From the NCBI RefSeq assembly GCF_024498175.1, contig NZ_CP101823.1, forward strand, positions 2,236,987 to 2,300,986: a stretch of 64,000 bases of DNA, written 5' to 3'. Positions 1 to 64,000 of the stretch are shown here, in pieces. A program made the translations under genes and the position numbers. Origin of the DNA: Haloplanus salinarum. Its GTDB lineage: Archaea; Halobacteriota; Halobacteria; Halobacteriales; Haloferacaceae. The notes beneath the pieces are model-generated. The model searched no databases. It saw only the letters and a list, made by a program, of their open reading frames with translations, and had not been told where the DNA came from. Within the stretch, counting starts at the first letter, position 1. Each line of letters starts with the position of its first letter.

Positions 1-1
1 C

Positions 2-1465
2 GACTATGAGAGTATCACTTCGCTGCTCGACGACGACCCCGAGCGTGCTCACGACGACGAGGTCATAACAGCCCTCGCCATGTCGAAGGTGAACGGGACG
101 AAACTCTGGTCGCAGTTTGCACCAGAGATGTCGGAGTACGAGACCATTGACTACAACGCCTACCAGAAACTCGTTGCGTCGAGAGCGGACGAGCTCAAAC
201 AGGAGGAAGAAAGCGACACCACGTTCGAGGAAACGACACCGGACGCGCCACCCGAGCCAGAGAGCAACCCGCCAAATTGGGAGACTGTAGCAGAAGCCGC
301 TGAAGAGATGTTCGACGAACGGTCACGGCACCTCGCAGACGCATTTATGACCGTTCCAGGTCGCATGCTCTTCAGCAAGGTCACGGACTGTCCTATCGTA
401 ATAGGTGTCGGTGCGCCTTCATCCGGGAAGTCAACTATCGCGGAAACGTTCGGAGGAATCAACTTCGTCAACAGTTATGGGAAGGTGACACCGAACGCCT
501 GGATTAGCCATAACGCCGACGCCGAGAAGGGTGAGTATGACCTGTTGCCGCGTATCAAACAGCGGGTCATGCTGGCCACCGAAATTAGTACGTGGTTCAC
601 TGGCGACAACGTCGAGGAGTACATGCGCGTACTGGCCGCCGTCGCTGACGGGAACGGTGACAGCAAGACCACCGGTGCACATGGCACGACGCGCTACGAG
701 GCCGACTATGCCGGAGAGTATCGCTTCGGCCTCATCGGTGCAACCGTCTACCCGACCAAGCGAGCGTGGATAGAGATGGGACACGCCGGGTCACGATTCC
801 TGTTCCATCCGCTCCCCAAAGAGGACGACCTCGGAACGCTCGTCGAACAACTGAACGACGGGAACTATGCTGAGCGGAAGCAGGAACTGCAGGAGATGAT
901 TACGCAGTGGTGGCGAGGATTCTATCACCAGTACGACGGCGAAATCGCTGAAGACGAGCGTCCGTCACTCACCGACGAGGAGGATATGACGGTCGCATGT
1001 CTGGCCCGCATTATTTCCCGAGGTCGCGCAGTAGACTTCGGTGGCGACCACGGACAGAGTGGCGTCGACATGTCCGAACAAGAGAGCCGTGCCTTCTGGA
1101 TGCTGAAACGGATGCTCCAGATGCGGGCGCTGGCGTACGAACGCGACGAACTCACTCAGGCCGACATGGCGATGGCGGCACGAGTAACGTTCGCATCGAT
1201 TCCGCAGTGGCGCAAACCCATCGTCAAGATGCTGTGTAACCCGGACCATTCAGGTGGCTACAGAGCGGACGACGTTGAGAGTCACACAGGCTATGCCCGC
1301 AGTACGGCACTTGACCGGATGAAAGAGGCTGGCCGCATCGGCATCGCCAATTACCACGAAGAGGAAGGTGACAGCGGGAGGAACGCTGTCGTCACGCTTG
1401 CCGATAAAAAGCTCCAAGGAGTCTTCCAAGACGGCGACCGCGTCCCTTGGCCGTTCGAGGAATAG
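2..1465 (+). CDS. P-loop NTPase-like protein; probably 5'-partial, reading frame open from window edge, first ATG at 80
   Basis: ORF track 80..1465; in-frame codons with no stop back to base 2; Walker A-like GVGAPSSGKST; no confident family assignment. Confidence 0.5.
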   Translation, partial: DYESITSLLDDDPERAHDDEVITALAMSKVNGTKLWSQFAPEMSEYETIDYNAYQKLVASRADELKQEEESDTTFEETTPDAPPEPESNPPNWETVAEAAEEMFDERSRHLADAFMTVPGRMLFSKVTDCPIVIGVGAPSSGKSTIAETFGGINFVNSYGKVTPNAWISHNADAEKGEYDLLPRIKQRVMLATEISTWFTGDNVEEYMRVLAAVADGNGDSKTTGAHGTTRYEADYAGEYRFGLIGATVYPTKRAWIEMGHAGSRFLFHPLPKEDDLGTLVEQLNDGNYAERKQELQEMITQWWRGFYHQYDGEIAEDERPSLTDEEDMTVACLARIISRGRAVDFGGDHGQSGVDMSEQESRAFWMLKRMLQMRALAYERDELTQADMAMAARVTFASIPQWRKPIVKMLCNPDHSGGYRADDVESHTGYARSTALDRMKEAGRIGIANYHEEEGDSGRNAVVTLADKKLQGVFQDGDRVPWPFEE

Positions 1466-1620
1466 GAGCTTTTGCGATTTTCGTCGGACAGAGGGGACCC
1501 CCCTCCCCCCTGGTATAACCCCATTTGGGGTGTCAGTGTGTCCCCACCCACAGTAATTCTAAATCAAGCGGTAGGGGGAGGGAGGGGGTGGCCCTGTCCG
1601 TCGAGAACTGCAAAAGCCTC
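1466..1620. repeat. Nested inverted repeats: outer gcttttgc/gcaaaagc (1469-1476/1611-1618), inner imperfect ~20-nt G/C-tract pair (1491-1513/1571-1596), central mini-palindromes ccccatttgggg and ggggtgtcagtgtgtcccc
   Basis: read directly from sequence; lies immediately 3' of ORF1 stop (1463-1465) with T-rich run 1469-1490. Confidence 0.45.
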
Positions 1621-1861
1621 TGGGTAGGGTGGCTGAGTTCCAGTAGCGATTAGACCGGAGCGCACCTGCTATCAATACCGATAGGTAAACAGCTAATCAC
1701 AGGATAGAGCAGTAATTTCTGATTAAAGATATTTTATACTTCTTCCCACCCTACCACTAAACACGGGAACCCACAGAGCTACTGCTACCGGATTCGGTCC
1801 GGAGCAGAAACCGGTGCTTGGGACACCGGTCCGTGGGCTTCCCGATGGAGGCGAGAAGCCA

Positions 1862-2095
1862 ATGGAATCAACGAACTCGATAGAGGAATCACTGTCGAAC
1901 AGACACCCCGACGCCGAAACCGTCGGTAACCACCTCGTCATCGACAAGACGCAGTGGTGTCCAGGGCCGCATCCTGACCCCCACCGCCGACGAGAGGGCC
2001 AGACCGAGTACCTGGCGCGGTACCTGCGCTGTATCCAGTGTGGGGCCGAGGTACTGAGCGAAGGAGACCTCCCCGAGGAGTGTGATGCGCGATGA
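1862..2095 (+). CDS. small Cys-containing hypothetical protein (start uncertain; ORF 1814..2095)
   Basis: ORF track; CPGPH...CIQCGAE possible metal-binding; AT-rich promoter-like region 1690-1760 upstream. Confidence 0.25.
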   Translation: MESTNSIEESLSNRHPDAETVGNHLVIDKTQWCPGPHPDPHRRREGQTEYLARYLRCIQCGAEVLSEGDLPEECDAR

Positions 2096-2580
2096 AGTTG
2101 TTGGATGCTCAGGTCGACTGGCGCGAAGATGTCGGCAACGACCCTCGGCTGGAGGTGCTCGTCGACGAGATACCCGACCGGTCCGGCCTCCGGTTCGAGC
2201 ACGAGGATGTTCTCTGGGTCGCCATCGACAACGGATACGTGGAGTATTTCTCCTGGTCTGGTGACGGCAACGATGGTGGCTACAGCGGTCGGTCGTTCGA
2301 GATTACTACCGTCGACGGCGAGCAGGTCACGCTCAAAGGGCCGTGGAGTTCCCGTGCCGGATGCGTGAACAAGCGGAGCTTCGGGCCGGTCGTCGATGTG
2401 CGGATGGCGACCGACCCCGACGTGCTCGAACGGGGCTACACGTTCCGGACGGGTACCCTGACGCTCTCGGCGGTGAAGCAGGCCATCGACCTCACCGACG
2501 AGGATGCTCACCTGGAGCGCGTCATCAAGTTCGATTCGAACGAGCCCTACTGGCGTCCCGTTCGGGGAGGTGACGACTGA
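2092..2580 (+). CDS. hypothetical protein, 162 aa
   Basis: ORF track; ATGA overlap with upstream ORF; part of a co-directional overlapping gene array. Confidence 0.45.
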   Translation: MKLLDAQVDWREDVGNDPRLEVLVDEIPDRSGLRFEHEDVLWVAIDNGYVEYFSWSGDGNDGGYSGRSFEITTVDGEQVTLKGPWSSRAGCVNKRSFGPVVDVRMATDPDVLERGYTFRTGTLTLSAVKQAIDLTDEDAHLERVIKFDSNEPYWRPVRGGDD

Positions 2581-2747
2581 TGGCGACGTGTCGGGAACTC
2601 GGGTGCAACCGCGAGGCGACTCACACAGTCGTCGTCAACGCGCCAGGTCGTGGATACGCCGAAGACCCCTGCTGTACCGAGCACGCCGAGAAGGCACGCG
2701 GTCGGGTCTACGTTCGAGACGTGCGACAGCGAGGAGGTGAGGCCTGA
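2580..2747 (+). CDS. small Cys/His-rich putative zinc-binding protein (55 aa, below ORF-track cutoff)
   Basis: manual translation MATCRELGCNREATH...DPCCTEHAEKARG; TGATG overlap with preceding stop and ATGA-type overlap with next start. Confidence 0.35.
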   Translation: MATCRELGCNREATHTVVVNAPGRGYAEDPCCTEHAEKARGRVYVRDVRQRGGEA

Positions 2748-3121
2748 TGTCGTCGGTCCAACCCGACATCGAGCCACGCACCCTCCGGGCCGCCACCGAG
2801 CATATGACAGTCATCGAGGAAGCGCGGTCCCTGTTCTCTGTCACGACCCAGAGCGGCTCCGAGTACACCGTCGACCTCCGTGAGCCCGCGTGTACGTGCC
2901 CGGACTTCGAGTACCGAGACGGCGTCGAGGAGTGCAAGCACATCCGACGGGTTCGCATCGAGGTGGGCCAAGTCGACACCGATGCGCTCGAAACCCGAAT
3001 CGCGGAGACGGCTGACGACCTCGACGCGAACGCCGCCGACCTCGAACAGCAGGCCAAAGAACTCGCGGAGACCGCCGAGGAACTCCGTGATGCGCTGGAC
3101 CGGCTGGAGGAGGTGGCCTAA
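2747..3121 (+). CDS. SWIM-type zinc finger protein
   Basis: CTCPDFEYRDGVEECKHIRRV matches the CxC...CxH SWIM pattern; ORF track. Confidence 0.5.
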   Translation: MSSVQPDIEPRTLRAATEHMTVIEEARSLFSVTTQSGSEYTVDLREPACTCPDFEYRDGVEECKHIRRVRIEVGQVDTDALETRIAETADDLDANAADLEQQAKELAETAEELRDALDRLEEVA

Positions 3122-3522
3122 TGTCGCGCCAACCCCAGGGTTCGACCGGCGGAAACGCCCGTCTACGACCCTCGAACGAAGGGGAACAGTCGAGGGCCAC
3201 GACGGAACACGTCTACCACGGTCGGCGCGACCCGACTGCGCCGGTCGGTCAAGAGTGTACGGTCACCGTCGACGGCGAGCCGTTGGACCTGCGGTACGAC
3301 CTTCTGTCGGCGAGCCCGGCTGGATTCGAGTGGAGCTACGGTGGGAGCGGTCCCGCCCAACTCGCCATCGCGCTTCTGGCCCACGCCTTTGAGGACGAGT
3401 TCGCCGAGCGCCATTACCAGCGATTCAAGCGTGAGGTGGTATCGGAGCTTCCCGAGGAGAGGTGGATACTCCGGAAGCGGAATCTCGATGCGTGGCGTCG
3501 GGAGGTGGTCAGCGATGCTTGA
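3121..3522 (+). CDS. hypothetical protein, 133 aa
   Basis: ORF track; start ATG overlaps the TAA of the previous gene. Confidence 0.45.
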   Translation: MSRQPQGSTGGNARLRPSNEGEQSRATTEHVYHGRRDPTAPVGQECTVTVDGEPLDLRYDLLSASPAGFEWSYGGSGPAQLAIALLAHAFEDEFAERHYQRFKREVVSELPEERWILRKRNLDAWRREVVSDA

Positions 3523-3676
3523 GCGATACCTCCGACTGATGCGCTGGTGGGTGCGCCGCTGGTACGGCGTTGCTCGCTACCTCGGTCGACTTTCTGGTCA
3601 GGAGGAGTACGTCGAGCGAGCCATCGACGTGACGGAGAAGAACTTCGAGCAGATTCTGGAGGGTGACGACGGATGA
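3515..3676 (+). CDS. small Arg/Trp-rich hypothetical protein, 53 aa
   Basis: in-frame ATG at 3515 within ORF 3341..3676; overlaps previous stop by 8 nt. Confidence 0.3.
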   Translation: MLERYLRLMRWWVRRWYGVARYLGRLSGQEEYVERAIDVTEKNFEQILEGDDG

Positions 3677-3975
3677 CCCGTCCCGACCCTGCGGCGGCGA
3701 TGAACGGAGTCGGTACGGGCCACATCTGCGACCGATGCAACCGCCGGATACAGCACGGCGATAAAGCCGGAATGTATGTGACGTGGTACGACGAGGGGGG
3801 ATGGACCCCCCGTAGGATGTGGTGCCTCGACTGCTGTCCCAAAGAGGTCGACCCCGGTACTGAGGGCGCAGACGAAGCGATACTACTCGGGGTGTTCTTC
3901 GCACATCGGCTGGTGTCGGTAACCGTCAGAGACAGGAGTCTTCCGAATCAGGAAGTAAATAATGAGACGGGTTGA
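3673..3975 (+). CDS. Cys-containing hypothetical protein, 100 aa (CDRCNRR...CLDCC)
   Basis: ORF track; ATGA overlap with upstream gene. Confidence 0.4.
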   Translation: MTRPDPAAAMNGVGTGHICDRCNRRIQHGDKAGMYVTWYDEGGWTPRRMWCLDCCPKEVDPGTEGADEAILLGVFFAHRLVSVTVRDRSLPNQEVNNETG

Positions 3976-4192
3976 AACAGGCGACAGTGTTCGGGTCGAC
4001 ATCCCCGACCAGTCGGACCCGGACTACGAGCGGTTCCACGGGCGGTACGGGGAAGTCGTAGATGTGCTGGAAGACGACGTAGGTCGTGAGACGGGCGACC
4101 AGCGTGATTCGCACCTGTTCACCGTCGAGTTCGAGGATGGAACCACCCACGGCTTTCGGTGGCGAGACCTCCGTCCGGCACCAGAGGAGTAA
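3962..4192 (+). CDS. small acidic hypothetical protein, 76 aa
   Basis: ORF track; overlaps neighbours. Confidence 0.4.
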   Translation: MRRVETGDSVRVDIPDQSDPDYERFHGRYGEVVDVLEDDVGRETGDQRDSHLFTVEFEDGTTHGFRWRDLRPAPEE

Positions 4193-4197
4193 CATCC

Positions 4198-4350
4198 ATG
4201 CCGACAGCCCGGAAAGTCGAGGAGACGTGCCCGCGATGCGACGACGATAGCGACGTGTGGATGTTCGAGAAGCCCGAGGGGTCAGTCACGAAGGAGTGCT
4301 ACACCTGCGAGACGTGCGGGTGCGAGTGGTCTGAAATCATCGACTGCTAA
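4198..4350 (+). CDS. zinc-ribbon protein, ~50 aa
   Basis: CPRCDDD...CYTCETCGC four-Cys ribbon; internal ATG of ORF 4159..4350. Confidence 0.45.
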   Translation: MPTARKVEETCPRCDDDSDVWMFEKPEGSVTKECYTCETCGCEWSEIIDC

Positions 4351-4356
4351 TCTTTC

Positions 4357-4617
4357 TCACTCTCTGTCGAGTGCTTCGAGAAGCAGATTGCCGTTCTCAG
4401 TTAATCGGTAAAAGGTTCGTTGGCGACCTTCAGATTCCCGGTCAGCTACCTCAATCATGCCCTCGCTTTCTAATTCACCCAGCACGTCATAGATGTAGCT
4501 CTGAGTGTAGTTGATGTCGTTCTCTTTGTCGCTGGCAATTGCGTAACCAGTGACCGGCTCATTTTCGCGGATGTAGACGAGGACCTGTACCTTGCGCTCA
4601 TCAACCAGTCCCATCAC
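4357..4617 (-). CDS. winged-helix transcriptional regulator (PadR/ArsR-like)
   Basis: 86 aa; pattern VLVYIRENEPVTGYAIA...YIYDVLGELESEGMIE...RTFYRLTENG typical of wHTH regulators; convergent to the small-gene array. Confidence 0.6.
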   Translation of the reverse strand: MMGLVDERKVQVLVYIRENEPVTGYAIASDKENDINYTQSYIYDVLGELESEGMIEVADRESEGRQRTFYRLTENGNLLLEALDRE

Positions 4618-4851
4618 ACGAGAATACCCGAGGGGTCGAAATAGTCGATATAAGCAAAGTGATAGACCGGTCTAATAGTTAGACTTGTTCAGTAGTTTGA
4701 TATTGTATCCGTCGGATGGACGCCGTATGGAAGTGTGTCTCGTGGAGCAAAAGGACTTGAAACGAGTCCCCGAATCCAAACTGGACACAGAAGCGAACTC
4801 TGAACAGCGAGTTGGACGAACAGTTGGAGCGAAAATCGGGGTTACCCCATA

Positions 4852-5613
4852 ATGTCGGAGGATGGAGGAGTGTCTAATGACGAGTCAGGGGGGCCAGCTA
4901 TCCTGAAAACCATAGGTAAGATTGTATCTTGGGCGTTAGGTTTGTTCCTTCTTCTGTTGAGTCTGGGCGGATTTCAGGATTCAATCCCATTCGGATTCTC
5001 CTTGCTACTATTAGGTCTGTTTCTACTACCCCCGGTACGGAACAGATTCGGAAATCTAATCGACTCCAAGTTTTCCCGTTGGATAGTGAGTGGTATCCTT
5101 ATACTTGGATTTGTTACGATGTTGGTGACTGTCCCGCCGACTGAGGTCAGTGAAAATAATGATGCCTCTGAGGGGATTGAGACATCCTCACCTGGCACTT
5201 CCGCACGATGTTGGATTGTAAATCACCGGAGCGAGATTTCTGAAGCAAGTGAGCAACTGAATCAGGGTACTAATGCTCTGGAAGAGGGAGACGGGTCGAG
5301 GGCACTCATGCACTTAGAGAAGTCGTTCAATCAATATGAGACCCTGAATGAATCGGCACATGAGGCCCCTATTAGAAACGATACACGGGAACAACTGCTT
5401 GAAGGGTACTTTCATGCGGCATTTCAGGGTACAGCCGCTACGTATTCCGGTGTTTATGAGTTGCAAGTAAACGATGATGCTGATGCTGCAAACAGGATGG
5501 CTGAGCGACAAGAACGCCACTTCGAGACGGCGGCGCAGAGGCGGGAAGAGCTCAAGGAAAGCCTCGGGGTGAGTCCTTCGACAGATTTGACTGAAATTAG
5601 TGGGAATTGTTGA
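4852..5613 (+). CDS. membrane protein, N-terminal TM helices plus soluble domain; low GC
   Basis: ORF track; hydrophobic segments in first 90 aa; visibly lower GC than flanks. Confidence 0.5.
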   Translation: MSEDGGVSNDESGGPAILKTIGKIVSWALGLFLLLLSLGGFQDSIPFGFSLLLLGLFLLPPVRNRFGNLIDSKFSRWIVSGILILGFVTMLVTVPPTEVSENNDASEGIETSSPGTSARCWIVNHRSEISEASEQLNQGTNALEEGDGSRALMHLEKSFNQYETLNESAHEAPIRNDTREQLLEGYFHAAFQGTAATYSGVYELQVNDDADAANRMAERQERHFETAAQRREELKESLGVSPSTDLTEISGNC

Positions 5614-5701
5614 GTGGTTAAAAATACAAACTGGAGAGGACGGAGACGGGTGTGTCCATCATCTATTTGTAACTTCCCCAGCGGCATATAAGATACTTCG
5701 A

Positions 5702-8700
5702 ATGAGTCAGGCTACGCTCTCCGACCGACCCTACGTCAACGCGAATCTCTTCTCTGGTCACTACCTGGACGAGCGCGTACAAGAACGCGACGAGTGGGAC
5801 TGTGACGATGACGCCCGCGAAGCGATGGATGACCTCCGGACGCTCTATGAGTTGGAGGGCTCGCTGGTCGAGGGGTACGGCGAGGACGCGCTCATAGATA
5901 ACTGGATAGACGAGGTACTGGACGTACTCGGGTTTGGAACGCAAGAGGAAGTGACGCTCCCCAACGGCGGCGGCTTCGTCGACGAACTCCTCTTCGAGAC
6001 GCCGACCGCTCGCCGGGACGCCGCCGAGGTCTACCTCGGAACCGAAGATACGACCGACCTGTTCGAGCGGGGCGTCGGCATCGTCGAGGCCAAGCAGTGG
6101 GACGCCGCGTTCAACATCCAGTTCAGCGAGCAACGTCCCTACCGCAACGCCTCGCACCAGACCAAGCACTACCTGGAGAACACGCCGCCGAACATCCAGT
6201 GGGGCGTACTCACAAACGGACGGAAGTGGCGGCTCTACGGTACGAACGACTACGAGACGCAGACCTACTACGAGGTCGACCTCCCCGAACTACTCGAACG
6301 GGGCGACCTGGGGGCGTTCAAATACTTCTACGTCTTCTTCCGGCCCGACGCCTTCCACGAGTCCGGCGGCACGACGTTCCTCGACGAAGTGTGGTCCGAG
6401 AGCGAGACGGCGTCACAGGAACTCGGGGAGAACCTGCAAGATAACGTCTTCACCGCACTGCGCGTGCTCGGGCGCGGCTTCGTCGAGACCAACGACGACC
6501 TCGACATCGACCCCGACGACGAGGAGGCCTTGGACGAACTGAAAGAGCAATCGCTCGTCTTCCTCTATCGGCTGATGTTCGTCCTCTACGCTGAGGCACG
6601 CGGACTCATCCACCCGGAAGGTCAGTCGGCGCAGGACGAGTACGACCAGAACTTCAGCCTCGACGAACTCCGGCTGGACATCCACGACACCATCGGCGAG
6701 GTCGACGAGGGCTTCGAAGACGAGTTCAGCGACTACTCGACGACGATGTGGAGTCGGCTGGAGGACCTGTTCCGGCTCATCGACCAGGGCGAGGAAGACC
6801 TCGGCATCCCCCCGTACAACGGTGGCCTGTTCGACCACGAGGAACACGACTTCCTGACCGACCACGAGGTGAGCAACCAGTACCTCGCCGAGGTCATCTA
6901 CCGACTGTCGACCACGCAGAACGACGAGGGTCGGTACGTCCTCGCCGATTACGCCGACCTCGACACCCGCCACCTTGGGAGCGTCTACGAGGGCCTACTC
7001 GAACACCAGTTCCGCATCGCGCCCGAGCAGTACGCGGCGGTCGCGGAGGACGGTGGCCAGGTCTGGAAGCCCGCCACCGAAGTCAGCGTTGCCGACGCCG
7101 TCGAGACCGTCCCCGAGGGCGGGCTGTACGTCGTCAACGATGAGGGCGAACGCAAGGCCACGGGTGCCTACTACACGCCCGACTACGTGGTGACCTACAT
7201 CGTCGAGGAGACGGTCGGCCCGCTGGTCGAGGAGATACGTGAAGACCTGATAGACCAAGGGTTCGAGCCGGGCACACAGGAGTACATCGGGCCGTTCTTT
7301 CGGCGTGTGACCGACCTTCGGATTCTCGACCCTGCGATGGGGAGCGGTCACTTCCTGACAAAGGCTACTGGCTACCTGTCCGAGCAAGTGATGGCCGAGG
7401 TCCGCGAGGCTGAAGAGGAGTTCGGGGTGGCGTTCGACGAACAGCACATCCGGCGGGAAATCGCCAAAGAGTGCATCTACGGCGTCGACCTGAACGGGAT
7501 GGCCGTCGAACTGGCGAAGCTGTCGATGTGGCTGGAGACGCTGGCGGCCGACCGTCCGCTCGCCTTCCTCGACCACCACTTCAAGCAGGGTAATTCGCTG
7601 GTCGGGTCGGACATTGAGGATATCGAGGAACTGGAATCAGACGCGAGCAACGACGCTGATTCACAGGCGTCCTTGGCCGAGTTCGGCGCGACACGTGAGG
7701 GAACTATCGAGCGCCTGATGGACATTTACTCGGAGTTCCTCGCCATCGAGAACGAGACGGTCGAGGACGTGCGCGAGATGAAGCGCAAGTACGCCGAAAT
7801 CGAGCAGGACGAACTCCGTAAACGGCTCGTGACGATGGCGAACGTTCACACCGCCGAGCGATTCGGTCTTGATGTTCCCGGTGGTGCATACGAGCGAATG
7901 GCAAAGGCGCTGGAAGATGATGAGGAATGGGCGGGCGTTAAAAACACAGATTGGTTCGAAAGCGCACAGGCAACAGCTGGTGAGCAAGATTTCTTCCACT
8001 GGAAACTGGCCTTCCCCGAAGCCTACTATGATGAAGAGGGGTCATTGAGAAACGATGACGGATTTGACGCGGTAGTCGGAAACCCGCCGTATGTTAAGAT
8101 ACAAAACTTACCAGACACCGATAAAGAATATTACGGAAATGTCTATAATGTAGCCCGGGAACGCTATGACCTTTACAATTTATTCGTTGAAAGAGCGGAG
8201 GCCCTTTCTAATAATCGCGTTGGGTTGATTTTACCAAATAAATTCTTTGAGGCACGCGCGGGTTCGCCGCTCAGGCAACATCTTGAGGACATACAGAGTG
8301 TTGAAAAGATAGCTGATTTTAAACAAAACCAGGTGTTTGATGGGGCAACCACCTATACGTGTCTCCTGTTCTTATCGCAGTCTCATCAATCAACAATAAT
8401 TGACTATGGTGCAGTTTCAGACGACCCAGAAACCAATCTCACAGAAGTTGAGTGGGTAGAGATAGACTTGGATAATGAAGGAGAAAAGTGGAATTTAACT
8501 GGAGAAGAAGAAAAGAAGATACTCAACAAGATTGAAAGTACAGGAATTGGATTTGACGAAATCACCGACCAGATTCTGGTAGGGGTTCAGACCAGTGCTA
8601 ACGATGTTTTCGTCTTGGAAGAGTGTGAGTATGATGGTGATTATGTTGAAGGGTATTCATCAGCAGTAGGTGAGCGTGTCTCCGTTGAGACCAGTATTAC

Positions 8701-9868
8701 GAAACCGTTTGTAACGGATAGTGGGGTTTCTCGCTACACTCCACCGGAAACCGATTCTTGTCTCATCTATCCGTATCTTGATGATGGTACGATAATGCCA
8801 GAGAATGAGCTTGAGAATAGGTATCCCGAATGTTTTGACTACCTCTTGGACAACAAGGAGGACCTCAGCGAACGTGGTAGCGAGAATCAGGTATTCGAGA
8901 CGTGGTACGCTCATTGGTGTCCAAGACATCCTGCAAAGTTTGAACGGCTGAAAATAATGATTTCTCAGGTCGTCAAACAAGGGGAATCGACTTATGATTC
9001 GCAGGGGGATGTCTTCTTTTCCAGTACAGTCTATAGTCCAATCCTTGCGGAGACGTATAGGGATGTTGAGCTTGGATTATTAGGATTATTGAACTCTTCG
9101 CTCGTCTGGTACTATATCACTCAAACAGGAACTGTGCTACGAGGAGGTTACTACCGATACAAAACAGAATACTTAGAACCGGTTGGTATACCAGTTGACA
9201 GTTTTGACAGTAGTATCGAACAACATGTAGAGAATCTAATGGAATATACTGGTGAGCGTGTGAGAATAAACATGAATCTCACTGATTATCTTGGCAACTA
9301 CTCTGACGGACCGGACCTCACAACCGTTGGAAGATATAATCCGCCAGAGGGTGTGGGAGATTCGACGTTAGACGCTACTAACGAGGACTACGAAAATCTT
9401 CGTATCGGTGAAGTCGTCTGCGAAAGGAAGAATGAGACTACCGTCGTCATCCACGCTACGGCGCGCTACAAGCCCGACGACGAGGCCACCCACGAGACCG
9501 ACCAGTGGGGCTACACAGAGACCGAGCCGATGCCAGCAATACGACTGACTGACCTCTCAGAGACCGAGGCCGACCTCGTGGAGGCGTTCGTGCCGGTCGC
9601 CGTCGAGGAGGCCGGTGGGTTCGCAGGATTCCGTGAGACGGCGACGAAGACGAACTCGCTGGTCGACCGACTGGAGGCCATCACGCTCCCCGACCCCGAC
9701 GGCGTGGCCGACGACCTCGAACGGTACCGGGACGCCGTCGAGCGAGCGGAGGAACTCGACAAGAAAATTCAGCGTACCGATGACCTGATTGATGAAATCG
9801 TCTACGACCTCTACGGGCTGACTGACGAGGAAATCGAAATCGTCGAGGAAGCCATCGCGGATGACTGA
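5702..9868 (+). CDS. Type IIL (MmeI-family) restriction-modification enzyme: N-terminal PD-ExK nuclease, gamma-class N6-adenine methyltransferase, C-terminal specificity region
   Basis: FVDELLFE...GIVEAKQ (D..ExK as in MmeI), QWGVLTNGRKWRLY, PYNGGLFDHEEH, GAYYTPDYVV, DPAMGSGHFL (SAM motif I), VVGNPPYV (motif IV); start reset to ATG 5702 (MSQATLSDRPYVNANLF); TATA-like catataag ~15 nt upstream. Confidence 0.8.
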   Translation: MSQATLSDRPYVNANLFSGHYLDERVQERDEWDCDDDAREAMDDLRTLYELEGSLVEGYGEDALIDNWIDEVLDVLGFGTQEEVTLPNGGGFVDELLFETPTARRDAAEVYLGTEDTTDLFERGVGIVEAKQWDAAFNIQFSEQRPYRNASHQTKHYLENTPPNIQWGVLTNGRKWRLYGTNDYETQTYYEVDLPELLERGDLGAFKYFYVFFRPDAFHESGGTTFLDEVWSESETASQELGENLQDNVFTALRVLGRGFVETNDDLDIDPDDEEALDELKEQSLVFLYRLMFVLYAEARGLIHPEGQSAQDEYDQNFSLDELRLDIHDTIGEVDEGFEDEFSDYSTTMWSRLEDLFRLIDQGEEDLGIPPYNGGLFDHEEHDFLTDHEVSNQYLAEVIYRLSTTQNDEGRYVLADYADLDTRHLGSVYEGLLEHQFRIAPEQYAAVAEDGGQVWKPATEVSVADAVETVPEGGLYVVNDEGERKATGAYYTPDYVVTYIVEETVGPLVEEIREDLIDQGFEPGTQEYIGPFFRRVTDLRILDPAMGSGHFLTKATGYLSEQVMAEVREAEEEFGVAFDEQHIRREIAKECIYGVDLNGMAVELAKLSMWLETLAADRPLAFLDHHFKQGNSLVGSDIEDIEELESDASNDADSQASLAEFGATREGTIERLMDIYSEFLAIENETVEDVREMKRKYAEIEQDELRKRLVTMANVHTAERFGLDVPGGAYERMAKALEDDEEWAGVKNTDWFESAQATAGEQDFFHWKLAFPEAYYDEEGSLRNDDGFDAVVGNPPYVKIQNLPDTDKEYYGNVYNVARERYDLYNLFVERAEALSNNRVGLILPNKFFEARAGSPLRQHLEDIQSVEKIADFKQNQVFDGATTYTCLLFLSQSHQSTIIDYGAVSDDPETNLTEVEWVEIDLDNEGEKWNLTGEEEKKILNKIESTGIGFDEITDQILVGVQTSANDVFVLEECEYDGDYVEGYSSAVGERVSVETSITKPFVTDSGVSRYTPPETDSCLIYPYLDDGTIMPENELENRYPECFDYLLDNKEDLSERGSENQVFETWYAHWCPRHPAKFERLKIMISQVVKQGESTYDSQGDVFFSSTVYSPILAETYRDVELGLLGLLNSSLVWYYITQTGTVLRGGYYRYKTEYLEPVGIPVDSFDSSIEQHVENLMEYTGERVRINMNLTDYLGNYSDGPDLTTVGRYNPPEGVGDSTLDATNEDYENLRIGEVVCERKNETTVVIHATARYKPDDEATHETDQWGYTETEPMPAIRLTDLSETEADLVEAFVPVAVEEAGGFAGFRETATKTNSLVDRLEAITLPDPDGVADDLERYRDAVERAEELDKKIQRTDDLIDEIVYDLYGLTDEEIEIVEEAIADD

Positions 9869-10571
9869 GAGCCGACTCGACGAGTTCAACCCTGTCGCCG
9901 AGCGCGTTCGCCAACAGCTTCGCACGTTCCCGCTCAAGTTCAGGGAGTTGGGCGAGGGCGGAAAGCTCAGTCTCATTCTCACCGACGACGAGACCACGGC
10001 CCTCCCTGGACCCTACGTCGGCCAGCAACCGGAGGTATTCACCGAACAGTATCTGATTGAGCCGGTTCTGCACGGCTTGGGGTACACCAATCCTGCATCG
10101 ACCGAGTACGACGGGACCGGTCCGCATTTCGTTCGCAGACCGACGACGTTCCGACACGTCGAAAGCAAACGTCCGGATTATTTGCTGAAACAGGTCGACC
10201 CCACGCTGGTCTGTATCCTCGAAGCCAAGGCCGCGAACAAGGAGCAGAAGACGAGGCGAGCGGCGACCAGCGACATCCGCGAGTATATCGAAGTGAACGC
10301 CTTCTGCAAGTACCTTCGAGAGATGGCGCACGAGCAGATGGTAGCCATCGGCACAGATGGACTCCGGTGGACCCTGTGGCGGTCACACCTACACGAGGAC
10401 ACGCAGGGGCAAGTCTGTCGGGTCGACCTTACGGAGGTGCTTCGAGCCATATCGAGACGGCACGACGTAATCGAGGGACAGACGGACTGGAGTGCAAACG
10501 ATGTACGGAATCGAATCGAGGAGTTCGTCGACCACTTCGCGGCGGCTCGGCTTCCGGGTGTGATTGAGTAG
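9861..10571 (+). CDS. HSDR_N-like (type I R-subunit N-terminal) PD-(D/E)xK domain protein
   Basis: RPDYLLKQVDPTLVCILEAKAANKE matches the pDyvL...viEaK core; ATGA... start overlaps the stop of the RM gene (translational coupling). Confidence 0.5.
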   Translation: MTESRLDEFNPVAERVRQQLRTFPLKFRELGEGGKLSLILTDDETTALPGPYVGQQPEVFTEQYLIEPVLHGLGYTNPASTEYDGTGPHFVRRPTTFRHVESKRPDYLLKQVDPTLVCILEAKAANKEQKTRRAATSDIREYIEVNAFCKYLREMAHEQMVAIGTDGLRWTLWRSHLHEDTQGQVCRVDLTEVLRAISRRHDVIEGQTDWSANDVRNRIEEFVDHFAAARLPGVIE

Positions 10572-10630
10572 CGGCTGAACCGACCGCGCCGAGGATGGGC
10601 TGGCTACGGTGACAGCCTACGCTGTGAACC

Positions 10631-10695
10631 GTGTGTATGTACGTACGTGTGTTGGCGGTACGGAGTCGAGTATTTTGTTGTTTCTGAGAGGACTC
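10631..10695 (+). repeat. copy 1 of a ~60-nt intergenic element (gtgtgtatgtacg...ttggcggtacggagtcgagtattttgttgtttctgagaggactc)
   Basis: about 37/44 identity to copy at 13463-13519 in the same orientation; both ~100-140 nt upstream of + strand start codons. Confidence 0.5.
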
Positions 10696-10831
10696 TGCTA
10701 TCAACCCCGTCTGCTCGTTGTCCGGTGGTTGTCCGAATTGAAGAGTGGTACACGAGCAATAATCCTCTGGCCCCGTTAGCTTAGACTTGAGACTAAGTAC
10801 AGGATAAGTTTTAACACCCTGTGGATAGATA

Positions 10832-11299
10832 GTGGTAGATATGGCGCGAAGCATCAAGCTGGCCGACGAACTGTACCAAGAGCTCGGTCGCTACGGTAAC
10901 CGAGATGAATCGTGGAATGACGTGGTCGCTCGTGTGCTCGCTCACGTCAACGAGGAGGCGGCGCTTGAGGACCGAGACACCCGTGAAACGACGCATAGGG
11001 GAAAGTCGGAGAGTTCCGGAAAATCGGGCCTTGAGAAGTTACCGGATGGGACGGTCGTTCGCCATTCGTATTCCCGTGGCGATTACGGTGGACAGTCAGT
11101 CGAGGCGACCGTTGTGGGTGACCAACTTTCGGTCGAGGGGGATACCCAGGAAACACGAAGTCCAACTGGTGCCGCCAGGGTGGCTGATAAAAAGTTGCGT
11201 GGCGACGACGCACGGGGCGAAGGCTACAACGGCTGGACCTGGTGGACGTATCAGAACGAAAGAGGCGAATGGCGGCCAATTCAGGAGCTTTCGGAGTGA
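10832..11299 (+). CDS. RHH (ribbon-helix-helix) domain fused to a conserved Trp-rich C-terminal domain
   Basis: N-terminus RSIKLADELYQELGRYGN...WNDVVARVL fits the RHH beta-strand/helix pattern; C-terminus GWTWWTYQNERGEWRPIQEL paralogous to the next gene. Confidence 0.5.
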   Translation: MVDMARSIKLADELYQELGRYGNRDESWNDVVARVLAHVNEEAALEDRDTRETTHRGKSESSGKSGLEKLPDGTVVRHSYSRGDYGGQSVEATVVGDQLSVEGDTQETRSPTGAARVADKKLRGDDARGEGYNGWTWWTYQNERGEWRPIQELSE

Positions 11300-11304
11300 T
11301 ACCG

Positions 11305-11643
11305 ATGAAAGAAAAAATGCCGCCACATCTCAATTCGAAGCTCGCACAGTTAGACAACGGTACGACTCTCCGTCACGTTTACAGGCGTGGGGAGTACCGA
11401 GACGAGGAGGTGACCGCCCACGTCAAAGATGAGCGGATTAGCGTACCGGGTGATTCTGGCCCTGACGATTCAGAATTAACGACGCGAACCCCATCCGGTG
11501 CCGCCCGCGAGGCTGACCGATTCCACAGGGGAGCCGACCCTCGGGACGACCCCTACGGCTACAGCGGTTGGGACTGGTGGGAATACAAAAACGAAGACGA
11601 CGAATGGGTACCTATCAGAGAACTTCCCGACTGGAAGTCGTAG
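11305..11643 (+). CDS. paralog of the C-terminal Trp-rich domain of the preceding gene (no RHH)
   Basis: YRRGEY...SPTGAAREAD...GWDWWEYKNEDDEWVPIREL aligns with the upstream protein; start taken at MKEKMPP (internal ATG of ORF 11242..11643). Confidence 0.5.
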   Translation: MKEKMPPHLNSKLAQLDNGTTLRHVYRRGEYRDEEVTAHVKDERISVPGDSGPDDSELTTRTPSGAAREADRFHRGADPRDDPYGYSGWDWWEYKNEDDEWVPIRELPDWKS

Positions 11644-11878
11644 TGCGAAGTGAACGGCTGTAACTGCTTTCCCGTCATGGCTCGATAGAAGTCTCGAATC
11701 GACAGTAATCACCAACTCCGACGTATTAGATTCCTATACGTGATGGTTGGCGATTCTACTTTGGAAGACGCGTTATTGGGTACTACAATAACGGCTGTTC
11801 GAAAATAGACGTAGTCTATCAATTGGACAGCTACTACGTGGGGGAAACGACTAATCCGTATGCTTCCGGAGTACTGAT

Positions 11879-12592
11879 ATGACCAGACGCCAGGACCTCG
11901 ACCGATTCTACTCTCTGCTCGACGACCTGGAGGCGACAGTCGGTGGCAAGAGACGGCTTGGAAACTGTGACGGTCGAATGAACTGGCCCGACCGCGGCAT
12001 TTACTTCTTCTTTCACCCAGACGAAACCCGCGAGTCCAGTGACCAGCTACGAGTAACTCGTATCGGTACCCATGCGGTCTCGGAAGGAAGCAGTACGTCG
12101 CTCTGGGACCGGCTACGAACGCATCGAGGGGCACAACGCGGTACCTACGAAGGCGGCGGCAACCACCGCGGCTCCGTCTTCAGGAAGCGCGTCGGGGAGG
12201 CCCTCATCGAGAAGGATAGCCTCGAAGAGCAGTATCCTGAGTGGGGCGTCGGCTCAAGTGCTGGACGGGAGTTGCGGTTAGATGAACTGGAGATGGAGCG
12301 ACGGGTGAGCGAGTACGTCCGCGATTTACCGTATCTCTGGGTCGACATCGACGACGAACCGAGTCCGAACAGCGACCGCGCCTACATCGAGCGAAACGCG
12401 ATTGCGCTGGTGAGCAACTACGGCAAGGAATCTATCGACTCCCGCCGCGAGGAATGGCTCGGGCACTACAGTCCGGTCACGGACATCGAGCAGTCCGGTC
12501 TGTGGAACATCAACCATGTCGGGGAAGATTACCAACCCGACTTCTTGGAGACCTTGGAGGGCTACACCGACCGGATGCCGGGATTTGATTAA
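11879..12592 (+). CDS. hypothetical protein, possible GIY-YIG-like nuclease fold
   Basis: GIYFFFHPDE...LRVTRIGTH...R...H...E spacing resembles GIY-(10-15)-YIG-R-H-E; weak assignment. Confidence 0.4.
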   Translation: MTRRQDLDRFYSLLDDLEATVGGKRRLGNCDGRMNWPDRGIYFFFHPDETRESSDQLRVTRIGTHAVSEGSSTSLWDRLRTHRGAQRGTYEGGGNHRGSVFRKRVGEALIEKDSLEEQYPEWGVGSSAGRELRLDELEMERRVSEYVRDLPYLWVDIDDEPSPNSDRAYIERNAIALVSNYGKESIDSRREEWLGHYSPVTDIEQSGLWNINHVGEDYQPDFLETLEGYTDRMPGFD

Positions 12593-13014
12593 ATCCGTTC
12601 GTTGTACCACGCCAGCGTCTTCCCATACTGAAGCCCGTCGGTCGGCGTCTCGACCTGTACCGGCGTCTCTTCGAGGAGCGGGAGTAGCTCATCGTAATAG
12701 TCGCGGCCAGCGTGGAAGACCAGCGTGTTACCCGAGGTGAGTAGCCCTTCCTCTCGTAGCTGGTCGTAGACCGTTTGGGTCCACTCGCGTTTCCTGTCGA
12801 CGGACGCCCCGCTCAGCGTCTCGTCGTAAGGTTCGATAGGTGGGCCATCTGGGTCGAGCAGGTGGTGCTTTGCGGAGAGGATGTACCACGCATCGTGATT
12901 CGCCTCGACGTACTCGCGGGCCTTCCTGAAGAACGCGGACTCCATGTAGAGGTCGGCGGGCTTCGCGGCCTGCTCACGCTTGCTCTTGGTACAGCTTACA
13001 AGCCCAATCTCCAT
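12589..13014 (-). CDS. conserved hypothetical protein (MEIGLVSCTKSKR...DAWYILSAKHHLL family)
   Basis: ORF track; convergent and 4-nt overlapping with the previous gene. Confidence 0.5.
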   Translation of the reverse strand: MEIGLVSCTKSKREQAAKPADLYMESAFFRKAREYVEANHDAWYILSAKHHLLDPDGPPIEPYDETLSGASVDRKREWTQTVYDQLREEGLLTSGNTLVFHAGRDYYDELLPLLEETPVQVETPTDGLQYGKTLAWYNERI

Positions 13015-13027
13015 GACAAATGGACTC

Positions 13028-13408
13028 CTAGTCTTCCTCCGGTTCTGCGTGGGCTCTTGCCGCCTGACTCGGAGACAGTTTTGCTACAGCAACGTCCCCT
13101 TCTTTTTCAATGATATTTCCACCCACTTTTTCAGCCTCGTCGACATCAATAAAGTAGATGTCGCCCTCACCTTCATGCTTAACCGTTATTTCTGTTGAGG
13201 GGTCTTCTTCTTTTACTACTGAATATGCTGTAAGCGCAAGACCCGCAGTCCCAACGACTGCACTATAGATTGCTATCGCAGTTCCTACACCAAGCTCTTC
13301 GCCGCTACGTTCCTCCAGGTCAATATGCAGCTCATCCTCTACCCGGTCAATAATATACTCTTGCTCCTCTTCCACTTTCAATTCAATCTCATAATCTCTA
13401 TTTTCCAT
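13028..13408 (-). CDS. small acidic protein with one hydrophobic helix; low GC
   Basis: ORF track; AIAIYSAVVGTAGLALTAYSVV hydrophobic segment. Confidence 0.4.
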   Translation of the reverse strand: MENRDYEIELKVEEEQEYIIDRVEDELHIDLEERSGEELGVGTAIAIYSAVVGTAGLALTAYSVVKEEDPSTEITVKHEGEGDIYFIDVDEAEKVGGNIIEKEGDVAVAKLSPSQAARAHAEPEED

Positions 13409-13462
13409 AGTGACATGTTTAACAAGACTATTTTAAAAAGAACCGGGGCGGCTCCTGAGTGT

Positions 13463-13519
13463 GTATCTACGGGTCTTGGCGGTACGAAGTTGAGTATTCT
13501 ATTGCTTCTGGGAGGACTT
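13463..13519 (+). repeat. copy 2 of the ~60-nt intergenic element
   Basis: gtgtgtatctacgggtcttggcggtacgaagttgagtattctattgcttctgggaggactt; see copy 1. Confidence 0.5.
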
Positions 13520-13608
13520 CGTTCTCAGCAACTGAGTACGAGTCGGAAAATTGTTGCACCGGAATCCTATAGTCCAACAGTCACCAATAGATATCCAGGC
13601 TATCACAC

Positions 13609-14388
13609 ATGACAACCTCTAACCAGGCTATAGAAGAAGAGCTTGACAGGTTAGAAGAGGATGCCGAGGAAATTGAAACTCTTTATACCGATTTTTTCAA
13701 TAATATCCAAACAAGGGCAAGTGAAATAGGCGGTGGTGGATACTATTGGAATACCCCTTCGGAAGAATTGGAGCAGATTCAGCGTGAGGCACTGCAAAAA
13801 TACGAAGTGTGGTACAATACTGCGCTTCCGCTTGTTACAGATTACATTCCGAGCCGAAGGGATGATTTCGAACACCACTATCAAGAGTTCAAAAACCGCC
13901 TACGGTTAGATAAAAAGGCCCGAAGAGATACGCGCAAGGTTCTGAACGCTCAAAACAGTGATTTTGATTCCCAACGAAGTCTACTCCGTTCTATACCCTC
14001 GAAAATTCGTGTAGAGGAACTCAGAGTTCGAAAGCAAATCTCTCGTGATGTTTCGCAGACAGAACATGACAAGGCAAGAGACCTTTATGAGGAGGGTGAG
14101 ATTCGGGCCAGTGGGGTGATTGCCGGTGTTGCTCTGGAAAGATATCTCCTCATGCGTTGCGAAAACGCCGGAGTTGATATTGATTACAATTATGACGATG
14201 GTATTGATGCACTTGCGCAGAAATTATACGAAGGAAATGAAATCAACAAGAGTCCATACCAACATTTGAAACACCTTTCATCAATTCGTGCAGACTGTGC
14301 CCATGCAAATGAGGAAGACCCGGCTGAAAAGGATGTAAAGCGTCTATTGGAGGATACAGAGGACTACATCCGAGGGAGAAGGATATAA
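13609..14388 (+). CDS. hypothetical coiled-coil protein, low GC, Lys/Glu-rich
   Basis: ORF track; strongly AT-biased codon usage relative to the window. Confidence 0.45.
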   Translation: MTTSNQAIEEELDRLEEDAEEIETLYTDFFNNIQTRASEIGGGGYYWNTPSEELEQIQREALQKYEVWYNTALPLVTDYIPSRRDDFEHHYQEFKNRLRLDKKARRDTRKVLNAQNSDFDSQRSLLRSIPSKIRVEELRVRKQISRDVSQTEHDKARDLYEEGEIRASGVIAGVALERYLLMRCENAGVDIDYNYDDGIDALAQKLYEGNEINKSPYQHLKHLSSIRADCAHANEEDPAEKDVKRLLEDTEDYIRGRRI

Positions 14389-14418
14389 TTCACCGATAGC
14401 ATCAATCGAAACTCACTG

Positions 14419-14880
14419 ATGACCACCTACTGCTTCCGCGTGAAGTTCGAGTACGACCCGACAGAACTGTGGCGCGACATCGTAGTTGGCGCGGACCGCA
14501 CGCTCGACGAGTTCCAAACGGTGCTGAACCGTGCGGTCGGCCTCGACCAAGACCACCTCTGGTTCTTCGGCACTGACCAAGACTACTGGCAAAGCCCTGT
14601 GCAGTACAAACGGCCTGAGGAGTTGGCGCAAGCAGTCCCAACGATGGGCGACGAAGACGAGTACAGTGCCGCTGAGACGACAGTGGGCGAAATGATTCAG
14701 GAACTGAGGCTGCAAGAGCGTGACCGTATCTGCTACCTGTTCGACTACGGCGACGAGTGGCGGTTCTACGCCATCCTGAAGGAGGCCGACAACGATGGAC
14801 CCAGCGACAGCGAGCCGGAGGTAGTCAACGAGAAGGGCGACCCCGTCGACCAGTACTCTCCGCCGGGCGAACGACTGTGA
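14419..14880 (+). CDS. plasmid pRiA4b ORF-3-like family protein
   Basis: ICYLFDYGDEWRFYAILKE matches the YxYDFGDxWxH signature of this family. Confidence 0.6.
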   Translation: MTTYCFRVKFEYDPTELWRDIVVGADRTLDEFQTVLNRAVGLDQDHLWFFGTDQDYWQSPVQYKRPEELAQAVPTMGDEDEYSAAETTVGEMIQELRLQERDRICYLFDYGDEWRFYAILKEADNDGPSDSEPEVVNEKGDPVDQYSPPGERL

Positions 14881-15333
14881 CCGGTTTCTCGCCACGTCCC
14901 GGTAGGTGTCATGGTCACTACGTCCGAGGAGCGCTTGTGTATATTCTGTGTATGATTAAGTGTATTTCTCCGTCCAATCTACCATCACCGGAGGAAGGGC
15001 GGAAGCGCGTTTAGTGGTTGCGGAGCACCCCGCGAGTCCGACCCTCGACTCGCTCTGTCGTGTGACTGTCACCCACACATTTATGAATGATGGCTGACGA
15101 CTTCACCGTGGCCGCGGCCCACCTCCCCCCACTCACGACTGGCATCCCAGTTCGAACGCGACATCGTCGTCGTTCAGGGCCGCGGTTGCGTTTTTGACGT
15201 GTTCGACGTCCAGCCCCTTCCGGCGTTCGATTACGTCCGTCCCGGACGGCATCGACGGCGCCGTCGCTGTGTGGGTGAGTTCGATAAAAGAGACCGCGTC
15301 GGGTGACCGCTTTCGGCGGTCAGTCGTGATCAG

Positions 15334-18285
15334 TTAGTCGCGCCGAGTGGCCAGCAGCGCGGCCGCGAGCAGCGCGATGACCGCGACGATGGCGCCGAAG
15401 CCGGGGCCGCCGCCCTCGGTGGGCGTCGGCGTGTCGGTCGGTTCGGCGGTCGCCGTGTCCGTCGGCTCGGGCGTTGCCGTGGCCGTCGGTTCGGGCGTTG
15501 CCGTCTCAGTCGGCGTCGGTTCCGGCGTCTCCGTCGGTTCCGGCGTCGCCGTCTGGACGTTCTGGACGATCTCTACGGTGACGATGTCCGTGTTCTCACC
15601 GTCGTCGGCTTCGAGGTCGTACGTCCCCGTCTGGACGTCCTCGAGCTCGATGGTGGTCGACCACGTGCCGTCGTAGGACCACTCGTCGGTCGTCGACAGC
15701 GCGACCGAGTCGCCCTCGGTCGTCAGCAGTTCGGCCGTGATCGAGTTGTCGTCCGGACGGAGGTTCGTCTGGCCTTCGACGACCATCGTGTCGTCGACTC
15801 CGACCGGGTTGACGCCCGAGGCTTCCATGCCTTCGGGGTAGACGTTCTGGATCGTCGACTGCGCGTCGGCGTACCGGAACGTCGAGGTGACCATCCGGTC
15901 GTCGCTCGCGACTGCTTCAGTCGTGTTGTCCACGATCCGGGCACGGACCTGAGCGCCCGTCAGCGTGCCGTCGCTCGGCACGATGTCGTCGACAACGTCC
16001 GTGTCCGTGTTGCCGTAGTTGCCGTCACGACCCGGGAACAGGACGTGGACGCTGACACTCTGGGAGCCCTGGACGTTGTTGATCGTGACCTCGTCCTCCG
16101 AGAACGTGTTGTCGTCGTCCACGGAGATGTCCGTGGTGTAGGTGTTGCCACGGTCGCCGACGAAGATCACGTCGACGTTACTGGCACCGAACGCGGTGCC
16201 CGAGATGTTGACCGTCGAGTCGGTCGTCGAGACCTGCCCGCCCACGGTCTTGACGTTGGCCGTCAGTTCCGTGTCGGTCACACGCAGGGACATCTGCGTG
16301 CTCGTGTTCGTGTTGAACTCCGAGGTCGTCAGGTCGTCGGTCACGGGCTGGTTGAGTCCGTCGACGTCGAGCGCGCCGAAGCGGTAGGTGCCCGGCTGGC
16401 TCAGGATATCGCTGTCCTCCGAGAGGACGATGTCTTCCTCTTCGAAGGTGTCGTCAGCGTCGACGGTGAGCGTGTCCTCCCCGTCGATCGGGACGTGTTC
16501 GTAGTTGTTGTTCCGGCGGGCGTAGAAGGCGACTTCGTCGATGCCTTCCGAGGCCGTGCCGTTGATGTCGACTTCGCTGCCGACGACGTAGGTGCCGCCG
16601 GGCGACTCGATGGTGAGGTCGCCTTCGTTGACGGTGAGGGTCTGCTCGTCGTCCTCACCCTCCTGATCGGTGTTGCTGCCGATCTCGAAGGGAACCTGAG
16701 TCGAGGCGTTGTACAGCGTGAGGTCGACGTCCGAGTCGTCGAGGTACTGCGTTTCGACCTGACCGACGCCGACACCGGTGTCGTCGTCGATGGTGATGTT
16801 CGCGTACGCGTAGTCGATGGTGCCGGAGACTCCGGTCGAGTCCGCAACCGAGCGGTTGACCGCAGTGTCACCGGAGTTGTTCACGAAGCCGACTTCGCCC
16901 GTGTCGCCAACCTGGCGGAAGATGCGCGCGGCGTTCTCCGCAGTCAGGGTGTCGTCACGGAAGTCGTCGGACTCGATGATGACCGTGTGGGTGTCACCGG
17001 CGTCCGAACCCTGGATCTCGAAGCGGACGTCCTCGCCGCGAGTGACTTCGTCCGAGTCGAGCACGAGGTTCGCGTCGTCGTCACCGGTGACGGTGATGGT
17101 CGTGGACTGGGACGCCTCACCGAAGCCGAGGTCGTCCGTGCCAGCGAGGGAGATCGTGTAGGTGCCGGTACCCGTGTTCGCGAGGTCGATCGGGTAGGCG
17201 ACTTCGTTGTCGGAGATGTCGCCACCGCGATCGCTACCATCATCGGTCGTGTACTCGGTCCCGCGGTCGCCGGCCGACCGGATGGGACTGTTGGACGGGT
17301 TGACGTTGTCGTCGACGACGTCACCGGTCACGTCGAGACCGGAGTCGTCCTCGACGGTCAGTTCGAGGTCCTCGGCGTTCTGGTAGTTCCAGGCGCCGAT
17401 GACCGTCAGGTTACCAGCACCGCTACCGTCGCTACCGGAGCTCGGACTGGTACCTTCCGCGACCGAGCCGCCGGCGATGTCGTTGAGGTTGCTGTTCAGG
17501 ACGTCCAGCGTGGTGACACGCGGCGTCTGGACAGTGACGTTGTTGTTGCCGTTGTCACTGTAGCGACCGGTGGACTGGCTCTGGGGGATGTTCGGCGTTT
17601 CGAGCGGAACACCCTCGTCGTTCCCGGCGACCTTGGTCGGCGTGCCGTCGAAGTTGTCGCCCAGGAAGACGTCGGACTCGCCCTGGAAGATCGTCGCACC
17701 GGGGAAGATGTAGCCTTCACCGTCCGCGGTGTTGAAGTCACCAGTGCCGTCCGCGTTACCGGCCCGGTTGTTGTCACCGCCACCGGAGACGAACGCGAAG
17801 TTGGGGGTTTGCGCGCTAGCAGTGCCCTGAGCATCATCAATCGTGATGGTGTTACCTGTCGAAGTGGCCACGCCGACCGTGTCCACAGTTACCTGAATCT
17901 CGACAGTACCGCTAGCAGTGTTACCGTCGTTCGTAGTATCGTTGAGACCTACTTCAACGGTGCTTGCTCCGGTAGTAGAGCTGTTGTTAATCTCAAGCCC
18001 CGAACTACTGCTGATGGTAGCGCTGTCAAGGCCCTCCACCGTGTATCCGGGAGCTCCATGATCGAAGCTGATGTTGTCTGTACCTCCATCTGTGACGGTT
18101 ACCTCAACGGAAACCGTCTGTGTAGTCGCATCTGCCCCAACAATGACGTCCGATGCGGACGCATTGCTGAGATCAGTTGCCTCTGCAGCAGCCGTCCCCG
18201 AGAGCGCCACGGTACCAGCGAAGACGCTGAATACCATGAGCGCAGCAAGGACGACCGCGCGAGCTTTCTTGTTATAGTCTGTCAT
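15334..18285 (-). CDS. large secreted cell-surface glycoprotein with PGF-CTERM archaeosortase sorting signal
   Basis: N-terminal signal/TM MTDYNKKARAVVLAALMVFSVFAGTVALSGTAAA; D/T/S/G/V-rich body with many N-x-S/T sequons; C-terminus PEPTETPEPTPTET...GGGPGFGAIVAVIALLAAALLATRRD; start trimmed from 18414 to internal ATG. Confidence 0.75.
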   Translation of the reverse strand: MTDYNKKARAVVLAALMVFSVFAGTVALSGTAAAEATDLSNASASDVIVGADATTQTVSVEVTVTDGGTDNISFDHGAPGYTVEGLDSATISSSSGLEINNSSTTGASTVEVGLNDTTNDGNTASGTVEIQVTVDTVGVATSTGNTITIDDAQGTASAQTPNFAFVSGGGDNNRAGNADGTGDFNTADGEGYIFPGATIFQGESDVFLGDNFDGTPTKVAGNDEGVPLETPNIPQSQSTGRYSDNGNNNVTVQTPRVTTLDVLNSNLNDIAGGSVAEGTSPSSGSDGSGAGNLTVIGAWNYQNAEDLELTVEDDSGLDVTGDVVDDNVNPSNSPIRSAGDRGTEYTTDDGSDRGGDISDNEVAYPIDLANTGTGTYTISLAGTDDLGFGEASQSTTITVTGDDDANLVLDSDEVTRGEDVRFEIQGSDAGDTHTVIIESDDFRDDTLTAENAARIFRQVGDTGEVGFVNNSGDTAVNRSVADSTGVSGTIDYAYANITIDDDTGVGVGQVETQYLDDSDVDLTLYNASTQVPFEIGSNTDQEGEDDEQTLTVNEGDLTIESPGGTYVVGSEVDINGTASEGIDEVAFYARRNNNYEHVPIDGEDTLTVDADDTFEEEDIVLSEDSDILSQPGTYRFGALDVDGLNQPVTDDLTTSEFNTNTSTQMSLRVTDTELTANVKTVGGQVSTTDSTVNISGTAFGASNVDVIFVGDRGNTYTTDISVDDDNTFSEDEVTINNVQGSQSVSVHVLFPGRDGNYGNTDTDVVDDIVPSDGTLTGAQVRARIVDNTTEAVASDDRMVTSTFRYADAQSTIQNVYPEGMEASGVNPVGVDDTMVVEGQTNLRPDDNSITAELLTTEGDSVALSTTDEWSYDGTWSTTIELEDVQTGTYDLEADDGENTDIVTVEIVQNVQTATPEPTETPEPTPTETATPEPTATATPEPTDTATAEPTDTPTPTEGGGPGFGAIVAVIALLAAALLATRRD

Positions 18286-18597
18286 TTTTTTGCGTTGTTG
18301 ATCTGCACCGCAGTGACAGTCCGGAGGTCGGTCCTCTTTCGTGCCGGTTCGTGATCTTGCCATCCGGGTGGACAGCGCGACCACTGGTAGGGGTACGGGC
18401 ACTTCTTTATCCAAGTCTGGTATATGTTTTGTGGTATTGTCGTATGTGTCAGACGTTCTCAGAGAAGGGCGAAATCGGGGACGGGACGGCGGTCGGCGCG
18501 GTCGTGATCACCGTTCGTGTTCGACGGACCCGAACCACGAACGGGAGCGCGACGGCGGACCGGACACCATTTATGTCGGGGGAGCGGAGGACGACGT

Positions 18598-19587
18598 ATG
18601 CGACGCCGCGCGTTCCTCGCTTCGGCCGGAATCGCCGCCCTCGCGGGCTGTTCGAACGGCGACGGTCCGAACGACACGACGCCGACCGGGACCGAGACCG
18701 GGACCGAAACCGGGACGGGAAGCGGCTCCGCGGAGTTCGAGTTCCTCGGGGTCGAGGCAGCCGACCAGATCTCGATCAACGTCCCGACCACCTTCGGGTT
18801 CGGCGTTCGTAACGTCGGCTCGGCGGAGGGGACGTTCACCGCGACCCTGGAGACGAGACGGGCCGGCGAGGAGTGGACACAGGCAAGCGAGATCGAGATG
18901 TCCCTCGCTGCCGGCGAGACGGGCGAGTGGCACAGCCCCCGGTTCGCGCTCAACTATCTCGACACCTACGAGTTCCGGCTCCCGGCCGTCGACGAGACGT
19001 GGTCGATCGAGACGATGCCACGACGGCTGGATTTCGGCAACTACTACGCCGTCCCGACGGGGCTGTACATCAACGTCCTCGGCGGATCGTTCGAGGCGGA
19101 GTATCCGACGAGCGACGAAACGACGAACGCCACGGCGACCCCCACCAACGGGACCGCGACGCCCGAACCGACCCCCACCAACGGGACCGCGACGCCCGAA
19201 CCGACCCCCACCAACGGGACCGCGACGCCCGAACCGACCCCCACCAACGGGACCGCGACGCCCGAACCGACCCCGACGCCGAGCACGCCGAGTCCCGACG
19301 AGGGGGATATCTGGGCGGTCATGCGCATCGACGTGCGGAACCGCCTCCAAGAGCCACAGTCCACGCCCGATCCCTCGGAGTTCGTCCTCGAGATCGAGGG
19401 CGAGCGCCGACCACAGCACCAGGAGGTCAGCGACGACCCCTACGACGGCGGGGAGCTGGCGGCCCGAACCGTCGAACGGGGCGACCTCGTGTACGCCGTC
19501 CCCGAGGGGACGCGTGCACGCGACGTCACGTTGTGGTGGGAGTCGTCGCTCCCGGGCGGCGACGTGAGATCGATCTGGACGAAGTAG
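18598..19587 (+). CDS. Tat-signal lipoprotein with Thr/Pro-rich N-glycosylation-sequon repeat linker
   Basis: MRRRAFLASAGIAALAGCS (twin-Arg plus lipobox); 4x TPTNGTATPEP; start moved to internal ATG of ORF 18517..19587. Confidence 0.65.
   Translation: MRRRAFLASAGIAALAGCSNGDGPNDTTPTGTETGTETGTGSGSAEFEFLGVEAADQISINVPTTFGFGVRNVGSAEGTFTATLETRRAGEEWTQASEIEMSLAAGETGEWHSPRFALNYLDTYEFRLPAVDETWSIETMPRRLDFGNYYAVPTGLYINVLGGSFEAEYPTSDETTNATATPTNGTATPEPTPTNGTATPEPTPTNGTATPEPTPTNGTATPEPTPTPSTPSPDEGDIWAVMRIDVRNRLQEPQSTPDPSEFVLEIEGERRPQHQEVSDDPYDGGELAARTVERGDLVYAVPEGTRARDVTLWWESSLPGGDVRSIWTK
19141..19272 (+). repeat. 4 x 33-bp perfect tandem coding repeat (cccaccaacgggaccgcgacgcccgaaccgacc)
   Basis: read directly; encodes PTNGTATPEPT x4 inside the lipoprotein gene. 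Confidence 0.85.
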
Positions 19588-19865
19588 GCGATCAGGGGAG
19601 GGCGGCGACGGCACAGCCGGCCATCGCGACGAGCAACAGCGCGGTCGACAGCGCTTCGACCATGCAGCCGACGGGCGAGAGCACGTGAAAGACGTCACGA
19701 AGGGTGATCTCTATTTGCATTTTCGTATTCCAAACGACGATTGTATCTCGATGTTTTAGAGTTTGACGCTCCAATTCTAACTATTTATTGTATTCGTGGG
19801 CGAAAAACGTTACATACTTCTTCCGATATCGTGGACGTCGCTGTCCGAGTGAGAACGGGAAGGAG

Positions 19866-20017
19866 TGCCCGGGGTGGGCTCCGAACCCACGATCTCCGCA
19901 TATCCCAGGTACGAGGCTCGGCGGGCCTCACGGGATCGGGAGGCTTCCAAGGCGTATCCGCACCGAAGCTCGAATACCCTATGAGTGCGGCGCTATGTCC
20001 AGCTAAGCCACCCGGGC
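19866..20017 (-). tRNA. elongator tRNA-Met (anticodon CAT) with a 78-nt intron at the canonical 37/38 position (5' exon 20017-19980, intron 19979-19902, 3' exon 19901-19866)
   Basis: manual fold: acceptor GCCCGGG/CCCGGGC, D-stem GCTT/TAGC, anticodon stem CCGCA/UGCGG, loop CU-CAU-A|A, variable AGAUC, T-arm GUGGG-UUCGGAG-CCCAC, discriminator A; G1:C72 and no GGG/CCC anticodon stem, so not initiator. Confidence 0.7.
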
Positions 20018-20176
20018 GCACTCACTCGTAGGCAAATCGTCCCCTTGAAGCTTCCCATATCGGTCCACCTCTCGGGGACGGAGTGGCGGCGACTGGTTCG
20101 GGGCGGGAGGGGCGACGACCGCCGCCAGCGACGGACAGCCGGCAGAATTATCATCCGCGGGGGGAACACTCCGTCC

Positions 20177-21148
20177 ATGAGTTTGCCGGAGATCGTCCAG
20201 TCTAGCCTCGACGGCGAGTCCGTGGCGGCTCGGGTCGGACTCGGCGGCGAGGACCTGCTTCTCGTGACGCCGACGCGGACGCTCGTCTACCGGGCCGAGG
20301 GCCTCCTCTCGGACGAGGCGGTCGAGGAGTTCCCGCACGACGCCGAACACGTCGGCGTCTCGGAGGGGCGACGGAAGGCGGAGATCACCCTCGATTACGG
20401 CCTCGACGGCGAGCGGACGTTCTCGGTCCCGACGAAGCAACTCGACCAGGTGATCCACCCGGTGCTCGCGGGCGTGTTGAACGCCCGGGGCGTAACCGAC
20501 ACCGGCGAGACGGTGAAACAGACCTACCGCTTCAGCGAACTCACCATCGTCGTCACGAGCGCGCGATTGGTGCGTCACATCGGCGAGGCCGTCTGGGACG
20601 AGGAGTACGACGAGTACCACTTCGACGACGTGACCGACCTCGATTTCGAGGAGGGGAGCGTCGCCACGTCGGTCGTCATCACCGTCGGCGGGCGACAGGA
20701 GCGGTTCAAGGCGCCGAACGATCAGGCGCGGGCGCTTCGCGAGGGGCTCGTCGAGGCCGTGTGTACGCACCACGGCGTCGACGGCCTCGACGACCTCCGG
20801 GCGGCCACGGCGACCGACGACGAGGAGGACGAGGCCGAGGAGACGGTATCGTTCGGCGAGGGGCCGGCGCCGCTGGGATCGAGCGACGGTGCGAATGTGG
20901 ACGAGGGCGAGGAGAGCGAGGACGAGTCGGCGGCGACGACCGGCGCGGCGGACACCGCACCCGTCGGCGAGGGTAAAGAGAGCGGGTTCGACGACTCCGG
21001 CTTCCAGTCCGCCGGCGTCGTGGACGACCCCGCGGTCGCGCGGGAACTCGCCGAACTCCGCGAGGCGGTGGAGGCCCAGAACGAGCGCCTCGAACGGCAG
21101 GAGCGGACGATCCAGCAGTTGATCGAGGAACTCAGACAGGGCCGGTAG
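20177..21148 (+). CDS. acidic hypothetical protein with C-terminal coiled coil
   Basis: ORF 19985..21148 trimmed to ATG 20177 (upstream part overlaps the tRNA); C-terminus ELRQGR coiled-coil. Confidence 0.5.
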   Translation: MSLPEIVQSSLDGESVAARVGLGGEDLLLVTPTRTLVYRAEGLLSDEAVEEFPHDAEHVGVSEGRRKAEITLDYGLDGERTFSVPTKQLDQVIHPVLAGVLNARGVTDTGETVKQTYRFSELTIVVTSARLVRHIGEAVWDEEYDEYHFDDVTDLDFEEGSVATSVVITVGGRQERFKAPNDQARALREGLVEAVCTHHGVDGLDDLRAATATDDEEDEAEETVSFGEGPAPLGSSDGANVDEGEESEDESAATTGAADTAPVGEGKESGFDDSGFQSAGVVDDPAVARELAELREAVEAQNERLERQERTIQQLIEELRQGR

Positions 21149-21574
21149 CTACTCCCGGCCGAGCACTTTTCGCACGCAGGAGGAGCCGAAGGGGCCGAGT
21201 TCGCCGGCGTCAAGCCGGACGAAGTGGCCGGTCGAGAGCGACGCGCCACAGCGCCGACAGTCGAAGTCGCCCTCGCGCGAGACGACGTCGCGTTCGAAGC
21301 TGACGTAGCCGCCGCGGCGGACGCGGATCCGGCCGTCCTCGCGTTCGAGGATGCCTCGCAGTTCGGCCTCGTCGAGGATCCGCCGCACGAGCGCCGGATC
21401 GGTCGTCACCGTCTCGATCCGGTCGACGGCCGCCGGGAGCGGCAACTGCTCGTGTTCGAGGTTCGCGAGCAGGTCGAGCGCGAGTTCGACGCGCTCCTTC
21501 CGGGGGGTGCGGTCCGACTCGGTCACGACCGCCCGTTCGACGGCCCCCGTCAAGAACGTCCCGACGAAGGACAA
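21149..21574 (-). CDS. conserved hypothetical protein with C-terminal Cys cluster (CRRCGASLSTGHF...SSC)
   Basis: ORF track. Confidence 0.5.
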   Translation of the reverse strand: MSFVGTFLTGAVERAVVTESDRTPRKERVELALDLLANLEHEQLPLPAAVDRIETVTTDPALVRRILDEAELRGILEREDGRIRVRRGGYVSFERDVVSREGDFDCRRCGASLSTGHFVRLDAGELGPFGSSCVRKVLGRE

Positions 21575-21605
21575 CGCGTTTGGGGCGGGACGACGACCGG
21601 AGCGT

Positions 21606-22229
21606 ATGGACCGCCGGATGCGGCTCGTCGCCGGCGCGGGGCTGTGCTCGCTCGTCGCCGTCCTCGCGTGGGCGAGTTCGCCGGCGTGGGCGCTCGGCCG
21701 CCTGGCGTGGGTGGCGGCCGATCCGCTGCGCCTGACGGCCGCGCTCGTCGTCGTCGCCGCCGTCCGGCCGCTGTTCGCGTGGCCGACGACGTTGCTCGCC
21801 GTCGTCGCCGGCTACGGCCTGGGACTCGCTGGGCTTCCCCTCGCGCTCGCGCTCGTAGTCCTGACGAGCCTCCCCCCCTACTGGCTCGCCGGGCGCGGCG
21901 TCCGGGAGGGGCGGCTCACGGCCGCGGGCGAGCGACTGGTCGCGGAGACGGGCGACCTGCGGAGCGTCGTCGGGAGTCGGCTCCTGCCGCTCCCCTCCGA
22001 CGTCGTCTCGGCCGGCGCGGGCGTGGCGGGGGTCGCCCCGGGGACGTTCGCGCTCGGCACCGCGATCGGCGAGGTGCCGTGGGTGGCGGCCGGCGTCCTC
22101 GCGGGCGACTCGTTCGCGACGCTGGAGACGGCGTCGCTGTCGGCGGCGATGGATCCCCGCGTGGTCGTCGGCGCGGCGCTCCTCGCGGCGCTCGCCTTCG
22201 CCGGGCCGGCCTACCGCCTGATCGCCGGC

Positions 22230-22244
<15 letters not shown>
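21606..22244 (+). CDS. DedA/TVP38/SNARE-associated family membrane protein
   Basis: multi-TM; LPPYWLAGRGVREG and overall topology typical of DedA; start at MDRRMRLV (internal ATG). Confidence 0.65.
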
Positions 22245-23744
<1,500 letters not shown>

Positions 23745-23788
23745 GTCCGGAGCGAGGCCGCCGCCGGTTAACTACCTGTTGAATCGGG

Positions 23789-25714
23789 TCAGTGCAGGTC
23801 GAGCGTCAGCCCGAACTCGTCGAGGTAGAACTGCTCGCCGACGCCCTCGTCCGCCAGGTCGTTGAACGCCTGCTTCACGACGTGGGGGTCGTACCCCGCC
23901 TCGCGGACGTCCGCCAGGGTGACGGAGTCGGCGGTCACGTCGTCGACGTACGTCTCGCGGACGTGGTCGACACACGCGGCCACGCGCTCGGCGGTCACCG
24001 GCGGTTCGAACAGCGCGGCGTTGTCCGCGACCACCGGGTCGGTCTCGTCGTAGTAGAGGGTCCCGTCCTGGAGGTCGACCAGACAGAGGCTCAAGCGCCG
24101 GCTGAACCGGCTGCCGCCGTCGCCGTCGCCGCCGGCGACCTGTCGGCGGGCGCGCTCGGACCATCCCGTCGGCGACGCCACCGCGAGGAGGTAGTGGTAG
24201 CCCTCGCGTTCGGCCTCGTAGACGACGGGGTTGACCACGTCGAGCAGTCGGTCGACGTCGGCCGGCGCGGCGTCGAAGCCGGCGCGGACGTGGGCGTCGA
24301 GGTTGCTGATCACCTGCGCCTCGATCACGAGCGTCGGATCGCGCGAGAGGCCGAGGTACCGCTCGTCGGTGACCTCGTACCGCGCACAGCGGTTGTGCGG
24401 ATACCGTTCCGGGTCCTCGTCGTCGGGGAGGAGGTCGAGCAGGCGGGCCCGGTCCGTGCGCCGCTCGCTGCGGTCCTCCCAGTAGCCGTCGGGGACGTCC
24501 CGCGCCCCGTCGGGCGTGTGGACGACCGACGCCTCGTGCATCGAGATGTCGAACCGGCCGAGGTAGTCCATCTCGAACAGCCGGGCCATCGGGGTCGTCA
24601 CCACGTCGTCGCCGCCCTCGGGGTCGTCGTCGCCGACGGCGGCCTCCAGGTCGGCCCGCCGCTCGTCGAGGCGCTCGCTCTCGGCGGCCAACTGCTCGCG
24701 TTCGCGTTCGAGGCGGCGGACCTCCGCCTCGATGCGCTCGTGCTGGGCGTCGAGGTCCGACAGTTCGTCGTCGAGGATGGCCGAGGCCTCCTCCCGGACG
24801 GCCTCGCGGGCGGCCTCCTTCGTCTCCTCCCGGACGGATTCGAGGCTCGACGCCTGTGCCTCCAGGTCGGCCTTGAGTTCCTTCACCTGCTCGACCTGCG
24901 CGGCGAGCTCGGCCATCGCCTCGCCGCTGCGATCGGTGTATCGCTCGATCCGGGTCTCGGCGCTCGCGTCGGCCGAGGGGTCGAGGAGGGCGGCCTCGAG
25001 TTCGCGGAACTCCCCGCGCAGGTCGCCGTCGATCCGTTCGGAGAGGTCGGCGAGGCCGGACTCCAGTTCCTCACTCACGCGCTCGCGCTCGCGCTCGGCC
25101 TCGCCCACCGCGGTGATCGCTTCCTCGATGGTCTCGACCGTGTGGACGAGTCCCTGGGTCTCGACGTAGACGAAGAAGCCCTGTCGGATCTTCTCCCGGC
25201 GCTCCTCGTAGCGCTCGATCAGTCGCTCCATCACGTCGCGCTGGACGTCCGGATCCTCCAGCAGGTCGTCCAGGTCGCTGAGTTGCGTGGCGGTGTACTC
25301 GGTCACGAGTTCGTACACCTCGCCCTCCATCCGGCGGACGCGGGTGGCGATCTGTTCCTCGGAGAGCGCGTCGAACTGTTTGTACCGCTCGAAATCGACG
25401 ACCGCCTGGAGTTCGGCGTCGACGAAATCGCCCGCCATGGCGGGCGGAACGCCGCCGTCGTCGTAGAAACTCGCCGCCACGAAGAGCCTGGCGAGGCGGA
25501 ACTCGCTGCGGATGCGGTCCTCCTCGGCGCCGGTGAAGAAGTCCGGACACTCCGCGGTGAACTCGAAGACGAAATCCTCCTCGTCGGCCTTGAGTTCGTT
25601 GTACCGCTCGATGCGGGCGCGCTCCGACAGCCGTTCGAGCGCGGCCAAGTCCTCGTTCAGCACGCGATCCTTCGTGTGGGTCAGCTCCCTGTATCGCTCC
25701 TTGCAGTTGCTCAT
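23789..25714 (-). CDS. large acidic coiled-coil hypothetical protein, 641 aa
   Basis: ORF track; central ~200 aa heptad-rich E/R/A/L region; C-terminal globular domain (HYLLAVASPTGWSERA). Confidence 0.6.
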   Translation of the reverse strand: MSNCKERYRELTHTKDRVLNEDLAALERLSERARIERYNELKADEEDFVFEFTAECPDFFTGAEEDRIRSEFRLARLFVAASFYDDGGVPPAMAGDFVDAELQAVVDFERYKQFDALSEEQIATRVRRMEGEVYELVTEYTATQLSDLDDLLEDPDVQRDVMERLIERYEERREKIRQGFFVYVETQGLVHTVETIEEAITAVGEAERERERVSEELESGLADLSERIDGDLRGEFRELEAALLDPSADASAETRIERYTDRSGEAMAELAAQVEQVKELKADLEAQASSLESVREETKEAAREAVREEASAILDDELSDLDAQHERIEAEVRRLEREREQLAAESERLDERRADLEAAVGDDDPEGGDDVVTTPMARLFEMDYLGRFDISMHEASVVHTPDGARDVPDGYWEDRSERRTDRARLLDLLPDDEDPERYPHNRCARYEVTDERYLGLSRDPTLVIEAQVISNLDAHVRAGFDAAPADVDRLLDVVNPVVYEAEREGYHYLLAVASPTGWSERARRQVAGGDGDGGSRFSRRLSLCLVDLQDGTLYYDETDPVVADNAALFEPPVTAERVAACVDHVRETYVDDVTADSVTLADVREAGYDPHVVKQAFNDLADEGVGEQFYLDEFGLTLDLH

Positions 25715-25721
25715 GCGTGGG

Positions 25722-26243
25722 TCAACTCCGCTGGCTCGCCGCGTAGTCCGTCAGTTCGGTCTCGAAGAACTCCGCCAGGAACGACGGCGCGTCCGAGTAG
25801 CCCCTGATCCGGAGCCGCACCGTCGTCCCGTCGTCCGCCTCGTCGAGTTCGTAGGCCGCCGTCGCCCGCCCCTTCTTCGTGTACATCTCGTACTCGTTGT
25901 GCGCCGCCGACTGGAGGACCGCCTTCTTCTTCGAGAGCATGTACTCGACGAACGACTCGACGGCGTCCGGCTCCGCGGGCACGGTGCGTTCGACGGTCCG
26001 CGTCGTCGGCGACACCTCCGCGCCGCTCTCCTCCAGCCGGTAGGCTCGAATCCGCTCCTCGGGGACCTTCGAGATGAGCCGCTCGTAGAGGCTGTCGTGG
26101 TCGACGTCGGCGGCGAGTCGAACCACCCCTTCCGGCCGACGCAACTCGCCTTCGGACCAGTTGTTGAAGAGATACTCGACGCGCTTTCGCTCGGCGTCGT
26201 CCGCGTAGTCGACGACGTAGAGGTACGACGGCTCGTCGGTCAT
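25722..26243 (-). CDS. hypothetical protein, 173 aa; upstream partner of the 641-aa protein with 7-nt spacing
   Basis: ORF track. Confidence 0.55.
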   Translation of the reverse strand: MTDEPSYLYVVDYADDAERKRVEYLFNNWSEGELRRPEGVVRLAADVDHDSLYERLISKVPEERIRAYRLEESGAEVSPTTRTVERTVPAEPDAVESFVEYMLSKKKAVLQSAAHNEYEMYTKKGRATAAYELDEADDGTTVRLRIRGYSDAPSFLAEFFETELTDYAASQRS

Positions 26244-26459
26244 CGACGGGACGCGACGATGGGGGGATCACCACACGCCCTTCCAACGCGCGGGCTCTCG
26301 ACGGGGTCACTCACTGTCGGTCACGCTCGTTCGAACGTGTCGGACCCGAACCATTAAAGTGTTTCTCCGAGTGGGTTTCGATAGATAGTCTCCACTATGG
26401 AGAAACGATGTTGCTCCTGATGGGAGAAAAGTTTAAGTCAATAGATATGGACATTCATC

Positions 26460-26765
26460 GTGAACGTCGAGGGAACACGATACATGGCACCTGTGCACTG
26501 GCTGTCCGCCGGCGTACTCGCACTCAACGTCGTCATCGGCGTCGCGCTCGTGTTGGGCGTCTTCATGTTCATGGAGCGTCGCATCCAACTGGGCGCGTTC
26601 GGGGGCCTCTTCGCGGGGGCGGCCGTCATCTACGTCGAGGCGACGATAGGGGAGCAGCTACTCCGAGTTAGTGTCGGCGAGATGAAAATTCTCGTCCTCG
26701 CGGCGGCGTTCGGCGCAGTACTGGGCGTCGTCGGAACGGTCTTGACGGTCAAGCCGGAGCTATGA
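26460..26765 (+). CDS. small membrane protein
   Basis: ORF track; three hydrophobic helices. Confidence 0.4.
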   Translation: MNVEGTRYMAPVHWLSAGVLALNVVIGVALVLGVFMFMERRIQLGAFGGLFAGAAVIYVEATIGEQLLRVSVGEMKILVLAAAFGAVLGVVGTVLTVKPEL

Positions 26766-26837
26766 GCGACCGTCGCGCCGGCTAGGGGGCATCGTGCGGA
26801 GAAAGTATCATGACGGTACCACAACGAAACACGAATC

Positions 26838-27527
26838 ATGGAAGTTCGAAGCTGGGTCAAAGAGAAGTTCGGCACCACCGATCAGACGCTGTTGAGCACC
26901 GAGGTCTACTCCGACAAGGACCTTCGGCGTGACAAGATCAAGCTGGAGCGCCAGCGCAACCGCATCGAGGGGGAGATCGAGGAGCATCGGACCAAGTACA
27001 AGAAGCTGGTGAAGGAGGCCGCCGGCGAGGACGAAATGCGAAAGCAGGTGCTGGCGAAGAAGGCGAAAAACCAGAAGAAGCAGTACCAGCTCAAACAGAA
27101 GAAGTACCAGAAGACCTCGATGAAGTACGGGACGCTCCTCTCCATCGAGGGGGCCCGGGAGCTACTGGCGGAACAGGGGAGCAACACGAGCCCGGATCTC
27201 GCCATCGACGACGTGATGGACCAGGATCTCCAAGTCGACGAGTTCGAAGCCAAGATGGAGGAGAAGATGGTCGAGTTCGACATGGAGGTCGACATGATGG
27301 ACCGCATCCAGGGGAGCCTGGATTTCAACTTCACCTCCAGCGACATGTCGATGGACTCCGACGACGACGTCATGGGCACCATCGAGGACCTCGAGGAGGA
27401 CCAACTCGACGAGGAGGAGATCGACATCGAGGACGACACCAGCGTCTCGGCCAGCGCCGAGGCGTCGGTCGACGTCCAGGCGGAGGAGATCGACATCGAG
27501 GACGACATGAGCGAACACGGGCTCTGA
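26838..27527 (+). CDS. ESCRT-III/Snf7-like candidate: basic N-terminal helical half, acidic C-terminal half
   Basis: N-terminal K/R-rich predicted helices (residues ~25-95), C-terminal D/E-rich half with duplicated EEIDIEDD motif; immediately upstream of a Vps4-like ATPase. Confidence 0.5.
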   Translation: MEVRSWVKEKFGTTDQTLLSTEVYSDKDLRRDKIKLERQRNRIEGEIEEHRTKYKKLVKEAAGEDEMRKQVLAKKAKNQKKQYQLKQKKYQKTSMKYGTLLSIEGARELLAEQGSNTSPDLAIDDVMDQDLQVDEFEAKMEEKMVEFDMEVDMMDRIQGSLDFNFTSSDMSMDSDDDVMGTIEDLEEDQLDEEEIDIEDDTSVSASAEASVDVQAEEIDIEDDMSEHGL

Positions 27528-27540
27528 TCGCCCGCCGACC

Positions 27541-28707
27541 ATGGACGAGAGCATCCAGCGGGACATCCTCCAGGACCGGTACGAGAAGTACCGCACGAAG
27601 GCGGACGAACTCAGATCACAGGGAGACGCCGAGGAGGCGGCGGCGTACTACGAGCGGTGTGCCGACGCGATGGCGGATCTGGCCGAGACCGAATCCAACG
27701 AGTCGCTGGCCAAGAAACGCCGGAACCTCGCGCAGAACCTCTCGACCGTCGCGGAGAAACTCCGGGAGTCGGGGACCGTCGAGGCGGACGTCGCGGACGG
27801 TCGGGACGGTGTCCCATCCGGCGACCGGGACGCGGCCGCCGACGCCGGGGAACCGACGGCGGACGCGGACCCGGACGCGGACGCGGACGCGGCGGCGGTC
27901 GCGGAGGCCAGCGAATACCTGGAGTCCCCGCCGGATCTCGACTTCGAGGACGTGGGGGGGATGCACGACCTGAAGCGGACGCTCCGGGACAAGGTGATCG
28001 ACCCGCTGGAGCGGTCGGAGCTGTACGCGGAGTACGATCTCGGCGTGGTCAACGGCGTCATGCTGTACGGCCCCCCGGGAACCGGGAAGACGCACATCAC
28101 GCGGGCGCTGGCGGGTAAACTCGGCTACAACTTCGTCGACGTCGAACCCAACGACATCACGAGTTCGCTGGTGGGCGAGGCGGCGGACAACGTCGCCGAA
28201 CTCTACGACGTCGCCCGCGACAACCAGCCCTGCCTGGTCTTCGTCGACGAGGTGGACGCGCTGATGCCGTCCCGCAGCGGCGGGTCACAGAAGACCCAGA
28301 GCGAGCGCCAGATGGTCAACCAGTTCCTCACGGAGTTGACCGAGTGTCGGGGCGAGGACGTCATCACGGTGACGGCGACCAACATCCCCGACGAGGTGGA
28401 CGGCGCGGCGACGAGCCGGTTCCAGGAGCGGATCGAGGTCCCGCCGCCGGACGCCGAGGCCCGCGAGGCCATCCTCCGGGTCCACCTCCGGGACCGGCCG
28501 GCGCTCCCGGACGAGATCGACTGGGATCGGATCCGGCGGCTGAGCGAGGGGTACTCGGGGCGCGACCTGGAGGTCGTCGCCGACGACGCCGCCCGCAGGG
28601 CGCTCCAGGAGGCGGTCGACGCCGACGAGATCCAGCATATCCGTCAGGAGCACGTCGAGACGGCACTCGAGGAGACCGAACCGAGCCTCGACCACTGGGA
28701 CGGCTAG
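27541..28707 (+). CDS. Vps4/katanin-clade AAA+ ATPase with N-terminal MIT-like domain
   Basis: Walker A GPPGTGKT, Walker B LVFVDEVDAL, SRFQERIEVPPPDAEAREAIL matches Vps4 RRFExRIYIPLPD; N-terminal three-helix EEAAAYYERCADAMADL MIT-like region; no PAN-type coiled-coil or HbYX. Confidence 0.8.
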   Translation: MDESIQRDILQDRYEKYRTKADELRSQGDAEEAAAYYERCADAMADLAETESNESLAKKRRNLAQNLSTVAEKLRESGTVEADVADGRDGVPSGDRDAAADAGEPTADADPDADADAAAVAEASEYLESPPDLDFEDVGGMHDLKRTLRDKVIDPLERSELYAEYDLGVVNGVMLYGPPGTGKTHITRALAGKLGYNFVDVEPNDITSSLVGEAADNVAELYDVARDNQPCLVFVDEVDALMPSRSGGSQKTQSERQMVNQFLTELTECRGEDVITVTATNIPDEVDGAATSRFQERIEVPPPDAEAREAILRVHLRDRPALPDEIDWDRIRRLSEGYSGRDLEVVADDAARRALQEAVDADEIQHIRQEHVETALEETEPSLDHWDG

Positions 28708-28776
28708 CCGGCGGGCGAATGCCGCGGGTCGACAGGCGGCACCTTTTTTGTGGGTAGTCGATCACGGCACAGTCAC

Positions 28777-29496
28777 ATGACAGAGAGACGGTGGGACACG
28801 TGGTGGTCGAACTACTTTCTCGCACTGGGCATCCTCTCGGTCGTCGTCGCCGGCTACCTAGGGTGGACGCTGAGCCAACAACCCCGGATGGGGGGGATGG
28901 GGTCGGTGATCGGGGTCGTACTGGCGCTCTTCGGCGTTACCGCCCTGCTGAACGTGGGGATCGGCCTCTGGATCAGGCGGGGGAGCGCGTACGCGTGGTA
29001 CGTGGGAATGGGGCTGCTCGCCCTGTCGGTGCTCGGATCGCTCGGCGGCGGCGGGGAGGCGATGGGCGGTGTCGCGGTTTCGGGGATCGGACTCGTCCTC
29101 GGCTACCTCGCGCGGGACGACCTCCTCGAATCCAAGACGGTGACCGAGGACGCGTCGTCGACCCCGGCCGAGCCGACGGGAGCGGGCGGCGGTCGGGACC
29201 CCGACCGCCGGCCGAACCGCGAGGGGGAGACGGCGCCGCGGGACCGACCCGCCTCGACGGCCGACGACGCGGCGGGGGCACGACGGAACGCGGGCTCGGC
29301 GTCCGGATCCCCCGAGCCGGCGGCAGAGACAGGAGCGGAGGCGGGGACGGCCCAGTCGATGGACGCGGAACGACCATCCTCGGCAGCGTCGCCGGAGTCC
29401 GGCAGCGAGGACGGGACGAAGTTCTGCCCGTACTGTGGCGAGGAGATTCCGGACCGGGCGGACCACTGTCCGTACTGTTCGTCGTCGATCCCGTAA
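28777..29496 (+). CDS. membrane protein with disordered linker and C-terminal double zinc ribbon
   Basis: TM helices in the first 120 aa; KFCPYCGEEIPDRADHCPYCSSSIP. Confidence 0.6.
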   Translation: MTERRWDTWWSNYFLALGILSVVVAGYLGWTLSQQPRMGGMGSVIGVVLALFGVTALLNVGIGLWIRRGSAYAWYVGMGLLALSVLGSLGGGGEAMGGVAVSGIGLVLGYLARDDLLESKTVTEDASSTPAEPTGAGGGRDPDRRPNREGETAPRDRPASTADDAAGARRNAGSASGSPEPAAETGAEAGTAQSMDAERPSSAASPESGSEDGTKFCPYCGEEIPDRADHCPYCSSSIP

Positions 29497-29965
29497 CCCG
29501 GGGCGACCGGACGCCCAACTCCGTCGAAATCCACCGGGGCAGCCCGCAACAGCCGCCCCGTGTGTTCGCGCTAGCGATGTGATTCGATCCTGATGATCGG
29601 GGTCCCGCTCCTGTCGGCACTGATCGTGGTTGTCGTCGAATCGGCCTCGAACCGGAGGGTGATTGAGATTGTGTTCTTGGAAGAGTCGGTCGAGCGCGTC
29701 AGTGTCGATGTCCTCGTTGATGAGCCACTTGAGGATATCCTCGTCGTGGGCCTTCGCAACCGCCGTGACGACGGCCGTGCTCAGCTCTTCGTCCGCGTCC
29801 GGCTCGTAGTAGAGATCCGCCGTGTCGTCCATACGTGCAATTCGGCACTCGACACCAAACCCGTCGGTACCAGTATATGCTGGCGTAGTGACCCGTCGGG
29901 TGGAGAACGGTGTCGACTGCAGTGGGTTTCGGCGGAGCGCGACTCCACGGAGGGTTACGGCCGCC

Positions 29966-30850
29966 TCAGAGGTCGGCGCCGCAACTGATACACGTGTTCC
30001 ACTCGGGGTCGACCTCCTCGCCGCAGTGTGTACAGAAACGGGTCGCGTCGGGCGACCCGCCACCCCCGTCGCCGGCCGCCGATCCGCCCCCCTGGGAGTG
30101 CGATTGCCGGTCGGTCCGGGCCGGCTCCCCGGCCCGTCGGTCGGCGGTCCCCTGACGGCGTTCCCGCTGGGCACGATCGCCCTGCGGCTGTGATCGGCCG
30201 CCCTGGCCCTGTGGCGGCCGGTCGGCCGCGGCTCGCTCGCCGCCGGCCCGACCGCCGTCGGCGCCGGCCTCGGGTTCGGCGGAGGCGGTGATGTCCGACC
30301 GGTTGACGACGCTGTCCTCGACCTGCGTGCGCTGATCCTTGACGGTCTTGCTCTGGTCGACGCGGGTCGTGCTCTGGTCGATGGTGTCGACGTTGGTGGT
30401 GCTTTGATCGACGTGAGTCTGCTGGTTCTTCCGGTCGACCATGTCGCCCTGCACGTTCGTCACCTGGTCGGGCCCCTTCTCGACTTCCTTTTTTGTTTCG
30501 AGGTACTCCTTGCCGGCCTTGGCGACGGTTTCCTTGGCCGCCTGTCGTTTCTTCTTCGCCATGATCGTGTAGTCGTACAGCCCGAGCAACATGACGACGA
30601 GGATGGCGAACGCGGAGGCGCCCAGCGCCGACCCGCTGAGGTTCCCGACCGCCAGCGCCAACCCGACGAGCAGGAGGATGATCGCCCCGATCCGCAGGAA
30701 GCCACTGAACTTCGAGAGGTTGTCCGGCGCGTCGATGTCCGGATGGTCCCCCGCGACCGCCGCCCCGTACAGTACGACCGACAGTGTTTGCGCGACTACC
30801 ATACTGCCAGCCTGCGAATCGACCGACTTTAATCTTGGCCCGAGCGACAT
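29966..30850 (-). CDS. membrane protein with STT-VD repeat module and C-terminal zinc ribbon (start uncertain)
   Basis: two TM helices; VDQSTTNVDTIDQSTTRVDQSKTVKDQRTQVEDSVVNRSD; FCTHCGEEVDPEWNTCISCGADL; ORF 29966..30967 trimmed to MSLGPRL. Confidence 0.55.
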   Translation of the reverse strand: MSLGPRLKSVDSQAGSMVVAQTLSVVLYGAAVAGDHPDIDAPDNLSKFSGFLRIGAIILLLVGLALAVGNLSGSALGASAFAILVVMLLGLYDYTIMAKKKRQAAKETVAKAGKEYLETKKEVEKGPDQVTNVQGDMVDRKNQQTHVDQSTTNVDTIDQSTTRVDQSKTVKDQRTQVEDSVVNRSDITASAEPEAGADGGRAGGERAAADRPPQGQGGRSQPQGDRAQRERRQGTADRRAGEPARTDRQSHSQGGGSAAGDGGGGSPDATRFCTHCGEEVDPEWNTCISCGADL

Positions 30851-31064
30851 GTTCGAATACAGGGAGGTATCGTCGACACCGTCGGCGCCCGGACCCCGAC
30901 CGGGCTTTCGTCGGGTGGCTGTCGGTGAGAGGCGACCGGACGGGACGGGCACGGGCGGACGGGGCAACCTTTATTCCCATCCTCGTATCATGTTTTCCGA
31001 TAACGAGGTTCTCGGGGCGTCCCCGGTGGGGGTGGGCGCGGCCGTGAGCCACGGGAGACAACCA

Positions 31065-32903
31065 ATGCCTTCGACATGCCCGAACTGCGACGGACGTGTG
31101 CCATCGGACGGCGACTTCTGTCCGAACTGCGGGGAGTCGCTGTCGACGAACTGTCCCGGCTGTGGGGAGTCGCTACCGATCGACGCCCAGTTCTGTGCCA
31201 ACTGCGGCCAGGACCTCACCAGCTCCACCGGCCAGCGGGGATCGGGGAACGCCGCGGGAGGCGGCAGTTGGCGACTGGGCGACGACGAGTTCGCCAAGCG
31301 CGTCGACGGCGCCGCCCTCGACGGCGACGGACTGCTCGCCACGCTCAGCCGGCGAAAGGACGTCGAAATCGAGGCCGGTAATCGGGCGCTCCTGCTCGAG
31401 AACGGGAAGCTCGTCGAGACGCTCGAGGCCGGCAAACACAAGCTCGACAGCCTCGGCAAGCGGATCCGAGAGCTCAGATCCAGCCACAACCTCACAGTCG
31501 TACTGGTCCAGGAGGGGCGGACCACCGTCGCCCGCTCGTTCGACGACATCCGGACGGCCAGCGACTACCTCGTCGACGTCACGGTCGAACTCGACGTGGG
31601 GATGCACGACCCACAGACGTTCTTCCGTTCGATGATGGCCGACCGGGACGTGCTGACGACCGGCACGTTCAACCAGTTGCTCGGGCGGGCGATCCGGAAC
31701 GCCCTGGAGGCGACCATCTCGGAGTACGACCACCAGGAACTCTACGGGAGCAAGGAGGTCAAGCGTCGCGTCGCTCGCGAAATCGAGGAGCAGTGTCGCT
31801 CGGTCCTCGAGAGCAACGGGCTCGAACTCGTCGAACTGGTCTCCTTCGACTACGACGACGACCGGGGCGAGATCCGTCAGGGCCGCAAGGACGTCGACAT
31901 CCGCGAGGAGAAAGAGGAGATCAAGGACCGCGAGAGCGAGCTGGACCGGCGGGGGCGCGAACGGCAGACCGAGGACAAGGTCCACGGGGAGAAACAGCGC
32001 GTCCGGAAGGAGTCCGCCGAGATGAGTGCCGACCACACGCTCGACAAACAGGAGGTCGAGCAACAGCAGGAGATCGACGACAAACGGCGCCGGCACGGCC
32101 ACAAGGCCGAACGGGAGGACGTCGAACACGAGGAGGACGTGCGGACCTACCGGACCGAATCCGAGGTCGAGCGCGAGGACATCCGCCACGAGCAGGAGAT
32201 GAAAGAGCGGGAGCAGGAACACGAACAGGACGTCTCCGAAATCGAGGATCTGGTCGACCTCAAGCGGAAGAAAGACGAGCAGAAACTCGACAAGCAGGAG
32301 CGCAAACAGGAGATGGAGATGCAGAAAGAGAGCCACGAGGTGGACGTCGAGAAGGAGCGCCTCGAGGCTCGCGACGACGTGGACGCCCAGACCCTCGCCA
32401 GCATGGAGGATACGGACGAGGAGATGATCGACCTGGCGAAGATGGACAAGGCGGAGAACCTGAACGCCGACCAGCTCGACTCGCTGGGCGCCCAGAAGAG
32501 CGACGAACTGGCGAAGGCCCGTCAGGAGGCAAACAGCGCCGAGAAGGAGCGCGAACGGGTCGAGGACCAGAAGCAGTTCCGCGAGGAGATGCAGGACATG
32601 ATGGAGGGATCGATGGATCGCATGGAGCGAACCACCGACAAGGCGATGGACAGCATGGGCGGCGCGGCGGAGGCGGCCGCCGAGGACACCTCGGACAACG
32701 TCATCGTCAGCGGCGAGGGCGGCGACTCGTCGGGCGGGGACACGACCATCGTCCAGGGCGGTCCCGGCGGGGGTGGCGACGGCACCACCGCCGAATCCGA
32801 CGGCGGAGCCGACGAGCCCGAGAAGATCATCGTCTGTCCGAGCTGTGGCTCCGAGGAACCGTACGCCAACGACTTCTGTATGGGGTGTGGACAGGAGTTC
32901 TGA
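31065..32903 (+). CDS. SPFH/band-7 (flotillin-like) protein flanked by N-terminal tandem zinc ribbons and a C-terminal zinc ribbon, with a long EA-rich coiled coil
   Basis: CPNCDGRV...FCPNCGESL..CPGCGESL...FCANCGQDL; SPFH-like core (KDVEIEAGNRALLLENGKLVETLEAGKHKLD...VVLVQEGRTTVARSFDDIRTASDYLVDVTVELDV...); C-terminus CPSCGSEEPYANDFCMGCGQEF. Confidence 0.7.
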   Translation: MPSTCPNCDGRVPSDGDFCPNCGESLSTNCPGCGESLPIDAQFCANCGQDLTSSTGQRGSGNAAGGGSWRLGDDEFAKRVDGAALDGDGLLATLSRRKDVEIEAGNRALLLENGKLVETLEAGKHKLDSLGKRIRELRSSHNLTVVLVQEGRTTVARSFDDIRTASDYLVDVTVELDVGMHDPQTFFRSMMADRDVLTTGTFNQLLGRAIRNALEATISEYDHQELYGSKEVKRRVAREIEEQCRSVLESNGLELVELVSFDYDDDRGEIRQGRKDVDIREEKEEIKDRESELDRRGRERQTEDKVHGEKQRVRKESAEMSADHTLDKQEVEQQQEIDDKRRRHGHKAEREDVEHEEDVRTYRTESEVEREDIRHEQEMKEREQEHEQDVSEIEDLVDLKRKKDEQKLDKQERKQEMEMQKESHEVDVEKERLEARDDVDAQTLASMEDTDEEMIDLAKMDKAENLNADQLDSLGAQKSDELAKARQEANSAEKERERVEDQKQFREEMQDMMEGSMDRMERTTDKAMDSMGGAAEAAAEDTSDNVIVSGEGGDSSGGDTTIVQGGPGGGGDGTTAESDGGADEPEKIIVCPSCGSEEPYANDFCMGCGQEF

Positions 32904-32909
32904 CCGGCG

Positions 32910-33065
32910 TCAGTCCTCGGTGATGAAGAAGGCGACCATCGTATCCTCCCAGCGGGAGAACTGCACGTCCGTCACGTCGTGGTGGTCGAGGTAGGCGTTG
33001 ATCTGGGACTCCATCTCCTCGATGCTCGTGGATTCGTACTGGAACTCCAGCACCTGCACTTGCAT
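32910..33065 (-). CDS. small acidic protein, 51 aa
   Basis: C-terminal part of artefactual ORF 32910..34943; MQVQVLEFQYESTSIEEMESQINAYLDHHDVTDVQFSRWEDTMVAFFITED. Confidence 0.3.
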   Translation of the reverse strand: MQVQVLEFQYESTSIEEMESQINAYLDHHDVTDVQFSRWEDTMVAFFITED

Positions 33066-33220
33066 GTCCGCCCGTCCGGACGAGCGGGGTATATGCCTTC
33101 GGGCCGGCGTCACACCGACGCCACGGCGGACGTTCCGTGACACAGGGTCACGACGGTCGTCGGGTGAAGCGTCACCGACGACGGGCCCCGGTTCGGCCAC
33201 CGGCCACGGCACGCGGGCGG

Positions 33221-35521
33221 TCACTCCCCGTCGTACAGGTCCGCGAGCGCGTCGCGCAGGTAGACGATGTCGTCGTAGCGGTCGGCCTTTTCCTTCGCCA
33301 GCGCCGTCAGTACCACGTCGTCGAGCGCGGCGGGGACGTCGGCCACCTCGCTGGGCGGCCTCGGTCGGTCGTCCAGTACCGCGCGCACGACTCTCGTGCG
33401 CTCGCCCTCGAACGGCGGCCGGCCGGTGAACAGCTCGTAGAACACCGCCCCCAGCTGGTAGACGTCGGTGAGGTCGTCGACCGACCCGTAGGACTCGTCG
33501 AACTGCTCCGGCGCGGCGTAGTGGGGCGACACCCCCTCGACGCTCGCCGAGTGATCGAGCAGGTGTTTCGACAGCCCCCAGTCGGCCACCTTCGGGACGT
33601 CCCAGGCCCCGTCGACGGACCGAAAGAGGACGTTCTCGGGTTTCAGATCGAGGTGGGCGACGCCGCGTCGGTGGGCGTGGCGCACGCCCTTCGTCACCGC
33701 GAGGGCCGTCCACAGCGACTGCTGGACGTCCATCGTCCCCGCCCGGTCGCCGAGGTGGCCGCCGTCCATGTACTCCATGGCGATCCACGGGAGGGGTTCG
33801 GCCCCGTAGTCGACGACGCCGACCACGTGGTCGTGGTCGTCGAGTTTGTCCCACGTTTCGGCCTCGGCCAGCATCCGCTCGACGGTGTCGGTGTGGAGCG
33901 TCCCCGAGAGGCGTGGCTTCTTGACGGCCAGCGTGACGGTGCCGTCCGGGGTCGGTGCCGTCGCCCGGACGACGTCGGCGTTCCCGCCGCTTCCGATGAT
34001 GCCCGCCTCCGTGAGCGCGTCGTACGCGACCGAGACGTCGGGTGCGCGCGGGATCTCCGTGGGCGGTCCCCCCGGCGGTCGGTTCCCGGTCGACGGCCCG
34101 TCCGCCGGCCGTTCGACGGGGTCGTCGCCGGGGGCCGGCGCGTCGGCCGCGGTGCCGAGCGAGACGTCCGCGAACCCATCGGTCGCCTCGTCGGGCGTCA
34201 CCGGGGTCGATCCCGCGTCGGGTGACGGTCCGGAGTCGGCGTCGGCCACGTCGCTCCGTTCGGATCGTGGCGACGGTGTGGACCCGGAGTCGTCCGCGGT
34301 ATCGGAGTGTCGGGACGGGGACGCGGAGCGACCGCGGCGCGGCGACGCGGGGCCGGGACCGTCGAACGCGGACGTCGTCCCGTCCGATCCGCCGGACCCG
34401 TCGCCGGAGCGGCGCAGCCACCACCAGCCACCGCCCAGTCCGGCGGCGAGCAGGCCCGCGGCCGGCAGGACGACCCCGCCGTCGCCGCCCGCCGCGTCGT
34501 TTTCGGGGTCGCCCCCGTCCGACGAGTCGCCACCCGCCGGGGCCGCCGTGGACGTCGCGGTGGGGGTCGGCGTCGCGGTGGGCGTCGGGGTCGTGGGCTC
34601 GCCGGCGACCGCAAGCAGGAAGTCGTCGGCCGCCGTCACGTAGACGGTCCCGTCGGCCACCGCCGGGGAGGACGTGATGTCGTTCGAGTGGCCGTCGTAC
34701 GCCCACAGCCGGTCGCCCGTCTCGGCGTCGAACCCGTACAGCGTGTCGCCATCCGCGAGGTAGACCGCGCCGTCGGCCACGGCTGGCGAGGAGCGCCGGT
34801 CGCCGGGGTCGGCCGACCATCGCTCCTGGCCCGACGCCGCGTCCAATGCGTACAACGCCGTCCCGGCCGCGAAAACGGTCCCGTCGGCTACCGCCGGCGA
34901 TGCGAACCCCCAAGCGTCGTCGGCGTCGGCCGTGAACCGCCACCGCTCGGAGCCGTCGTCGGCCGACAGCGCGTAGACGGCCCCGTCGGTGCTGCCGACG
35001 TAGACGGTGCCGTCGACGACTGCCGGCGAGGAACGCACCTCCCCGTCAGTCTCGAACGTCCACGCCGGCCGTCCCGAGTCGGTCGGGAGAGCGTAGACGC
35101 TCCCGTCGTTGCTCCCGACGTAGACGGTGCCGTCGACGACCGCCGGCGAGGAGAAGACCTTCCCGCCCGTCCGGTACCGCCACCGTTCGGACCCGTCGGC
35201 GACGGGGAGTGCACGGACGTAGCGGTCGTTGCTCCCGACGTAGACGGTTCCGTCGACCACCGCGGGCGACGACGTCGGGCGGTTGTCGTCGGCAAACACC
35301 TGGCCGCTCGGGCCCGCCGAGGCCCACGTTCGGTCGACGTCGGCGACCGGCCCGGAGACGGCCGGCGCGTGTCCGGTGTTCGCGGCGTCGCGGTGGTGTT
35401 GGGGCCACGACTCCTCCGAATCGGACTGGGCCGCCGCGAGTCCGGTCGCCCCGTCGACGGCCGAGTATCCGGCCGCGGCGCCCGCGGCCGCCCGCAGGAA
35501 CTCCCGTCTCCTCGGCGCCAT
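33221..35521 (-). CDS. transmembrane receptor Ser/Thr protein kinase with extracellular PQQ-repeat beta-propeller
   Basis: Tat-like RRREFLRAAAGAAAG signal; repeated AVVDGTVYVGSNDGSVYAL PQQ blades; Pro/Thr linker; one TM; C-terminal Hanks kinase motifs HLDLKPENVL, VADWGLSK, YAAPEQ. Confidence 0.8.
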   Translation of the reverse strand: MAPRRREFLRAAAGAAAGYSAVDGATGLAAAQSDSEESWPQHHRDAANTGHAPAVSGPVADVDRTWASAGPSGQVFADDNRPTSSPAVVDGTVYVGSNDRYVRALPVADGSERWRYRTGGKVFSSPAVVDGTVYVGSNDGSVYALPTDSGRPAWTFETDGEVRSSPAVVDGTVYVGSTDGAVYALSADDGSERWRFTADADDAWGFASPAVADGTVFAAGTALYALDAASGQERWSADPGDRRSSPAVADGAVYLADGDTLYGFDAETGDRLWAYDGHSNDITSSPAVADGTVYVTAADDFLLAVAGEPTTPTPTATPTPTATSTAAPAGGDSSDGGDPENDAAGGDGGVVLPAAGLLAAGLGGGWWWLRRSGDGSGGSDGTTSAFDGPGPASPRRGRSASPSRHSDTADDSGSTPSPRSERSDVADADSGPSPDAGSTPVTPDEATDGFADVSLGTAADAPAPGDDPVERPADGPSTGNRPPGGPPTEIPRAPDVSVAYDALTEAGIIGSGGNADVVRATAPTPDGTVTLAVKKPRLSGTLHTDTVERMLAEAETWDKLDDHDHVVGVVDYGAEPLPWIAMEYMDGGHLGDRAGTMDVQQSLWTALAVTKGVRHAHRRGVAHLDLKPENVLFRSVDGAWDVPKVADWGLSKHLLDHSASVEGVSPHYAAPEQFDESYGSVDDLTDVYQLGAVFYELFTGRPPFEGERTRVVRAVLDDRPRPPSEVADVPAALDDVVLTALAKEKADRYDDIVYLRDALADLYDGE

Positions 35522-35666
35522 ACGGTACGAACGTGCTCTAGGACCCTCATAACGGTTTTCCCGCGGTGTGACGGAGTCGATCGTCCGAACGGGGTGGACG
35601 GGGTCGAGGGCCGACCCCCCCGGGCCGGCCCCAGATTTATGTATCGGGTGGAATATCTCGGATCGT

Positions 35667-37220
35667 ATGAGTTGTCAGGCACCGGGGATGCTCGGGGACG
35701 ACGGTCCGGTCGACGATCGGGTCGCCAGGACCGAAGTGTTGGCTCGGGCGTTCGCCGACGCGGCAGGGGAGTTTTTCGAACGGCGGAAACAGTACGAGGA
35801 CGCCATCGAGGAGGCCGAATCCGAGAAAGATCGGATGAAAATGATCGGAATCGGAGGAGTCGGCGTCGGGGTCCTCCTCCTCGTGGTCGGCGTCGCCGGC
35901 GGGAACGGGGCGTCGCTTCCGCTGATCGGGATCGGACTGCTGGTCGCCGCTGCGGGCGGCGCGTACGCGTACACACAGTACCAGGCGGCCGAGGAACGGA
36001 TCGAGGAGAACCGCCGGAACCTCCGGGAGAACGAACCCGACGGGGAGGTGTCGTTCGTCTCGCAGGTGACGGTCCCGTTCTATCTGGTCCCGTACCAGGA
36101 GCGGTTCATGATCTTCGACGGCCTCGATCAGGCCCCCGAAACGCGACTGGAGCTCGCGAACATCGACGGCGACGCACTGACGAGCGAGGCCGAGCGGTAC
36201 GGGGAGATGATCGACACCTTCGAGGAGACGCTCGGCGGTGAGTCGGTCGTCTCGCCGGAGTTCGCCGAGCAGTTCGCGCCGGACGTGGCGGAACACGGAC
36301 GGCTCGAACGGCCGTTGCTCGATCGGATCGACGCGATGACCGACGTCGCGTCGTCCGTCTCCCACGACGTGGTCGACGTGAACGTCCACGCGAACGACGC
36401 GAAAAGCGAGAGCATCCGGACCTTCGCCGAGCGCGGGGCGTTCCGGGAGGGGAGCGACCTGCCGAGCGTGCCGACCCGGCGGTCGGCGGCCGAGAGCGAG
36501 GCGGCGGTCGACGAGATCCGCGGCGTCGAACAGGAGGCAGTGAGCGGCGACCTGCTCTCGCAGGCCCGCGAACAGCGGACGTTCGTCAACGAGACGGCGA
36601 CCGAGTTCGCCGAGCGACTCCAGACGAACGAGGAGGCGGTGAACGACCACTACGGCGCCTACGCCGAGTCGGCGGAGACGGCCGTCCACCGCCACGTCTG
36701 TGCGGAGTGTCTCGCGGAACGCATCGAGGACATCGACGGTCGCCTCGATCTGGTGTCCGAGATCCTCAGTTCGGAGACGGGGAGCCTGGGTGCGGCGCTG
36801 AGCGACCGCGACCTCGACGAGGGGTACGACGGCAAGTTCACCGAGAAGATCCGCAACGACATCCAGCGGGAGATTCCCGAACTCTCGGAGACGCTCAAGC
36901 GGGCGTACAACACCCTGCCGGAGCTGGGCGCCGGCGGCGGACACTGTGAGGTCCACGGCGAGGTGCAGACGACGCCGGTCCCCGACGGCGGCGCCATCTT
37001 CGGCGAAACCTGGCGGAGCCTCTACTACGCGTTCCGCGAACCGATCATGGAGAGCGCCGACGACCTCGAACGCGACGCCGAGGAGGTCAGACAGAACAAA
37101 GAGCAGAAGATGATCGACATGACACAGTACGAACAGATCAAGGAGCGGGCCGAGCGCGACTACCACCAGGTCAGGTCGGATTACGAGGCCGCGAAGACGG
37201 TCCAACGGAGGCTCCGCTAA
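35667..37220 (+). CDS. membrane-anchored coiled-coil protein, first gene of a six-gene operon
   Basis: TM segment IGIGGVGVGVLLLVVGVAG...LIGIGLLVAAAGGAY; TATA-like tttatg ~27 nt upstream of ATG 35667. Confidence 0.6.
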   Translation: MSCQAPGMLGDDGPVDDRVARTEVLARAFADAAGEFFERRKQYEDAIEEAESEKDRMKMIGIGGVGVGVLLLVVGVAGGNGASLPLIGIGLLVAAAGGAYAYTQYQAAEERIEENRRNLRENEPDGEVSFVSQVTVPFYLVPYQERFMIFDGLDQAPETRLELANIDGDALTSEAERYGEMIDTFEETLGGESVVSPEFAEQFAPDVAEHGRLERPLLDRIDAMTDVASSVSHDVVDVNVHANDAKSESIRTFAERGAFREGSDLPSVPTRRSAAESEAAVDEIRGVEQEAVSGDLLSQAREQRTFVNETATEFAERLQTNEEAVNDHYGAYAESAETAVHRHVCAECLAERIEDIDGRLDLVSEILSSETGSLGAALSDRDLDEGYDGKFTEKIRNDIQREIPELSETLKRAYNTLPELGAGGGHCEVHGEVQTTPVPDGGAIFGETWRSLYYAFREPIMESADDLERDAEEVRQNKEQKMIDMTQYEQIKERAERDYHQVRSDYEAAKTVQRRLR

Positions 37221-38209
37221 TGGCCGAGCGCGACAGGGTTCGGATCACGAATCCGGGCGACGTCGGGGACGCCGCGGCCAGGGGCATCAAGAGTCAGATC
37301 TCCAAGCTCAACAGTTCGATCGAACAGACAAACCGGGAGATTCAGAACCTCGAGAAGCGCATCGGGGAACTGGAGCAGAGTTTCGCGCGGATCGAACAGA
37401 CGAAGGCAGCGGCCCGGGCGGAGGCGATGGAGGACCTGGTCGACGATCTCAAAGAACAGGTCGACGAGAAGCGCGCGGAGTTCCAGCGGCGCCGACGCGA
37501 CGTGCTGGAGGATTACCGCGACAGCATCCGGCGGCTGAAGGACCGGTTCGTCGGGACCATCTCCGGCAACCGCGAGCAGTTCGATCAGGTGGAGTCTGAA
37601 CTCGCCGATATCGAGGAGCGTCGAGGGGAGACGGCGGCGGCCGCGGGCCGGTTGAGCGACGGGGCAGCCCGGGAGTACGATCGGCGTCTCGACGCGGTGA
37701 TCGAGAGCCGGAACGGCTTCCTGTCGGCGATCAACGACTTCCTCGACGACCGCGAGACGACGGCGGAGACCATCGACTCGCTCCAGACGCCGCTGCCCGG
37801 CGTCTCGGGAGTGACGACCGTCGAGGTGCCGTTCTGGGTGGTCGGCATCGAGCGCGACGGCCGGGAGGAGGTCCGGGTGTTGCCGGTACTGGCACGCGGG
37901 AGCGGCGACGCGTCGGCGACGCGCGCCCAGCCGTACGTGAACTACCTCCGGGAGCATCCGACCCACAGCTACGGCGACATGGCCGACGCGGTGTCGGAGT
38001 ACGTCCGGCGAGACGAGGTCCGGGACCGGCTGGCCAAACAGGACGGCGAGTTCGCCGACCCGGACGTCCTCCGGCGGCGCGACGAGACGCTCGATCGGTT
38101 CGTCGACGCGCTGGCGGAGTACCAGCTGGACGGAGACGACCGATCCGGGGAGGCGTCCGGGAGGGCGACCGACGCGGCGGAGCAAACGGAGGTGGCGGCG
38201 GATGACTGA
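37220..38209 (+). CDS. coiled-coil protein (operon gene 2)
   Basis: start ATG overlaps stop TAA of gene 1; N-terminal heptad-rich region. Confidence 0.6.
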   Translation: MAERDRVRITNPGDVGDAAARGIKSQISKLNSSIEQTNREIQNLEKRIGELEQSFARIEQTKAAARAEAMEDLVDDLKEQVDEKRAEFQRRRRDVLEDYRDSIRRLKDRFVGTISGNREQFDQVESELADIEERRGETAAAAGRLSDGAAREYDRRLDAVIESRNGFLSAINDFLDDRETTAETIDSLQTPLPGVSGVTTVEVPFWVVGIERDGREEVRVLPVLARGSGDASATRAQPYVNYLREHPTHSYGDMADAVSEYVRRDEVRDRLAKQDGEFADPDVLRRRDETLDRFVDALAEYQLDGDDRSGEASGRATDAAEQTEVAADD

Positions 38210-39353
38210 GGAGGCGAAGGGCGCGATCACCTCGGAGAAGATCGAGACGGATAACACGAACTTCGCGACGGTCAGAGCCGACCAGACCTGCGAGGAGGTG
38301 CTCGTCCCGCGGGAGAACGCGTACCGACAGCTCAACTGGCAGATCACCTTCGAGAAGGGCTCGGTCTACAAGCCACAGGAGGACGTGGGCATCTACGCCG
38401 ACGAGGTCGACTGCAAGTACGGCGTCCAGATCCGGGGGGACGTGTTCGGCCGGAGCGCGGTCGGGCTCGAACACGGCGGCGCGGCCCACTCCGGCGCCGA
38501 CCGTGCGGACGGGGAGACGCCGGTCGTCGGTGCGCGGGTCATCGGGTCGGTGCTCTCGGATGGACAGGTCGACATCACGGAACCCGCGTCGCGGATGGAC
38601 GACTGGGAGCCACGCCCGGTCCGGGTGTACGGCGACGTGGTCGGCGATCACGTGACGGTCGAGGCGCCGACGGTCGTCTACGGGACGGTGAGCGCCGAGA
38701 CGACCCTGCGGGCGAACGCCCCGCTGGTCGTGGTCGGCGACGTGCGCTCGGAGGGGATCATCGAGGCGTCGGACCTGTTCGCGTTCTCGGTGAGCGCTCG
38801 GGACGACGTGACCCTCGGCCACAACGTCGCGGTGATCAACCCGGAGCTCCGCTCGGACGAGGGGAGCCTGACCATCGCGGACCGGGTGGGCGTCCTCACC
38901 CCCGACCTCCTGGAGCGGATTCACGAGGGGAACGACGTCGACGCGGTCGGGCCGTGGGTGTTCGACGTCGACGCCGTCTGGGAGGGGTCGGTCCTGGTGC
39001 CCCCCGACGTCTCGGATCACGGGCAGGGCCAGGTCACCAGCCGCGCCTGGCGGACCGTCGAGGAACCGACGGAGTCGCGGTCGAAGGCGCGCCGGCTCTT
39101 CGAGTCGATGATCGAGCGGACGCGCAAACGGCCGCCGGACTTAGAGGAGTTCCGGTACGCCGGCGTCGGGTCGGCCGCCGGCGGGACGGAGATCACCGTC
39201 GAGGGCGACATGGTCGTCGGGGAACAGGAGAAACGCGTCGACGAGAGCACGACCGCGGTCGACCGGAGCACGGAGGTCCACGACGAGAGCACGACCGTCG
39301 AGGACAGCGTCGTCAACCGGTCTGACCTGAGCGACGGCGACGGGGAGGACTGA
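38202..39353 (+). CDS. bactofilin-like beta-helix protein with C-terminal STT-VD repeat tail (operon gene 3)
   Basis: recurrent VxGDV motifs (GVQIRGDVFG, GARVIGSVLSDGQVDI, VRVYGDVVGDHVTV, LVVVGDVRSEGIIE) with ~17-18 aa period; tail VVGEQEKRVDESTTAVDRSTEVHDESTTVEDSVVNRSD; 8-nt overlap with gene 2. Confidence 0.5.
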   Translation: MTEEAKGAITSEKIETDNTNFATVRADQTCEEVLVPRENAYRQLNWQITFEKGSVYKPQEDVGIYADEVDCKYGVQIRGDVFGRSAVGLEHGGAAHSGADRADGETPVVGARVIGSVLSDGQVDITEPASRMDDWEPRPVRVYGDVVGDHVTVEAPTVVYGTVSAETTLRANAPLVVVGDVRSEGIIEASDLFAFSVSARDDVTLGHNVAVINPELRSDEGSLTIADRVGVLTPDLLERIHEGNDVDAVGPWVFDVDAVWEGSVLVPPDVSDHGQGQVTSRAWRTVEEPTESRSKARRLFESMIERTRKRPPDLEEFRYAGVGSAAGGTEITVEGDMVVGEQEKRVDESTTAVDRSTEVHDESTTVEDSVVNRSDLSDGDGED

Positions 39354-39355
39354 CC

Positions 39356-39946
39356 GTGCCCTACTGTGATCGACACAACGAGGTGTACAGCGGCCCGGAA
39401 TGTCCGGCCTGCGCGGACGAGGGCGGGGACACGGCACCCGCCGAGGACGGGCCGGGCGCGGGCGGGGACGCCGGCGCGGCCGGGGGCATCGACGACCTGG
39501 TCGACGAGGCCGTCTCGGCCGCGACGGACGCCGTCGACGACGCGGACGACGTGGTCGTCGGGGAGCAGTCGAAACGCGTCGACAGGAGCACAACCGTCGT
39601 CGACGACAGCACCGAGGTCCACGACCGGAGCACGACCGTCTCGGACAGCGTCGTCAGCGACTCGGAGATCGACGCCGGCGACGGCGCCGGCGAGGGGACG
39701 ACCGTCGTCGACGACAGCGTCGTCAGCGACTCCACGGTCGGCGGCGGGGGGGAGACCGAAGTCGAGGACAGCGTCCTCGACGACGCGACCGTCGGGGACG
39801 AACACGTCGAGTCGGCGGTCGGCGACGTCGGCGGTGGGTCGGACCCCGATCCGGCGACCGACGACGACGCGGCGTTCTGCATCTACTGTGGCACCGAGAT
39901 TCCGGCGACCGCGGGGTTCTGTCCGGCCTGCGGGGAGGAACAGTGA
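39356..39946 (+). CDS. double-zinc-ribbon protein with STT-VD repeat module (operon gene 4)
   Basis: N-terminus CDRHNEVYSGPECPAC; VVVGEQSKRVDRSTTVVDDSTEVHDRSTTVSDSVVSDS; C-terminus FCIYCGTEIPATAGFCPACGEEQ; 2-nt gap after gene 3. Confidence 0.6.
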   Translation: MPYCDRHNEVYSGPECPACADEGGDTAPAEDGPGAGGDAGAAGGIDDLVDEAVSAATDAVDDADDVVVGEQSKRVDRSTTVVDDSTEVHDRSTTVSDSVVSDSEIDAGDGAGEGTTVVDDSVVSDSTVGGGGETEVEDSVLDDATVGDEHVESAVGDVGGGSDPDPATDDDAAFCIYCGTEIPATAGFCPACGEEQ

Positions 39947-39980
39947 GGGACGTCCACAAGACACTTACGCGGCCTCGGAG

Positions 39981-40811
39981 ATGGCGAACCAACGGACGCG
40001 ACGGAGGGAGGTCCGCATGAACGACATCGTCAGCGAACTCCGGACACAGGCACTCGAATCGACGTACGGCGAAGACCGCCGGGACGCCCTAGAGCGACTG
40101 GCCGACCGGTACGACGAGGCCGGCGAGGCCGAGCGTCGGGAGATCCGACAGACGCTCGCCGACGTGGCGCGGGACGCCACCCACAAGGAGGAGCGCGAAC
40201 TGGCGCGCGAGCGCCTCGACGACCTCTACGAACGCGACTCGGCGGCCGCGGGGACGGTCGTCGGCACCTACTGCTGGCTGGCCACCGAGGCGGACTACTC
40301 GGGGGAGCGCGAGGCCGCCCTCGACCGCCTGCGGCGGATCGGCCGGTCGGGGGTGTCGGCCGACCTCCGGGACCGGATCGCCGACACCTTCGAGACGGTG
40401 ACGGCGGAGGCGACCTACAGCGCCGAACGCGAACAGGCTCGTCGAGGGCTATCGGAACTGCCCGACGGTGGCGACGCGGACGCGGACGCGGGCGGTGGCG
40501 GTGGCGGGGCGGGCGCGTCCGAGAGCGGCGACGCCTACCTCGCCGTCTCGCTCACCGAACACCTCGTGGCCGCCCGGACCGAGGGCGCCGACGCGTGTCT
40601 CGGCCGCGCGGAGGAACTCCACGACTTCGTCGACCGCCATCCCGTCGACGACGACGCCTACGGGGAGGTCCGCGACGACCTGTCGTCGCTGGTCGACCAG
40701 TTGAGCGTCGTCGCCGACGGGCAGTCGTCGCTCGGCGAGGAGCGCCGGACGCAGGTCGAACGGGTGGCCGATCGGACCAAGCGACTCTACCTCCGAAGCG
40801 GCGACGACTGA
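39981..40811 (+). CDS. alpha-helical HEAT-like repeat protein (operon gene 5; alternative start 40017)
   Basis: three ~40-aa repeats YGEDRRDALERLADRY / YSGEREAALDRLRRIG / YSAEREQARRGLSEL. Confidence 0.5.
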   Translation: MANQRTRRREVRMNDIVSELRTQALESTYGEDRRDALERLADRYDEAGEAERREIRQTLADVARDATHKEERELARERLDDLYERDSAAAGTVVGTYCWLATEADYSGEREAALDRLRRIGRSGVSADLRDRIADTFETVTAEATYSAEREQARRGLSELPDGGDADADAGGGGGGAGASESGDAYLAVSLTEHLVAARTEGADACLGRAEELHDFVDRHPVDDDAYGEVRDDLSSLVDQLSVVADGQSSLGEERRTQVERVADRTKRLYLRSGDD

Positions 40812-40853
40812 CCGACCGGCACGTCTTTCAGCGCCGCCCGGGAACGAGCTGTC

Positions 40854-42206
40854 ATGTCGAACGGTTCGGATGAGGGCGTCAGCGTCGGCGTGCTGTCGCT
40901 CCACAACAGCAAGGAGACGAAGGCGATTCTGAACGCGGTCGAGGACCTCGGCCACGATCCGGTGTGGCTCCGACAGGAGAACACGACCGTGACCATCGAG
41001 GACAGCACGGTCACGGTCGAACCGGACGTCGACGTGGTCGCGAACCGGCTTCTCCTCTCGACGACGGGCGATCCCGCGGAGTTGCTGGGGCTGGCGACGA
41101 CGTTCGAGCGGATCCGGCCGATGCTGAACGAGCCGGACGCGGTGTTGACCGCGATCCACAAGTTCGCGACGGCGGCGACGCTCGCCGACTGGAACGTACA
41201 GGTGCCCGACGCCTTCCTGGCGCTGTCGAACGAGGGACTCAACGAGGGGCGGGAACGGTTCGGCGACGTGGCCGTCTACAAGACCGCCATCGGCACCCAC
41301 GGCGGCGGGACCTGGAAGGTCGACCTGACGGAGCCGGTCAATCCGCGGGTGGGCAACCGCCAGGCGTTCCTCCAGGAACTCGTGGAGCGCGACGAGAGCG
41401 AACACCGCGACCTGCGGGTGTACGTCGTCGACGACGAGATCGTCGGCGCGATGTACCGTTACGCGCCGGAGGGTGACTGGCGGACCAACGTCGCCCTGGG
41501 CGGGGCCGTGGCCGACGCCAGCGACGACCTCCCGGAGACGGCCGCGGAGACGGCGCTGTACACGACCGAGGTGATGGGACTCGACTACGCCGGCGTCGAC
41601 CTCATCGAGGGCGAGGACGGCTGGTTCGTCCTCGAGATCAATCCCACGGCGGGGTTCAAGGGTCTGTACGAGGCGACGGGGGTCAGTCCGGCGCCCCACA
41701 TCGCGAAACTGGCCATCGAGCGCGCCGGGGGGACGGTCGACGAGGAGCGCGTCCGACACCTCGCGGCGACGCTCGACGACTCGACGCCGGCGTGCAAGCC
41801 ACGGACCCTCCCGCCGGAACAGGAGGATCTCCCGCTCATCGGCTACATCGAGGAGGTGATCGTCAGCGGGACGAGCGGGTCGACGCAGGTGATGGCCAAA
41901 TCCGACACCGGGGCGACGCGGACCAGCATCGACACGGGGTTGGCCGCCGACATCGGCGCGGGACCGATCAAGAGCATGACGCGGGTCCGATCGGGGAGCG
42001 TCAAGTCGGGGAAGGCCCGGCCGGTCGTCGACCTGGTCGTCGGTATCGGGGGCACCCAACACACCGTCACGGCGAGCGTCGAGGATCGGAGCCACATGGA
42101 CTACCCCGTGTTGCTCGGCCGGGACGTGCTGGAGCGGTACCGCGTCGACGTGCGACGCCGCGCCGACGGCGAGGAGCGCGACGGGAGCGAGGTGCTGGAG
42201 GAGTAG
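40854..42206 (+). CDS. RimK-family ATP-grasp ligase fused to C-terminal retropepsin-like aspartic protease domain
   Basis: ATP-grasp motifs (VAVYKTAIGTHGGGTWKV, GLDYAGVDLIEGEDGWFVLEINPTAG); C-terminus VMAKSDTGATRTSID...VLLGRDVLERYRVDV matches the retropepsin-like domain of RimK-associated proteases. Confidence 0.7.
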   Translation: MSNGSDEGVSVGVLSLHNSKETKAILNAVEDLGHDPVWLRQENTTVTIEDSTVTVEPDVDVVANRLLLSTTGDPAELLGLATTFERIRPMLNEPDAVLTAIHKFATAATLADWNVQVPDAFLALSNEGLNEGRERFGDVAVYKTAIGTHGGGTWKVDLTEPVNPRVGNRQAFLQELVERDESEHRDLRVYVVDDEIVGAMYRYAPEGDWRTNVALGGAVADASDDLPETAAETALYTTEVMGLDYAGVDLIEGEDGWFVLEINPTAGFKGLYEATGVSPAPHIAKLAIERAGGTVDEERVRHLAATLDDSTPACKPRTLPPEQEDLPLIGYIEEVIVSGTSGSTQVMAKSDTGATRTSIDTGLAADIGAGPIKSMTRVRSGSVKSGKARPVVDLVVGIGGTQHTVTASVEDRSHMDYPVLLGRDVLERYRVDVRRRADGEERDGSEVLEE

Positions 42207-42239
42207 ATTTTTCAGCCTCGTTCCGGAACCGGTCGGGCG

Positions 42240-43295
42240 ATGACCCCGCTGGAACTGACCGTTCGGCTCGTCGCCGGCGTCCTCCTCATCCTGGCGAACG
42301 GCTTTTTCGTCGCTATCGAGTTCGCGCTCACGCGGGTCCGCCAGTACCCCGAATCCGAGTTCGACACGCCGGCGCTGCGTCGCGCGTGGGAGATGACACA
42401 GGACCTCGAGATCTATCTCACGAGCTGTCAGGTCGGCATCACCGCCTCCAGCATCGCGGTGGGTATCGTCGCCGAACCGGCGCTCGCCGCGCTGTTCGAG
42501 CCGGTCTTCGCGGGGAGTGCTCTGGCCGGCGTGGGGCTCGGCGCGCTGATCGCGTACGCGATCATCAACCTCCTCCATCTGACCCACGGGGAGCAGACGC
42601 CGACGTATCTCGGCGTCGAGCGCTCGAAGTTCGTCTGTCGGTACGGCGCCCGCCCACTCTACTGGTTCGCGTGGCTCATCTCGCCGGTGATGCGGATCGG
42701 CGACGGCGTGGCGAAGGCGACGCTCAAGCTGTTCGGCATCGAGATGACGGGGGCGTGGCTGGAGACCGAAGAGGAGGTGATCGAGTCGCGGGCGGACCTG
42801 CGCAACCGCCTCGGGTCCCTGCTCGCCGAGGGCGACCTCCCCGAGGAGCGCCAGGAGGAGGTGCTCAACGCGCTCGAAGTCGGCGAGACGGCGGTCGAGG
42901 AGGTGATGACCGACGCCGCGGACGTCGTCTCGCTGTCGACGACCGACTCCGTCGCTGAGAACCTGGCGGCGATCAGCGAGACGCCACACACCAGATTCCC
43001 GCTGTTCGGCGAGGACCAGTCCGACTTCCGGGGGATCGTCTACACGCCGTCGATCGTCACCCACATGGACGCCCTCGAAGCGGGGGACCGGACGTTCGAG
43101 GAGATCGCGGCCCCGCCGATGACGGTCACGGCCGACACCAGCCTCAGCGACGCCTTCGACCAGTTCCAGGCCGAGGATCAGGAACTCGCGCTGGTGCTAG
43201 CGGACGGCGAAGTGCGCGGTCTCGTCACCGCGACGGACACGCTAGAGGCCGTGATGGGCGAACTCGAGGACCCGCTGGACCGGGTATACGGCTAG
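42240..43295 (+). CDS. CNNM/CorC/HlyC-family transporter-associated protein (DUF21 + CBS pair)
   Basis: MTPLELTVRLVAGVLLILANGFFVAIEFAL DUF21 start; CBS-like region; 351 aa. Confidence 0.75.
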   Translation: MTPLELTVRLVAGVLLILANGFFVAIEFALTRVRQYPESEFDTPALRRAWEMTQDLEIYLTSCQVGITASSIAVGIVAEPALAALFEPVFAGSALAGVGLGALIAYAIINLLHLTHGEQTPTYLGVERSKFVCRYGARPLYWFAWLISPVMRIGDGVAKATLKLFGIEMTGAWLETEEEVIESRADLRNRLGSLLAEGDLPEERQEEVLNALEVGETAVEEVMTDAADVVSLSTTDSVAENLAAISETPHTRFPLFGEDQSDFRGIVYTPSIVTHMDALEAGDRTFEEIAAPPMTVTADTSLSDAFDQFQAEDQELALVLADGEVRGLVTATDTLEAVMGELEDPLDRVYG

Positions 43296-43900
43296 TCCAC
43301 CACCCGCACTTCCTCGACGGCGTCGGCGACGTCCTCCTCGACCTGCCACAGGTAGAGACTGGCGTAACTGCGGTACGGCGCCCAGCGCTCGGCCCGTTCG
43401 GCCATCGCTTCGCGGCCGATGTCGCCGTACAGCGTCCGCATCCCCTTGCGAACTCCCAGATCTCCGACCGGGAACACGTCGGGACGACCGAGGGAGAACA
43501 TGAGCTGCATCTTCGCGGTCCACGTCCCGACCCCGGTGATGGCTGTGAGTTCGTCGATCACCGCCCGGTCGTCCATCCCCGCGAACGAGTCGAGCGTGTA
43601 GCCACGATCACGGAAGGCCGCCGCGACGTTCGTCACGTACCGCGTCTTCTGCCGGGACAGCCCCGCGTCACGGAGGGTATCCGTCTCCGCGTCGAGTACC
43701 CCCTCGGGGGTCACCTCGACCGCCTCGAAGAGGCGTCGCCGCGTGGCCGCCGCGGACGCCATCGACACCTGCTGGCGGAGGATGGAGACGACGAAGCGGG
43801 CGAAGAAGTCGTCGGCCGGATCGATCGAGAGGTGGCCGTGGCGCTCGATCAGCGGCCGGAAGTCGGGATCGGTCCGGAGGGCGTCGATTGCCTCGTCCAT
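43292..43900 (-). CDS. HhH-GPD superfamily DNA glycosylase (AlkA/3-methyladenine glycosylase II-like)
   Basis: ELTAITGVGTWTAKMQLMFSLGRPDVFPVGDLGV helix-hairpin-helix GPD motif with catalytic Asp. Confidence 0.7.
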   Translation of the reverse strand: MDEAIDALRTDPDFRPLIERHGHLSIDPADDFFARFVVSILRQQVSMASAAATRRRLFEAVEVTPEGVLDAETDTLRDAGLSRQKTRYVTNVAAAFRDRGYTLDSFAGMDDRAVIDELTAITGVGTWTAKMQLMFSLGRPDVFPVGDLGVRKGMRTLYGDIGREAMAERAERWAPYRSYASLYLWQVEEDVADAVEEVRVVD

Positions 43901-43948
43901 ACCGGCGGTGAGCGGGCCACGGTCATAAGCGGCCTGCCGCGAGCGCCG

Positions 43949-44473
43949 TCACGCGGTGTCGTCTCGGACGAGTTCCTTCTTGAACGTATAGCAGAACCGC
44001 TCCATACCGAGTTCGTCCTCGTAGAAACGGTGTGCGTCGCTCCGCCAGAGACCGGATTCGAGCGTGATGCTCTCGCAGTTTCGCTCGCGTGCCCAGTCCT
44101 CGAGGAACGCCATGAGACGGCTGCCGTGGCCCTCGGAACGGCGGTCGGTTCGCGTGACCAGATCGTACACGAACAGGTGGCGCCCGTTGTAGAAGTTCGT
44201 TCGGAGCGCGACGCCCGCGACGGAGACAGCCTCCCCGCGTCGGAAGAGCGCGAACAGGCGGTACCCCTCCTCGTGCATCCTGCGCAGCCGGTCGATGAAC
44301 TGGTCTTCGGACAGGTGTTCGCGGAGTTGACTGAGCACGGGAAACGCGGCACGCCACTCGGCTTCGGTCGTCAGTTCTCGAACGTCGGATGTGCTCACAC
44401 CGCACGGTTCGGGATCCGGTACCAAAACGGTATCCACCCCGTCGCACGGTCGGCGGACGGATCGGAGGGCCAC
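43949..44473 (-). CDS. GNAT family N-acetyltransferase (start may be an internal GTG near 44398)
   Basis: RRGEAVSVAGVA...GHGSRLMAFLEDWARERN acetyl-CoA binding motif A. Confidence 0.6.
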   Translation of the reverse strand: MALRSVRRPCDGVDTVLVPDPEPCGVSTSDVRELTTEAEWRAAFPVLSQLREHLSEDQFIDRLRRMHEEGYRLFALFRRGEAVSVAGVALRTNFYNGRHLFVYDLVTRTDRRSEGHGSRLMAFLEDWARERNCESITLESGLWRSDAHRFYEDELGMERFCYTFKKELVRDDTA

Positions 44474-44540
44474 CCCGCCATCGGTCGCCGGAGGGAGGCT
44501 CGACCACTGCGAGACCGGGTGGACAGTGCCGACGGTCCCG

Positions 44541-45221
44541 TCACGTTCCGGCCGGCGCCAGCGGATCGAAGTCGTCGGGTCGGTCGAACAGGCGGTGCGC
44601 GGCGGCGACGGCCCCCACCGAGAGGAGGAGCGTCGCGAGGATCAGCGGCACCCCGGGGTCGTACCGGAGCGGCGGGTGGTAGCCGAGCGCGTAGTCGAAG
44701 ACGTCGTTCAGGAGGAGGGCGGCGAGGGCGGCCTTCAGCGCCCGGTCGGTCGTCCGGCCGTAGTAGGGGATCACGAGCGCCTCGACGACGAACAGCAGGT
44801 GGGTGAGGACGATGCCCCAGTAGTCCCAGAGGGCGGCGCCGGCGAAGCCGAGATACTGTTCCGGGTGGAGGTTGAGGGCGACGACGGTCCAGAGGCCGTA
44901 CTTGACGAGCCAGACGAACGCGAAGGTGTGGAGGTAGACGAGCGGCGTGTTCGTCGGCGCGTCGGCGACGCGACGGCGGCCGAGGAGCGGCAGGAGCGTC
45001 GAAAGGGAGAGCGTCACGAGTGCGAGCGCGGTGGGGGAGTCGGCGAAAAGCGGGTAGAGGAAGGTGGGGAGGTCCGCGAGGGAGGTCGGCGAGGCATTGA
45101 CGTAGAAGCTGACGCCGACGAGGAAGGCGGCGCCGTTGGCGACCAGGAGCGTCGAGAGGCTGGGCGCGTTACCGAGGTAGTACTCCACGTATCGCCCGGC
45201 GTCGAACGAGACCGAGACCAT
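44541..45221 (-). CDS. polytopic membrane protein (DUF1405-like)
   Basis: ORF 44541..45494 trimmed to MVSVSFDAGRY; 6-7 TM helices. Confidence 0.55.
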   Translation of the reverse strand: MVSVSFDAGRYVEYYLGNAPSLSTLLVANGAAFLVGVSFYVNASPTSLADLPTFLYPLFADSPTALALVTLSLSTLLPLLGRRRVADAPTNTPLVYLHTFAFVWLVKYGLWTVVALNLHPEQYLGFAGAALWDYWGIVLTHLLFVVEALVIPYYGRTTDRALKAALAALLLNDVFDYALGYHPPLRYDPGVPLILATLLLSVGAVAAAHRLFDRPDDFDPLAPAGT

Positions 45222-45311
45222 CGATGGGTTGCAGGGGCGGTCGGTGGTAAAAGCTGTCGCGTCCGGCCGTCGCCGGCGTCGGTTCGACCATTTAAGTAGG
45301 CGCCCCGCGGA

Positions 45312-46322
45312 GTGAGGAGTATGACTGCGGACGCGGCCTTCACGTACGACGGCGGGAAGGTCGCCCCCGGGGAGCGACAGAACCTCCGGTATCGAGTCAG
45401 CGAGACGTATCTCGGCGACCCGGTACGCATCCCGGTCACCGTGATCAACGGGGAGCGGCCGGGGCCGACGCTGTATCTCTCGGCGGCCGCCCACGGCGAC
45501 GAACTCAACGGCATCGCGGTGGTGCGGTCGGTGGCCTACGACTGGGACCTGACGGACCTGGCGGGGACCGTCGTCTGTCTCCCCGTGTTGAACGTCCCCG
45601 GCTTTCTCACCCAGCAGCGGTATCTACCGATCTACGACCGCGACCTGAACCGATCGTTCCCGGGCGATCCGACCTCGACGAGCGCCAAGCGGATGGCCCA
45701 CTCCATCTTCCGGAACTTCGTGGAGCCGTGTGATCTGGGCATCGACTTCCACACCTCGACGCGGGGGCGGACCAACACCCTCCACGTGCGCGCCGACGTG
45801 GACCGCCCGGCGGTGTCTCGGCTGGCACACGCGTTCGGGGCGAGCGTCGTCGTCGACGGCGAGGGGAGCGATGGGACCCTCCGCGGGGAGGCCACGCGCG
45901 CGGGCGTTCCCACGATCACGGTGGAGATGGGCGAGGCCCACCGGTTCGAGCGGTCGCTCATCGACGAGGCCCTCGCGGGCGTCCGAAGCGTCTTCGCCGA
46001 GTACGGTCTCGACGAACGGGGTCGGGTTCGGTGGCCGGGGTGGCGGACGGTGGTGACCGAGAAGACGTGGATCCGGGCCGACGCCGGCGGCATCGTCGAC
46101 ATGCATTACGACCGCGGGGAGGCGGTGCGAGAGGGCGAACGGGTCTGTACGGTCACCGATCCGTTCAAAGCCGACGGGACGCCGATCCGGGCGCCGTTCA
46201 CCGGGGTGTTGCTCGGGGTGCTGGAGAACCCGGTCGTCTACCCCGGCAACCCGATCTGCCACCTGGCCGAACTCGACGATTCGACGGCGCGGATCGTCGA
46301 GCGACGAGCGGCGGATCGATGA
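45312..46322 (+). CDS. succinylglutamate desuccinylase/aspartoacylase (AstE/AspA) family zinc hydrolase
   Basis: YLSAAAHGDELNGIAVV zinc-ligand region; 336 aa. Confidence 0.7.
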   Translation: MRSMTADAAFTYDGGKVAPGERQNLRYRVSETYLGDPVRIPVTVINGERPGPTLYLSAAAHGDELNGIAVVRSVAYDWDLTDLAGTVVCLPVLNVPGFLTQQRYLPIYDRDLNRSFPGDPTSTSAKRMAHSIFRNFVEPCDLGIDFHTSTRGRTNTLHVRADVDRPAVSRLAHAFGASVVVDGEGSDGTLRGEATRAGVPTITVEMGEAHRFERSLIDEALAGVRSVFAEYGLDERGRVRWPGWRTVVTEKTWIRADAGGIVDMHYDRGEAVREGERVCTVTDPFKADGTPIRAPFTGVLLGVLENPVVYPGNPICHLAELDDSTARIVERRAADR

Positions 46323-46420
46323 TCGACGGGATCGGAAGACGGCGGGGAAGCGAGCGAGCGCGTGTGGCGGGCTCCCGTACGTAACTTCTATACCACGCCG
46401 GTCCCGACTCCCGGACGAGC

Positions 46421-46849
46421 ATGAGTCAGTCCTACGATCGGGGCCTCATCGAGGACTTCGGCCGGTGGCGGGAGTTCTCGGCGGGAATGTGGGCCTGGAT
46501 CTTCCACAAGTTCACCGGGTGGGTGCTGGTCGGGTATCTGTTCACCCACGTCGCCGTGCTGAGTACGGCCCTTACGTCGGCGAGCGCCGATCCCGCGACG
46601 GTCGCGGCGAACCAGGACCTCTACACGCAGACGATCCGGACGCTGGAGAGCCTGCTGGTGGTCCGCGTTCTCGAGGTCGGACTGCTGGCGGTGGCGGTGT
46701 TCCACATCCTGAACGGGACGCGCCTCCTCCTGGTCGACCTCGGGATCGGTCTGGAGTCCCAGGATCGGAGCTTCTACGCGTCGCTGATCCTGACCGGCGC
46801 CATCGTCGTCGCGAGCGTCCCCACGTTCCTCGCGGGGGTGTCGCTCTGA
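46421..46849 (+). CDS. sdhC: succinate dehydrogenase membrane anchor/cytochrome b subunit
   Basis: 142 aa, three TM helices, position first in the sdhCDBA cluster. Confidence 0.7.
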
Positions 46850-47229
46850 TGGCCGAGCGCTACTCGTCGTTCCGGAAGGGCGGCCGCCTGTGGCTCTGGC
46901 AGCGCATCACCGCCGCCTTCCTCATCGTGGTCCTCGCCTTCCATTTCTTCCTCCTCCATTTCGTCCACCACGCCGACGAGGTGACCTTCCTGATGAGCGC
47001 CAACCGGATGGAGACGTGGAGCTACTACTCGCTGATGGTCCTCTTTCTGGTGACCGCGACGTTCCACGGCGTCAACGGGGTCTACAACGCCCTGATCAAC
47101 GTGGGGCTGTCGGGGACCAAACGGCAGGTCGTCAAGGGCGTCCTCGTCGTCGCGAGCCTCCTCCTCCTCGTACAGGGCTTCCGAACCGCGAACGCCTGGG
47201 CGGGCATCGACCTCCTCCCGATACTATGA
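46849..47229 (+). CDS. sdhD: succinate dehydrogenase membrane subunit
   Basis: [25 protein letters not shown]; TGATG overlap with sdhC, ATGA overlap with sdhB. Confidence 0.7.
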   Translation: MAERYSSFRKGGRLWLWQRITAAFLIVVLAFHFFLLHFVHHADEVTFLMSANRMETWSYYSLMVLFLVTATFHGVNGVYNALINVGLSGTKRQVVKGVLVVASLLLLVQGFRTANAWAGIDLLPIL

Positions 47230-48119
47230 GCACGCAACGACCCGAGACCGAGACCGAGACGGAGAGCGCGGAAACCGACGCCGAGGCGGCCGAGGGGACG
47301 CCGAAGGAGCGGCGCCTCGACGAGAAGCGCCGCCGCGCCGAGGAACGCGAGCGAAAGCGAGTCGAGGAGGCCGAACGCGTCGCGGCCGACGCGGAGCGAT
47401 ACCACCTGAAGGTGTTCCGCTACGATCCGGAGGTGGCGGGCAAACAGGAGCCACGCTTCGACGACTTCCACGTCCCCTACGAGACGGGAATGACGGTGCT
47501 GGACGCGCTCATCTACGCCCGCGACGAGTTCGACGCCAGTCTCACCTTCCGACACTCCTGTCGGCAGGCGATCTGTGGCTCGGACGCGCTGTTCATCAAC
47601 GGCCGCCAGCGCCTCGGCTGTCAGACCCAGCTCTCTGATCTCGATCAGCCGGTGCGGATCGAACCGCTCCCCCACCAAGAGGTGGTGAAGGATCTGGTCG
47701 TGGACATGGAACATTTCTACGACCAGATGGAGTCGGTCGAGCCGTACTTCCAGACGACCGACCGACCGGACGGCGAACTGGAGGAACAACGCCAGAGCCG
47801 GGAGAACCGCGAGAAGATCAAGACCTCGACCCGGTGTATCTGGTGTGGGGCCTGCATGTCCTCCTGTAACATCGCGGCGGGCGACAACGAGTATCTCGGC
47901 CCGGCGGCGATCAACAAGGCCTACCGCTTTGCCATGGACGAGCGGGAGGGCGAGGAGATGAAACAGCGTCGGCTGGAGATCGTCGAGGAGGAACACGGCG
48001 TCTGGCGGTGTCAGACGCAGTTCTCCTGTACCGAGGTGTGTCCGAAGGATATCCCCCTGACCGAACACATCCAGGAGCTGAAACGCGAGGCAGTCAAGAG
48101 CAACCTGAAGTTTTGGTAA
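47226..48119 (+). CDS. sdhB: succinate dehydrogenase iron-sulfur subunit
   Basis: 2Fe-2S CRQAICGSDA and 4Fe-4S/3Fe-4S CIWCGACMSSC, CTEVCP motifs; start at MSTQRPETE inside ORF 46890..48119. Confidence 0.85.
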   Translation: MSTQRPETETETESAETDAEAAEGTPKERRLDEKRRRAEERERKRVEEAERVAADAERYHLKVFRYDPEVAGKQEPRFDDFHVPYETGMTVLDALIYARDEFDASLTFRHSCRQAICGSDALFINGRQRLGCQTQLSDLDQPVRIEPLPHQEVVKDLVVDMEHFYDQMESVEPYFQTTDRPDGELEEQRQSRENREKIKTSTRCIWCGACMSSCNIAAGDNEYLGPAAINKAYRFAMDEREGEEMKQRRLEIVEEEHGVWRCQTQFSCTEVCPKDIPLTEHIQELKREAVKSNLKFW

Positions 48120-48121
48120 CC

Positions 48122-49951
48122 ATGTACGAATACGACGTCATCGTGGTCGGCGCGGGCGGGGCGGGCCTGCGCGCGGCCATCGCGGCACAGGAAGCGGGCG
48201 CGGACGTGGCGATGGTCACGAAACTCCACCCCGTCCGGAGTCACACGGGCGCAGCGGAAGGCGGGATCAACGCCGCGCTCCGCGAGGGCGACGACTGGGA
48301 GCTCCACGCCTACGACACGATGAAGGGCGCGGACTACCTGGCCGACGCGCCGGCGGCGGAGGCGCTGACCCAAGAGAGCCCCGAGGAGGTCATCCAACTC
48401 GAACACTGGGGGATGGCGTTCTCCCGTGACGACGACGGGCGCGTCTCCCAGCGTCCCTTCGGCGGCCTGTCGTTCCCGCGGACGACCTACGCGGGCGCGG
48501 AGACGGGCCATCACCTCCTGCATACGCTGTACGAGCAGGTGGTGAAACGCGGCATCGACGTCTTCGACGAGTGGTACGTGCTGAACCTCGCCGTCTCGGA
48601 CGAGGAGCGCCCCGAGGACCGGACCTGCCACGGCGTCGTGGCCTACGAGACGGCGACGGGGAACGTGGAGGCCTTCACCGCCCGAGACGGCGTGATCCTC
48701 GCCACCGGCGGCCTGGGCCAGGTGTACGACCACACCACGAACGCGGTGGCCAACACCGGCGACGGAGTGGCGATGGCCTACCGCGCCGGCGTCCCTGCCG
48801 AGGACATGGAGATGATCCAGTTCCACCCGACGACGCTCCCCTCGACGGGCGTCCTGATTTCGGAGGGCGTCCGCGGCGAGGGCGGTATCCTCTACAACGA
48901 CGAGGGCGAGCGGTTCATGTTCGAACACGGGTACGCCAAAAACGACGGCGAACTCGCCTCCCGGGACGTCGTCTCCCGCGCCGAGCTGACCGAGGTCAAC
49001 GAGGGTCGCGGCATCGAGGACGAGTACGTCCACCTCGACATGCGCCACCTCGGCGAGGAGCGCATCCTCGACCGCCTGGAGAACATCCTCCACCTCGCGG
49101 AGGACTTCGAGGGCGTCGACGGGCTGGAGGAACCGATGCCGGTCAAGCCCGGGCAACACTACGCCATGGGCGGTATCGAGACGGACGAGTTCGGGCGGAC
49201 CTGCGTCGACGGGCTCTACGCCGTCGGCGAGTGTGCCTGTGCGAGCGTCCACGGGTCGAACCGTCTGGGCGGGAACGCCCTGCCGGAGTTGATCGTCTTC
49301 GGCAAGCGGGCGGGACGACACGCCGGCGGCGAGGACCTGGGCGACCCACGCATCCCCGTCGGTCGGACCGGCGAGGTCGAACCGGGTGACGTCGAGACGC
49401 CGGTCGAACTCGGCGAGCCCTGGGGCGCGGCCGCCGTCGCCGACGGCGGCGCGGCCGCCGAGGCGGCCGAGGCCGTCGTCGAACGGACGCTCGAACGCGA
49501 GCGCGAGCGGATCGACCGCCTCCTCGAACGCGACGAGGGGACCCAACACGCGGACATCCGCGCGGCGGTCCAGCGGACGATGACCGAGAACGTCAACGTC
49601 TTCCGCGAGGAGAGCGCGCTGAAGGAAGCGCTGGTCGACATCCACGCCGCGCGCCAGCGCTACCGCGACGTCTACGTCGCGGATCCGTCGAGCACCTACA
49701 ACACGGACCTGATCCAGACTATCGAGACGCGCAACCTGCTCGACATCGCCGAGATGATCACCGTGGGCGCGCTCGCCCGCGAGGAGTTCCGTGGTGCTCA
49801 CTGGCGCAAGCAGTACCAGGAGCGCCGCGACGACGAGTGGCTCAAACACACGATGGTCTCGTGGTCGGACGGCTCGCCCGAACTCTGGTACAAGCCGGTC
49901 GTCCTGGAGGGCGAGGCGGGCGCCTACGAGCCGAAAGAGCGGAGCTACTGA
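48122..49951 (+). CDS. sdhA: succinate dehydrogenase flavoprotein subunit
   Basis: YDVIVVGAGGAGLRAA FAD motif, RSHTGAAEGGINAA, HYAMGGI; start at MYEYDV inside ORF 48008..49951. Confidence 0.9.
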   Translation: MYEYDVIVVGAGGAGLRAAIAAQEAGADVAMVTKLHPVRSHTGAAEGGINAALREGDDWELHAYDTMKGADYLADAPAAEALTQESPEEVIQLEHWGMAFSRDDDGRVSQRPFGGLSFPRTTYAGAETGHHLLHTLYEQVVKRGIDVFDEWYVLNLAVSDEERPEDRTCHGVVAYETATGNVEAFTARDGVILATGGLGQVYDHTTNAVANTGDGVAMAYRAGVPAEDMEMIQFHPTTLPSTGVLISEGVRGEGGILYNDEGERFMFEHGYAKNDGELASRDVVSRAELTEVNEGRGIEDEYVHLDMRHLGEERILDRLENILHLAEDFEGVDGLEEPMPVKPGQHYAMGGIETDEFGRTCVDGLYAVGECACASVHGSNRLGGNALPELIVFGKRAGRHAGGEDLGDPRIPVGRTGEVEPGDVETPVELGEPWGAAAVADGGAAAEAAEAVVERTLERERERIDRLLERDEGTQHADIRAAVQRTMTENVNVFREESALKEALVDIHAARQRYRDVYVADPSSTYNTDLIQTIETRNLLDIAEMITVGALAREEFRGAHWRKQYQERRDDEWLKHTMVSWSDGSPELWYKPVVLEGEAGAYEPKERSY

Positions 49952-50133
49952 GAACGGCCCGACGTCGGTCCGACCGGTGGACCGCCACGTCGTGTCAACT
50001 CCCTAATTACATGAGACGATAATTGGCCGGTTGATTTATCCCTCAGCACCCCATTTCTCACATCGACACACGTCGAGGCGTGCCCGCGCGGGAGCTTCTC
50101 CCCCCGGCTCCGGCCCGGCGTGTCAAGACAACC

Positions 50134-50562
50134 ATGAACTTCAAAGAACTACTGACGGAGGATCGGGCGGTTAGTCCGGTCATCGGCGTCATCCTGATGG
50201 TGGCCATCACCGTCATCCTCGCCGCCGTCATCGGCACCTTCGTCCTCGGACTGGGCGACCAGGTCAGCGAGAGCGCACCGCAGGCGAGCATGAGCTTCGA
50301 CTTCAACATCGGTGCTGACTCGGGAGACTACGTCAACATCACCCACGAGGGCGGTGAGACGCTCGACAATTCGAGTATAAGCGTCGACGCGGACAGCACA
50401 CTGACGTACCAATCCACCCCCTCACAGTGGAGCGATACGATTTCCGCAGGAGACACTGGCGTCTTCACGGGAGTCAGTAACGGAGACACCGTCCGCGTCA
50501 TCTGGACCAACCCGGCCGGCGGCTCCACGAACACCATCGCCCGCGCCACCGCACCGCAGTAA
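50134..50562 (+). CDS. pilA: PilA-type adhesion pilin (class III signal peptide, conserved hydrophobic H-domain)
   Basis: MNFKELLTEDRAVSPVIGVILMVAITVILAAVIGTFVLGLGDQV; start trimmed from 50080. Confidence 0.75.
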   Translation: MNFKELLTEDRAVSPVIGVILMVAITVILAAVIGTFVLGLGDQVSESAPQASMSFDFNIGADSGDYVNITHEGGETLDNSSISVDADSTLTYQSTPSQWSDTISAGDTGVFTGVSNGDTVRVIWTNPAGGSTNTIARATAPQ

Positions 50563-50576
50563 CGACCACGCACGGA

Positions 50577-50583
50577 TTTTTTT
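50577..50583 (+). terminator. oligo-T tract (T7) 15 nt after the first pilin stop
   Basis: archaeal terminators are typically oligo-T runs. Confidence 0.4.
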
Positions 50584-50792
50584 CGACGACCGCGACCCCG
50601 GCAGTCGTATCGCCGAACGGATCGGAACCGATTATGACTACGGACGTCACCGATCGACTCTCCAAATATCACACAAAATAACCTAGGGGTGCGTTTATCA
50701 ATGTCGGGCGCCTCCAGAACGGCACACACGTCGAGGCGTGCCCGCGCGGGAGCTTCATCCCCCCTGGCTCCGGCCCGGCGTGTCGAGACATC

Positions 50793-51239
50793 ATGAACTT
50801 CAAAGAACTACTGGCGGAGGATCGGGCGGTCAGCCCGGTCATCGGCGTGATTCTGATGGTCGCGATCACCGTCATCCTCGCCGCCGTCATCGGCACCTTC
50901 GTCCTCGGACTGGGCGACCAGGTCAGCGACAACGCACCGCAAGCCAGCTTCAGTTTCGACTTCTCGGCGACAGGCGATTTCGACGGCGGGACCGACGACT
51001 ACGTGAACATCACCCACGAGGGTGGTGAGACGCTGGACAACAGTACGATCAGCGTCGACGGCGACGGAACCACCACACTCGCGCTCAACGATTCGGGCGG
51101 CTGGGGCGACGGAACGATCCAGGCCGGCGACCAAGCCTCGTACAACGGCGTCGACGCCGGCGAGACGATCCGCGTCGTCTGGACCAACCCCAACGGCGGC
51201 AGCACGAACACCATCGCGCGCTCGACCGCACCGCAGTAA
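50793..51239 (+). CDS. pilA: PilA-type adhesion pilin, tandem paralog
   Basis: identical N-terminal 48 aa (1-2 substitutions) to the upstream pilin; divergent C-terminal domain. Confidence 0.75.
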   Translation: MNFKELLAEDRAVSPVIGVILMVAITVILAAVIGTFVLGLGDQVSDNAPQASFSFDFSATGDFDGGTDDYVNITHEGGETLDNSTISVDGDGTTTLALNDSGGWGDGTIQAGDQASYNGVDAGETIRVVWTNPNGGSTNTIARSTAPQ

Positions 51240-51257
51240 CGCGCCGATCGGCTACCG

Positions 51258-51263
51258 TTTTTT
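51258..51263 (+). terminator. oligo-T tract (T6) after the second pilin stop
   Basis: ccgttttttcgcg. Confidence 0.35.
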
Positions 51264-51315
51264 CGCGACGGATCGGAACCGCCAGTATCAGTACCGACGG
51301 GACCCTACGCCCCGT

Positions 51316-51540
51316 ATGGACACCGACACGTTGCTGACGCGGGACACCCTGCTCGTGATCGCCCTCCTCGTCGTCGGCATCGGCGGGTCGGGGATCGCCC
51401 GCGGACTGCTCGCCGAACGGGGGTACGACGTCCTCGGGTCGGCCGTGTTCGTGCTCGGCTACGGGACGATGGTCGCGCTGCTGTGGTGGGGGTGGCTCAG
51501 GCCGCTCGACATCACCGGGCCGAGCGACCGACGGGAGTAG
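51316..51540 (+). CDS. small membrane protein, 74 aa
   Basis: internal ATG of ORF 51022..51540; two TM helices. Confidence 0.45.
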   Translation: MDTDTLLTRDTLLVIALLVVGIGGSGIARGLLAERGYDVLGSAVFVLGYGTMVALLWWGWLRPLDITGPSDRRE

Positions 51541-51602
51541 GGGGCGACGGCCGTCGGTAAACGGAACTTTAATGCCCGATTCCGGGCGAGTTGTGAGTAG
51601 GA

Positions 51603-51854
51603 ATGCTCCCGTTACAGGTCATCGACAGTTTCCTGCTCAACTACAACGTCGGGCAGGCGCTGTTGCTGTTTTTCATCCTCGCCACGGTCGGGGCGCTGCC
51701 GCTGAAATCGAGGCGGATCATGGCCATCAACGTGACCGTCTTCGGTCTGGTGTTCATCATGACGCCACAGTCGCTGGCGCCGATCCACTACCTGTTCCTC
51801 GGCATCGTCCTGCTGGTCGTCGGGCCGGTGCTGTGGGTGACGGCCGAGCGGTGA
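51603..51854 (+). CDS. small membrane protein, 83 aa
   Basis: ORF track; three hydrophobic helices. Confidence 0.5.
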   Translation: MLPLQVIDSFLLNYNVGQALLLFFILATVGALPLKSRRIMAINVTVFGLVFIMTPQSLAPIHYLFLGIVLLVVGPVLWVTAER

Positions 51855-51894
51855 GGAGCGCGACGTTTAACCGGGCGAGGATGCAACCCGAGGT

Positions 51895-52425
51895 ATGACG
51901 AAACCGGGTGTCCCCGGCGACACACGTACGATCGACCTCCCCTGTGGGGAGACCGTGCCGGTCACGGAGTTCGACCTCGGGATGCGGGAGTTCGAGTGTG
52001 CCTGCGGCGACGCCCACGCCGTCGTGGTGGACGTCCACCCGCCGGAGCGGTTCCTGCCGGAGTTCCTGGTCGAGGTGTTGCGGGAGACGGTCGAGACGAC
52101 CAGCGAGGAGATGCCGGAGTTCGACACCCCCCACCTCCTCGGTGTCGTCCTCGAGGAGTTCCCCGCCCGCGTGGCGACGGCGGACCTGAGCGAGGAGGGC
52201 GACGTGGGCTATGCCCTCCTGTGGGTGACGGACTTCGACGCGCGTCGCCTCCACGAGATCATCGTCGAACTCGTGGTGGAACTGATGGAACACGCGGTCA
52301 GTCATGCCGAGGACGACGCCACGATCGAGGAGTTTGAGCGACGGATGCTCGATTTCGACGTCTCGACGTTCGTCGAGCAGTACCGATCGGAGCGGGACCT
52401 GGACGCCGACGACGTATACGTGTGA
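51895..52425 (+). CDS. acidic hypothetical protein with CxC...CxC motif (CGETVP...CACGDAH)
   Basis: ORF track. Confidence 0.55.
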   Translation: MTKPGVPGDTRTIDLPCGETVPVTEFDLGMREFECACGDAHAVVVDVHPPERFLPEFLVEVLRETVETTSEEMPEFDTPHLLGVVLEEFPARVATADLSEEGDVGYALLWVTDFDARRLHEIIVELVVELMEHAVSHAEDDATIEEFERRMLDFDVSTFVEQYRSERDLDADDVYV

Positions 52426-52497
52426 GTTACGCCGTCTGACAGTCGTCGGACGGTCGTCTCACTGAACACTAAGGCGTTCCCGGCCGTTGTAGGACGT

Positions 52498-52710
52498 ATG
52501 CGCCCCCAGTCGACGCAGTACGAGAAACTCCGGGGCGTGCTCTCCGAGGCCGACGAGCCGTTGACCGCCCGTGAGATCCTGTCGCTCCTGGAGGAGCACG
52601 AGGAGTTCGAGAGCGCCCACCGCGTCGCGACGGTTCTCGGCCGGTGGGCCGAGGAGGGCGACGTAGAGGTCCTCCAGGGCAGTCCGTATCGGTACCGACT
52701 GAACACGTAA
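52498..52710 (+). CDS. small winged-helix-like protein, 70 aa
   Basis: ORF track; LTAREILSLLEE...HRVATVLGRW. Confidence 0.4.
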   Translation: MRPQSTQYEKLRGVLSEADEPLTAREILSLLEEHEEFESAHRVATVLGRWAEEGDVEVLQGSPYRYRLNT

Positions 52711-52912
52711 CGGGTCCCACCTGACGAGCGACCGACCCTCGGGAGCGACCGCTCGGGCGACGCGACGACGGCCGAGTTCGGCGGACACACCGCCGCTCAC
52801 ACCGACACCGTGGGACGGCGGACCGCGCGACCGTCAGTTTCGAAATCCGTAATCCAGTTGCGTATCTCGTACTGTTCCGTCGGGCTTATTACGATGTGCG
52901 GACTCCGATCGG

Positions 52913-55900
52913 ATGATGACCGACGAGGCCACCGTGGCGGACACCTCCGCCACCGAATCCGAGAACCGGACGATACTGTTGATCGGAAGCGGTCCGATCC
53001 AGATCGGACAGGCCGCCGAGTTCGACTACTCCGGCGCGCAGGCCTGCCGAGCCCTGCAGGAGGAGGGCGCTCGGGTCGTCCTCGTCAACTCGAACCCCGC
53101 GACGATCATGACGGACCCGGAGATGGCCGACCGGGTCTACATCGAACCCATCACGACCGAGGCCATCGCGGAGATCATCCGGCAGGAGCAGCCGGACGGC
53201 GTGATCGCCGGCCTCGGCGGGCAGACGGGGCTGAACGTCACCGCCGAACTCGCCGAGGAGGGCGTCCTCGACGAACACGACGTCGATATCATGGGGACCC
53301 CCCTCGACACCATCTACGCGACCGAGGACCGCGACCTCTTCCGCAAGCGCATGGAGAAGATCGGCCAGCCGGTGCCGGCCTCGACGACCATCGTCCTCGA
53401 CGACGACGAGTCGGCCGAGGCGATGAGCGAGGACGCCCTCCGTGACCGGGTCGCGGCCGCCGTCGAGGAGGTCGGCGGCCTCCCCGTCATCGCCCGGACG
53501 ACCTACACGCTCGGCGGGTCCGGATCGGGCGTCGTCGACGACATGGACAAGCTCGTCGAGCGGGTCCGGAAGGGGCTTCGCCTCTCGCGGAACGACGAGG
53601 TGCTCATCACGGAGTCCATCGCGGGCTGGGTCGAACTGGAGTACGAGGTGATGCGCGACGCCGACGACTCGACGATCATCATCTGCAACATGGAGAACAT
53701 CGATCCGATGGGCATCCACACGGGCGAGTCGGTCGTCGTCACACCCTCGCAGGTGATCCCCGACGAGGGCCACCAGGAGATGCGCGACGCCGCGCTCGAA
53801 GTCATCCGCGAACTCGGCATCCAGGGCGGCTGTAACATCCAGTTCGCGTGGCACGACGACGGCACGCCGAGCGGCGAGTACCGCGTCGTCGAGGTGAACC
53901 CCCGCGTCTCCCGCTCCTCGGCGCTGGCCTCGAAGGCGACGGGCTACCCCATCGCCCGCGTCACCGCGAAGGTCGCGCTCGGCAAGCGCCTCCACGAGAT
54001 CGAAAACGAGATCACCGGCGAGACGACGGCGGCGTTCGAACCCGCCATCGACTACGTGGTGACGAAGGTCCCGCGGTGGCCGATCGACAAGTTCGACGAC
54101 GTGGACTTTACGCTCGGCCCGGCGATGAAGTCGACGGGCGAGGCGATGTCCATCGGCCGCACCTTCGAGGAGTCGCTGTTGAAGGCGCTTCGCTCCTCGG
54201 AGTACGACCCGGCGGTCGACTGGATCGACGTGGACGACGAGACCCTCGAACGCGAGTATCTGGAGCGCCCGAGCCCGGACCGGCCCTACGCCATCTTCGA
54301 GGCGTTCGACCGCGGCTACACCGTCGAGGACGTCGTCGGCCTGACCGACATCAAGGAGTGGTACGTCGAGCGGTTCAAGCGCGTCGCCGACTCGGTGGCG
54401 GCCGCCGCCGAGGGCGACTTCACCGAGGCCGCCGTCAAGGGCGTCACCAACGCCGAAATCGCCTCGACGGCCGGCACCGACGTCGGGAGCGTCGAGACGT
54501 CGGTCCCCGGGCGCACCTACAAGCAGGTCGACACCTGCGCCGGCGAGTTCGCGGCCCAGACGCCGTACTACTACTCCTCGCGCAAGCCGGAGTTCGTCAC
54601 CGGGCCGTTCGAGGGCGACGCCGCGGCCGGCGAACTGCGCGTCGACCGCGACGTCGAGAGCGTCGTCGTCGTCGGTGGGGGCCCCATCCGCATCGGCCAG
54701 GGCGTGGAGTTCGACTACTGTTCGGTCCACGCCATCCAGGCGCTTCGCGAGGAGGGAATCGACGCCCACGTCGTCAACAACAACCCCGAGACGGTGTCGA
54801 CGGACTACGACACCTCCGACGGCCTCTTCTTCGAACCCATCACCGCCGAGGAGGTCGCGGACGTGGTCGAGGCCGCCGACGCCGACGGCGTGATGGTACA
54901 GTTCGGCGGACAGACCTCGGTCAACATCGGCCACCCGCTGGAGGCGGAGCTGGAGCGCCGCAGCCTCGACTGTGAGATCCTCGGGACGAGCGTCGACGCC
55001 ATGGACCTCGCGGAGGACCGCGACCGGTTCAACCGCCTGATGGACGAGCGCGGTATCGCCCAGCCGGAGGGGGGCTCCGCCACCAGCGAGAGCGAGGCGA
55101 TCGAACTCGCCAACGACATCGGCTACCCCGTGCTGGTGCGCCCCTCCTACGTCCTGGGCGGGCGCGCGATGGACGTGGTCTACGGCGACGACGAACTGAA
55201 GGAGTACATCGAGGAGGCGGTTCGGGTCTCGCCCGACAAGCCGATCCTCATCGACGACTTCCTCGAGGACGCGGTCGAACTCGACGTCGACGCCGTCGCC
55301 GACGGCGAGGACGTGTTGATCGGCGGCGTGATGGAACACGTCGAGTCGGCGGGCGTCCACTCCGGCGACTCGGCGTGTATGATCCCGCCGCAGGCCGACG
55401 AGGTCCGCGACGTGATGGATCGGGTCCGCGAGGTAACCCTCGAAATCGCCCGCGAACTCGACACCGTGGGGCTGTTGAACGTCCAGCTCGCGGTCAAGGA
55501 CGGCACGGTGTACGTCCTCGAGGCGAACCCGCGGTCCTCGCGGACGGTCCCCTTCGTCTCGAAGGCGACGGGCGTCCCCATCGCCAAGCTCGCGGCGAAG
55601 GTGATGGCCGGCGACGACCTCGCCGACCTCGACGTCGAGGAACGGATCCCCGAGCAGGTGAGCGTCAAGGAGGTCGTCCTGCCGTTCGACCGCCTGGAGG
55701 GGAGCGACCCCCGCTTGGGGCCGGAGATGAAATCGACCGGCGAGGTCATGGGCACGGCCCAGCACTTCGGCAAGGCCTACGAGAAGGCCCAGTCGGCGAC
55801 GGGGAAGGCCATCCCGACCGAGGGGACCGCCGTGGTCGACCTCTCGGCCGAGGAGTTCCCCGCCCCCGACAGCGAGGCCGGTCAGGCCCTGCTCGATGGC

Positions 55901-56149
55901 TTCGGCGACTTCTTCGACGTGCGGGAGTTCGACGACCTCCGCAAGGCCATCCGCACGGGCGAGGTGGACGTGATCGTCTCGCGGAACCGCGAGGCCCTCG
56001 AAGTCGCCGTCGAGGAGGACGTGACCTACTTCTCGACGCACGCCTCCGCGAAGGCCGTACTGGAGGGGCTTCGCCACCACGACGACCCGATGGACGTGCA
56101 GGCAATCTCGGACCGTCCGAAGCGGCGGACGGAGTGGGGCGGCGAGTAG
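52913..56149 (+). CDS. carB: carbamoyl-phosphate synthase large subunit
   Basis: duplicated ATP-grasp halves ([21 protein letters not shown] ... [23 protein letters not shown]), MGS-like C-terminus; 1078 aa. Confidence 0.95.
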   Translation: [1078 protein letters not shown]

Positions 56150-56167
56150 CGGCCTGCGCCGACCCGA

Positions 56168-56989
56168 TCAGTCCAGTTTCCCGAGCGCCTCGAAGAAATC
56201 GGCGGCGGGGCCGGCGACCCGCATCGGCGAGTCGGCCCGCGCGACGCTGACCTCCGCGGGCGGCGCGAGCTCCTGTAACACCCGCCCGTCGCCGACGACG
56301 ACCGCCCGGTCGGCCCCGGAGACGGTCACGCTGACCGTACTGTCCGGGCCGACCACCAGGGGCGGCATCCCGTCGCTCGCACACATCTCGTTGACCACGA
56401 TGGCGTCGACGCCGGGGTGGACCAGCGGCCCGGACTCGCTGAGGTTGTAGGCGGTACTCCCCGTCGGCGTGGCGACGAGGAGTCCGTCGGCGTGCCCGTC
56501 GGAGTACCGCTTCCCGTCGACGCTGACCTCGATGTCGACCCCGCCACCGGGGCCCCGGATCGACCCCTGGACGACCACCTCGTTGGTCGTGGGGGGCGCG
56601 GTCCAGCCGTCGCCGCTGGCGGCCAGTCGCGGCGCCTCGTGGACGGTCAACTCGCCGGCGCGGAACGCGGCCACCTCGTCGAGGACGACGTCGACCGCCT
56701 CCTCGGGGCCGACGGCGTTGAGGAAGCCGACCTCCCCGAGGTTGACGCCGAGGATCGGCGTGCCGTCGGCCCCGCGGGCGGCAAAGAGGAAGGTACCGTC
56801 GCCGCCGATGCTGACCACGAGGTCGCAGTCGTCGAACGCCTCGATGGGCGTCCCCTCGACGTCGAGCGTCTCGGCGGTGGTAGTGTCGACGGCCACCGTC
56901 ACGTCCGCCTCGCGGAGTCGCCGGCGCAATTCGGCGGCGAGAAAGGCCGCCCGGCCGTTGTCCTTCTGTGCGACGAGACCGACGTGCAT
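56168..56989 (-). CDS. nadK: NAD(+) kinase
   Basis: [17 protein letters not shown] motif, NEVVVQ...; start at MHVGLVAQ inside ORF 56168..57061. Confidence 0.85.
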
Positions 56990-57154
56990 ACCCCGGCCTC
57001 GCCCCCGGGAGAAAAAAGCCCACCGGAGACAACATTCATGATACCTCCGTTCGGAGTGCATCCCGATGGCGCAGTACGTGCCGACGACCGTCGGGCCCGG
57101 CCGCGGGGACCGGCGGACGGGTCGTCACCGCCGACGCCGTGGACGTGAGCGTCC

Positions 57155-58282
57155 ATGAGTGGAGACGACGACTGGTTCGAACGGGCCGTCGGCGAGGCCG
57201 ACGACGACGCGGAGGGAGACGAGGAACGCGAGACGACCGAGCCGGATGTCGACCCGTCGGACGACGACTCGGAGCGGCCGGACGCCGAACCCGACACCCC
57301 CGACCCGGACGCGTTCGAGGGGTTCGGGGACGAGTCGGGAGGGTCCGGCGCCGCGGTCGACCCCGATAGCGGGGACGACGACGGATCGCCCTTCGAGGAG
57401 GACTTCGCGAGCGCCTTCCAGAACGCCCCGGACCCGGAGGGTGGGTTCGGTGGCGGCGGTCCGGGGCCGGGTGGCGGTCCGGGCGAGGCCGGGCCGGAGG
57501 CGGACTTCGGCGGTGGTTCGGGGGGCCCCGGCGCCCCCGACGGCGCCTCCGCCGAGGACTTCGACGAGAACGAGTTCGAGTCGGCCATCGAGCGGATCGA
57601 CCTCGGCATCGACGGGCTCGACGACATGATCCTCGGAGGCGTGCCGAAGCGGTCCCTGATTTCGGTCATCGGATCGGCCGGGACCGGGAAGACGACCTTC
57701 GGGCTCCAGTTTCTCAACCGGGCACTGGCCGACGGGAAGCGCGGGGTCTACGTGACCCTAGAGGAGAGCACCGACCGCATCTACGACACCGCCGAGGAGA
57801 AGGGCTGGTCGTTCGTCGAGTACGCCGACGAGGAGCGACTCGCGATCGTTCACCTCGACCCGGTCGAGATGGCGAACAGCCTGTCGAGCATCCGGAACGA
57901 CCTGCCCGACCTGGTCAAGGCGTTCGGCGCGGACCGCCTCGTCCTCGACTCGGTGTCGCTGCTGGAGATGATGTACGACCACCCCTCCGACCGCCGGAGC
58001 GAGGTGTACCAGTTCACCCGCTCGCTCAAGGAGGCGGGGGTGACGACGCTCGTGACCAGCGAGGCCAGCGGCGACAACCCGTACAGCTCCCGCTACGGGA
58101 TCATCGAATATCTCGCGGACGCGGTGTTCGTCCTGCAGTACGTCCGCCCGTCCGACTTCCAGGAGACGCGACTGGCCGTCGAGATCCAGAAGATCCGGGA
58201 CGCGAACCACTCTCGGGAGACCAAACCCTACGAGATCACCAACGAGGGGCTCAGCGTCTACCGGCAGGCGAACATCTTCTAG
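57155..58282 (+). CDS. KaiC/RadA-like RecA-superfamily ATPase with acidic disordered N-terminus
   Basis: GIDGLDDMILGGVPKRSLISVIGSAGTGKTTFGLQF Walker A; VLDSVS Walker B-like. Confidence 0.75.
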   Translation: MSGDDDWFERAVGEADDDAEGDEERETTEPDVDPSDDDSERPDAEPDTPDPDAFEGFGDESGGSGAAVDPDSGDDDGSPFEEDFASAFQNAPDPEGGFGGGGPGPGGGPGEAGPEADFGGGSGGPGAPDGASAEDFDENEFESAIERIDLGIDGLDDMILGGVPKRSLISVIGSAGTGKTTFGLQFLNRALADGKRGVYVTLEESTDRIYDTAEEKGWSFVEYADEERLAIVHLDPVEMANSLSSIRNDLPDLVKAFGADRLVLDSVSLLEMMYDHPSDRRSEVYQFTRSLKEAGVTTLVTSEASGDNPYSSRYGIIEYLADAVFVLQYVRPSDFQETRLAVEIQKIRDANHSRETKPYEITNEGLSVYRQANIF

Positions 58283-58944
58283 TCGTCGGCGGACGCGGGC
58301 GCCTCGCGGGCGACGGGGTCGAAGCCGTCGAAGTGGACGAACTCCTCGGTCGAGCGGCGGAACTTCCGGGGCCGTTCGAGGTCGGCGGCCTCCTCGGCGG
58401 GGTGGCCGAGGGTGACGAGCATGACGGGTTCGTAGTCGGCGGGGACGTCGAACTCGTCGTGGAGGGCCGCAGCGTCGTAGCCGCCCATCGGACAGGACGC
58501 GATACCGCGGTCCCACGCGGCGTGCATGAGGGCCATGGCCGCGAGGGTACAGCTCTGGACGGTCCAGACGCGACGCGTCTCCGCGTCGGCGTCGGCGAGG
58601 CCGTCGACGGTGTCGAGACGGGCCTCGGCGGCGTCCTCGTTCGGGAGGTAGCCTTTCTCCAGCAGGTCCGCCGTGACGCGCTCGGCGTGGTCGCTCGGAT
58701 CGAGGGTGCCGAGGACGACCACCGCGGCCGCCGCGTCGGTGACGTGTTCCTGGCCGTAGGCGACCGACTGCAGGCGTTCGAGGTCCTCGCCCTGGACGAC
58801 GAGGAACTCCCACGGCTGGAGGTTGAACGAGGAGGGGGCGAACCGTACGTCCTCGAAGAGATCGACGAGCGTGTCGTCGTCGATATCCGTGTCGGCGTAC
58901 TGGTGAACGGACCGGCGGGTGTGAATGAGGTCGTCGAACTCCAT
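58279..58944 (-). CDS. nitroreductase family protein
   Basis: DLIHTRRSVHQY...NLQPWEFLVV motif; start at MEFDDL inside ORF 58279..59016. Confidence 0.7.
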   Translation of the reverse strand: MEFDDLIHTRRSVHQYADTDIDDDTLVDLFEDVRFAPSSFNLQPWEFLVVQGEDLERLQSVAYGQEHVTDAAAAVVVLGTLDPSDHAERVTADLLEKGYLPNEDAAEARLDTVDGLADADAETRRVWTVQSCTLAAMALMHAAWDRGIASCPMGGYDAAALHDEFDVPADYEPVMLVTLGHPAEEAADLERPRKFRRSTEEFVHFDGFDPVAREAPASADD

Positions 58945-59023
58945 CACCGAGCGAAGGGGCCGGACGGACATGAACCGGCGGAAGGCGGCCGTACTCGCCG
59001 GGTGTGGGGTGGTCACATCCGCA

Positions 59024-59437
59024 CTACCGGACCACGGTCACGGGCGTCGGCGACCGTCGGACGACCGCCTCGGCGACGCTCCCGAGGAGGACCCGTGAGA
59101 TGCCCTCGCGGCCGTGGCTCCCGAGGGCCACGTGATCGAAGGCGTCCTCCCCGGCCACGTCGACGATGACGCGGGCGGGACCGCCGACCTCGATTCGGGT
59201 GGCGAGCGGACCGTCGGCGCGTTCACGGGCCGCGTCGAGCTGTTCCTGTGCGTGTTCGCGCGCCCGTTCGTACCACGTCTCCGAACTCCCGGGGAACCGC
59301 CCCCCGAACCCGGCGGTCACCGGGTCGATGACGTAGAGGAGGGTGTAGTCCGCGTCGGGCCACTCGTCCAGCACGAACCGGAGCGTCGCCTCGGACTGGG
59401 GCGTCCCGTCGAAGGGGACGAGGACGTGCGATGGCAT
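59024..59437 (-). CDS. universal stress protein (UspA family)
   Basis: HVLVPFDGTPQSE...VALGSHGREGISRVLLGSVAEAVVRRSPTPVTVV. Confidence 0.8.
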   Translation of the reverse strand: MPSHVLVPFDGTPQSEATLRFVLDEWPDADYTLLYVIDPVTAGFGGRFPGSSETWYERAREHAQEQLDAARERADGPLATRIEVGGPARVIVDVAGEDAFDHVALGSHGREGISRVLLGSVAEAVVRRSPTPVTVVR

Positions 59438-59533
59438 ATCCCGACCTACGCGGGAGGGATACAAAAGTACCGCCGGCCAGGGGCGTCGACGATGGGCGAC
59501 CGGGCCCAAGAGCGGGGGTGGGACGTCCCCGGA

Positions 59534-61489
59534 CTACGGGTCGGCGCCGGTGGGCGTCGCCGACGCGTCGGGACGGCCGTCCGTCCCGGTGCCGTCGACC
59601 ACGAAGGTCGTGAGGAGATCCTCGAGTTCGCCGGCCTGCGTGGCGACCGAGGACACGCTCTCGCTGATCTCGTCCATCGACGCGGTCTGTTCCTCGACCG
59701 CGGCGGAGACGCTCTCGGCCTCGGCGGCGGATCCGTCGCTGATCTCCGTGACCTCGTCGATCATCGATACGACTTCCTCGATGCTCGCCGCCTGGCTGTC
59801 GGTCGTCTCGCTGATCTCCCGAACCCCGTCGTCGGTGCGTTCCGCGTTCGACGCGACCCGCTCGAACACCTCGACGACGTCGGTGACGGCCTCGATCTCC
59901 CGTTCCATCAGGTCGCTGGCCCGCTCGACTTGGGAGACGACGTCGTCCGTCCGCGACTGCGTCGCCGCGATGCGATCCCGAATGTCGCCCGCGGAGTCCT
60001 GGGTCTCTTCGGCCAGCTGCTTCACCTCGTTGGCGACGACGTCGAACCCCTCGGCCGAACCGCTACCGCCGTTGCCGCCGTCGCCGGCGCCGGCGCGCGC
60101 GGCCTCGATGTTGGCGTTCAGTGCGAGCAGGTTCGTCTGCTCGGCGATGTCGGAGATGACGTCGGTGATCTCGGCGATGGCGTCCATCTGGGTTTCCAAC
60201 TCGTCGACGGTCTCGACCGTCGTGTCGATGGAGGCCTGCACGCTCCGTGCGTCCTCGAGCATCTCGTCGGCCAGCTCCCGCCCGTCGGCGGCGATGGTCG
60301 TCGTCTCGTCGGACACCTGCGCGACCTCCTGTGCCGACGCGGCGACCTCCTCGATGGCGGCCGAGAAGTCGGACACCTCGCCGGAGGCCTCGTCGAGCAT
60401 CCGCCGTTGGTCGTCCGTCCCGGTCGCGATCTCCTGGATCGAGTCGCTCACCTCCTGGCTGGCCTCCGCGACCTGCCGGGTCGCCGAGTCAGCCTCGGAC
60501 GTCTGGGTTTCGACCGCGGCGGCGAACGACTGGATCCGGGTGACCGTCCCCTCGATCTCCCCCGTCATGTCGTTGAGCGCGTGGCCGATCTCGGCCATCG
60601 CCTCGCTCTGGCTCTCGGGGTCGACCCGGACCGTGAGGTCACCGTCGGCGGCCCGCGACATCGCGTCGCGGTACTCCTCGGCTTTCTCCTGTAGGTGTGC
60701 GTTCAGCTCCTCCACCTCCTCGCGTTGCCGTTCGGCCTCGGTTTTCAGTTGCTCCGCCTCGGCTTTCTCGCGTTCGATCTCCGCCTGCCGCTCCTCGAGG
60801 TCGTCGATCTGCGTCGCCCGTTCCCGTGCCCGTTGCAGTTCCCGTTGTGCCTTCTTCCGGGACCGCTCGATCGAACTGAGATGGATCGTCAGCGCGCCCG
60901 CGAGGACGGCGACGAACCCGCCGTGGATCACGCCCCACACCCACGGGTTCAGCTGTGCCGCGGTGTGGTTGTAGACCCGCGACGGGTCGATCATGCCGAA
61001 GAGACCGTGCGTGACGACGACGTACGTGATCCCGACCCCGAACGGCAGCCAGTCCTCGTAGATGGCCGCGATCCCGATGGCGACGAAGAAATGGAAGTGT
61101 GCCTCGATGTAGCCGCCGCTCACGTGCACCAGCGTCCCCGAACAGAACGCGAGCCCGGTCACCGCGAGCACCGTCCGCAGCCGGCGGCCGAGCTGCGGCA
61201 CCGCCGCTGCGCCGGCGAAGGCGACGATGATCCCGGTCTCCAGCAGGAGGGTTTCGAGCGGAATCGCCGGGAGCGTGGCCCCCGTCACCGGCTCGGTCCC
61301 TTCGAGCATCCCGAGCCCAAACAGCACCGGAACGTGCACCAGGACGGTGACGATGAAGTACTTGTGGCGGCGTGCCCACACGTCGTCCGGGATCGTACTC
61401 CCGGTCGGTATGTACGCCAGTAAGCCATCCAACGATCGGTCGACGTCGACCTCGGTTTTTTGTTCCCCCGATGATAGCTCCCCGGTCAT
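59534..61489 (-). CDS. methyl-accepting chemotaxis protein (Htr transducer) with polytopic N-terminal membrane domain
   Basis: highly conserved signalling domain [14 protein letters not shown]...[17 protein letters not shown]; HAMP-like and coiled-coil regions; 6 N-terminal TM helices. Confidence 0.85.
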
Positions 61490-61712
61490 ATGAGCCGACT
61501 ACCGCATCGGACAGTATAACATGTAGGCCCCGAGTATCATCGGAGAGAACGACGCAACCGGCCGATATTCGGGGAAGCCCTCCGACCGGGCGGCACCCCC
61601 GAGTCGAGGGGGGCGACCCCGACGCAGGCCCGTGATCGGACGCCGCCACGACGGGCCGGCGGCCGGCGTCGCACACACAGCCCTTATCACCTGTCGACGT
61701 TTACCTCACGTC

Positions 61713-62384
61713 ATGGACTCGGCGGTACTACTCGATCTCCTCGGCAACGAGAACCGCCGGCGGATCCTGCGACTGCTGTCGCGGAAGCCCTGCTATGTCA
61801 CCGAGATCAGCGAATACCTCGGGGTGAGCCCGAAGGCCGTCATCGATCACCTCCGGAAACTGGAGGAGGCGGGCCTGATCGAGAGCCACACCGACGACAA
61901 GCGGCGGAAATACTTCCACATCTCCCGGAACCTCCGCCTGGAGGTGAGCGTCTCGCCGTACGGGTTCGGCGCCAAGAGCGCGTACCCCGCGAGCCCGAGC
62001 CTCGATATGGACGGCCACTGTCGGCACGTCTCGCTGGACGCGCCGGGCGAGGCCGAGGACGACGTGCAGGAACTCGCGACCGCCTTCGAGCGGTTACAGA
62101 CCCTAGAGAACGAACTCTCGCTGGCCCAGCGGTGGGTGTACGGCCGGATCACGGAGGTGTTGGAGCGGCTGGACGACCACCTGGGCGTCGACGCCGACAA
62201 CCGCTTTCACGCCGAGGTGCTGGCGGCCGTGGCGACGGGTGCCCGGACCACCGACGAGGTCGTCGACGCCGTCGACGCCCCGACGGACGCCGTCCGGGGC
62301 GCGCTCAACACGCTCGCCGACCGGGGGGTCCTGGCCCGACGGAGCGACGAGTGGCAGGTCGCGCGCTCGTACGGTAGCGAGTGA
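61713..62384 (+). CDS. winged-helix (ArsR/TrmB-like) transcriptional regulator with C-terminal helical domain
   Basis: GNENRRRILRLLSRKPCYVTEISEYLGVSPKAVIDHLRKLEEAGLIES; start at MDSAVLL inside ORF 61632..62384. Confidence 0.65.
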   Translation: MDSAVLLDLLGNENRRRILRLLSRKPCYVTEISEYLGVSPKAVIDHLRKLEEAGLIESHTDDKRRKYFHISRNLRLEVSVSPYGFGAKSAYPASPSLDMDGHCRHVSLDAPGEAEDDVQELATAFERLQTLENELSLAQRWVYGRITEVLERLDDHLGVDADNRFHAEVLAAVATGARTTDEVVDAVDAPTDAVRGALNTLADRGVLARRSDEWQVARSYGSE

Positions 62385-62438
62385 CGTCGTTTCACGGTCG
62401 CTCGCAGCATCGCGTACGATCGGCGGTACAAACGAGAC

Positions 62439-62876
62439 CTATATCTCCCGGGTCAGGCCCGCCCGGAGATCGCGGCCGAAGTAGTGCCCCAAGAGGGCCG
62501 CGATCAGCCCGGCGGTCGTGCCGACACCCGCGACCTGGAGCCCGTAGTCCGCGACGACGGGCAGGAGGGCGGTGTCGAACGCCGACACGACGAACCCGAT
62601 TCCGGCCGTGAGCGCGCCCGCGAGGCCGGCTTCGACGTATCGGTGGTCGGAGACGACGAACGCGAGGACGAACCCGGCGAGCGCGATGCCGAGGAAACGC
62701 CCGACCGAGCCGATCAGCGGGACGCTCCCGCCGGCGACGAGGCCGACGAGCGAGAGGACGACCGCGAGGAGGAACGGACGGAGGGCGAAGATCCTGGCCA
62801 GTCGACGGCGGAGGCCGGCGAGGCGGCCGGTCGAGGCCTCGGCGTCGTCGGTGCGGCGGAACTCGGGGCGACGCAT
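62439..62876 (-). CDS. small polytopic membrane protein
   Basis: internal ATG of ORF 62439..63077; four hydrophobic helices. Confidence 0.45.
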   Translation of the reverse strand: MRRPEFRRTDDAEASTGRLAGLRRRLARIFALRPFLLAVVLSLVGLVAGGSVPLIGSVGRFLGIALAGFVLAFVVSDHRYVEAGLAGALTAGIGFVVSAFDTALLPVVADYGLQVAGVGTTAGLIAALLGHYFGRDLRAGLTREI

Positions 62877-62955
62877 ACGCCGACTCGGGGGGCGAGCGGC
62901 AAGTGACTTGCGCCCAACGAATGGATTCAAGTCCGCCCGGGCGGTACCGCGCTGT

Positions 62956-64000
62956 ATGAACCCAGGGGATCGCGTCCGCGTCGAACGCGGAAGCGTCGCA
63001 AACGAGGGCGTCCTCATGCCCTCGACGACGGCCGACCACCTCGTCGTGAAACTGCCGGGCGGGTACAACGTCGGCATCGACCGCGAGGCGGCGGCGGTCG
63101 AGGTGCTCGAACGCGACGTCTACGACGTCGATGGCGCGGGCGAGGGTGCGGGTGCGTCGACCGTCGAGTTCGACGACGACCTGCCGACCGTCTCGCTCAT
63201 CTCGACCGGCGGCACCATCGCGTCGACGGTCGACTACCGGACGGGCGCGGTGACCGCCCAGTTCGACGCCGAGGACGTCCTCCGGGCGGTGCCGGACCTA
63301 GCGGGGCGGGCCAACTACCGCGGCCGGGTCGTCGCCAACATCCTCTCGGAGAACATGACACCCGACGTGTGGCGGGAGCTCGCCCGGGCCGTCCACGAGG
63401 AGATCGAGGCGGGCGCCGACGGGGTCGTCGTCATGCACGGCACCGACACGATGCAGTACACCGCGTCCGCGCTGTCCTTCATGCTGGAGACGCCGGTCCC
63501 CGTCGTCTTCACCGGGAGCCAGCGCTCCGCGGATCGTCCCTCCAGCGACAACGTGATGAACGCGGTCTGTGCCGTGGAGGCGGCCACGAGCGACCGCGCC
63601 GAAGTGCTGGTCTGTATGCACGGATCGTCGAGCGACGACGCCTGTGCCCTCCACCGGGCGACCCGGGTCCGCAAGAACCACACCTCGCGGCGCGACGCCT
63701 TCGAGACGGTCGGCGCGGAGCCCATCGGCCGCGTCGACTACGACACGGAGACCGTCGAGTTCCGCCGGGACGGCCCGGAACGGGGCGAGACCGACCTCGC
63801 CATCGCCCCCGACCTGGAGACGAGCGTCGAACTCGTCAAGTTCACGCCGGGGATGAACCCCGCGGCCCTCGACCACCTCGACGACGCCGACGGCGTCGTC
63901 ATCGAGGGGACTGGACTGGGACACGTCGCCACGGACTGGATCGACCGGATCGAGGAACTGGTCGACGGGGGCACGATCGTCGCCATGACCAGCCAGTGTC
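62956..64000 (+). CDS. gatD: Glu-tRNA(Gln) amidotransferase subunit D (asparaginase-like), 3'-partial at window end
   Basis: LISTGGTIAS, VVVMHGTDTM, VVFTGSQRS asparaginase motifs after an N-terminal GatD-specific extension; no stop before window end. Confidence 0.8.
   Translation, partial: MNPGDRVRVERGSVANEGVLMPSTTADHLVVKLPGGYNVGIDREAAAVEVLERDVYDVDGAGEGAGASTVEFDDDLPTVSLISTGGTIASTVDYRTGAVTAQFDAEDVLRAVPDLAGRANYRGRVVANILSENMTPDVWRELARAVHEEIEAGADGVVVMHGTDTMQYTASALSFMLETPVPVVFTGSQRSADRPSSDNVMNAVCAVEAATSDRAEVLVCMHGSSSDDACALHRATRVRKNHTSRRDAFETVGAEPIGRVDYDTETVEFRRDGPERGETDLAIAPDLETSVELVKFTPGMNPAALDHLDDADGVVIEGTGLGHVATDWIDRIEELVDGGTIVAMTSQC

Follow-up and report, generated by a model that had tools for sequence, protein, structure and literature searches.

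The locus described here raises the question of which membrane process employs a flotillin-like protein with zinc ribbons at both ends, encoded among further zinc-ribbon genes in Haloplanus salinarum. It lies in a window of 64,000 nucleotides (the whole stretch of DNA analysed) of contig NZ_CP101823.1. A first-pass annotation had described four ribbon genes, A to D, and the four open reading frames are confirmed at 28777..29496 (A, + strand, 239 aa), 29966..30850 (B, - strand, 294 aa), 31065..32903 (C, + strand, 612 aa) and 39356..39946 (D, + strand, 196 aa). The answer proposed here concerns C, the SPFH protein, and starts from observations of its domain composition, its fold, the conservation of its cysteines and the linkage of its gene. 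Because C sits inside an ESCRT-like cluster, it is read as a scaffold working with an ESCRT-III-like polymer and an ATPase, and it is on balance probable that C is a conserved part of a haloarchaeal ESCRT-like membrane-remodelling cluster.

From the N- to the C-terminus, C consists of two zinc ribbons (aa 5-22 and 30-47; 31077..31205, + strand), an SPFH domain (aa 99-264; 31359..31856, +), long E/R/K/D/H-rich helices (aa 268-539; 31866..32681, +), a beta-type segment (AAAEDTSDNVIVS…GDTTIVQGG, aa 540-566; 32682..32762, +) and a third zinc ribbon (aa 591-608; 32835..32888, +). Pfam DZR matches aa 5-48 with 52 bits and Band_7 matches aa 101-257 with 26 bits against a cutoff of 23.6, while DUF7577 on aa 589-611 stays below its cutoff (19.8 versus 28 bits). 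In the AF2 model the SPFH region has a pLDDT of 80-90 and strands alternating with helices. A Foldseek search of the model against the PDB returned SPFH-family proteins as all of the best 44 matches (best E 9e-9), the region resembling prohibitin, HflK/C, flotillin, stomatin and erlin. These searches agree with the first-pass description of an SPFH protein with ribbons at both ends. All 12 cysteines are invariant or at least 90% conserved among 43 orthologs of 46-85% identity: this applies to Cys 5, 8, 19, 22, 30, 33, 44 and 47 of the tandem ribbons, and C591, C594, C605 and C608 are invariant. Neither the cysteine pairs nor the SPFH assignment, on which the earlier reading of C depended, has therefore failed.

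The helical region spans about 270 aa, somewhat less than the coiled coil of about 300 aa first reported, with helices predicted at 268-347, 366-437 and 480-539 and numerous charged and His residues invariant in the 43 orthologs. The long helices are predicted to form the wall and roof of an SPFH assembly, an oligomeric role suggested by the solved SPFH cages among the structural matches. Columns 537-566, which include the beta-type segment, are at least 90% conserved in the same orthologs, and AF2 confidence is low in this segment. The motif is also present in Nanohalobium P0093, and remote family members have a V/I/G-rich equivalent ahead of the ribbon. The NCBI call for C is 722 aa; the 612-aa start is favoured because the 43 orthologs start at M-x-x-CPxCG. 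C has no hydrophobic segment (the 19-residue Kyte-Doolittle mean peaks at 0.54), and it is most likely a soluble SPFH-family scaffold without a membrane anchor.

The C family is widespread and uncharacterised. An exhaustive search with the SPFH-domain profile found 899 cluster representatives at E<=1e-3, and 49 of the top 148 carry ribbons at both ends (at least four CxxC in the first 110 aa and two within the final 60 aa). Ribbons on either side of an SPFH domain are thus not rare, contrary to the first impression that such an arrangement was unusual. Scores of remote members reach 72 bits for Band_7 and 27.5 bits for Band_7_1. The Nanohalobium relative has no ribbons, nor does it have an ESCRT-III-like neighbour on record.

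The cluster comprises an ESCRT-III-like protein, a MIT-like AAA ATPase, homologs of arCOG09748 and arCOG08177, a small membrane protein, a block of genes from g35568 to g40017 and Ser/Thr kinases. The ESCRT-III-like protein (229 aa; 26838..27527, +) is encoded 13 nt upstream of the ATPase gene. Its family aligns with arCOG07402 (hhalign 95%, E 4e-8); Pfam Snf7 gives no match to it, and neither sequence nor fold searches of the PDB gave a significant match. Its putative assignment to ESCRT-III hangs on a profile match to proteins whose own assignment came from remote homology. The single-domain AAA ATPase (388 aa; 27541..28707, +; Pfam AAA 114 bits) has an N-terminal three-helix region that resembles MIT, and its architecture and context suggest that it is Vps4-like. 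It shares 31% identity from residue 7 with the 'Vps4' of H. mukohataei (arCOG01307, E 2.8e-32). Its N-terminal profile matches the Sulfolobus-type MIT entries 2w2u (E 0.002) and 2v6y (E 0.009), and CdvC 4lcb at E 0.16, all among generic TPR matches; Pfam MIT is sub-threshold. The AAA core scores highest with CDC48 D2, which is closer than the published haloarchaeal Vps4.

Both arCOG homologs lie on the opposite strand. The larger (641 aa; 23789..25714, -) is 31% identical over 685 aa (E 4e-72) to H. mukohataei WP_012807456, which is listed as arCOG09748, a published archaeal ESCRT component with a C-terminal winged helix (Table S2 of PMC10936438). The smaller (173 aa; 25722..26243, -) is 41% identical over 170 aa (E 6e-34) to a WP_012807457-type protein of H. 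mukohataei. It corresponds to arCOG08177, likewise a published archaeal ESCRT component, which combines inactivated Cas2 and TBP-like domains (PMC10936438). The small membrane protein (26460..26765, +) has TM-like segments and is conserved in loci L001-L004, L007 and L010.

Downstream of C follow a receptor-type Ser/Thr kinase with an N-terminal PQQ beta-propeller (33221..35521, -; Pfam PQQ_2 131 bits, Pkinase 107 bits) and the g35568–g40017 block. Kinase genes are also found in L002, L004 and L010. g35568 (35568..37220, +) encodes a conserved protein with two TM segments at aa 89-135 and a large cytoplasmic domain. It has orthologs in L001, L002, L003, L006, L007 and L010, M34 is invariant, and its true start is probably near 35667. 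The coiled-coil protein g37220 (329 aa; 37220..38209, +) has only coiled-coil-type matches, and its orthologs in five loci invariably lie between g35568 and g38202. The latter (383 aa; 38202..39353, +) is beta-rich, has no Pfam match, ends in an STT/DSVVNRSD module and is highly conserved (mean column identity 72% in six orthologs). The conserved helical-repeat protein g40017 (264 aa; 40017..40811, +) is overlapped by a longer out-of-frame ORF and so escapes simple ORF filters. It is 37% identical (E 9e-36) to the product of the Halapricum gene directly downstream of the SPFH gene, and in Salarchaeum (L006) its homolog is directly upstream of C. Housekeeping genes (phosphoglycerate mutase, RimK-like, succinate dehydrogenase) border the cluster, which is syntenic among Haloplanus species. 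A low-GC island with a restriction-modification fusion lies about 4 kb from the cluster.

The linkage of C to ESCRT-like genes extends to eight haloarchaeal genera or MAGs (Haloplanus litoreus, Salinarchaeum, Halosimplex, Halorhabdus, Salarchaeum, Halapricum and two Haloarculaceae MAGs). Although gene order is rearranged, the ESCRT-III-like gene, the AAA gene and C are at most 10 kb apart in all eight. Homologs of arCOG09748 join them in six of the eight and those of arCOG08177 in five; the block g35568–g37220–g38202–D–g40017 is complete in five and partial in Halapricum, and Ser/Thr kinases are among the linked genes. It is from this gene neighbourhood that a tie between C and the ESCRT-III-like protein may be drawn. 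Outside the halophiles, the pairing recurs independently: on the metagenome contig L014, a DZR-SPFH gene is accompanied by those for a Snf7-like protein (23.9 bits for Pfam Snf7), a 390-aa AAA protein with weak Vps4_C and another ESCRT-III-like protein.

No ESCRT-like genes are visible in the other six of the seven non-halophile contexts of the SPFH-ribbon gene, where it occurs beside genes for kinases and for FHA, CHAT/caspase, FGE-sulfatase and propeller proteins. The link to ESCRT may thus be confined to one clade, or it may come second to a role in signalling. The SPFH-ribbon protein would then be primarily a membrane-proximal platform of phosphorylation-controlled stress, conflict or defence signalling built on Ser/Thr kinases and FHA readers, joined in bacteria by caspase-like proteases, and the haloarchaeal ESCRT-like genes would be one output module among several interchangeable ones. 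We regard this as rather unlikely, but it draws on several features of the loci. Non-halophile relatives adjoin genes for Pkinase (L012, L013, L014, L019), FHA (L012, L013), CHAT/Peptidase_C14 (L012, L014, L018), FGE-sulfatase (L012-L014) and PQQ/WD40 propellers (L016, L018). The window itself has the PQQ-propeller kinase and the nearby low-GC island, and orthologous loci encode FHA-ribbon proteins. Against it, no protein of the locus resembles a known defence family, apart from generic similarity to AAA and coiled-coil proteins, the haloarchaeal loci lack an effector-type protease or nuclease, and the cluster has housekeeping genes on its flanks and is syntenic among Haloplanus species.

The first-pass annotation had instead taken the ribbon as a possible shared interaction handle for a membrane-microdomain complex. 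In the strict form of this model, A, B, C and D would make up such a complex on their own, with no part for ESCRT-like machinery. The clustering is real: the pattern C..[CH].{5,20}C..C, scanned over 48 window proteins (17,103 residues, Cys 0.67%), matches exactly A, B, C and D, and 500 per-protein shuffles gave no match, which puts it far beyond chance. The Pfam Zn_Ribbon_1 cutoff is reached by B, C and D, with A slightly under it (24.2 versus 25 bits). A true tandem ribbon occurs solely at the N-terminus of C, so that the term double zinc ribbons suits only part of the set: A has one ribbon (29425-29478) and ends in FCPYCGEEIPDRADHCPYC, B has one (29981-30034) and ends in FCTHCGEEVDPEWNTCISCG, and D has one at each end, an N-terminal knuckle C-x2-H-x8-C-x2-C (39365-39412) and a C-terminal ribbon (39878-39931, CIYCGTEIPATAGFCPAC). 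Both motifs of D are invariant in six orthologs (C4/H7/C16/C19 and C175/C178/C189/C192). Likewise, the label of membrane proteins fits only A and B, the sole members with membrane segments in a hydrophobicity scan, which could anchor soluble C; D is also soluble (19-residue Kyte-Doolittle maximum 1.04).

Zinc-ribbon proteins accompany this SPFH family in distant loci as well: three in L012, a small DZR protein in L016, a 637-aa DZR protein in L019 and FHA-plus-ribbon proteins in L010, L004, L007 and L002. D itself has orthologs in L001, L002, L003, L006 and L007, and relatives in L010, L004, L007 and L002 have an FHA-like N-terminus in place of the knuckle. Nevertheless, a microdomain complex of A to D is improbable. 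A (identical to NCBI WP_257627624.1, 'zinc-ribbon domain-containing protein') and B have full-length counterparts only in Haloplanus, namely in H. litoreus (L001; 68% identity for B), and the position of A is taken in other genera by an unrelated small coiled-coil protein or a g40017 homolog. The partners kept across genera are the ESCRT-III-like/AAA pair, the arCOG09748 and arCOG08177 homologs and the g35568–g40017 block, and ribbon-to-ribbon interaction is hypothetical. An STT…DSVVNRSD module is common to B, g38202, D (as STT/DSVV repeats) and the FHA-ribbon proteins, with a related segment in C. It has no less claim than the ribbons to be a candidate shared interaction handle and, with the segment in C, may be the actual co-assembly element.

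It is very improbable that the ribbons are nucleic-acid-binding or purely structural caps and C an ordinary SPFH protease regulator or raft protein in a meaningless neighbourhood. In favour of such a view, haloarchaeal proteins commonly carry zinc ribbons of this generic Pfam type, and JGI labels g37220 a 'predicted nucleic acid-binding Zn-ribbon protein'. That name is a coiled-coil artefact, since a Cys motif is absent from g37220; the genes scanned include neither NfeD nor an FtsH-type protease as a partner, and the linkage holds over eight rearranged loci.

The reading of C as an ESCRT-like component has published counterparts. An SPFH, coiled-coil and Zn-ribbon protein belongs to the Meth_adaptin archaeal ESCRT system of methanogens (e.g., WP_013898576.1, Methanosalsum zhilinae; Makarova et al. 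2024, PMC10936438), with these parts in the same order as in C. Its gene adjoins euryarchaeal Vps4-like and ESCRT-III genes, and it has been proposed to act with ESCRT-III (PMC10936438). Compared by description, it lacks the N-terminal tandem ribbons, since its SPFH domain is listed at residues 1-212, and adaptin-appendage, GOLD and ProX proteins are encoded at its locus where the window has the arCOG09748/08177 homologs, kinases and the g35568–g40017 block. The 'Main' and 'Halo_FHA' euryarchaeal loci contain Vps4 arCOG01307, ESCRT-III arCOG07402, arCOG09748, arCOG08177, Ser/Thr kinases and FHA arCOG13166, and the text mentions SPFH only for Meth_adaptin (PMC10936438). The window shares homologs of arCOG09748 and arCOG08177, the ATPase and the ESCRT-III-like protein with them, as well as a membrane kinase. 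It has no FHA match, whereas the C loci of Halapricum and Halorhabdus amylolytica, both listed for arCOG13166, contain FHA proteins; the reference Halo_FHA locus (H. mukohataei pHmuk01) lacks an SPFH gene.

HflK/C, prohibitin, flotillin, stomatin and erlin, the best structural matches (E ~1e-8 to 1e-6), share with C an SPFH fold followed by a long helix. In these classical cage formers an N-terminal TM helix, hairpin or lipidation provides the anchor, whereas C has tandem ribbons there; by analogy, C may also assemble into a cage. [quoted passage not shown] The paper that lists the Meth_adaptin system also draws attention to the link between YdjI and PspA (PMC10936438). Like C, YdjI has no TM anchor. 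It differs in being of the Band_7_1 type (PF13421), which C does not match and some remote C relatives match weakly, in lacking the N-terminal ribbons and the 270-aa helical region, and in that PspA has no dedicated AAA ATPase; homology of the membrane partners is not implied.

In the proposed ESCRT-like scheme, C would form a ring or cup at the cytoplasmic face of the membrane, as other SPFH proteins do. Its ribbons may dock to membrane partners, namely the conserved small TM protein and g35568, with A and B in addition in Haloplanus. C would mark a patch on which the ESCRT-III-like protein would polymerise, the AAA ATPase would then remodel or recycle the polymer, and Ser/Thr phosphorylation may control the process. 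The pathway from SamG/SamH through SamI to PspA in B. subtilis is a demonstrated precedent for this logic. The conserved ESCRT-like partners thus shift the reading of C from part of a microdomain complex to a component of ESCRT-like membrane remodelling.

Gene C (31065-32903, +) encodes a protein with two zinc ribbons at its N-terminus, an SPFH domain, a long charged helical region and one further ribbon at its C-terminus. Pfam places DZR on residues 5-48 (52 bits) and Band_7 on residues 101-257 (26 bits against a cutoff of 23.6), and roughly two thirds of the orthologs carry a precomputed PF01145 assignment. The AF2 model, built on a 43-homolog alignment, has a confident alpha/beta domain at residues ~99-264 (pLDDT 80-90; also given for residues 140-330) followed by predicted long helices at 268-347, 366-437 and 480-539, with the ribbons modelled as small beta hairpins. 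In a Foldseek search of the PDB each of the top 44 matches is an SPFH protein, among them prohibitin, HflK/C, flotillin, stomatin, erlin, QmcA and the major vault protein. The best match reaches E 9.1e-9 at probability 1.00, and the alignments to flotillin run over 400 columns. The SPFH assignment made in the first-pass annotation is therefore secure, by profile as well as by fold. The fold search was required because sequence searches of the PDB are weak: phmmer with gene C returned nothing useful, and a profile of the SPFH domain found a weak stomatin match alone (E 0.29). Classical SPFH proteins typically, though not universally, carry an N-terminal anchor in the form of a transmembrane helix or hairpin, whereas protein C has none; its 19-residue hydropathy maximum is 0.54 and no segment resembles a transmembrane helix.

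A word-indexed search retrieved 44 homologs of C, all haloarchaeal and 45-100% identical. The fully identical one is an NCBI protein of H. salinarum, and for several neighbours of C there are exact matches among H. salinarum or H. rallus proteins. They are 581-656 residues long, except for one 507-residue entry and the 722-residue NCBI call for gene C itself. Conservation was counted on an alignment of 43 of the 44. All 12 ribbon cysteines, whose loss from orthologs would have spoken against the first-pass reading, are invariant or at least 90% conserved. The same degree of conservation is seen in a large part of the charged helices and in AAAEDTSDNVIVS…GDTTIVQGG, a segment immediately ahead of the last ribbon. 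Every one of the 43 orthologs begins M-x-x-CPxCG, which corresponds to position 31065; the 612-residue start is thus correct and the public annotations, 722 residues in H. salinarum and 770 in H. rallus, are over-extended. The extension covers window positions 30591-31064, overlapping the 5′ region of gene B (29966-30850, -) on the opposite strand. The helices of C (residues 268-539, window 31866-32681) are unusually rich in histidines that are invariant or nearly so (H307, H324, H344, H346, H355 and H386), interspersed with conserved E/R/D residues, and a role in metal or pH sensing is conceivable.

The neighbours of gene C belong to an ESCRT-like system. Several such systems have been described in Euryarchaeota (Makarova et al. 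2024, PMC10936438). The Main and Halo_FHA types comprise Vps4 (arCOG01307), ESCRT-III (arCOG07402), arCOG09748, arCOG08177 and membrane Ser/Thr kinases, the Halo_FHA type additionally having the FHA protein arCOG13166. The proteins of the reference Halo_FHA locus, on the H. mukohataei plasmid pHmuk01, were compared with the window. The window gene g23789 matches WP_012807456 (arCOG09748; 31% identity, 685 aa, E 4e-72) and g25722 matches arCOG08177, a Cas2-like protein with TBP (41% identity, E 6e-34); the N-terminal motif of g25722 agrees with Fig. S3 of PMC10936438. The AAA ATPase (27541-28707, +) is 31% identical to the published H. mukohataei Vps4 from residue 7 on (E 3e-32), so that the homology includes its N-terminus. 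A profile of this N-terminus finds generic TPR matches and, among natural N-terminal domains, 2w2u (E 0.002) and 2v6y (E 0.009), which we take to be the Sulfolobus Vps4 MIT domains despite the database label 'p60 katanin', and CdvC/Vps4 4lcb (E 0.16). Pfam reports a single AAA domain, a sub-threshold MIT match (9.5 bits) and no Vps4_C match, and the AAA core scores highest to CDC48 D2. The identification of the ATPase as Vps4-like is supported by architecture and context.

Upstream of the ATPase gene lies the gene for a 229-residue ESCRT-III-like protein (26838-27527, +). An alignment of its family matches arCOG07402 proteins in hhalign with 95% probability (E 3.9e-8, 131 columns), and AF2 predicts a hairpin architecture. 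One alignment used for structure prediction had shallow diversity. The protein has no significant direct match to Pfam Snf7 or to solved ESCRT-III structures. An acidic tail encoded in the locus carries a repeated EE(I/V)DIE motif conserved in all orthologs; the motif is a candidate ATPase-docking (MIM-like) element, unlike canonical MIM1 or MIM2. Pfam and tblastn found no FHA domain in the window, and H. mukohataei arCOG13166 gave no tblastn match there at E<=1e-3. The same query matches genes in the Halapricum (L010) and Halorhabdus (L004) loci and in L007 and L002, and the C-terminal halves of these FHA proteins resemble protein D (39356-39946, +) in having STT/DSVVNRS repeats and ribbons. 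Since a Haloplanus salinarum arCOG13166 protein is listed in PMC10936438 and none is present in the window, it is presumably encoded in another part of the genome.

The gene set is kept together despite rearranged order when the window proteins are compared by tblastn with eight haloarchaeal loci, seven usable ones from a scan of species-representative genomes and that of Halapricum desulfuricans by exact look-up. It consists of g23789 (641 aa), g25722 (173 aa), the small membrane protein g26460, the ESCRT-III-like protein, the AAA ATPase, gene C and a tightly packed block of g35568, g37220, g38202, D and g40017. Five of the eight loci have the whole block and Halapricum has part of it; a D-like gene is the sole member seen in Halorhabdus (L004), and in the Haloarculaceae MAG L005 none was found within 10 kb of C. 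The gene g40017 (40017-40811), overlapped by a longer out-of-frame ORF, matches the gene adjoining the SPFH gene in Halapricum (E 9e-36) and in Salarchaeum. The window encodes a Ser/Thr kinase with a PQQ propeller, and L002, L004 and L010 also carry Ser/Thr kinase genes. The best-conserved protein of the block is g38202 (38202-39353), with 72% mean column identity and long invariant runs; it is beta-rich and has no Pfam, NCBIfam or PADLOC match. Its assignment as a bactofilin was rejected, the weak Bactofilin match belonging instead to a non-homologous 261-aa protein that occupies the same position in Halapricum. The JGI name of g37220, a Zn-ribbon protein, is ruled out as it has no Cys motif. 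Orthologs of g35568 align from residue ~24-34 with M34 invariant; the listed ORF, including 35568-35666, probably begins too early, with the true start near 35667. At the start of the window, positions 1-19000 have lower GC (0.49-0.63 versus 0.67-0.73 elsewhere) and encode a 1422-aa MmeI/Eco57I-type restriction-methylase fusion (5600-9868) as well as DUF6166, SWIM, DUF6884 and PRiA4_ORF3 proteins. This stretch is distinct from the ESCRT-like cluster and was probably acquired as an island by horizontal transfer.

In the reference H. mukohataei Halo_FHA locus there is no SPFH gene, in contrast to the window locus. The accessible text of PMC10936438 mentions SPFH for the Meth_adaptin type alone, where the authors link the SPFH protein to B. 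subtilis YdjI and PspA, and no description of a haloarchaeal SPFH component or of the g35568–g40017 block was found in it. YdjI, also named SamI, is a cytosolic SPFH protein with a zinc finger near its C-terminus; the membrane proteins YdjG/H recruit it, and PspA foci do not form without it (PMC8581546; bioRxiv 10.64898/2026.02.06.704340). Like C it has no N-terminal anchor (PMC8581546), and the two also share the zinc finger near the C-terminus and gene neighbours encoding ESCRT-III-superfamily and membrane proteins. However, YdjI/SamI is of the type recognised by Band_7_1 (PF13421), which has no match in gene C at E<=0.1. The resemblance is a working analogy, not homology, and it is the nearest with experimental support.

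From the domain composition, fold, cysteine conservation and conserved linkage we infer, with somewhat better than even confidence, that C is the soluble SPFH scaffold of a haloarchaeal ESCRT-like system. On the cytoplasmic side of the membrane it would assemble into a ring or cup. The ribbons, located where classical SPFH proteins carry their anchor, would dock it to membrane proteins, which may be g26460 and g35568 and, in Haloplanus, also A (28777-29496, +) and B. Protein C would then supply a site of polymerisation for the ESCRT-III-like protein, the AAA ATPase would remodel the polymer and the kinases may regulate the process.

One further element may contribute to such an assembly. A module of the form GDVVxGxQxKxV…DxSTTxV…EDSVVNRSD is common to B (30286-30390), the C-terminus of g38202 (39206-39330), the middle of D (39548-39790) and the Halapricum FHA-ribbon protein (L010:13050-13180), and is absent from Pfam. 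The DNVIVS…DTTIVQGG segment of C before its last ribbon looks related, and remote family members have V/I/G-rich equivalents ahead of their C-terminal ribbon. In solved SPFH cages it is the C-terminal strands that seal the cap. Strands of the STT/DSVVNRSD type are candidate co-assembly elements.

At first pass a flotillin-like protein with a zinc ribbon on either end was an unfamiliar arrangement; it turns out to be no rarity. A profile of the SPFH region only, searched against 1.84 billion representatives of 50%-identity clusters, gave 899 matches at E<=1e-3, of which 534 reach E<=1e-10. The best 150 of the 899 include 148 new ones. Four or more CxxC within the first 110 residues, combined with two CxxC within the last 60, occur in 49 of these 148, and many others have ribbons at one end only. 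On sequence grounds, ribbons at both SPFH ends are the hallmark of a large unnamed family. Its remote members are 450-800 residues long and not acidic, and most therefore come from non-halophiles; one relative without ribbons comes from a Nanohalobium MAG. Pfam finds Band_7 in nine of ten remote members (up to 72 bits, reached by homologs connected to C at E 4e-44), DZR in eight and, weakly, Band_7_1 in two (P0095, 27.5 bits; P0134, 23.8 bits). When remote members were combined in a mixed alignment, the search again yielded the 44 haloarchaeal proteins and no others. A copy of the haloarchaeal SPFH protein, 49% identical, is encoded on a 2.4-kb contig (L008:15-1637) whose bin carries the name of a bacterial genus, 'uncultured Salinivenus sp.'; mis-binning is the most likely explanation and gene transfer is possible.

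Remote gene contexts were compared on seven contigs with non-halophile relatives and one Nanohalobium contig. Six of the seven carry Ser/Thr kinases, FHA, CHAT/caspase, FGE-sulfatase, PQQ/WD40 propellers and more zinc-ribbon proteins, and no ESCRT genes are visible on them. The seventh, L014, is a metagenome contig of non-halophile composition (genes of note at 2030-4563 and 8001-10043). Genes beside its SPFH gene encode one Snf7-like protein scoring 23.9 bits on Pfam Snf7, a second ESCRT-III-like protein and an AAA ATPase of 390 residues that begins with an MIT-like region and matches Vps4_C weakly; a CHAT protease and a kinase–FGE-sulfatase fusion lie near the DZR-SPFH gene. The haloarchaeal ESCRT-III-like family has no similarity in hhalign to the Snf7-positive 205-aa protein of L014 and 65% probability only to a 210-aa protein. 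The ESCRT genes in the haloarchaeal loci and on L014, and their absence from the other six contigs, mean that the ESCRT link is consistent within haloarchaea and recurs once elsewhere. The commoner theme across the whole family is phosphorylation-linked signalling with other ribbon proteins. This theme argues for a primary role of the SPFH-ribbon protein in signalling or conflict, an account that is rather unlikely. PADLOC-DB gave generic AAA (IetA, TRIP13) and coiled-coil matches only, and a known anti-phage defence system was rejected.

The same contig bears on a wider proposal. On this view the ribbon–SPFH–coiled-coil–ribbon proteins form a large unnamed prokaryotic family that would originally have linked a soluble SPFH ring with a Vps4-like ATPase and with polymers of the ESCRT-III type, Ser/Thr kinases and FHA proteins exerting control. 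The coupling would reach beyond archaea, and the STT…DSVVNRSD strands would plug accessory proteins into the SPFH cap. The composition of L014, its bacterial-style CHAT and kinase-FGE genes and the Snf7-like and Vps4-like genes beside SPFH point in this direction; the proposal as a whole is nevertheless quite unlikely. Should L014 be bacterial, it would hold an unusual Snf7/Vps4-type pair outside archaea.

A membrane-microdomain complex held together by the ribbons had been suggested for the four genes, described at first pass as double-zinc-ribbon membrane proteins. All four ORFs are present. A and B each have one C-terminal CxxC-x10-11-CxxC ribbon, and D has an N-terminal CxxH-x8-CxxC knuckle and a C-terminal ribbon. 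The tandem arrangement applies to the N-terminus of C and does not extend to A, B, D or the C-terminus of C; A and B are membrane proteins, and C and D have no hydrophobic segments and are thus soluble. Zn_Ribbon_1 is above its cutoff in B, C and D and slightly under in A (24.2 versus 25 bits). Of the window's 48 coding ORFs (17,103 residues, 0.67% Cys) only these four show the ribbon pattern, which never arose in 500 per-protein shuffles, so the clustering is beyond chance. Full-length matches to A and B are found in Haloplanus litoreus only among the eight loci (tblastn), their position in other genera being taken by a small coiled-coil protein or a g40017 homolog. The ribbon clustering fits a complex of this kind, which is improbable given that two of its supposed members are soluble and two are confined to Haloplanus. 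Between A and B the window has a small ORF (29571-29832, -) that opens MDDTADLYYEPDADEELSTAVVTAVAKAHDEDILKWLINEDIDTDALDRLFQEH and, after a frame change near 29671-29675, continues NTISITLRFEADSTTTTISADRSGTPIIRIESHR; it looks like a frameshifted gene for a halobacterial domain of the HalOD1 type. Haloplanus litoreus has no such ORF between A and B. That C is an ordinary SPFH protein whose neighbours carry no meaning is hardly credible beside a gene set that stays together through rearrangement.

The occurrence of an SPFH protein with coiled coil and ribbon in an archaeal ESCRT locus has already been published. New are a haloarchaeal variant whose N-terminus bears tandem ribbons, the linkage of this variant to a Main/Halo_FHA-type ESCRT locus, the conserved five-gene accessory block and the shared STT/DSVVNRSD module. 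Anchor-less SPFH proteins with ribbons at both ends constitute a large uncharacterised family of hundreds of 50%-identity clusters, at present annotated merely as 'zinc-ribbon domain-containing protein'. To our knowledge, the membrane targeting of ESCRT-III-type polymers in prokaryotes is poorly understood, and we know of one worked example of an SPFH protein targeting such a polymer, SamI–PspA of B. subtilis. The pairing of SPFH and ESCRT-III-like proteins, with a dedicated AAA ATPase and accessory genes, is conserved in at least eight haloarchaeal genera or MAGs. It supports the published suggestion of an ancient link between SPFH and ESCRT-III and offers a concrete set of genes.

Follow-up and report, generated by a model that had tools for sequence, protein, structure and literature searches.

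Why should a membrane protein, a beta-helix protein and a zinc-finger protein, encoded close together in a haloarchaeal genome, carry the same short repeat? The question is raised by a stretch of the Haloplanus salinarum genome, 64,000 nucleotides long and hereafter called the window, in which the original prediction had placed a common module in proteins A, B and C. All three open reading frames exist and each carries the module, in the following arrangement:

29966-30850, minus strand: protein A, 294 aa, start at 30850 (open reading frame and translation)
30749-30802, 30638-30709 and 30560-30628, minus strand: three hydrophobic segments of A
30476-30559, minus strand: strongly basic, juxtamembrane helix of A
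30287-30451, minus strand: module copy in A, 55 aa, residues 134-188 (B-tail HMM, hmmsearch)
29969-30040, minus strand: C-terminal zinc ribbon of A (Zn_Ribbon_1 E=1e-7)
38202-39353, plus strand: protein B, 383 aa, with a beta-helix core and helical subdomain at ~38229-39131
39201-39332, plus strand: module copy in B, 44 aa, residues 334-377, C-terminal tail
39356-39946, plus strand: protein C, 196 aa, starting 2 nt past the B stop codon
39359-39412, plus strand: N-terminal CxxH...CPxC zinc knuckle of C
39488-39538, plus strand: helix of C
39542-39673, plus strand: module copy in C, 44 aa, residues 63-106, equal in length to the B copy
39698-39826, plus strand: two extra DSVVxDS-type units of C
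39872-39943, plus strand: C-terminal zinc ribbon of C

The module opens with a GDxVxGxQxK cap, continues as three to seven [VI]-D-x-S-T-T-x heptads with an aspartate every 7 residues, and closes with EDSVVNRSDI. The copy in A reads QGDMVDRKNQQTH, followed by five or six heptads and EDSVVNRSDIT, while that in B reads EGDMVVGEQEKR VDESTTA VDRSTEV HDESTTV EDSVVNR SDLS; relative to other genera, the same 8 residues are absent from the B and C copies. A six-frame motif scan found DSVV.[RD]S together with VD.ST[TE] only in genes A, B and C within the window, and an HMM built from B tails alone matched C at E ~1e-12 and A at ~1e-11 (i-E 1.2e-11 for the A copy in hmmsearch), an agreement that greatly exceeds chance. 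When the A, B and C families are aligned, the D, S, T and V/I columns and the DSV triplet are each conserved in 15-17 of 17 sequences. Within the B family, G335, D336, G340, Q342, D347, S349, T351, D361 and T364 are invariant and E367, D368, S369 and V370 nearly so, and the acidic tails adjoining the module show no conservation at all. Judged by these columns, many of which are invariant across families and genera, the module is not generic low complexity; the original prediction had itself raised a mere S/T/D composition as the objection, and the positional conservation proved strong.

The module is also scarce. A profile search of 1.84e9 representative proteins at E<=1e-3 retrieved only 37 clusters, three of them weak and spurious, and the remaining matches, inspected or listed, fit the carrier types described below in size and architecture. 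Against the PDB the profile had 0 matches at E<=10, the module sequences gave only noise against Pfam at E<=10 (Sec20 0.02, LbH_EIF2B 0.13), and neither B nor C matched any NCBIfam model. By these comparisons, the module is real, rare and previously undescribed, and is specific to a few lineages of haloarchaea. It resembles SHOCT by analogy of kind, the latter being, in the accessible part of its description, a short module at the ends of many unrelated architectures; zinc ribbons and SPFH proteins come up in that part as well. However, there is no sequence relationship (nothing in the Pfam scan of the module), and SHOCT is bacterial and widespread, whereas the module studied here consists of heptads and is limited to a few haloarchaeal lineages.

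The proteins that carry the module differ in nearly everything placed before it. In A, the hydrophobic segments are followed by the basic helix, the module, a disordered Gly/Arg/Gln-rich linker and the zinc ribbon, a layout repeated in orthologues from Haloplanus litoreus (L003) and from metagenomes (P0061, P0063, P0067). In C the module stands between the zinc knuckle and the zinc ribbon, and in B it forms the C-terminal tail behind a disordered linker that follows the core. The ribbons of A and C score 31.8 and 31.7 bits with Zn_Ribbon_1 (PF13240 / PF12773), both above the cutoff of 25; the zinc-ribbon cysteines are invariant in the C family, and both zinc modules of C are modelled by AlphaFold with pLDDT ~80. 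Other carriers place module and zinc ribbon behind a beta-rich N-domain (D), behind HEAT (E) or, in P0018, behind a beta-helix, as a B-C fusion with a single module; P0018 comes from one 2.2-kb metagenome contig, in which assembly collapse is possible. A C-terminal zinc ribbon accompanies the module in almost every architecture. Its location appears to be cytoplasmic in all three proteins, because in A it sits between the basic juxtamembrane helix and the zinc ribbon, and B and C are without signal peptides. This makes glycosylation, one of the modifications first proposed for it, unlikely.

B had been described as bactofilin-like. It is a beta-helix protein, yet when set beside bactofilins and the halofilins HalA/HalB (PF04519; Curtis et al. 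2024, PMC11459167) it gave no significant match to the bactofilin profile, and its identity as a bactofilin (PF04519 / DUF583) is not demonstrable. No Pfam family matched B at E<=0.1, and the B-family profile reached Thermus bactofilin in the PDB at only E=0.044 (15.9 bits).

B and C are the last genes of an operon whose first two members are the following:

35568-37220, plus strand: p550, membrane protein (homology to other loci begins near 35667)
37220-38209, plus strand: cc329, coiled coil, upstream of B in the same operon

Along p550-cc329-B-C, stops and starts overlap or abut as far as C, and p550 and cc329 are kept in front of B in all loci. Among loci with the full B gene and downstream sequence, a C homologue lies immediately 3' of B in 15 distinct genomes and in the window. 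The sole exception is L021, where B has no C downstream, its tail is degenerate and the EDSVVNRSDI end motif is lost. As the module is present in both B and C in all genomes, across at least 5 genera, the two genes are, to judge from these loci, an ancient pair.

The two modules also match in length. Measured cap to cap, they are equal in 15 of 16 genomes and fall into four length classes (42/42 in Haloplanus, 48/48 with one pair at 48/49, 50/50 and 66/66), a match that depends on only three independent indel events; in the 66/66 pair, B and C alike carry two additional heptads and a 2-residue stutter, identically placed. The module of A, at 55 aa against 42 in B and C of the same genome, shows no such match and therefore falls outside the register argument. 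Continuous homogenisation cannot explain the agreement, because B and C modules of one genome share only ~55-75% of their amino acids; it is simpler to assume selection for equal length.

At the DNA level, the copies in the window are 78% identical between B and C, 77% between A and B and 69% between A and C (the latter two over the last 31 codons), in agreement with the 75-80% originally estimated by eye. B and C resemble each other more when both come from one genome than when they come from different genomes (58 vs 53% aa, 66 vs 60% nt; permutation p ~4e-4), and in the window identical residues use the same codon in 26/30 cases between B and C, against 16.9 expected (p ~2e-4), and in 18/20 between A and B, against 11.4 expected. 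The excess in B and C suggests gene conversion between module copies, specific to this lineage; in loci with GC3 of 0.57, only 9/27 and 9/28 codons are identical and the module is still kept. Of the two origins first put forward, module shuffling is borne out by the several architectures, whereas recent duplication is contradicted by the presence of the module in both B and C in those genera and by an identity between paralogous modules (53-58% aa) that is about that between orthologues. The high DNA similarity in the window is better explained by strong protein constraint together with lineage-specific gene conversion.

The operon and gene A are embedded in a larger cluster, which in the window comprises:

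23789-25714, minus strand: coiled-coil protein, 641 aa, cluster core
25722-26243, minus strand: 173-aa protein, cluster core
26838-27527, plus strand: candidate ESCRT-III, 229 aa, helical, basic/acidic, cluster core
27541-28707, plus strand: candidate Vps4/CdvC, single-domain AAA ATPase, helical N-domain, cluster core (Pfam AAA 8e-33)
28750-29496, plus strand: membrane protein ending in a zinc ribbon, module absent, present in L003
31065-32903, plus strand: double zinc ribbon (DZR), SPFH/Band 7, long charged coiled coil and C-terminal zinc ribbon (start 31065 set by homologue alignment)
32910-33065, minus strand: conserved 51-aa protein (MQVQVLEFQYESTSIEEMES...)
33221-35521, minus strand: receptor Ser/Thr kinase with a Tat-type signal, PQQ beta-propeller, TM segment and cytoplasmic Pkinase
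40017-40811, plus strand: 264-aa helical-repeat protein, conserved in the cluster

The p550-cc329-B-C operon travels with the genes for the AAA ATPase, the ESCRT-III-like protein, the DZR-SPFH protein, the 51-aa protein and the 264-aa protein in every long-flank locus bar L011, the gene order being rearranged. The DZR-SPFH gene (Pfam DZR 1e-13, Band_7 1.6e-5) is conserved in the loci and transcribed divergently from A, the 51-aa protein has relatives at 12 distinct loci (35-98% identity, tblastn), and the 264-aa protein gave no Pfam HEAT match. A conserved helical protein of 214-229 aa, basic and then acidic, lies directly upstream of the AAA ATPase in all loci. Neither single-sequence nor profile searches of Pfam, NCBIfam and the PDB matched it to Snf7, and it is a candidate ESCRT-III assigned from the literature (arCOG07402) and synteny. 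The ATPase matches the CdvC equivalog model at E=6e-45 over profile positions 89-355 of 370; at 154 bits this falls short of the 650-bit cutoff and does not exceed the matches to Cdc48, PAN and FtsH models.

A similar setting is described for the euryarchaeal and haloarchaeal ESCRT neighbourhoods of the 'Main' and 'Halo_FHA' clades in the accessible part of Makarova et al. 2024 (mBio, PMC10936438). In the window, a ~225-aa gene adjoins a single-domain AAA ATPase, a ~175-aa protein comes before a ~640-aa coiled-coil protein, and there are membrane Ser/Thr kinases, in agreement with a set that also includes arCOG03682. In that part, the gene pair, sizes and order given for arCOG07402/arCOG01307/arCOG09748/arCOG08177 match the window, Haloplanus natans WP_049937825/826 is given as an adjacent ESCRT-III/Vps4 pair, and the Meth_adaptin type features an SPFH protein with a coiled coil and a zinc ribbon. 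The window genes at 23789-25714 and 25722-26243 correspond in size, order and conservation to the arCOG09748 (~650 aa, C-terminal wH) and arCOG08177 (~175 aa) types. The accessible main text of the same study contains no beta-helix protein, p550-cc329-B-C operon or heptad module, and the words 'bactofilin' and 'beta-helix' do not occur in it. An ESCRT-like function of the cluster is presumed.

AlphaFold monomer models of B and C leave the module at low confidence and unstructured, the flanking domains being confident. Segments that fold upon binding typically look like this in models. In ESCRT and Cdv systems, machine components are docked by short, otherwise disordered segments, as in MIM-MIT recruitment or when a CdvA peptide completes the winged helix of CdvB. 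Those peptide motifs are single short helices or strands, whereas the module forms length-matched repeat arrays of 42-66 residues.

Self-association and phosphorylation of the module, both raised at the outset, are possible; the co-variation in length of B and C favours association, and their length match makes a pairing or docking tag, perhaps regulated by phosphorylation, the preferred reading of the module. We tentatively propose, as a reading that may well need revision, that it is a discrete protein-protein association element, and that the tail of B forms an in-register pair with the module of the same length in C, the zinc-finger protein encoded immediately downstream. Such physical pairing would give B in trans the cassette of module and zinc ribbon that A here, and D, E and the B-C fusion elsewhere, hold in cis, and the membrane protein A (D or E in other genomes) could join the same assembly through its module. 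The assembly would form part of the cluster with the candidate Vps4, the candidate ESCRT-III, the zinc-ribbon SPFH scaffold and the PQQ-sensor kinases, presumably a membrane-remodelling or membrane-organising machine. The highly acidic composition, with ~2 hydrophobic residues per 7, is unlike that usual for a stable beta interface and counts against pairing, as does the fact that gene conversion could copy indels between B and C without functional need.

It is conceivable, if unlikely, that the modules do not bind one another and instead dock as multivalent [VI]DxST arrays along one periodic partner, such as an oligomeric SPFH ring, an ESCRT-III-type filament, cc329 or a B polymer, the equal lengths of B and C then reflecting a common 'ruler'. 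This would suit the disorder in monomers, the invariant D/S/T at regular 7-residue spacing, the five different 'head' domains that bear the same module and the encoding of all carriers beside oligomer-forming proteins (SPFH, coiled coils), and within-genome co-variation would be equally expected. However, A differs in length in the same genome (55 vs 42 aa), cc329 does not vary in size with the module (345 aa in the 66-residue class, and 343 and 356 aa in two cases of the 48-residue class), and no candidate partner has a matching repeat.

The receptor Ser/Thr kinase, which the original prediction correctly placed between two carriers (Pfam PQQ_2 8.5e-38, Pkinase 1.8e-30), points to another reading that we consider improbable, namely that the Ser/Thr heptads are primarily a multi-site substrate of PQQ-sensor kinases, and of PP2C where present, recognised by FHA-type readers; such a switch could coexist with either binding model as a regulator. 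Similar kinases lie within the cluster in L004 (two copies), L011, L012 and L018, and in L004 a PP2C phosphatase directly follows the D-type carrier. The N-domain profile of D-type carriers has a single PDB match, 3gqs (E=0.039), which we take to be an FHA domain, but no Pfam FHA match. In the module alignment, S27, T29 and T42 are conserved in 15-17/17 and one T column alternates with E, but other S/T columns are replaced freely by R, V or K (S->R 7/17, T->V 5/17), and the best-conserved T has D at +4, as against +3 in the classic pTxxD FHA motif. According to the accessible part of Makarova et al. 2024 (PMC10936438), euryarchaeal and haloarchaeal ESCRT loci typically contain kinases, phosphatases and FHA proteins. 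The window, however, is without a PP2C or D-type gene, and the length matching of B and C would be left unexplained.

A third alternative, which we regard as quite improbable, is that the heptads form a small beta-roll or solenoid-like domain comparable with the Ca-dependent RTX nonapeptide rolls, whose folding would require multimolar KCl or Mg/Ca and which would hold head domains and zinc ribbons rigidly apart. RTX nonapeptide beta-roll, hexapeptide and pentapeptide folds combine a short period with a conserved Asp and stay disordered in the absence of a cofactor or partner. The module shares with them a short period with Asp at a fixed repeat position, but its period is 7 rather than 9, 6 or 5, and it has neither a Gly-rich turn nor Pfam or PDB similarity. 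Regular D spacing and defined N- and C-caps suit a domain rather than a linker, AlphaFold (no ions, shallow alignment) may miss such folds, and the extra DSVV units of C are weakly and non-significantly like left-handed beta-helix repeats (E=0.13). On the other hand, 7 residues are too short for a solenoid turn, 3-7 repeats would make very few coils, the module profile resembles no solved structure in the PDB, and the model would account neither for the B-C length co-variation nor for the end motif being lost where C is missing.

It is highly improbable that the module is an acidic Ser/Thr-rich linker of low complexity kept similar by gene conversion, or that the DNA repeat is what functions: the identical-codon excess in the window and the GC-rich genome would agree with this, but cross-genus protein conservation largely refutes it, with a protein pattern kept where the DNA is not (the GC3 0.57 loci), columns invariant across genera, adjoining acidic tails not conserved at all, and only 37 clusters worldwide that fit the profile.

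Carried to its full extent, pairing in register would make the module a length-coded 'zipper' linking a beta-helical, bactofilin-like scaffold and zinc-ribbon adaptors, a membrane anchor among them, to an archaeal ESCRT-III/Vps4-SPFH machine that a periplasmic-sensor Ser/Thr kinase controls, a wider proposal that is doubtful as a whole. If true, it would represent an unrecognised accessory layer of euryarchaeal ESCRT systems and a new way for partner proteins to recognise each other, by repeat register.

Three proteins of the window, which comes from a GC-rich haloarchaeon, share a heptad module and are here named A, B and C; the original prediction had named these open reading frames as carriers, and all three are real and contain it.

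Proteins and module copies in the window
29966-30850, minus strand: protein A, 294 aa from the homologue-supported Met
38202-39353: protein B, 383 aa
39356-39946: protein C, 196 aa
30287-30451: module copy in A, 55 aa
39201-39332: module copy in B
39542-39673: module copy in C

A six-frame scan of the 64 kb found DSVV.[RD]S and VD.ST[TE] together in A, B and C only. The anatomy of the module was derived from an alignment of 17 copies belonging to families A, B and C: it starts with G-D-[VI]-V-x-G-x-Q-x-K, the named residues being present in 15-17 of the 17 copies, continues through a stretch of variable sequence into heptads [VI]-D-x-S-T-T-x, whose Asp occupies alignment columns 25, 32, 39, 46 and 53 and thus recurs every seven residues, and ends with V-E-D-S-V-V-N-R-S-D-I-G, with D46, S47 and V48 in every copy. 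The acidic tails which follow the module in B homologues are not alignable. An HMM built from the B tails alone matches C (i-E ~1e-12) and A (i-E ~1e-11) and therefore recognises a position-specific pattern, not composition; the repeat is thus positionally conserved, and the generic low-complexity reading that would have refuted the original prediction does not apply. Two other readings of the heptads were rejected: a coiled coil, as the hydrophobic residues fall on adjacent g/a positions and not on a/d, and a MIDAS-like DxSxS site, the resemblance of "DxSTT" being coincidental since the Rossmann-fold context is absent. Protein B, earlier called bactofilin-like, is not a demonstrable bactofilin; its nearest homologues occur in Haloplanus spp. 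(81-84% identity).

The module is rare. A 54-position profile, based on an alignment of window sequences and homologous proteins, was searched exhaustively against 1.84 billion cluster representatives, and matched 37 proteins at E<=1e-3, of which 22 reach E<=1e-10. Three weak matches are unrelated repeats, while the remaining ones, inspected or listed, have sizes and architectures fitting five carrier types, two of which (D and E) come from other genomes. Nothing in Pfam, in NCBIfam or among the sequences of the PDB matches the module, its short alignment likewise retrieved nothing in a word-indexed protein search, and protein B had no match in plasmids. Pattern scans yielded only 5 loci in genomes and 8 in metagenomes, so the family census is incomplete.

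Architectures of module carriers
Type A: three TM segments, basic helix, module, disordered linker, zinc ribbon
Type B: beta-helix, then module
Type C: CxxH..CPxC zinc knuckle, helix, module, extra DSVV units, zinc ribbon
Type D: beta-rich N-domain of ~130 aa, short module with repeated DSVVNRS units, zinc knuckle, zinc ribbon
Type E: HEAT repeats, module, zinc ribbon
P0009 and P0034 (B homologues): beta-helix, module, then helix-hairpin-helix (HhH) domain
P0018 (B homologue): beta-helix, single module, DSVV unit, zinc ribbon

The general layout is "head domain - module - zinc ribbon", and the proposed check for co-occurrence with zinc ribbons gave a positive answer, since ribbons accompany the module in nearly every architecture. 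A second small zinc module, [YF]C-x2-H-x10-11-C-P-x-C (CHCC ligands), is common to C, where it lies at the N-terminus (39359-39412), and to most D-type carriers (P0072, P0073, P0077 and the gene at 410-1198 of locus L005), where it lies between the module and the zinc ribbon.

Protein B is encoded by the third gene of an operon, p550 - cc329 - B - C, in which a membrane-protein gene and a coiled-coil gene precede B, and stops and starts overlap or abut. B has this place in every related locus with a full B gene and downstream sequence, amounting to 15 distinct genomes besides the window, from Haloplanus, Halosimplex, Salarchaeum, Salinarchaeum, Haloarculaceae genomes and MAGs, and metagenome contigs. 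The p550 protein (35568-37220), for which there is no family assignment, carries a membrane hairpin at its N-terminus as well as conserved clusters of Cys and His, HRHVCAECL and GGGHCEVHGEV, which may bind metal. Wherever the flanks are long enough, genes of a wider cluster occur within 10 kb of the operon, in several gene orders; of these, the flank of locus L011 has only a kinase and the 51-aa gene.

Neighbours of the operon
Single-domain AAA ATPase, with a helical protein of 214-229 aa before it
Double-zinc-ribbon SPFH/Band 7 protein
Helical-repeat protein of ~264 aa, with no match to Pfam HEAT
Coiled-coil protein of ~640 aa, with a protein of ~175 aa before it
PQQ-sensor Ser/Thr kinases (often)
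32910-33065, minus strand: 51-aa ORF MQVQVLEFQYESTSIEEMESQINAYLDHHDVTDVQFSRWEDTMVAFFITED, present in 12 distinct related loci at 35-98% identity, usually just 5' of p550 on the opposite strand, and without a family match

In the window, positions 23789-40811 form one conserved haloarchaeal cluster, comprising the 641-aa coiled-coil protein, a 173-aa protein, a candidate ESCRT-III protein, the AAA ATPase, a TM and Zn-ribbon protein, A, the DZR-SPFH protein, the 51-aa protein, the PQQ kinase, p550, cc329, B, C and the 264-aa helical-repeat protein. The same set recurs, rearranged in order, in Halosimplex, Salarchaeum, Salinarchaeum and Haloarculaceae loci. The receptor kinase reported to lie between two carriers is indeed there (33221-35521, minus strand), with a PQQ propeller, a TM segment and a Pkinase domain. 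Just 3' of the cluster, the gene at 40854-42206 encodes a fusion of a RimK-type ATP-grasp domain with a C-terminal domain of the retropepsin-like / Zn_protease kind.

This cluster appears to be a gene neighbourhood of the ESCRT kind, catalogued in Euryarchaeota only recently (Makarova et al. 2024, PMC10936438). That catalogue describes euryarchaeal and haloarchaeal neighbourhoods with arCOG07402 ESCRT-III, arCOG01307 Vps4, arCOG09748 and arCOG08177, together with membrane kinases, phosphatases and FHA proteins, and an adjacent ESCRT-III/Vps4 pair in Haloplanus natans; the gene content of the present cluster matches these neighbourhoods, and the main text of the catalogue makes no mention of a beta-helix protein, the p550-cc329-B-C operon or the module (Makarova et al. 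2024, PMC10936438). The AAA ATPase was confirmed by search, its match to the CdvC model (E=6e-45) being below cutoff and no better than those to the Cdc48 or PAN models. No Snf7 homology of the 229-aa protein was found in Pfam, NCBIfam or PDB, and its label as candidate ESCRT-III comes from literature and synteny. Haloarchaea divide with FtsZ.

Elsewhere in the window, the stretch at ~4000-14500 has a GC content of 0.49-0.56, against ~0.68 in the rest. It encodes a type IIG restriction-modification enzyme of the Eco57I/MmeI type (1422 aa, 5600-9868) along with several ORFs that match no family, and is therefore probably an acquired island. A 1026-aa protein (15334-18414, minus strand) ends in a PGF-CTERM archaeal surface-anchor motif, and the haloarchaeal domain DUF7115 is strongly matched (E=2e-53) at 19985-21148. 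The window contains no tRNA genes.

The DNA similarity estimated by eye between the module copies is borne out by alignment, in which B and C are 78% identical; comparison of the last 31 codons gives 77% for A-B and 69% for A-C. The recent duplication proposed on that basis does not hold, as the module is found in B as well as in C in every genus, and the two are about as divergent from each other (53-58% aa identity) as C orthologues are among themselves (54%), which makes the duplication old. B and C are nonetheless more similar within than between genomes (58 vs 53% aa, 66 vs 60% nt), an excess with a permutation p of ~4e-4, to be read with the caveat that the genomes are related. Codon identity across all genomes is confounded by genome GC3 (0.65 within vs 0.54 between genomes), and the informative test of gene conversion is only the window-specific one, against local codon usage. 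Here the same codon is used at identical residues in 26/30 cases for B-C, where 16.9 are expected (p ~2e-4), in 18/20 for A-B (11.4 expected) and in 15/17 for A-C (9.6 expected), which points to homogenisation at the DNA level, that is gene conversion among the module copies, in the Haloplanus lineage. Low-GC3 genomes, however, retain the module without any codon-identity excess (9/27, 9/28), so that selection at the protein level is the general cause of the similarity.

The most informative result of the analysis is the co-variation in module length between B and C of the same genome, measured from the cap GD to the end S-x-[IVL].

Module lengths in B/C (residues)
42/42: three Haloplanus-type genomes
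48/48 and 48/49: two metagenome lineages
50/50: ten genomes
66/66: one locus, L019

The match is exact in 15 of the 16 genomes and extends over four length classes, which imply three independent indel events. In L019, two extra heptads and a two-residue "xD" stutter occupy the same site in both B and C, and the 16-residue insertion matches possible donors at 33-37/48 nt in every direction, which does not tell independent duplications from conversion. Frequent conversion would give near-identical copies and rare conversion would leave unmatched pairs, while sequence identity inside each pair is only about two thirds; the simpler reading is that equal length is kept by selection, with occasional conversion perhaps serving as one route. 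The A module has no such length match to B and C of its genome. The module-bearing C is present in every locus examined for the operon except L021 (2501-3715; B homologue P0032), the sole one without C downstream, where B is followed by a gene of opposite orientation; its B tail is degenerate at the end (...GEERTVTRSDA) and has lost the EDSVVNRSDI motif. P0018 resembles a fusion of B and C that has a single module, the product to be expected of recombination between copies. It comes from a single 2.2-kb contig and may be an assembly artefact.

The best-supported reading is that the module would be an association element which folds on binding. The B tail would pair in register with the C module, so that B gains in trans the "module + zinc ribbon" cassette which A, D, E and the fusion hold in cis, and A would supply a membrane anchor through the same module. 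A close rival is that the modules make no mutual contact and lie along a common periodic partner, for instance a coiled coil, a filament of the ESCRT-III type or an SPFH ring. Phosphorylation of the module, proposed from the start, is plausible as a regulatory layer: kinases are found within the cluster, a PP2C phosphatase comes directly after a D-type carrier in locus L004 (12624-14133), a D-type gene adjoins a 996-aa PQQ kinase in L018 (10001-13845), and the D N-domain weakly matches 3gqs of the PDB (E=0.039), which we take to be an FHA domain. However, several Ser/Thr columns freely become Arg, Val or Lys, the B/C length matching is left unexplained, and the D-type N-domain, which is beta-rich and possibly FHA-like, has no FHA match in Pfam. 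The classic pTxxD FHA-binding motif was set aside, since Asp stands at +4 from the Thr that is conserved best, and the +3 spacing is found only with the less conserved Thr; the window has neither a D-type gene nor a PP2C. Less likely readings are a cation-dependent fold that the module adopts by itself, and a linker without function. Glycosylation, also proposed for the Ser/Thr-rich repeat, is disfavoured by topology, as A has 7 Lys/Arg in the 17 residues after its last TM segment, followed by the module and a zinc ribbon, and B and C have no signal peptides, from which we infer that the module is cytoplasmic.

The module is undescribed and narrow in distribution, relates two adjacent genes by repeat register, and appears to be an accessory interaction module of the ESCRT-type cluster, probably holding the operon proteins and the membrane anchor together. 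The ESCRT-type neighbourhood is thereby extended by a conserved operon of four genes (for a membrane protein, a coiled coil, a beta-helix protein and a zinc-finger protein) as well as by the membrane anchor A, and the matched B/C lengths in four classes provide a simple, falsifiable handle. If the pairing is true, the module would serve as a heterodimerisation tag that is compact and tolerates salt, and as an entry point to how an ESCRT-III/AAA ATPase pair, an SPFH ring and a beta-helical scaffold cooperate at an archaeal membrane.

Follow-up and report, generated by a model that had tools for sequence, protein, structure and literature searches.

A rare gene module with a beta-helix protein, set among ESCRT and SPFH genes of Haloplanus salinarum, as a candidate scaffold for archaeal membrane remodelling

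The euryarchaeal 'Main-clade' ESCRT system is described as comprising Vps4, ESCRT-III, arCOG09748, arCOG08177, and Ser/Thr kinases and phosphatases (Makarova et al. 2024, PMC10936438). [quoted passage not shown] Archaeal bactofilins, the halofilins, shape cells (PMC11459167), and the RimK/RimB pair is a known system for the modification of ribosomal protein S6 (PMC7343187, PMC11957791).

The window, which is the whole 64-kb stretch of H. salinarum DNA that was analyzed, carries at 23789-28707 genes with the order, strands and sizes found in the 'Main-clade' locus of Natronomonas moolapensis (PMC10936438), the common layout being a641 and b173 on the minus strand, followed by a TM protein, ESCRT-III and Vps4 on the plus strand. 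A Ser/Thr kinase is also present, and the host is halobacterial, as in that system. These genes belong to a cluster of ~17 kb (23.8-40.8 kb of the window), with a G+C content equal to that of the host genome, in which a module of four genes, g1-g4, is located. Upstream of g1 the cluster encodes the following (comparison loci are numbered from L001, which is that of Haloplanus litoreus):

a641, 23789..25714, minus strand: 641-aa protein, helical at the N-terminus, with a coiled coil and a globular region at the C-terminus
b173, 25722..26243, minus strand: 173-aa protein, kept in L001-L003 and L014
c101, 26460..26765, plus strand: small membrane protein with two TM (hydrophobic) segments, kept in L001 and L002
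d229, 26838..27527, plus strand: protein with a basic N-terminal half and an acidic C-terminal half, directly 5' of the AAA ATPase gene
e388, 27541..28707, plus strand: Vps4-like single-AAA ATPase with a three-helix TPR/MIT-like N-terminal domain
f248, 28750..29496, plus strand: TM protein with a C-terminal zinc ribbon (Pfam Zn_Ribbon_1), kept in L001
h333, 29966..30850, minus strand: TM protein with STT repeats and a C-terminal zinc ribbon (Pfam Zn_Ribbon_1, E 1e-7)
SPFH protein, 30990..32903, plus strand: double zinc ribbon, SPFH/Band 7 domain, long charged coiled coil and C-terminal zinc ribbon
PQQ-kinase, 33221..35521, minus strand: PQQ beta-propeller and Ser/Thr protein kinase (Pfam PQQ_2 E 8.5e-38, Pkinase E 1.8e-30)

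By synteny, a641 and b173 are putative positional equivalents of arCOG09748 ('ESCRT system protein, C-terminal wH') and arCOG08177 (inactivated Cas2 + TBP-fold ESCRT protein), respectively. The size, strand and position of a641 agree with those of the arCOG09748 gene of N. moolapensis (Table S2, PMC10936438), and b173 has the size and position seen in that species. Profile searches with a641 returned coiled-coil-type matches only, b173 had no Pfam or NCBIfam hit, and no sequence support for either arCOG identity was found in Pfam/NCBIfam searches. Homologs of a641 adjoin the g1-g4 module in L002-L006, L014 and L016. The counterpart of c101 in N. moolapensis is a 'Membrane protein' between arCOG08177 and ESCRT-III, while d229, kept in L001-L005 and L014, occupies the slot of arCOG07402 'ESCRT-III/Snf7 family'. 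The assignment of d229 as a putative ESCRT-III-like protein is synteny-based, with negative results in Pfam, in a profile search of PDB and in hhalign with CHMP4B; the protein is 100% identical to H. rallus EI982_16115. The ATPase e388 matches Pfam AAA (E 8e-33) and AAA_lid_3, as well as NCBIfam CdvC at E 6e-45, which is under the cutoff; its closest PDB matches are Cdc48/VAT D2 domains, and its N-terminal 90 aa match TPR designs and, weakly, the MIT domain of Sulfolobus Vps4 (2w2u, E 0.41). The f248 protein has TM segments and two CPYC motifs, and h333, for which the extent of homology points to M40 at 30850 as the likely start, carries at ~30290-30322 the motif 'VEDSVVNRSDI', which it shares with the module. 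The SPFH gene probably starts at 30990 or 31065, not 30591, and its product matches Pfam DZR (E 1e-13) and Band_7 (E 1.6e-5; 25.4 bits, cutoff 23.6). The PQQ-kinase gene is divergent from g1 and is a variable component of the cluster, with homologs adjoining the module in L002, L006/7 and L014, a 68-aa remnant in L010, and none in L001.

The N. moolapensis locus differs from the window in being without g1-g4, g5, the TM/zinc-ribbon tail-motif proteins and the SPFH protein, and, therefore, the module is dispensable for that system. The same components are absent from the other Table S2 loci compared, Haloplanus natans not being among these, and are not mentioned in the available text of that paper (PMC10936438). 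The 'Meth_adaptin' locus resembles the window in its SPFH protein and differs in that adaptin-appendage, GOLD and ProX genes were not identified in the window cluster, where the partners are the g1-g2-g3 triad and a Vps4-like ATPase with a MIT/TPR-like N-terminus. The sequence-only reading of this DNA had held that the architecture was not known to be described as a system; as far as the literature searched extends, this holds for the g1-g4 module, and it does not hold for the surrounding ESCRT locus, whose layout is already published (PMC10936438).

Six plus-strand ORFs, which that reading had placed at 35667-42206, were all found there, preceded by the TATA-like box it had noticed:

TATA-like box ATTTATGTAT, 35635..35644, plus strand: AT-rich, ~28 nt 5' of the g1 ATG
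g1, 35667..37220, plus strand: 517-aa membrane-anchored protein
g2, 37220..38209, plus strand: 329-aa protein, coiled coil at the N-terminus and conserved alpha/beta domain at the C-terminus
g3, 38202..39353, plus strand: 383-aa protein
g4, 39356..39946, plus strand: acidic 196-aa protein, GTG start
g5, 39981..40811, plus strand: 276-aa protein, four HEAT-like repeats (~38 aa each) and a helical domain at the C-terminus
g6, 40854..42206, plus strand: RimK-family ATP-grasp glutamate ligase fused to a RimB/RloA-like retropepsin domain

The gene starts and stops overlap or abut as had been claimed, with junctions of -1 (g1/g2), -8 (g2/g3), +2 (g3/g4), +34 (g4/g5) and +42 nt (g5/g6). A box equivalent to ATTTATGTAT is kept at an equal distance from g1 in eight of the nine other loci compared (10 with the window), and the ninth, L003, has only an AT-rich stretch at that position. 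The position of the box and its otherwise GC-rich surroundings fit a leaderless transcript, and the box is a putative promoter of such a transcript of g1-g4. A Shine-Dalgarno-like GGAGG(TG) motif lies 7-8 nt 5' of the starts of g2 (GGAGG, 8 nt upstream), g3 and g4, and g5 has GGAG directly abutting its ATG; on inspection of the upstream DNA, the motif was absent 5' of g1 and g6.

The products of g1, g2 and g4 agree with what had been proposed for them, namely a TM coiled-coil, a coiled-coil and a double-zinc-ribbon protein. In g1, a hydrophobic TM helical hairpin (~residues 56-102) is followed by a region of mixed alpha/beta structure, in which a CxxC...CxxH is conserved, and then by a long C-terminal helix, the structure model having a low global confidence (pTM 0.29). 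The C-terminal domain of g2 has an invariant VPFW motif. The zinc ribbons of g4 lie at both ends (CxxH/CxxC at the N-terminus, CxxC/CxxC at the C-terminus) and match Pfam Zn_Ribbon_1 (E 1.2e-7) in two stretches, while its middle is homologous to the tail of g3, with g3-g4 cross-matches in tblastn and three copies of a DSVV motif (nt 39638, 39707 and 39761). Many small g4-like proteins match the g3 profile in its tail part only.

The g3 product is a beta-helix protein, with a highly conserved N-terminal region, a beta-helix of ~170 residues (~residues 60-230), a helical region past it and a disordered STT-repeat tail ending in 'TTVEDSVVNRSDL' (nt 39297-39329). The near-invariant 'DSVVNRS' tail motif is common to g3, g4 and h333 and is retained in distant homologs, and a six-frame scan of the 64-kb window gave five matches, all of them within these three genes. 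A bactofilin-like beta-helix had been proposed for 38202-39353, of which the beta-helix stands and the assignment to the bactofilin/DUF583 family does not. A Pfam search gave no hit for the window g3, its relatives match bactofilin PF04519 at E 0.0014-0.067, under the gathering score, and in the family profile search against PDB a bactofilin ranks first at a non-significant value (6ria, E 0.04), so that the sequence relationship to bactofilins is at best marginal, under every significance threshold. Like bactofilins (PF04519) and the halofilins HalA/HalB (PMC11459167), g3 has a right-handed beta-helix with ~18-residue rungs, disordered tails and a membrane-associated context. It differs in the length of the helix (~170 versus ~100 residues), in its large conserved N-terminal domain and helical C-terminal region, in a genomic context of ESCRT/SPFH genes, and in that membrane attachment would come from the separate g1/g2 proteins; it has neither the two head-to-head subdomains joined by an alpha-hairpin of HalA nor the TM segment of HalB.

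All 14 haloarchaeal loci examined, and also five low-GC contigs from archaea (36-46% GC), have g1-g2-g3 in identical order. The three genes are contiguous in this order in L001-L017, with a recognisable g4 next in most, and the short spacing of the genes, with the 8-nt overlap of g2 and g3, is seen again in haloarchaeal loci and low-GC contigs alike. Given this recurrence of order and junctions, the g1-g3 arrangement is far beyond chance, and g1-g2-g3(-g4) is a co-conserved, translationally coupled core. In the intact triads of the low-GC contigs, one of which (L026) is an Aenigmatarchaeota MAG, family-HMM E-values are 1e-17 to 1e-64 for g1-like, ~1e-36 to 1e-96 for g2-like and ~1e-48 to 1e-54 for g3-like proteins. 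A Thermoplasmatota MAG has a further distant g3 homolog, with no confirmed triad. The family sizes are near equal (44 clusters for g1 and 42, at 90% identity, for g3), the g3 family was found in five of 185,579 species genomes, and the g1-g4 module is rare and phylogenetically scattered, over some Halobacteria, the Aenigmatarchaeota MAG and low-GC archaeal contigs.

In L003, L004 and L014 the g1-g4 block stands between the a641/b173 pair and a run of ESCRT-III, Vps4, SPFH and g5 genes, and in L011 g1 is directly preceded by a Vps4-like gene. Of the 12 informative loci, 11 have one or more ESCRT-type genes within 10 kb of the module; L008, which has full flanks, has none within 10 kb, and only SPFH, g5 and HEAT-repeat membrane proteins nearby. 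SPFH homologs adjoin the module in L001-L005, L008, L010, L014 and L016, and SPFH-like coiled-coil proteins come after the triad in L024 and L021. In L026 the gene that comes directly after the triad encodes an ESCRT-II protein of the EAP30/Vps36 type, which scores above the gathering threshold (E 8.6e-11), and a Band_7 + zinc-ribbon protein (E 1.2e-14) is also encoded 3' of the triad, with kinases and an FHA protein nearby. In nearly all cases genes for Ser/Thr kinases, FHA or PP2C proteins, for an SPFH-coiled-coil(-zinc-ribbon) protein and for ESCRT components stand no more than a few kb from the module. These conserved partners had been missed by the sequence-only reading, given that in the window they lie upstream of 35667 (SPFH, Vps4-like, putative ESCRT-III, the arCOG09748/08177-like pair and the kinase). 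The HEAT-like repeats it had seen in g5 are confirmed by profile matches to designed helical repeats (E 3e-19) and PP2A PR65 (E 2.5e-4) in PDB. In nine of 10 informative loci this gene is no farther than 10 kb from the module, with varying position and strand (adjoining g4 in four loci and the SPFH gene in five, separate in one), and it belongs with the module though its location is mobile.

We give about an even chance to the reading that g1-g4 and the mobile g5 are an accessory scaffold/targeting module of an archaeal ESCRT/SPFH membrane-remodelling system, as opposed to an operon that stands by itself, and that g6 does not belong to this module. An autonomous cytoskeletal or cell-shape module, in which g1/g2 would anchor g3 as a divergent polymer of the bactofilin type that acts, halofilin-like, on envelope curvature, appears rather unlikely. 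It would draw on the fold of g3, on bactofilin being the top non-significant PDB match and the commonest marginal Pfam match of the family, on the NCBI name 'polymer-forming cytoskeletal protein' of a distant g3 homolog, on the cell-shaping role of halofilins (PMC11459167) and on L008, and the ESCRT and SPFH genes would then be neighbours for regulatory or historical reasons only. Chance adjacency, however, explains poorly that the block is inserted in the ESCRT locus in several genomes and has ESCRT-II and SPFH genes next to it in another phylum; moreover, g3 does not have the HalA architecture, and a family so rare and patchy (~42 clusters, 5/185,579 species genomes) is unlike core shape determinants. 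A stress-response or anti-virus (abortive-infection-like) membrane system would account for the patchy occurrence, for the kinases and AAA/STAND NTPases, and for the location of the cluster in variable regions. In line with it, close relatives differ by a kinase indel, L021 has a STAND-type NTPase behind the triad, another part of the window holds a type IIG restriction-modification gene, and in L025 fragmented triad copies with weaker family-HMM scores adjoin PglZ, methyltransferase and helicase genes. This reading is nonetheless improbable, with PADLOC matching none of the six proteins but g2, and that one by coiled-coil noise, no domain of a nuclease, a toxin or another effector found in the proteins, no g3 relative on viral contigs, a cluster G+C equal to that of the host, and consistent partners that are membrane-remodelling proteins and not defence genes.

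The version put forward in the sequence-only reading, a six-gene operon whose RimK-protease fusion glutamylates and trims the scaffold proteins, is the least probable. The domains expected for 40854-42206 are indeed there (TIGR00768, 148.6 bits with a cutoff of 143.4; PF08443, E 1.6e-22; PF05618, E 2.7e-9), g6 follows g5 on the same strand at a distance of 42 nt, with no T-run in between and a T5 run after the g6 stop codon, the arrangement is retained in H. litoreus, and several module proteins have acidic C-terminal residues. However, g6 adjoins the module in Haloplanus only (the window and L001), where it remains linked to a downstream CNNM/CBS gene, and it was not found within 10 kb of the module in any non-Haloplanus locus examined, across three phyla; the proposed glutamylation or processing is, therefore, left without comparative support. 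Co-conservation of the six genes as one system, across Halobacteria and beyond, thus holds for g1-g4, whose order is kept, and fails for g6, with g5 mobile, and from the membrane-associated scaffold that had been proposed the set of membrane anchor, coiled coil, beta-helix and zinc ribbon remains while g6 is removed as a component. This gene is a lineage-specific neighbour outside the conserved module. Its product resembles the RimABK system for polyglutamylation of ribosomal protein S6 (PMC7343187, PMC11957791) in joining a RimK-family ligase and a RimB/RloA-like domain, and differs in fusing both activities in one archaeal polypeptide, without RimA; it would be a RimK-RimB-type polyglutamylation and trimming enzyme that is downstream in Haloplanus by happenstance.

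For the ESCRT/SPFH scaffold, the functional steps that we infer from gene neighbourhood and fold would be as follows. The g1 protein would sit in the membrane through its TM hairpin and g2, with its coiled coil and C-terminal domain, would bridge it to g3, whose beta-helix may oligomerise, possibly end to end like bactofilins, to form a scaffold apposed to the membrane where the SPFH assembly marks the site. One common partner would read the 'DSVVNRS' tails of g3, g4 and h333, the candidates being g5 with its HEAT-like repeats, the pair a641/b173, or the Vps4-like ATPase through its MIT-like domain, and phosphorylation by the neighbouring kinases may be the switch. Such a reader would couple the scaffold to ESCRT-III polymerisation and ATPase-driven disassembly, and this coupling may act in vesicle budding, protein sorting or membrane repair.

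The six plus-strand open reading frames that the sequence-only reading had placed at 35667-42206 are present there (g1 codes for a membrane anchor, g2 for a coiled coil, g3 for a beta-helix, g4 for a zinc-ribbon protein, g5 for a HEAT-like protein, and g6 for a RimK fusion), and the spacings measured between consecutive genes are -1, -8, +2, +34, and +42 nt. The N-terminus MxYQxPGM is conserved throughout the g1 family, indicating that the ATG at 35667 is the true start of g1. The TATA-like box proposed before this gene was also found, as the AT-rich ATTTATGTAT at 35635-35644, approximately 28 nt 5' of the ATG. Eight of the nine other compared loci have an equivalent AT-rich box equally far from their g1 start, in surrounding DNA that is GC-rich and cannot be aligned, and this retention supports its assignment as the putative promoter of a leaderless transcript. 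No Shine-Dalgarno-like GGAGG motif occurs 5' of the g1 start, while GGAGG or GGAGGTG is found 7-8 nt 5' of g2, g3, and g4 each. A motif of this type at such spacing is the usual signal of internal genes in haloarchaeal polycistronic mRNAs. At its very C-terminus, g2 ends in ..EVAADD (window 38185-38209; the corresponding site was compared in related loci), which is conserved despite otherwise variable C-termini, and given that this stretch overlaps the Shine-Dalgarno motif and start codon of g3, it is under a dual coding and translation-signal constraint.

The extent of the unit was evaluated by tblastn maps of 14 haloarchaeal loci, five genomic and nine metagenomic, some of them redundant. 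The genes g1, g2, and g3 are contiguous, ordered, and tightly spaced in all 14, and g4 follows g3 in most of them, with a weak or missing match in some. The gene g5 was found within 10 kb of this module in nine of the ten loci with adequate flanks, at a variable position: downstream of g4 (the window, L001 from Haloplanus litoreus, L002, and L010), downstream of the SPFH gene on the other strand (L003, L004, and L014), upstream of the SPFH gene (L005 and L016), or separate (L008). The gene g6 lies beside the module only in Haloplanus (the window and L001), where it also adjoins the downstream CNNM/CBS gene. The mobility of g5 and the restriction of g6 to Haloplanus mean that the six-gene operon proposed earlier is a conserved four-gene core, which stands, to which g5 is only loosely attached and g6 is unrelated; locally, g6 may be co-transcribed with the module. 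The g3 family is rare, with 42 clusters in 5.8 billion proteins, no Haloferax protein being among these 42, and five loci across 185,579 species genomes; an exhaustive profile search of 1.84 billion proteins gave 78 representatives at E < 1e-3. The g1 family has the same size (44 clusters). The window g3 is identical to Haloplanus rallus EI982_16070, annotated 'hypothetical protein'.

When all loci were compared with one another, further conserved genes emerged, located upstream of the region covered by the sequence-only reading:

23789-25714, minus strand: a641, a protein of 641 aa
25722-26243, minus strand: b173, a protein of 173 aa
26460-26765: two-TM protein
26838-27527: d229, identical to Haloplanus rallus EI982_16115, annotated 'hypothetical protein'
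27541-28707: e388, a single-AAA ATPase with a three-helix N-terminal domain
between e388 and the SPFH gene: two TM/zinc-ribbon proteins
~30990-32903, plus strand: double-zinc-ribbon-SPFH-coiled-coil-zinc-ribbon protein
33221-35521, minus strand: PQQ-propeller Ser/Thr kinase

The first five of these genes (a641 to e388) equal in order, strand, and size those of a Natronomonas moolapensis locus that, in the ESCRT survey of Makarova et al. 2024 (PMC10936438), is annotated as arCOG09748, arCOG08177, membrane protein, ESCRT-III (arCOG07402), and Vps4, and is classified as the 'Main' euryarchaeal ESCRT type, typically with Ser/Thr kinases. As presented there, the N. moolapensis locus differs from the window in having neither g1-g5 nor the SPFH gene; an SPFH-coiled-coil-zinc-ribbon protein is reported in the same survey for another archaeal ESCRT type. 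The a641/b173 pair has the order and strand of its N. moolapensis counterparts (664 and 179 aa). Neither protein matched Pfam or NCBIfam; the published assignments of arCOG09748 (coiled coil plus wH) and arCOG08177 (Cas2-like plus TBP) needed HHpred. The size and position of d229 fit an ESCRT-III gene just upstream of Vps4, and its charge is distributed as basic N-terminus and acidic C-terminus. No match of d229 to Snf7/PspA was obtained by Pfam (E <= 10) or by PDB profile search, nor to human CHMP4B by hhalign with an approximate CHMP4B sequence, and a homolog search returned close Haloplanus-type relatives only, among them none of the accessions listed in PMC10936438. The assignments of a641/b173 as equivalents of arCOG09748/arCOG08177 and of d229 as ESCRT-III rest on synteny. 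For e388, Pfam AAA gave E 8e-33 and the CdvC model E 6e-45, below the CdvC cutoff; its three-helix N-terminal region has TPR-like matches and a weak match to the Sulfolobus Vps4 MIT domain (E 0.41). The kinase combines a Pkinase domain (E 1.8e-30) with a PQQ propeller, in agreement with the Ser/Thr kinases of the Main type, and the SPFH protein scores 25.4 bits against PF01145 (cutoff 23.6, E 1.6e-5).

The longest open reading frames of the SPFH gene (plus strand) and of h333, a TM and zinc-ribbon protein on the minus strand, overlap by approximately 380 nt (window 30591-30967). Homology begins only at M134 (nt 30990) or M159 (nt 31065) of the SPFH frame and at M40 (nt 30850) of the h333 frame, indicating that the two genes are truly divergent with approximately 140 nt between them, and that mechanical calls over-extend both. 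The kinase gene between the SPFH gene and g1 behaves as an indel among close relatives: it has its full length in the window, is absent in Haloplanus litoreus (L001 7030-7448), survives only as a 68-aa remnant in L010 (2679-3504), a metagenomic contig of 97% identity, and has larger multi-propeller kinases at the same spot in L002, L006, and L014.

The arrangement of module and ESCRT-type genes varies between loci. In L003, L004, and L014, g1-g4 lie between the a641/b173 pair and a run of ESCRT-III, Vps4, SPFH, and g5; in L011, a Vps4-like gene is directly upstream of g1; and L005 and L016 have the order g5, SPFH, g1-g4, a641. At least one ESCRT-type gene was found within 10 kb of the module in 11 of 12 informative loci. 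The exception, L008, has none within that distance and keeps SPFH, g5, and two HEAT-repeat membrane proteins. Kinases stand beside the module in L002, L006, L014, L019, L024, and L026.

The association extends beyond haloarchaea. Distant g3 homologs were found in contigs of 36-55% GC, one from Candidatus Thermoplasmatota (L018) and another from Candidatus Aenigmatarchaeota (L026, GCA_038841945.1), and family HMMs of g1, g2, and g3 recovered the whole triad, with its gene order kept, in L019, L021, L024, and L026, together with a fragmented copy in L025. In L026, the triad is immediately followed by an EAP30/Vps36-family protein (ESCRT-II winged-helix; E 8.6e-11, above the gathering score), and the next gene codes for a Band_7-coiled-coil-zinc-ribbon protein (E 1.2e-14, 55.1 bits), with a Prok-RING_2 plus Lsm_C protein, kinases, and an FHA protein nearby. 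In L024 and L021, the triad precedes SPFH-like long coiled-coil proteins (against the window SPFH protein, phmmer E 7e-8 and BLASTP E 1e-3), and in L024 kinases follow as well. The g3 homolog of L018 is accompanied by a TPR repeat protein, a zinc-ribbon protein, an FHA protein, and a PP2C phosphatase. Taken with the haloarchaeal loci, this indicates a deep, recurrent association of g1-g2-g3 with SPFH scaffold, ESCRT components, and phospho-signalling proteins.

Two of these distant loci have features of their own. L026 (3578-6896) is a case of a DPANN archaeon with an EAP30/Vps36-family gene beside Band_7-zinc-ribbon and Prok-RING_2 plus Lsm_C genes; DPANN and EAP30 are unmentioned in the main text of PMC10936438. 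In L025 (1355-12090 of a 36% GC contig), the g1-like and g2-like genes are both broken up into short frames (233 aa for the former, 186 and 117 aa for the latter), and the g3-like gene is intact; the block adjoins PglZ, DNA methyltransferase, and SNF2/DEAD helicase genes, a BREX-like context.

In the model of g3, the strands at residues 64-231 make up a single continuous beta-helix, after which come helices and then a disordered tail. A bactofilin/DUF583 assignment by profile search had been expected for this protein, and it was not borne out: the gathering score of PF04519 (27.9 bits) is reached neither by the window g3, which has no match at E <= 10, nor by its relatives. PF04519 matches five of 32 family members (best E 0.042, below the gathering score) and five of ten distant homologs (E 0.0014-0.067, all at or below 19.3 bits), and is the commonest marginal Pfam match among g3 relatives. 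Thermus bactofilin 6ria is the top PDB match of the family profile (E 0.04), and a Foldseek search of PDB with the g3 model gave no significant match, with bactofilin 6rib ranked 21st (E 2.1). The halofilin HalA has two bactofilin subdomains placed head to head and joined by an alpha-helical hairpin, a membrane-targeting sequence (PMC11459167), and the g3 model does not have this two-subdomain architecture. Given that the bactofilin signals are consistent yet below threshold everywhere, g3 is called here a beta-helix protein and not a member of the bactofilin family, of which it may be a very distant relative.

Of the other proteins, g2 (329 aa) has a coiled coil that precedes a conserved domain, in which a VPFW motif is invariant; the g1 and g2 profiles found no specific match among PDB sequences. 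The 196-aa g4 carries zinc-binding motifs at both ends. The 276-aa g5 consists of four repeats of approximately 38 residues, and its family profile matches designed helical repeats (E 3e-19) and the HEAT protein PP2A PR65 (E 2.5e-4 and 2.7e-3) in PDB; there is no Pfam HEAT match, and 'HEAT-like' is, from its sequence, a fair description. A relationship of g5 to the TPR-like repeat protein of L018 was considered and rejected, as hhalign showed none. The prediction of RimK and retropepsin-like domains in g6 (450 aa) was correct: a RimK-family alpha-L-glutamate ligase (TIGR00768, 148.6 bits; cutoff 143.4) is fused to a RimB-like retropepsin domain (PF05618, 37.5 bits; cutoff 27).

A short motif is common to several of these proteins. 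The C-terminal tail of g3 is made of STT-containing octad repeats and terminates in TTVEDSVVNRSDL. Although the model leaves this tail disordered, few parts of the family are better conserved. The central part of g4 shows homology to the g3 tail, with three copies of the DSVV motif, and the same VEDSVVNRSDI occurs in h333, which is encoded 9 kb upstream on the opposite strand. A six-frame scan of the 64-kb window with a degenerate form of the motif gave five matches, all in g3, g4, and h333, and matches in related loci again fall within g3, g4, and extra zinc-ribbon proteins. The motif is kept in the distant low-GC homologs (IKDSVVTRSQIG, HDSVVTGSQIG, and ADSVMTRSNV), and approximately 30 of the 78 significant g3-profile matches are small, mostly g4-like proteins that match in the tail region only. 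Borne by several proteins of one system, the tail motif behaves as a docking motif or a co-folding element would.

Additional accessory proteins were observed near the module in single loci. In L006, a 270-aa protein (13024-13836, minus strand) has three DSVV motif copies and two zinc ribbons; its N-terminal region is FHA-like by eye, and a Pfam scan gave no FHA match. In L008, two multi-TM proteins (5609-7117 and 11776-13470, both minus strand) have C-terminal HEAT_2 repeats. These extras suggest a variable set of motif-bearing and repeat-bearing adaptors.

The remainder of the window holds ordinary neighbours:

15334-18414, minus strand: PGF-CTERM surface protein, 1026 aa
19985-21148, plus strand: DUF7115 protein
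22230-23744, minus strand: cofactor-independent phosphoglycerate mutase
42240-43295, plus strand: CNNM/CBS transporter-like protein
43292-43900, minus strand: HhH-GPD glycosylase

A tRNA scan of the 64-kb window found none. The G+C content is low (0.49-0.58, versus approximately 0.68 elsewhere) in window 1-14000, especially at 5600-9868 (plus strand), and this stretch codes for a 1422-aa fused restriction-modification protein of Eco57I/MmeI type (Eco57I E 3e-35, N6_Mtase, TaqI_C). Window 1-14000 probably represents a genomic or defence island that has nothing to do with the module.

The analysis shows co-inheritance, tight coupling, the folds, and the common motif. A mechanism can be envisaged in which g1 would anchor a complex in the membrane and g2 would bridge g1 to g3. 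Through its beta-helix, g3 would oligomerise, giving a scaffold apposed to the membrane at the sites that SPFH marks. One reader would bind the tails common to g3, g4, and h333; candidates for it are g5, a641/b173, and the MIT-like domain of the ATPase. By way of this reader, and controlled by the kinases, the scaffold would be coupled to the assembly of ESCRT-III and to turnover driven by the ATPase. We give an even chance to the broader class of explanation, that g1-g4 have a scaffold or targeting role in the ESCRT/SPFH system. The more specific reading is tentative, and we lean against it while taking it seriously: g1-g2-g3 would be an ancient complex, so far unrecognised, that acts upstream (ESCRT-0/I-like) in targeting or nucleation of the ESCRT machinery of euryarchaea and DPANN. 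A bactofilin-like beta-helix polymer tethered to SPFH-marked membrane domains would form its basis, with the 'DSVVNRS' tail as a new short linear docking motif comparable to MIM/MIT.

Set beside this ESCRT-linked role, an autonomous bactofilin-like shape module is an unlikely reading of the same genes. A stress or defence system is more improbable still: the PADLOC-DB scan of the six proteins gave no specific defence-system match, with g1 and g3-g6 matching nothing and g2 matching only coiled-coil regions of JetC, ZorA, and LmuB (E >= 4e-6), which is noise that leaves this reading unsupported, and neither g3 relatives in the viral-contig scan nor an effector domain were found. The glutamylation model of the sequence-only reading, in which g6 acts on the scaffold proteins, is the least credible and can be largely set aside; RimK/RimB is a known system for polyglutamylation and trimming of ribosomal protein S6 (PMC7343187, PMC11957791).

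The surrounding ESCRT system and the RimK/RimB pair are published; what we rate as new is g1-g2-g3(-g4) as an undescribed accessory module of archaeal ESCRT systems. A literature search combining bactofilin, ESCRT, and SPFH in archaea found no paper describing the module, the tail motif, or a cross-phylum ESCRT/SPFH linkage, and the module and motif are absent from the supplementary tables of PMC10936438, as far as these were available. The analysis redraws the operon boundaries, drops RimK, and gives several Haloplanus rallus genes a context.

How non-Asgard, FtsZ-dividing archaea use ESCRT, and how ESCRT-III is recruited to its sites without eukaryote-type ESCRT-0/I, are open questions, and we know of no experimental handle on ESCRT recruitment in euryarchaea. 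The locus provides a candidate, in which a membrane anchor, coiled-coil and beta-helix proteins, adaptors of zinc-ribbon and HEAT-like type, and an SPFH scaffold are co-inherited with ESCRT and kinase genes. This ESCRT/kinase linkage was found in at least two archaeal phyla, and a third phylum has a g3 homolog. Were the candidate confirmed, the set of prokaryotic membrane-remodelling building blocks would grow, and a defined peptide motif and protein set would be at hand. If the more specific reading of g1-g2-g3 as an upstream complex is true, it would link a bactofilin-type cytoskeleton functionally to flotillin-like scaffolds and to ESCRT for the first time, and this link would be conserved in archaea from DPANN to Halobacteria.
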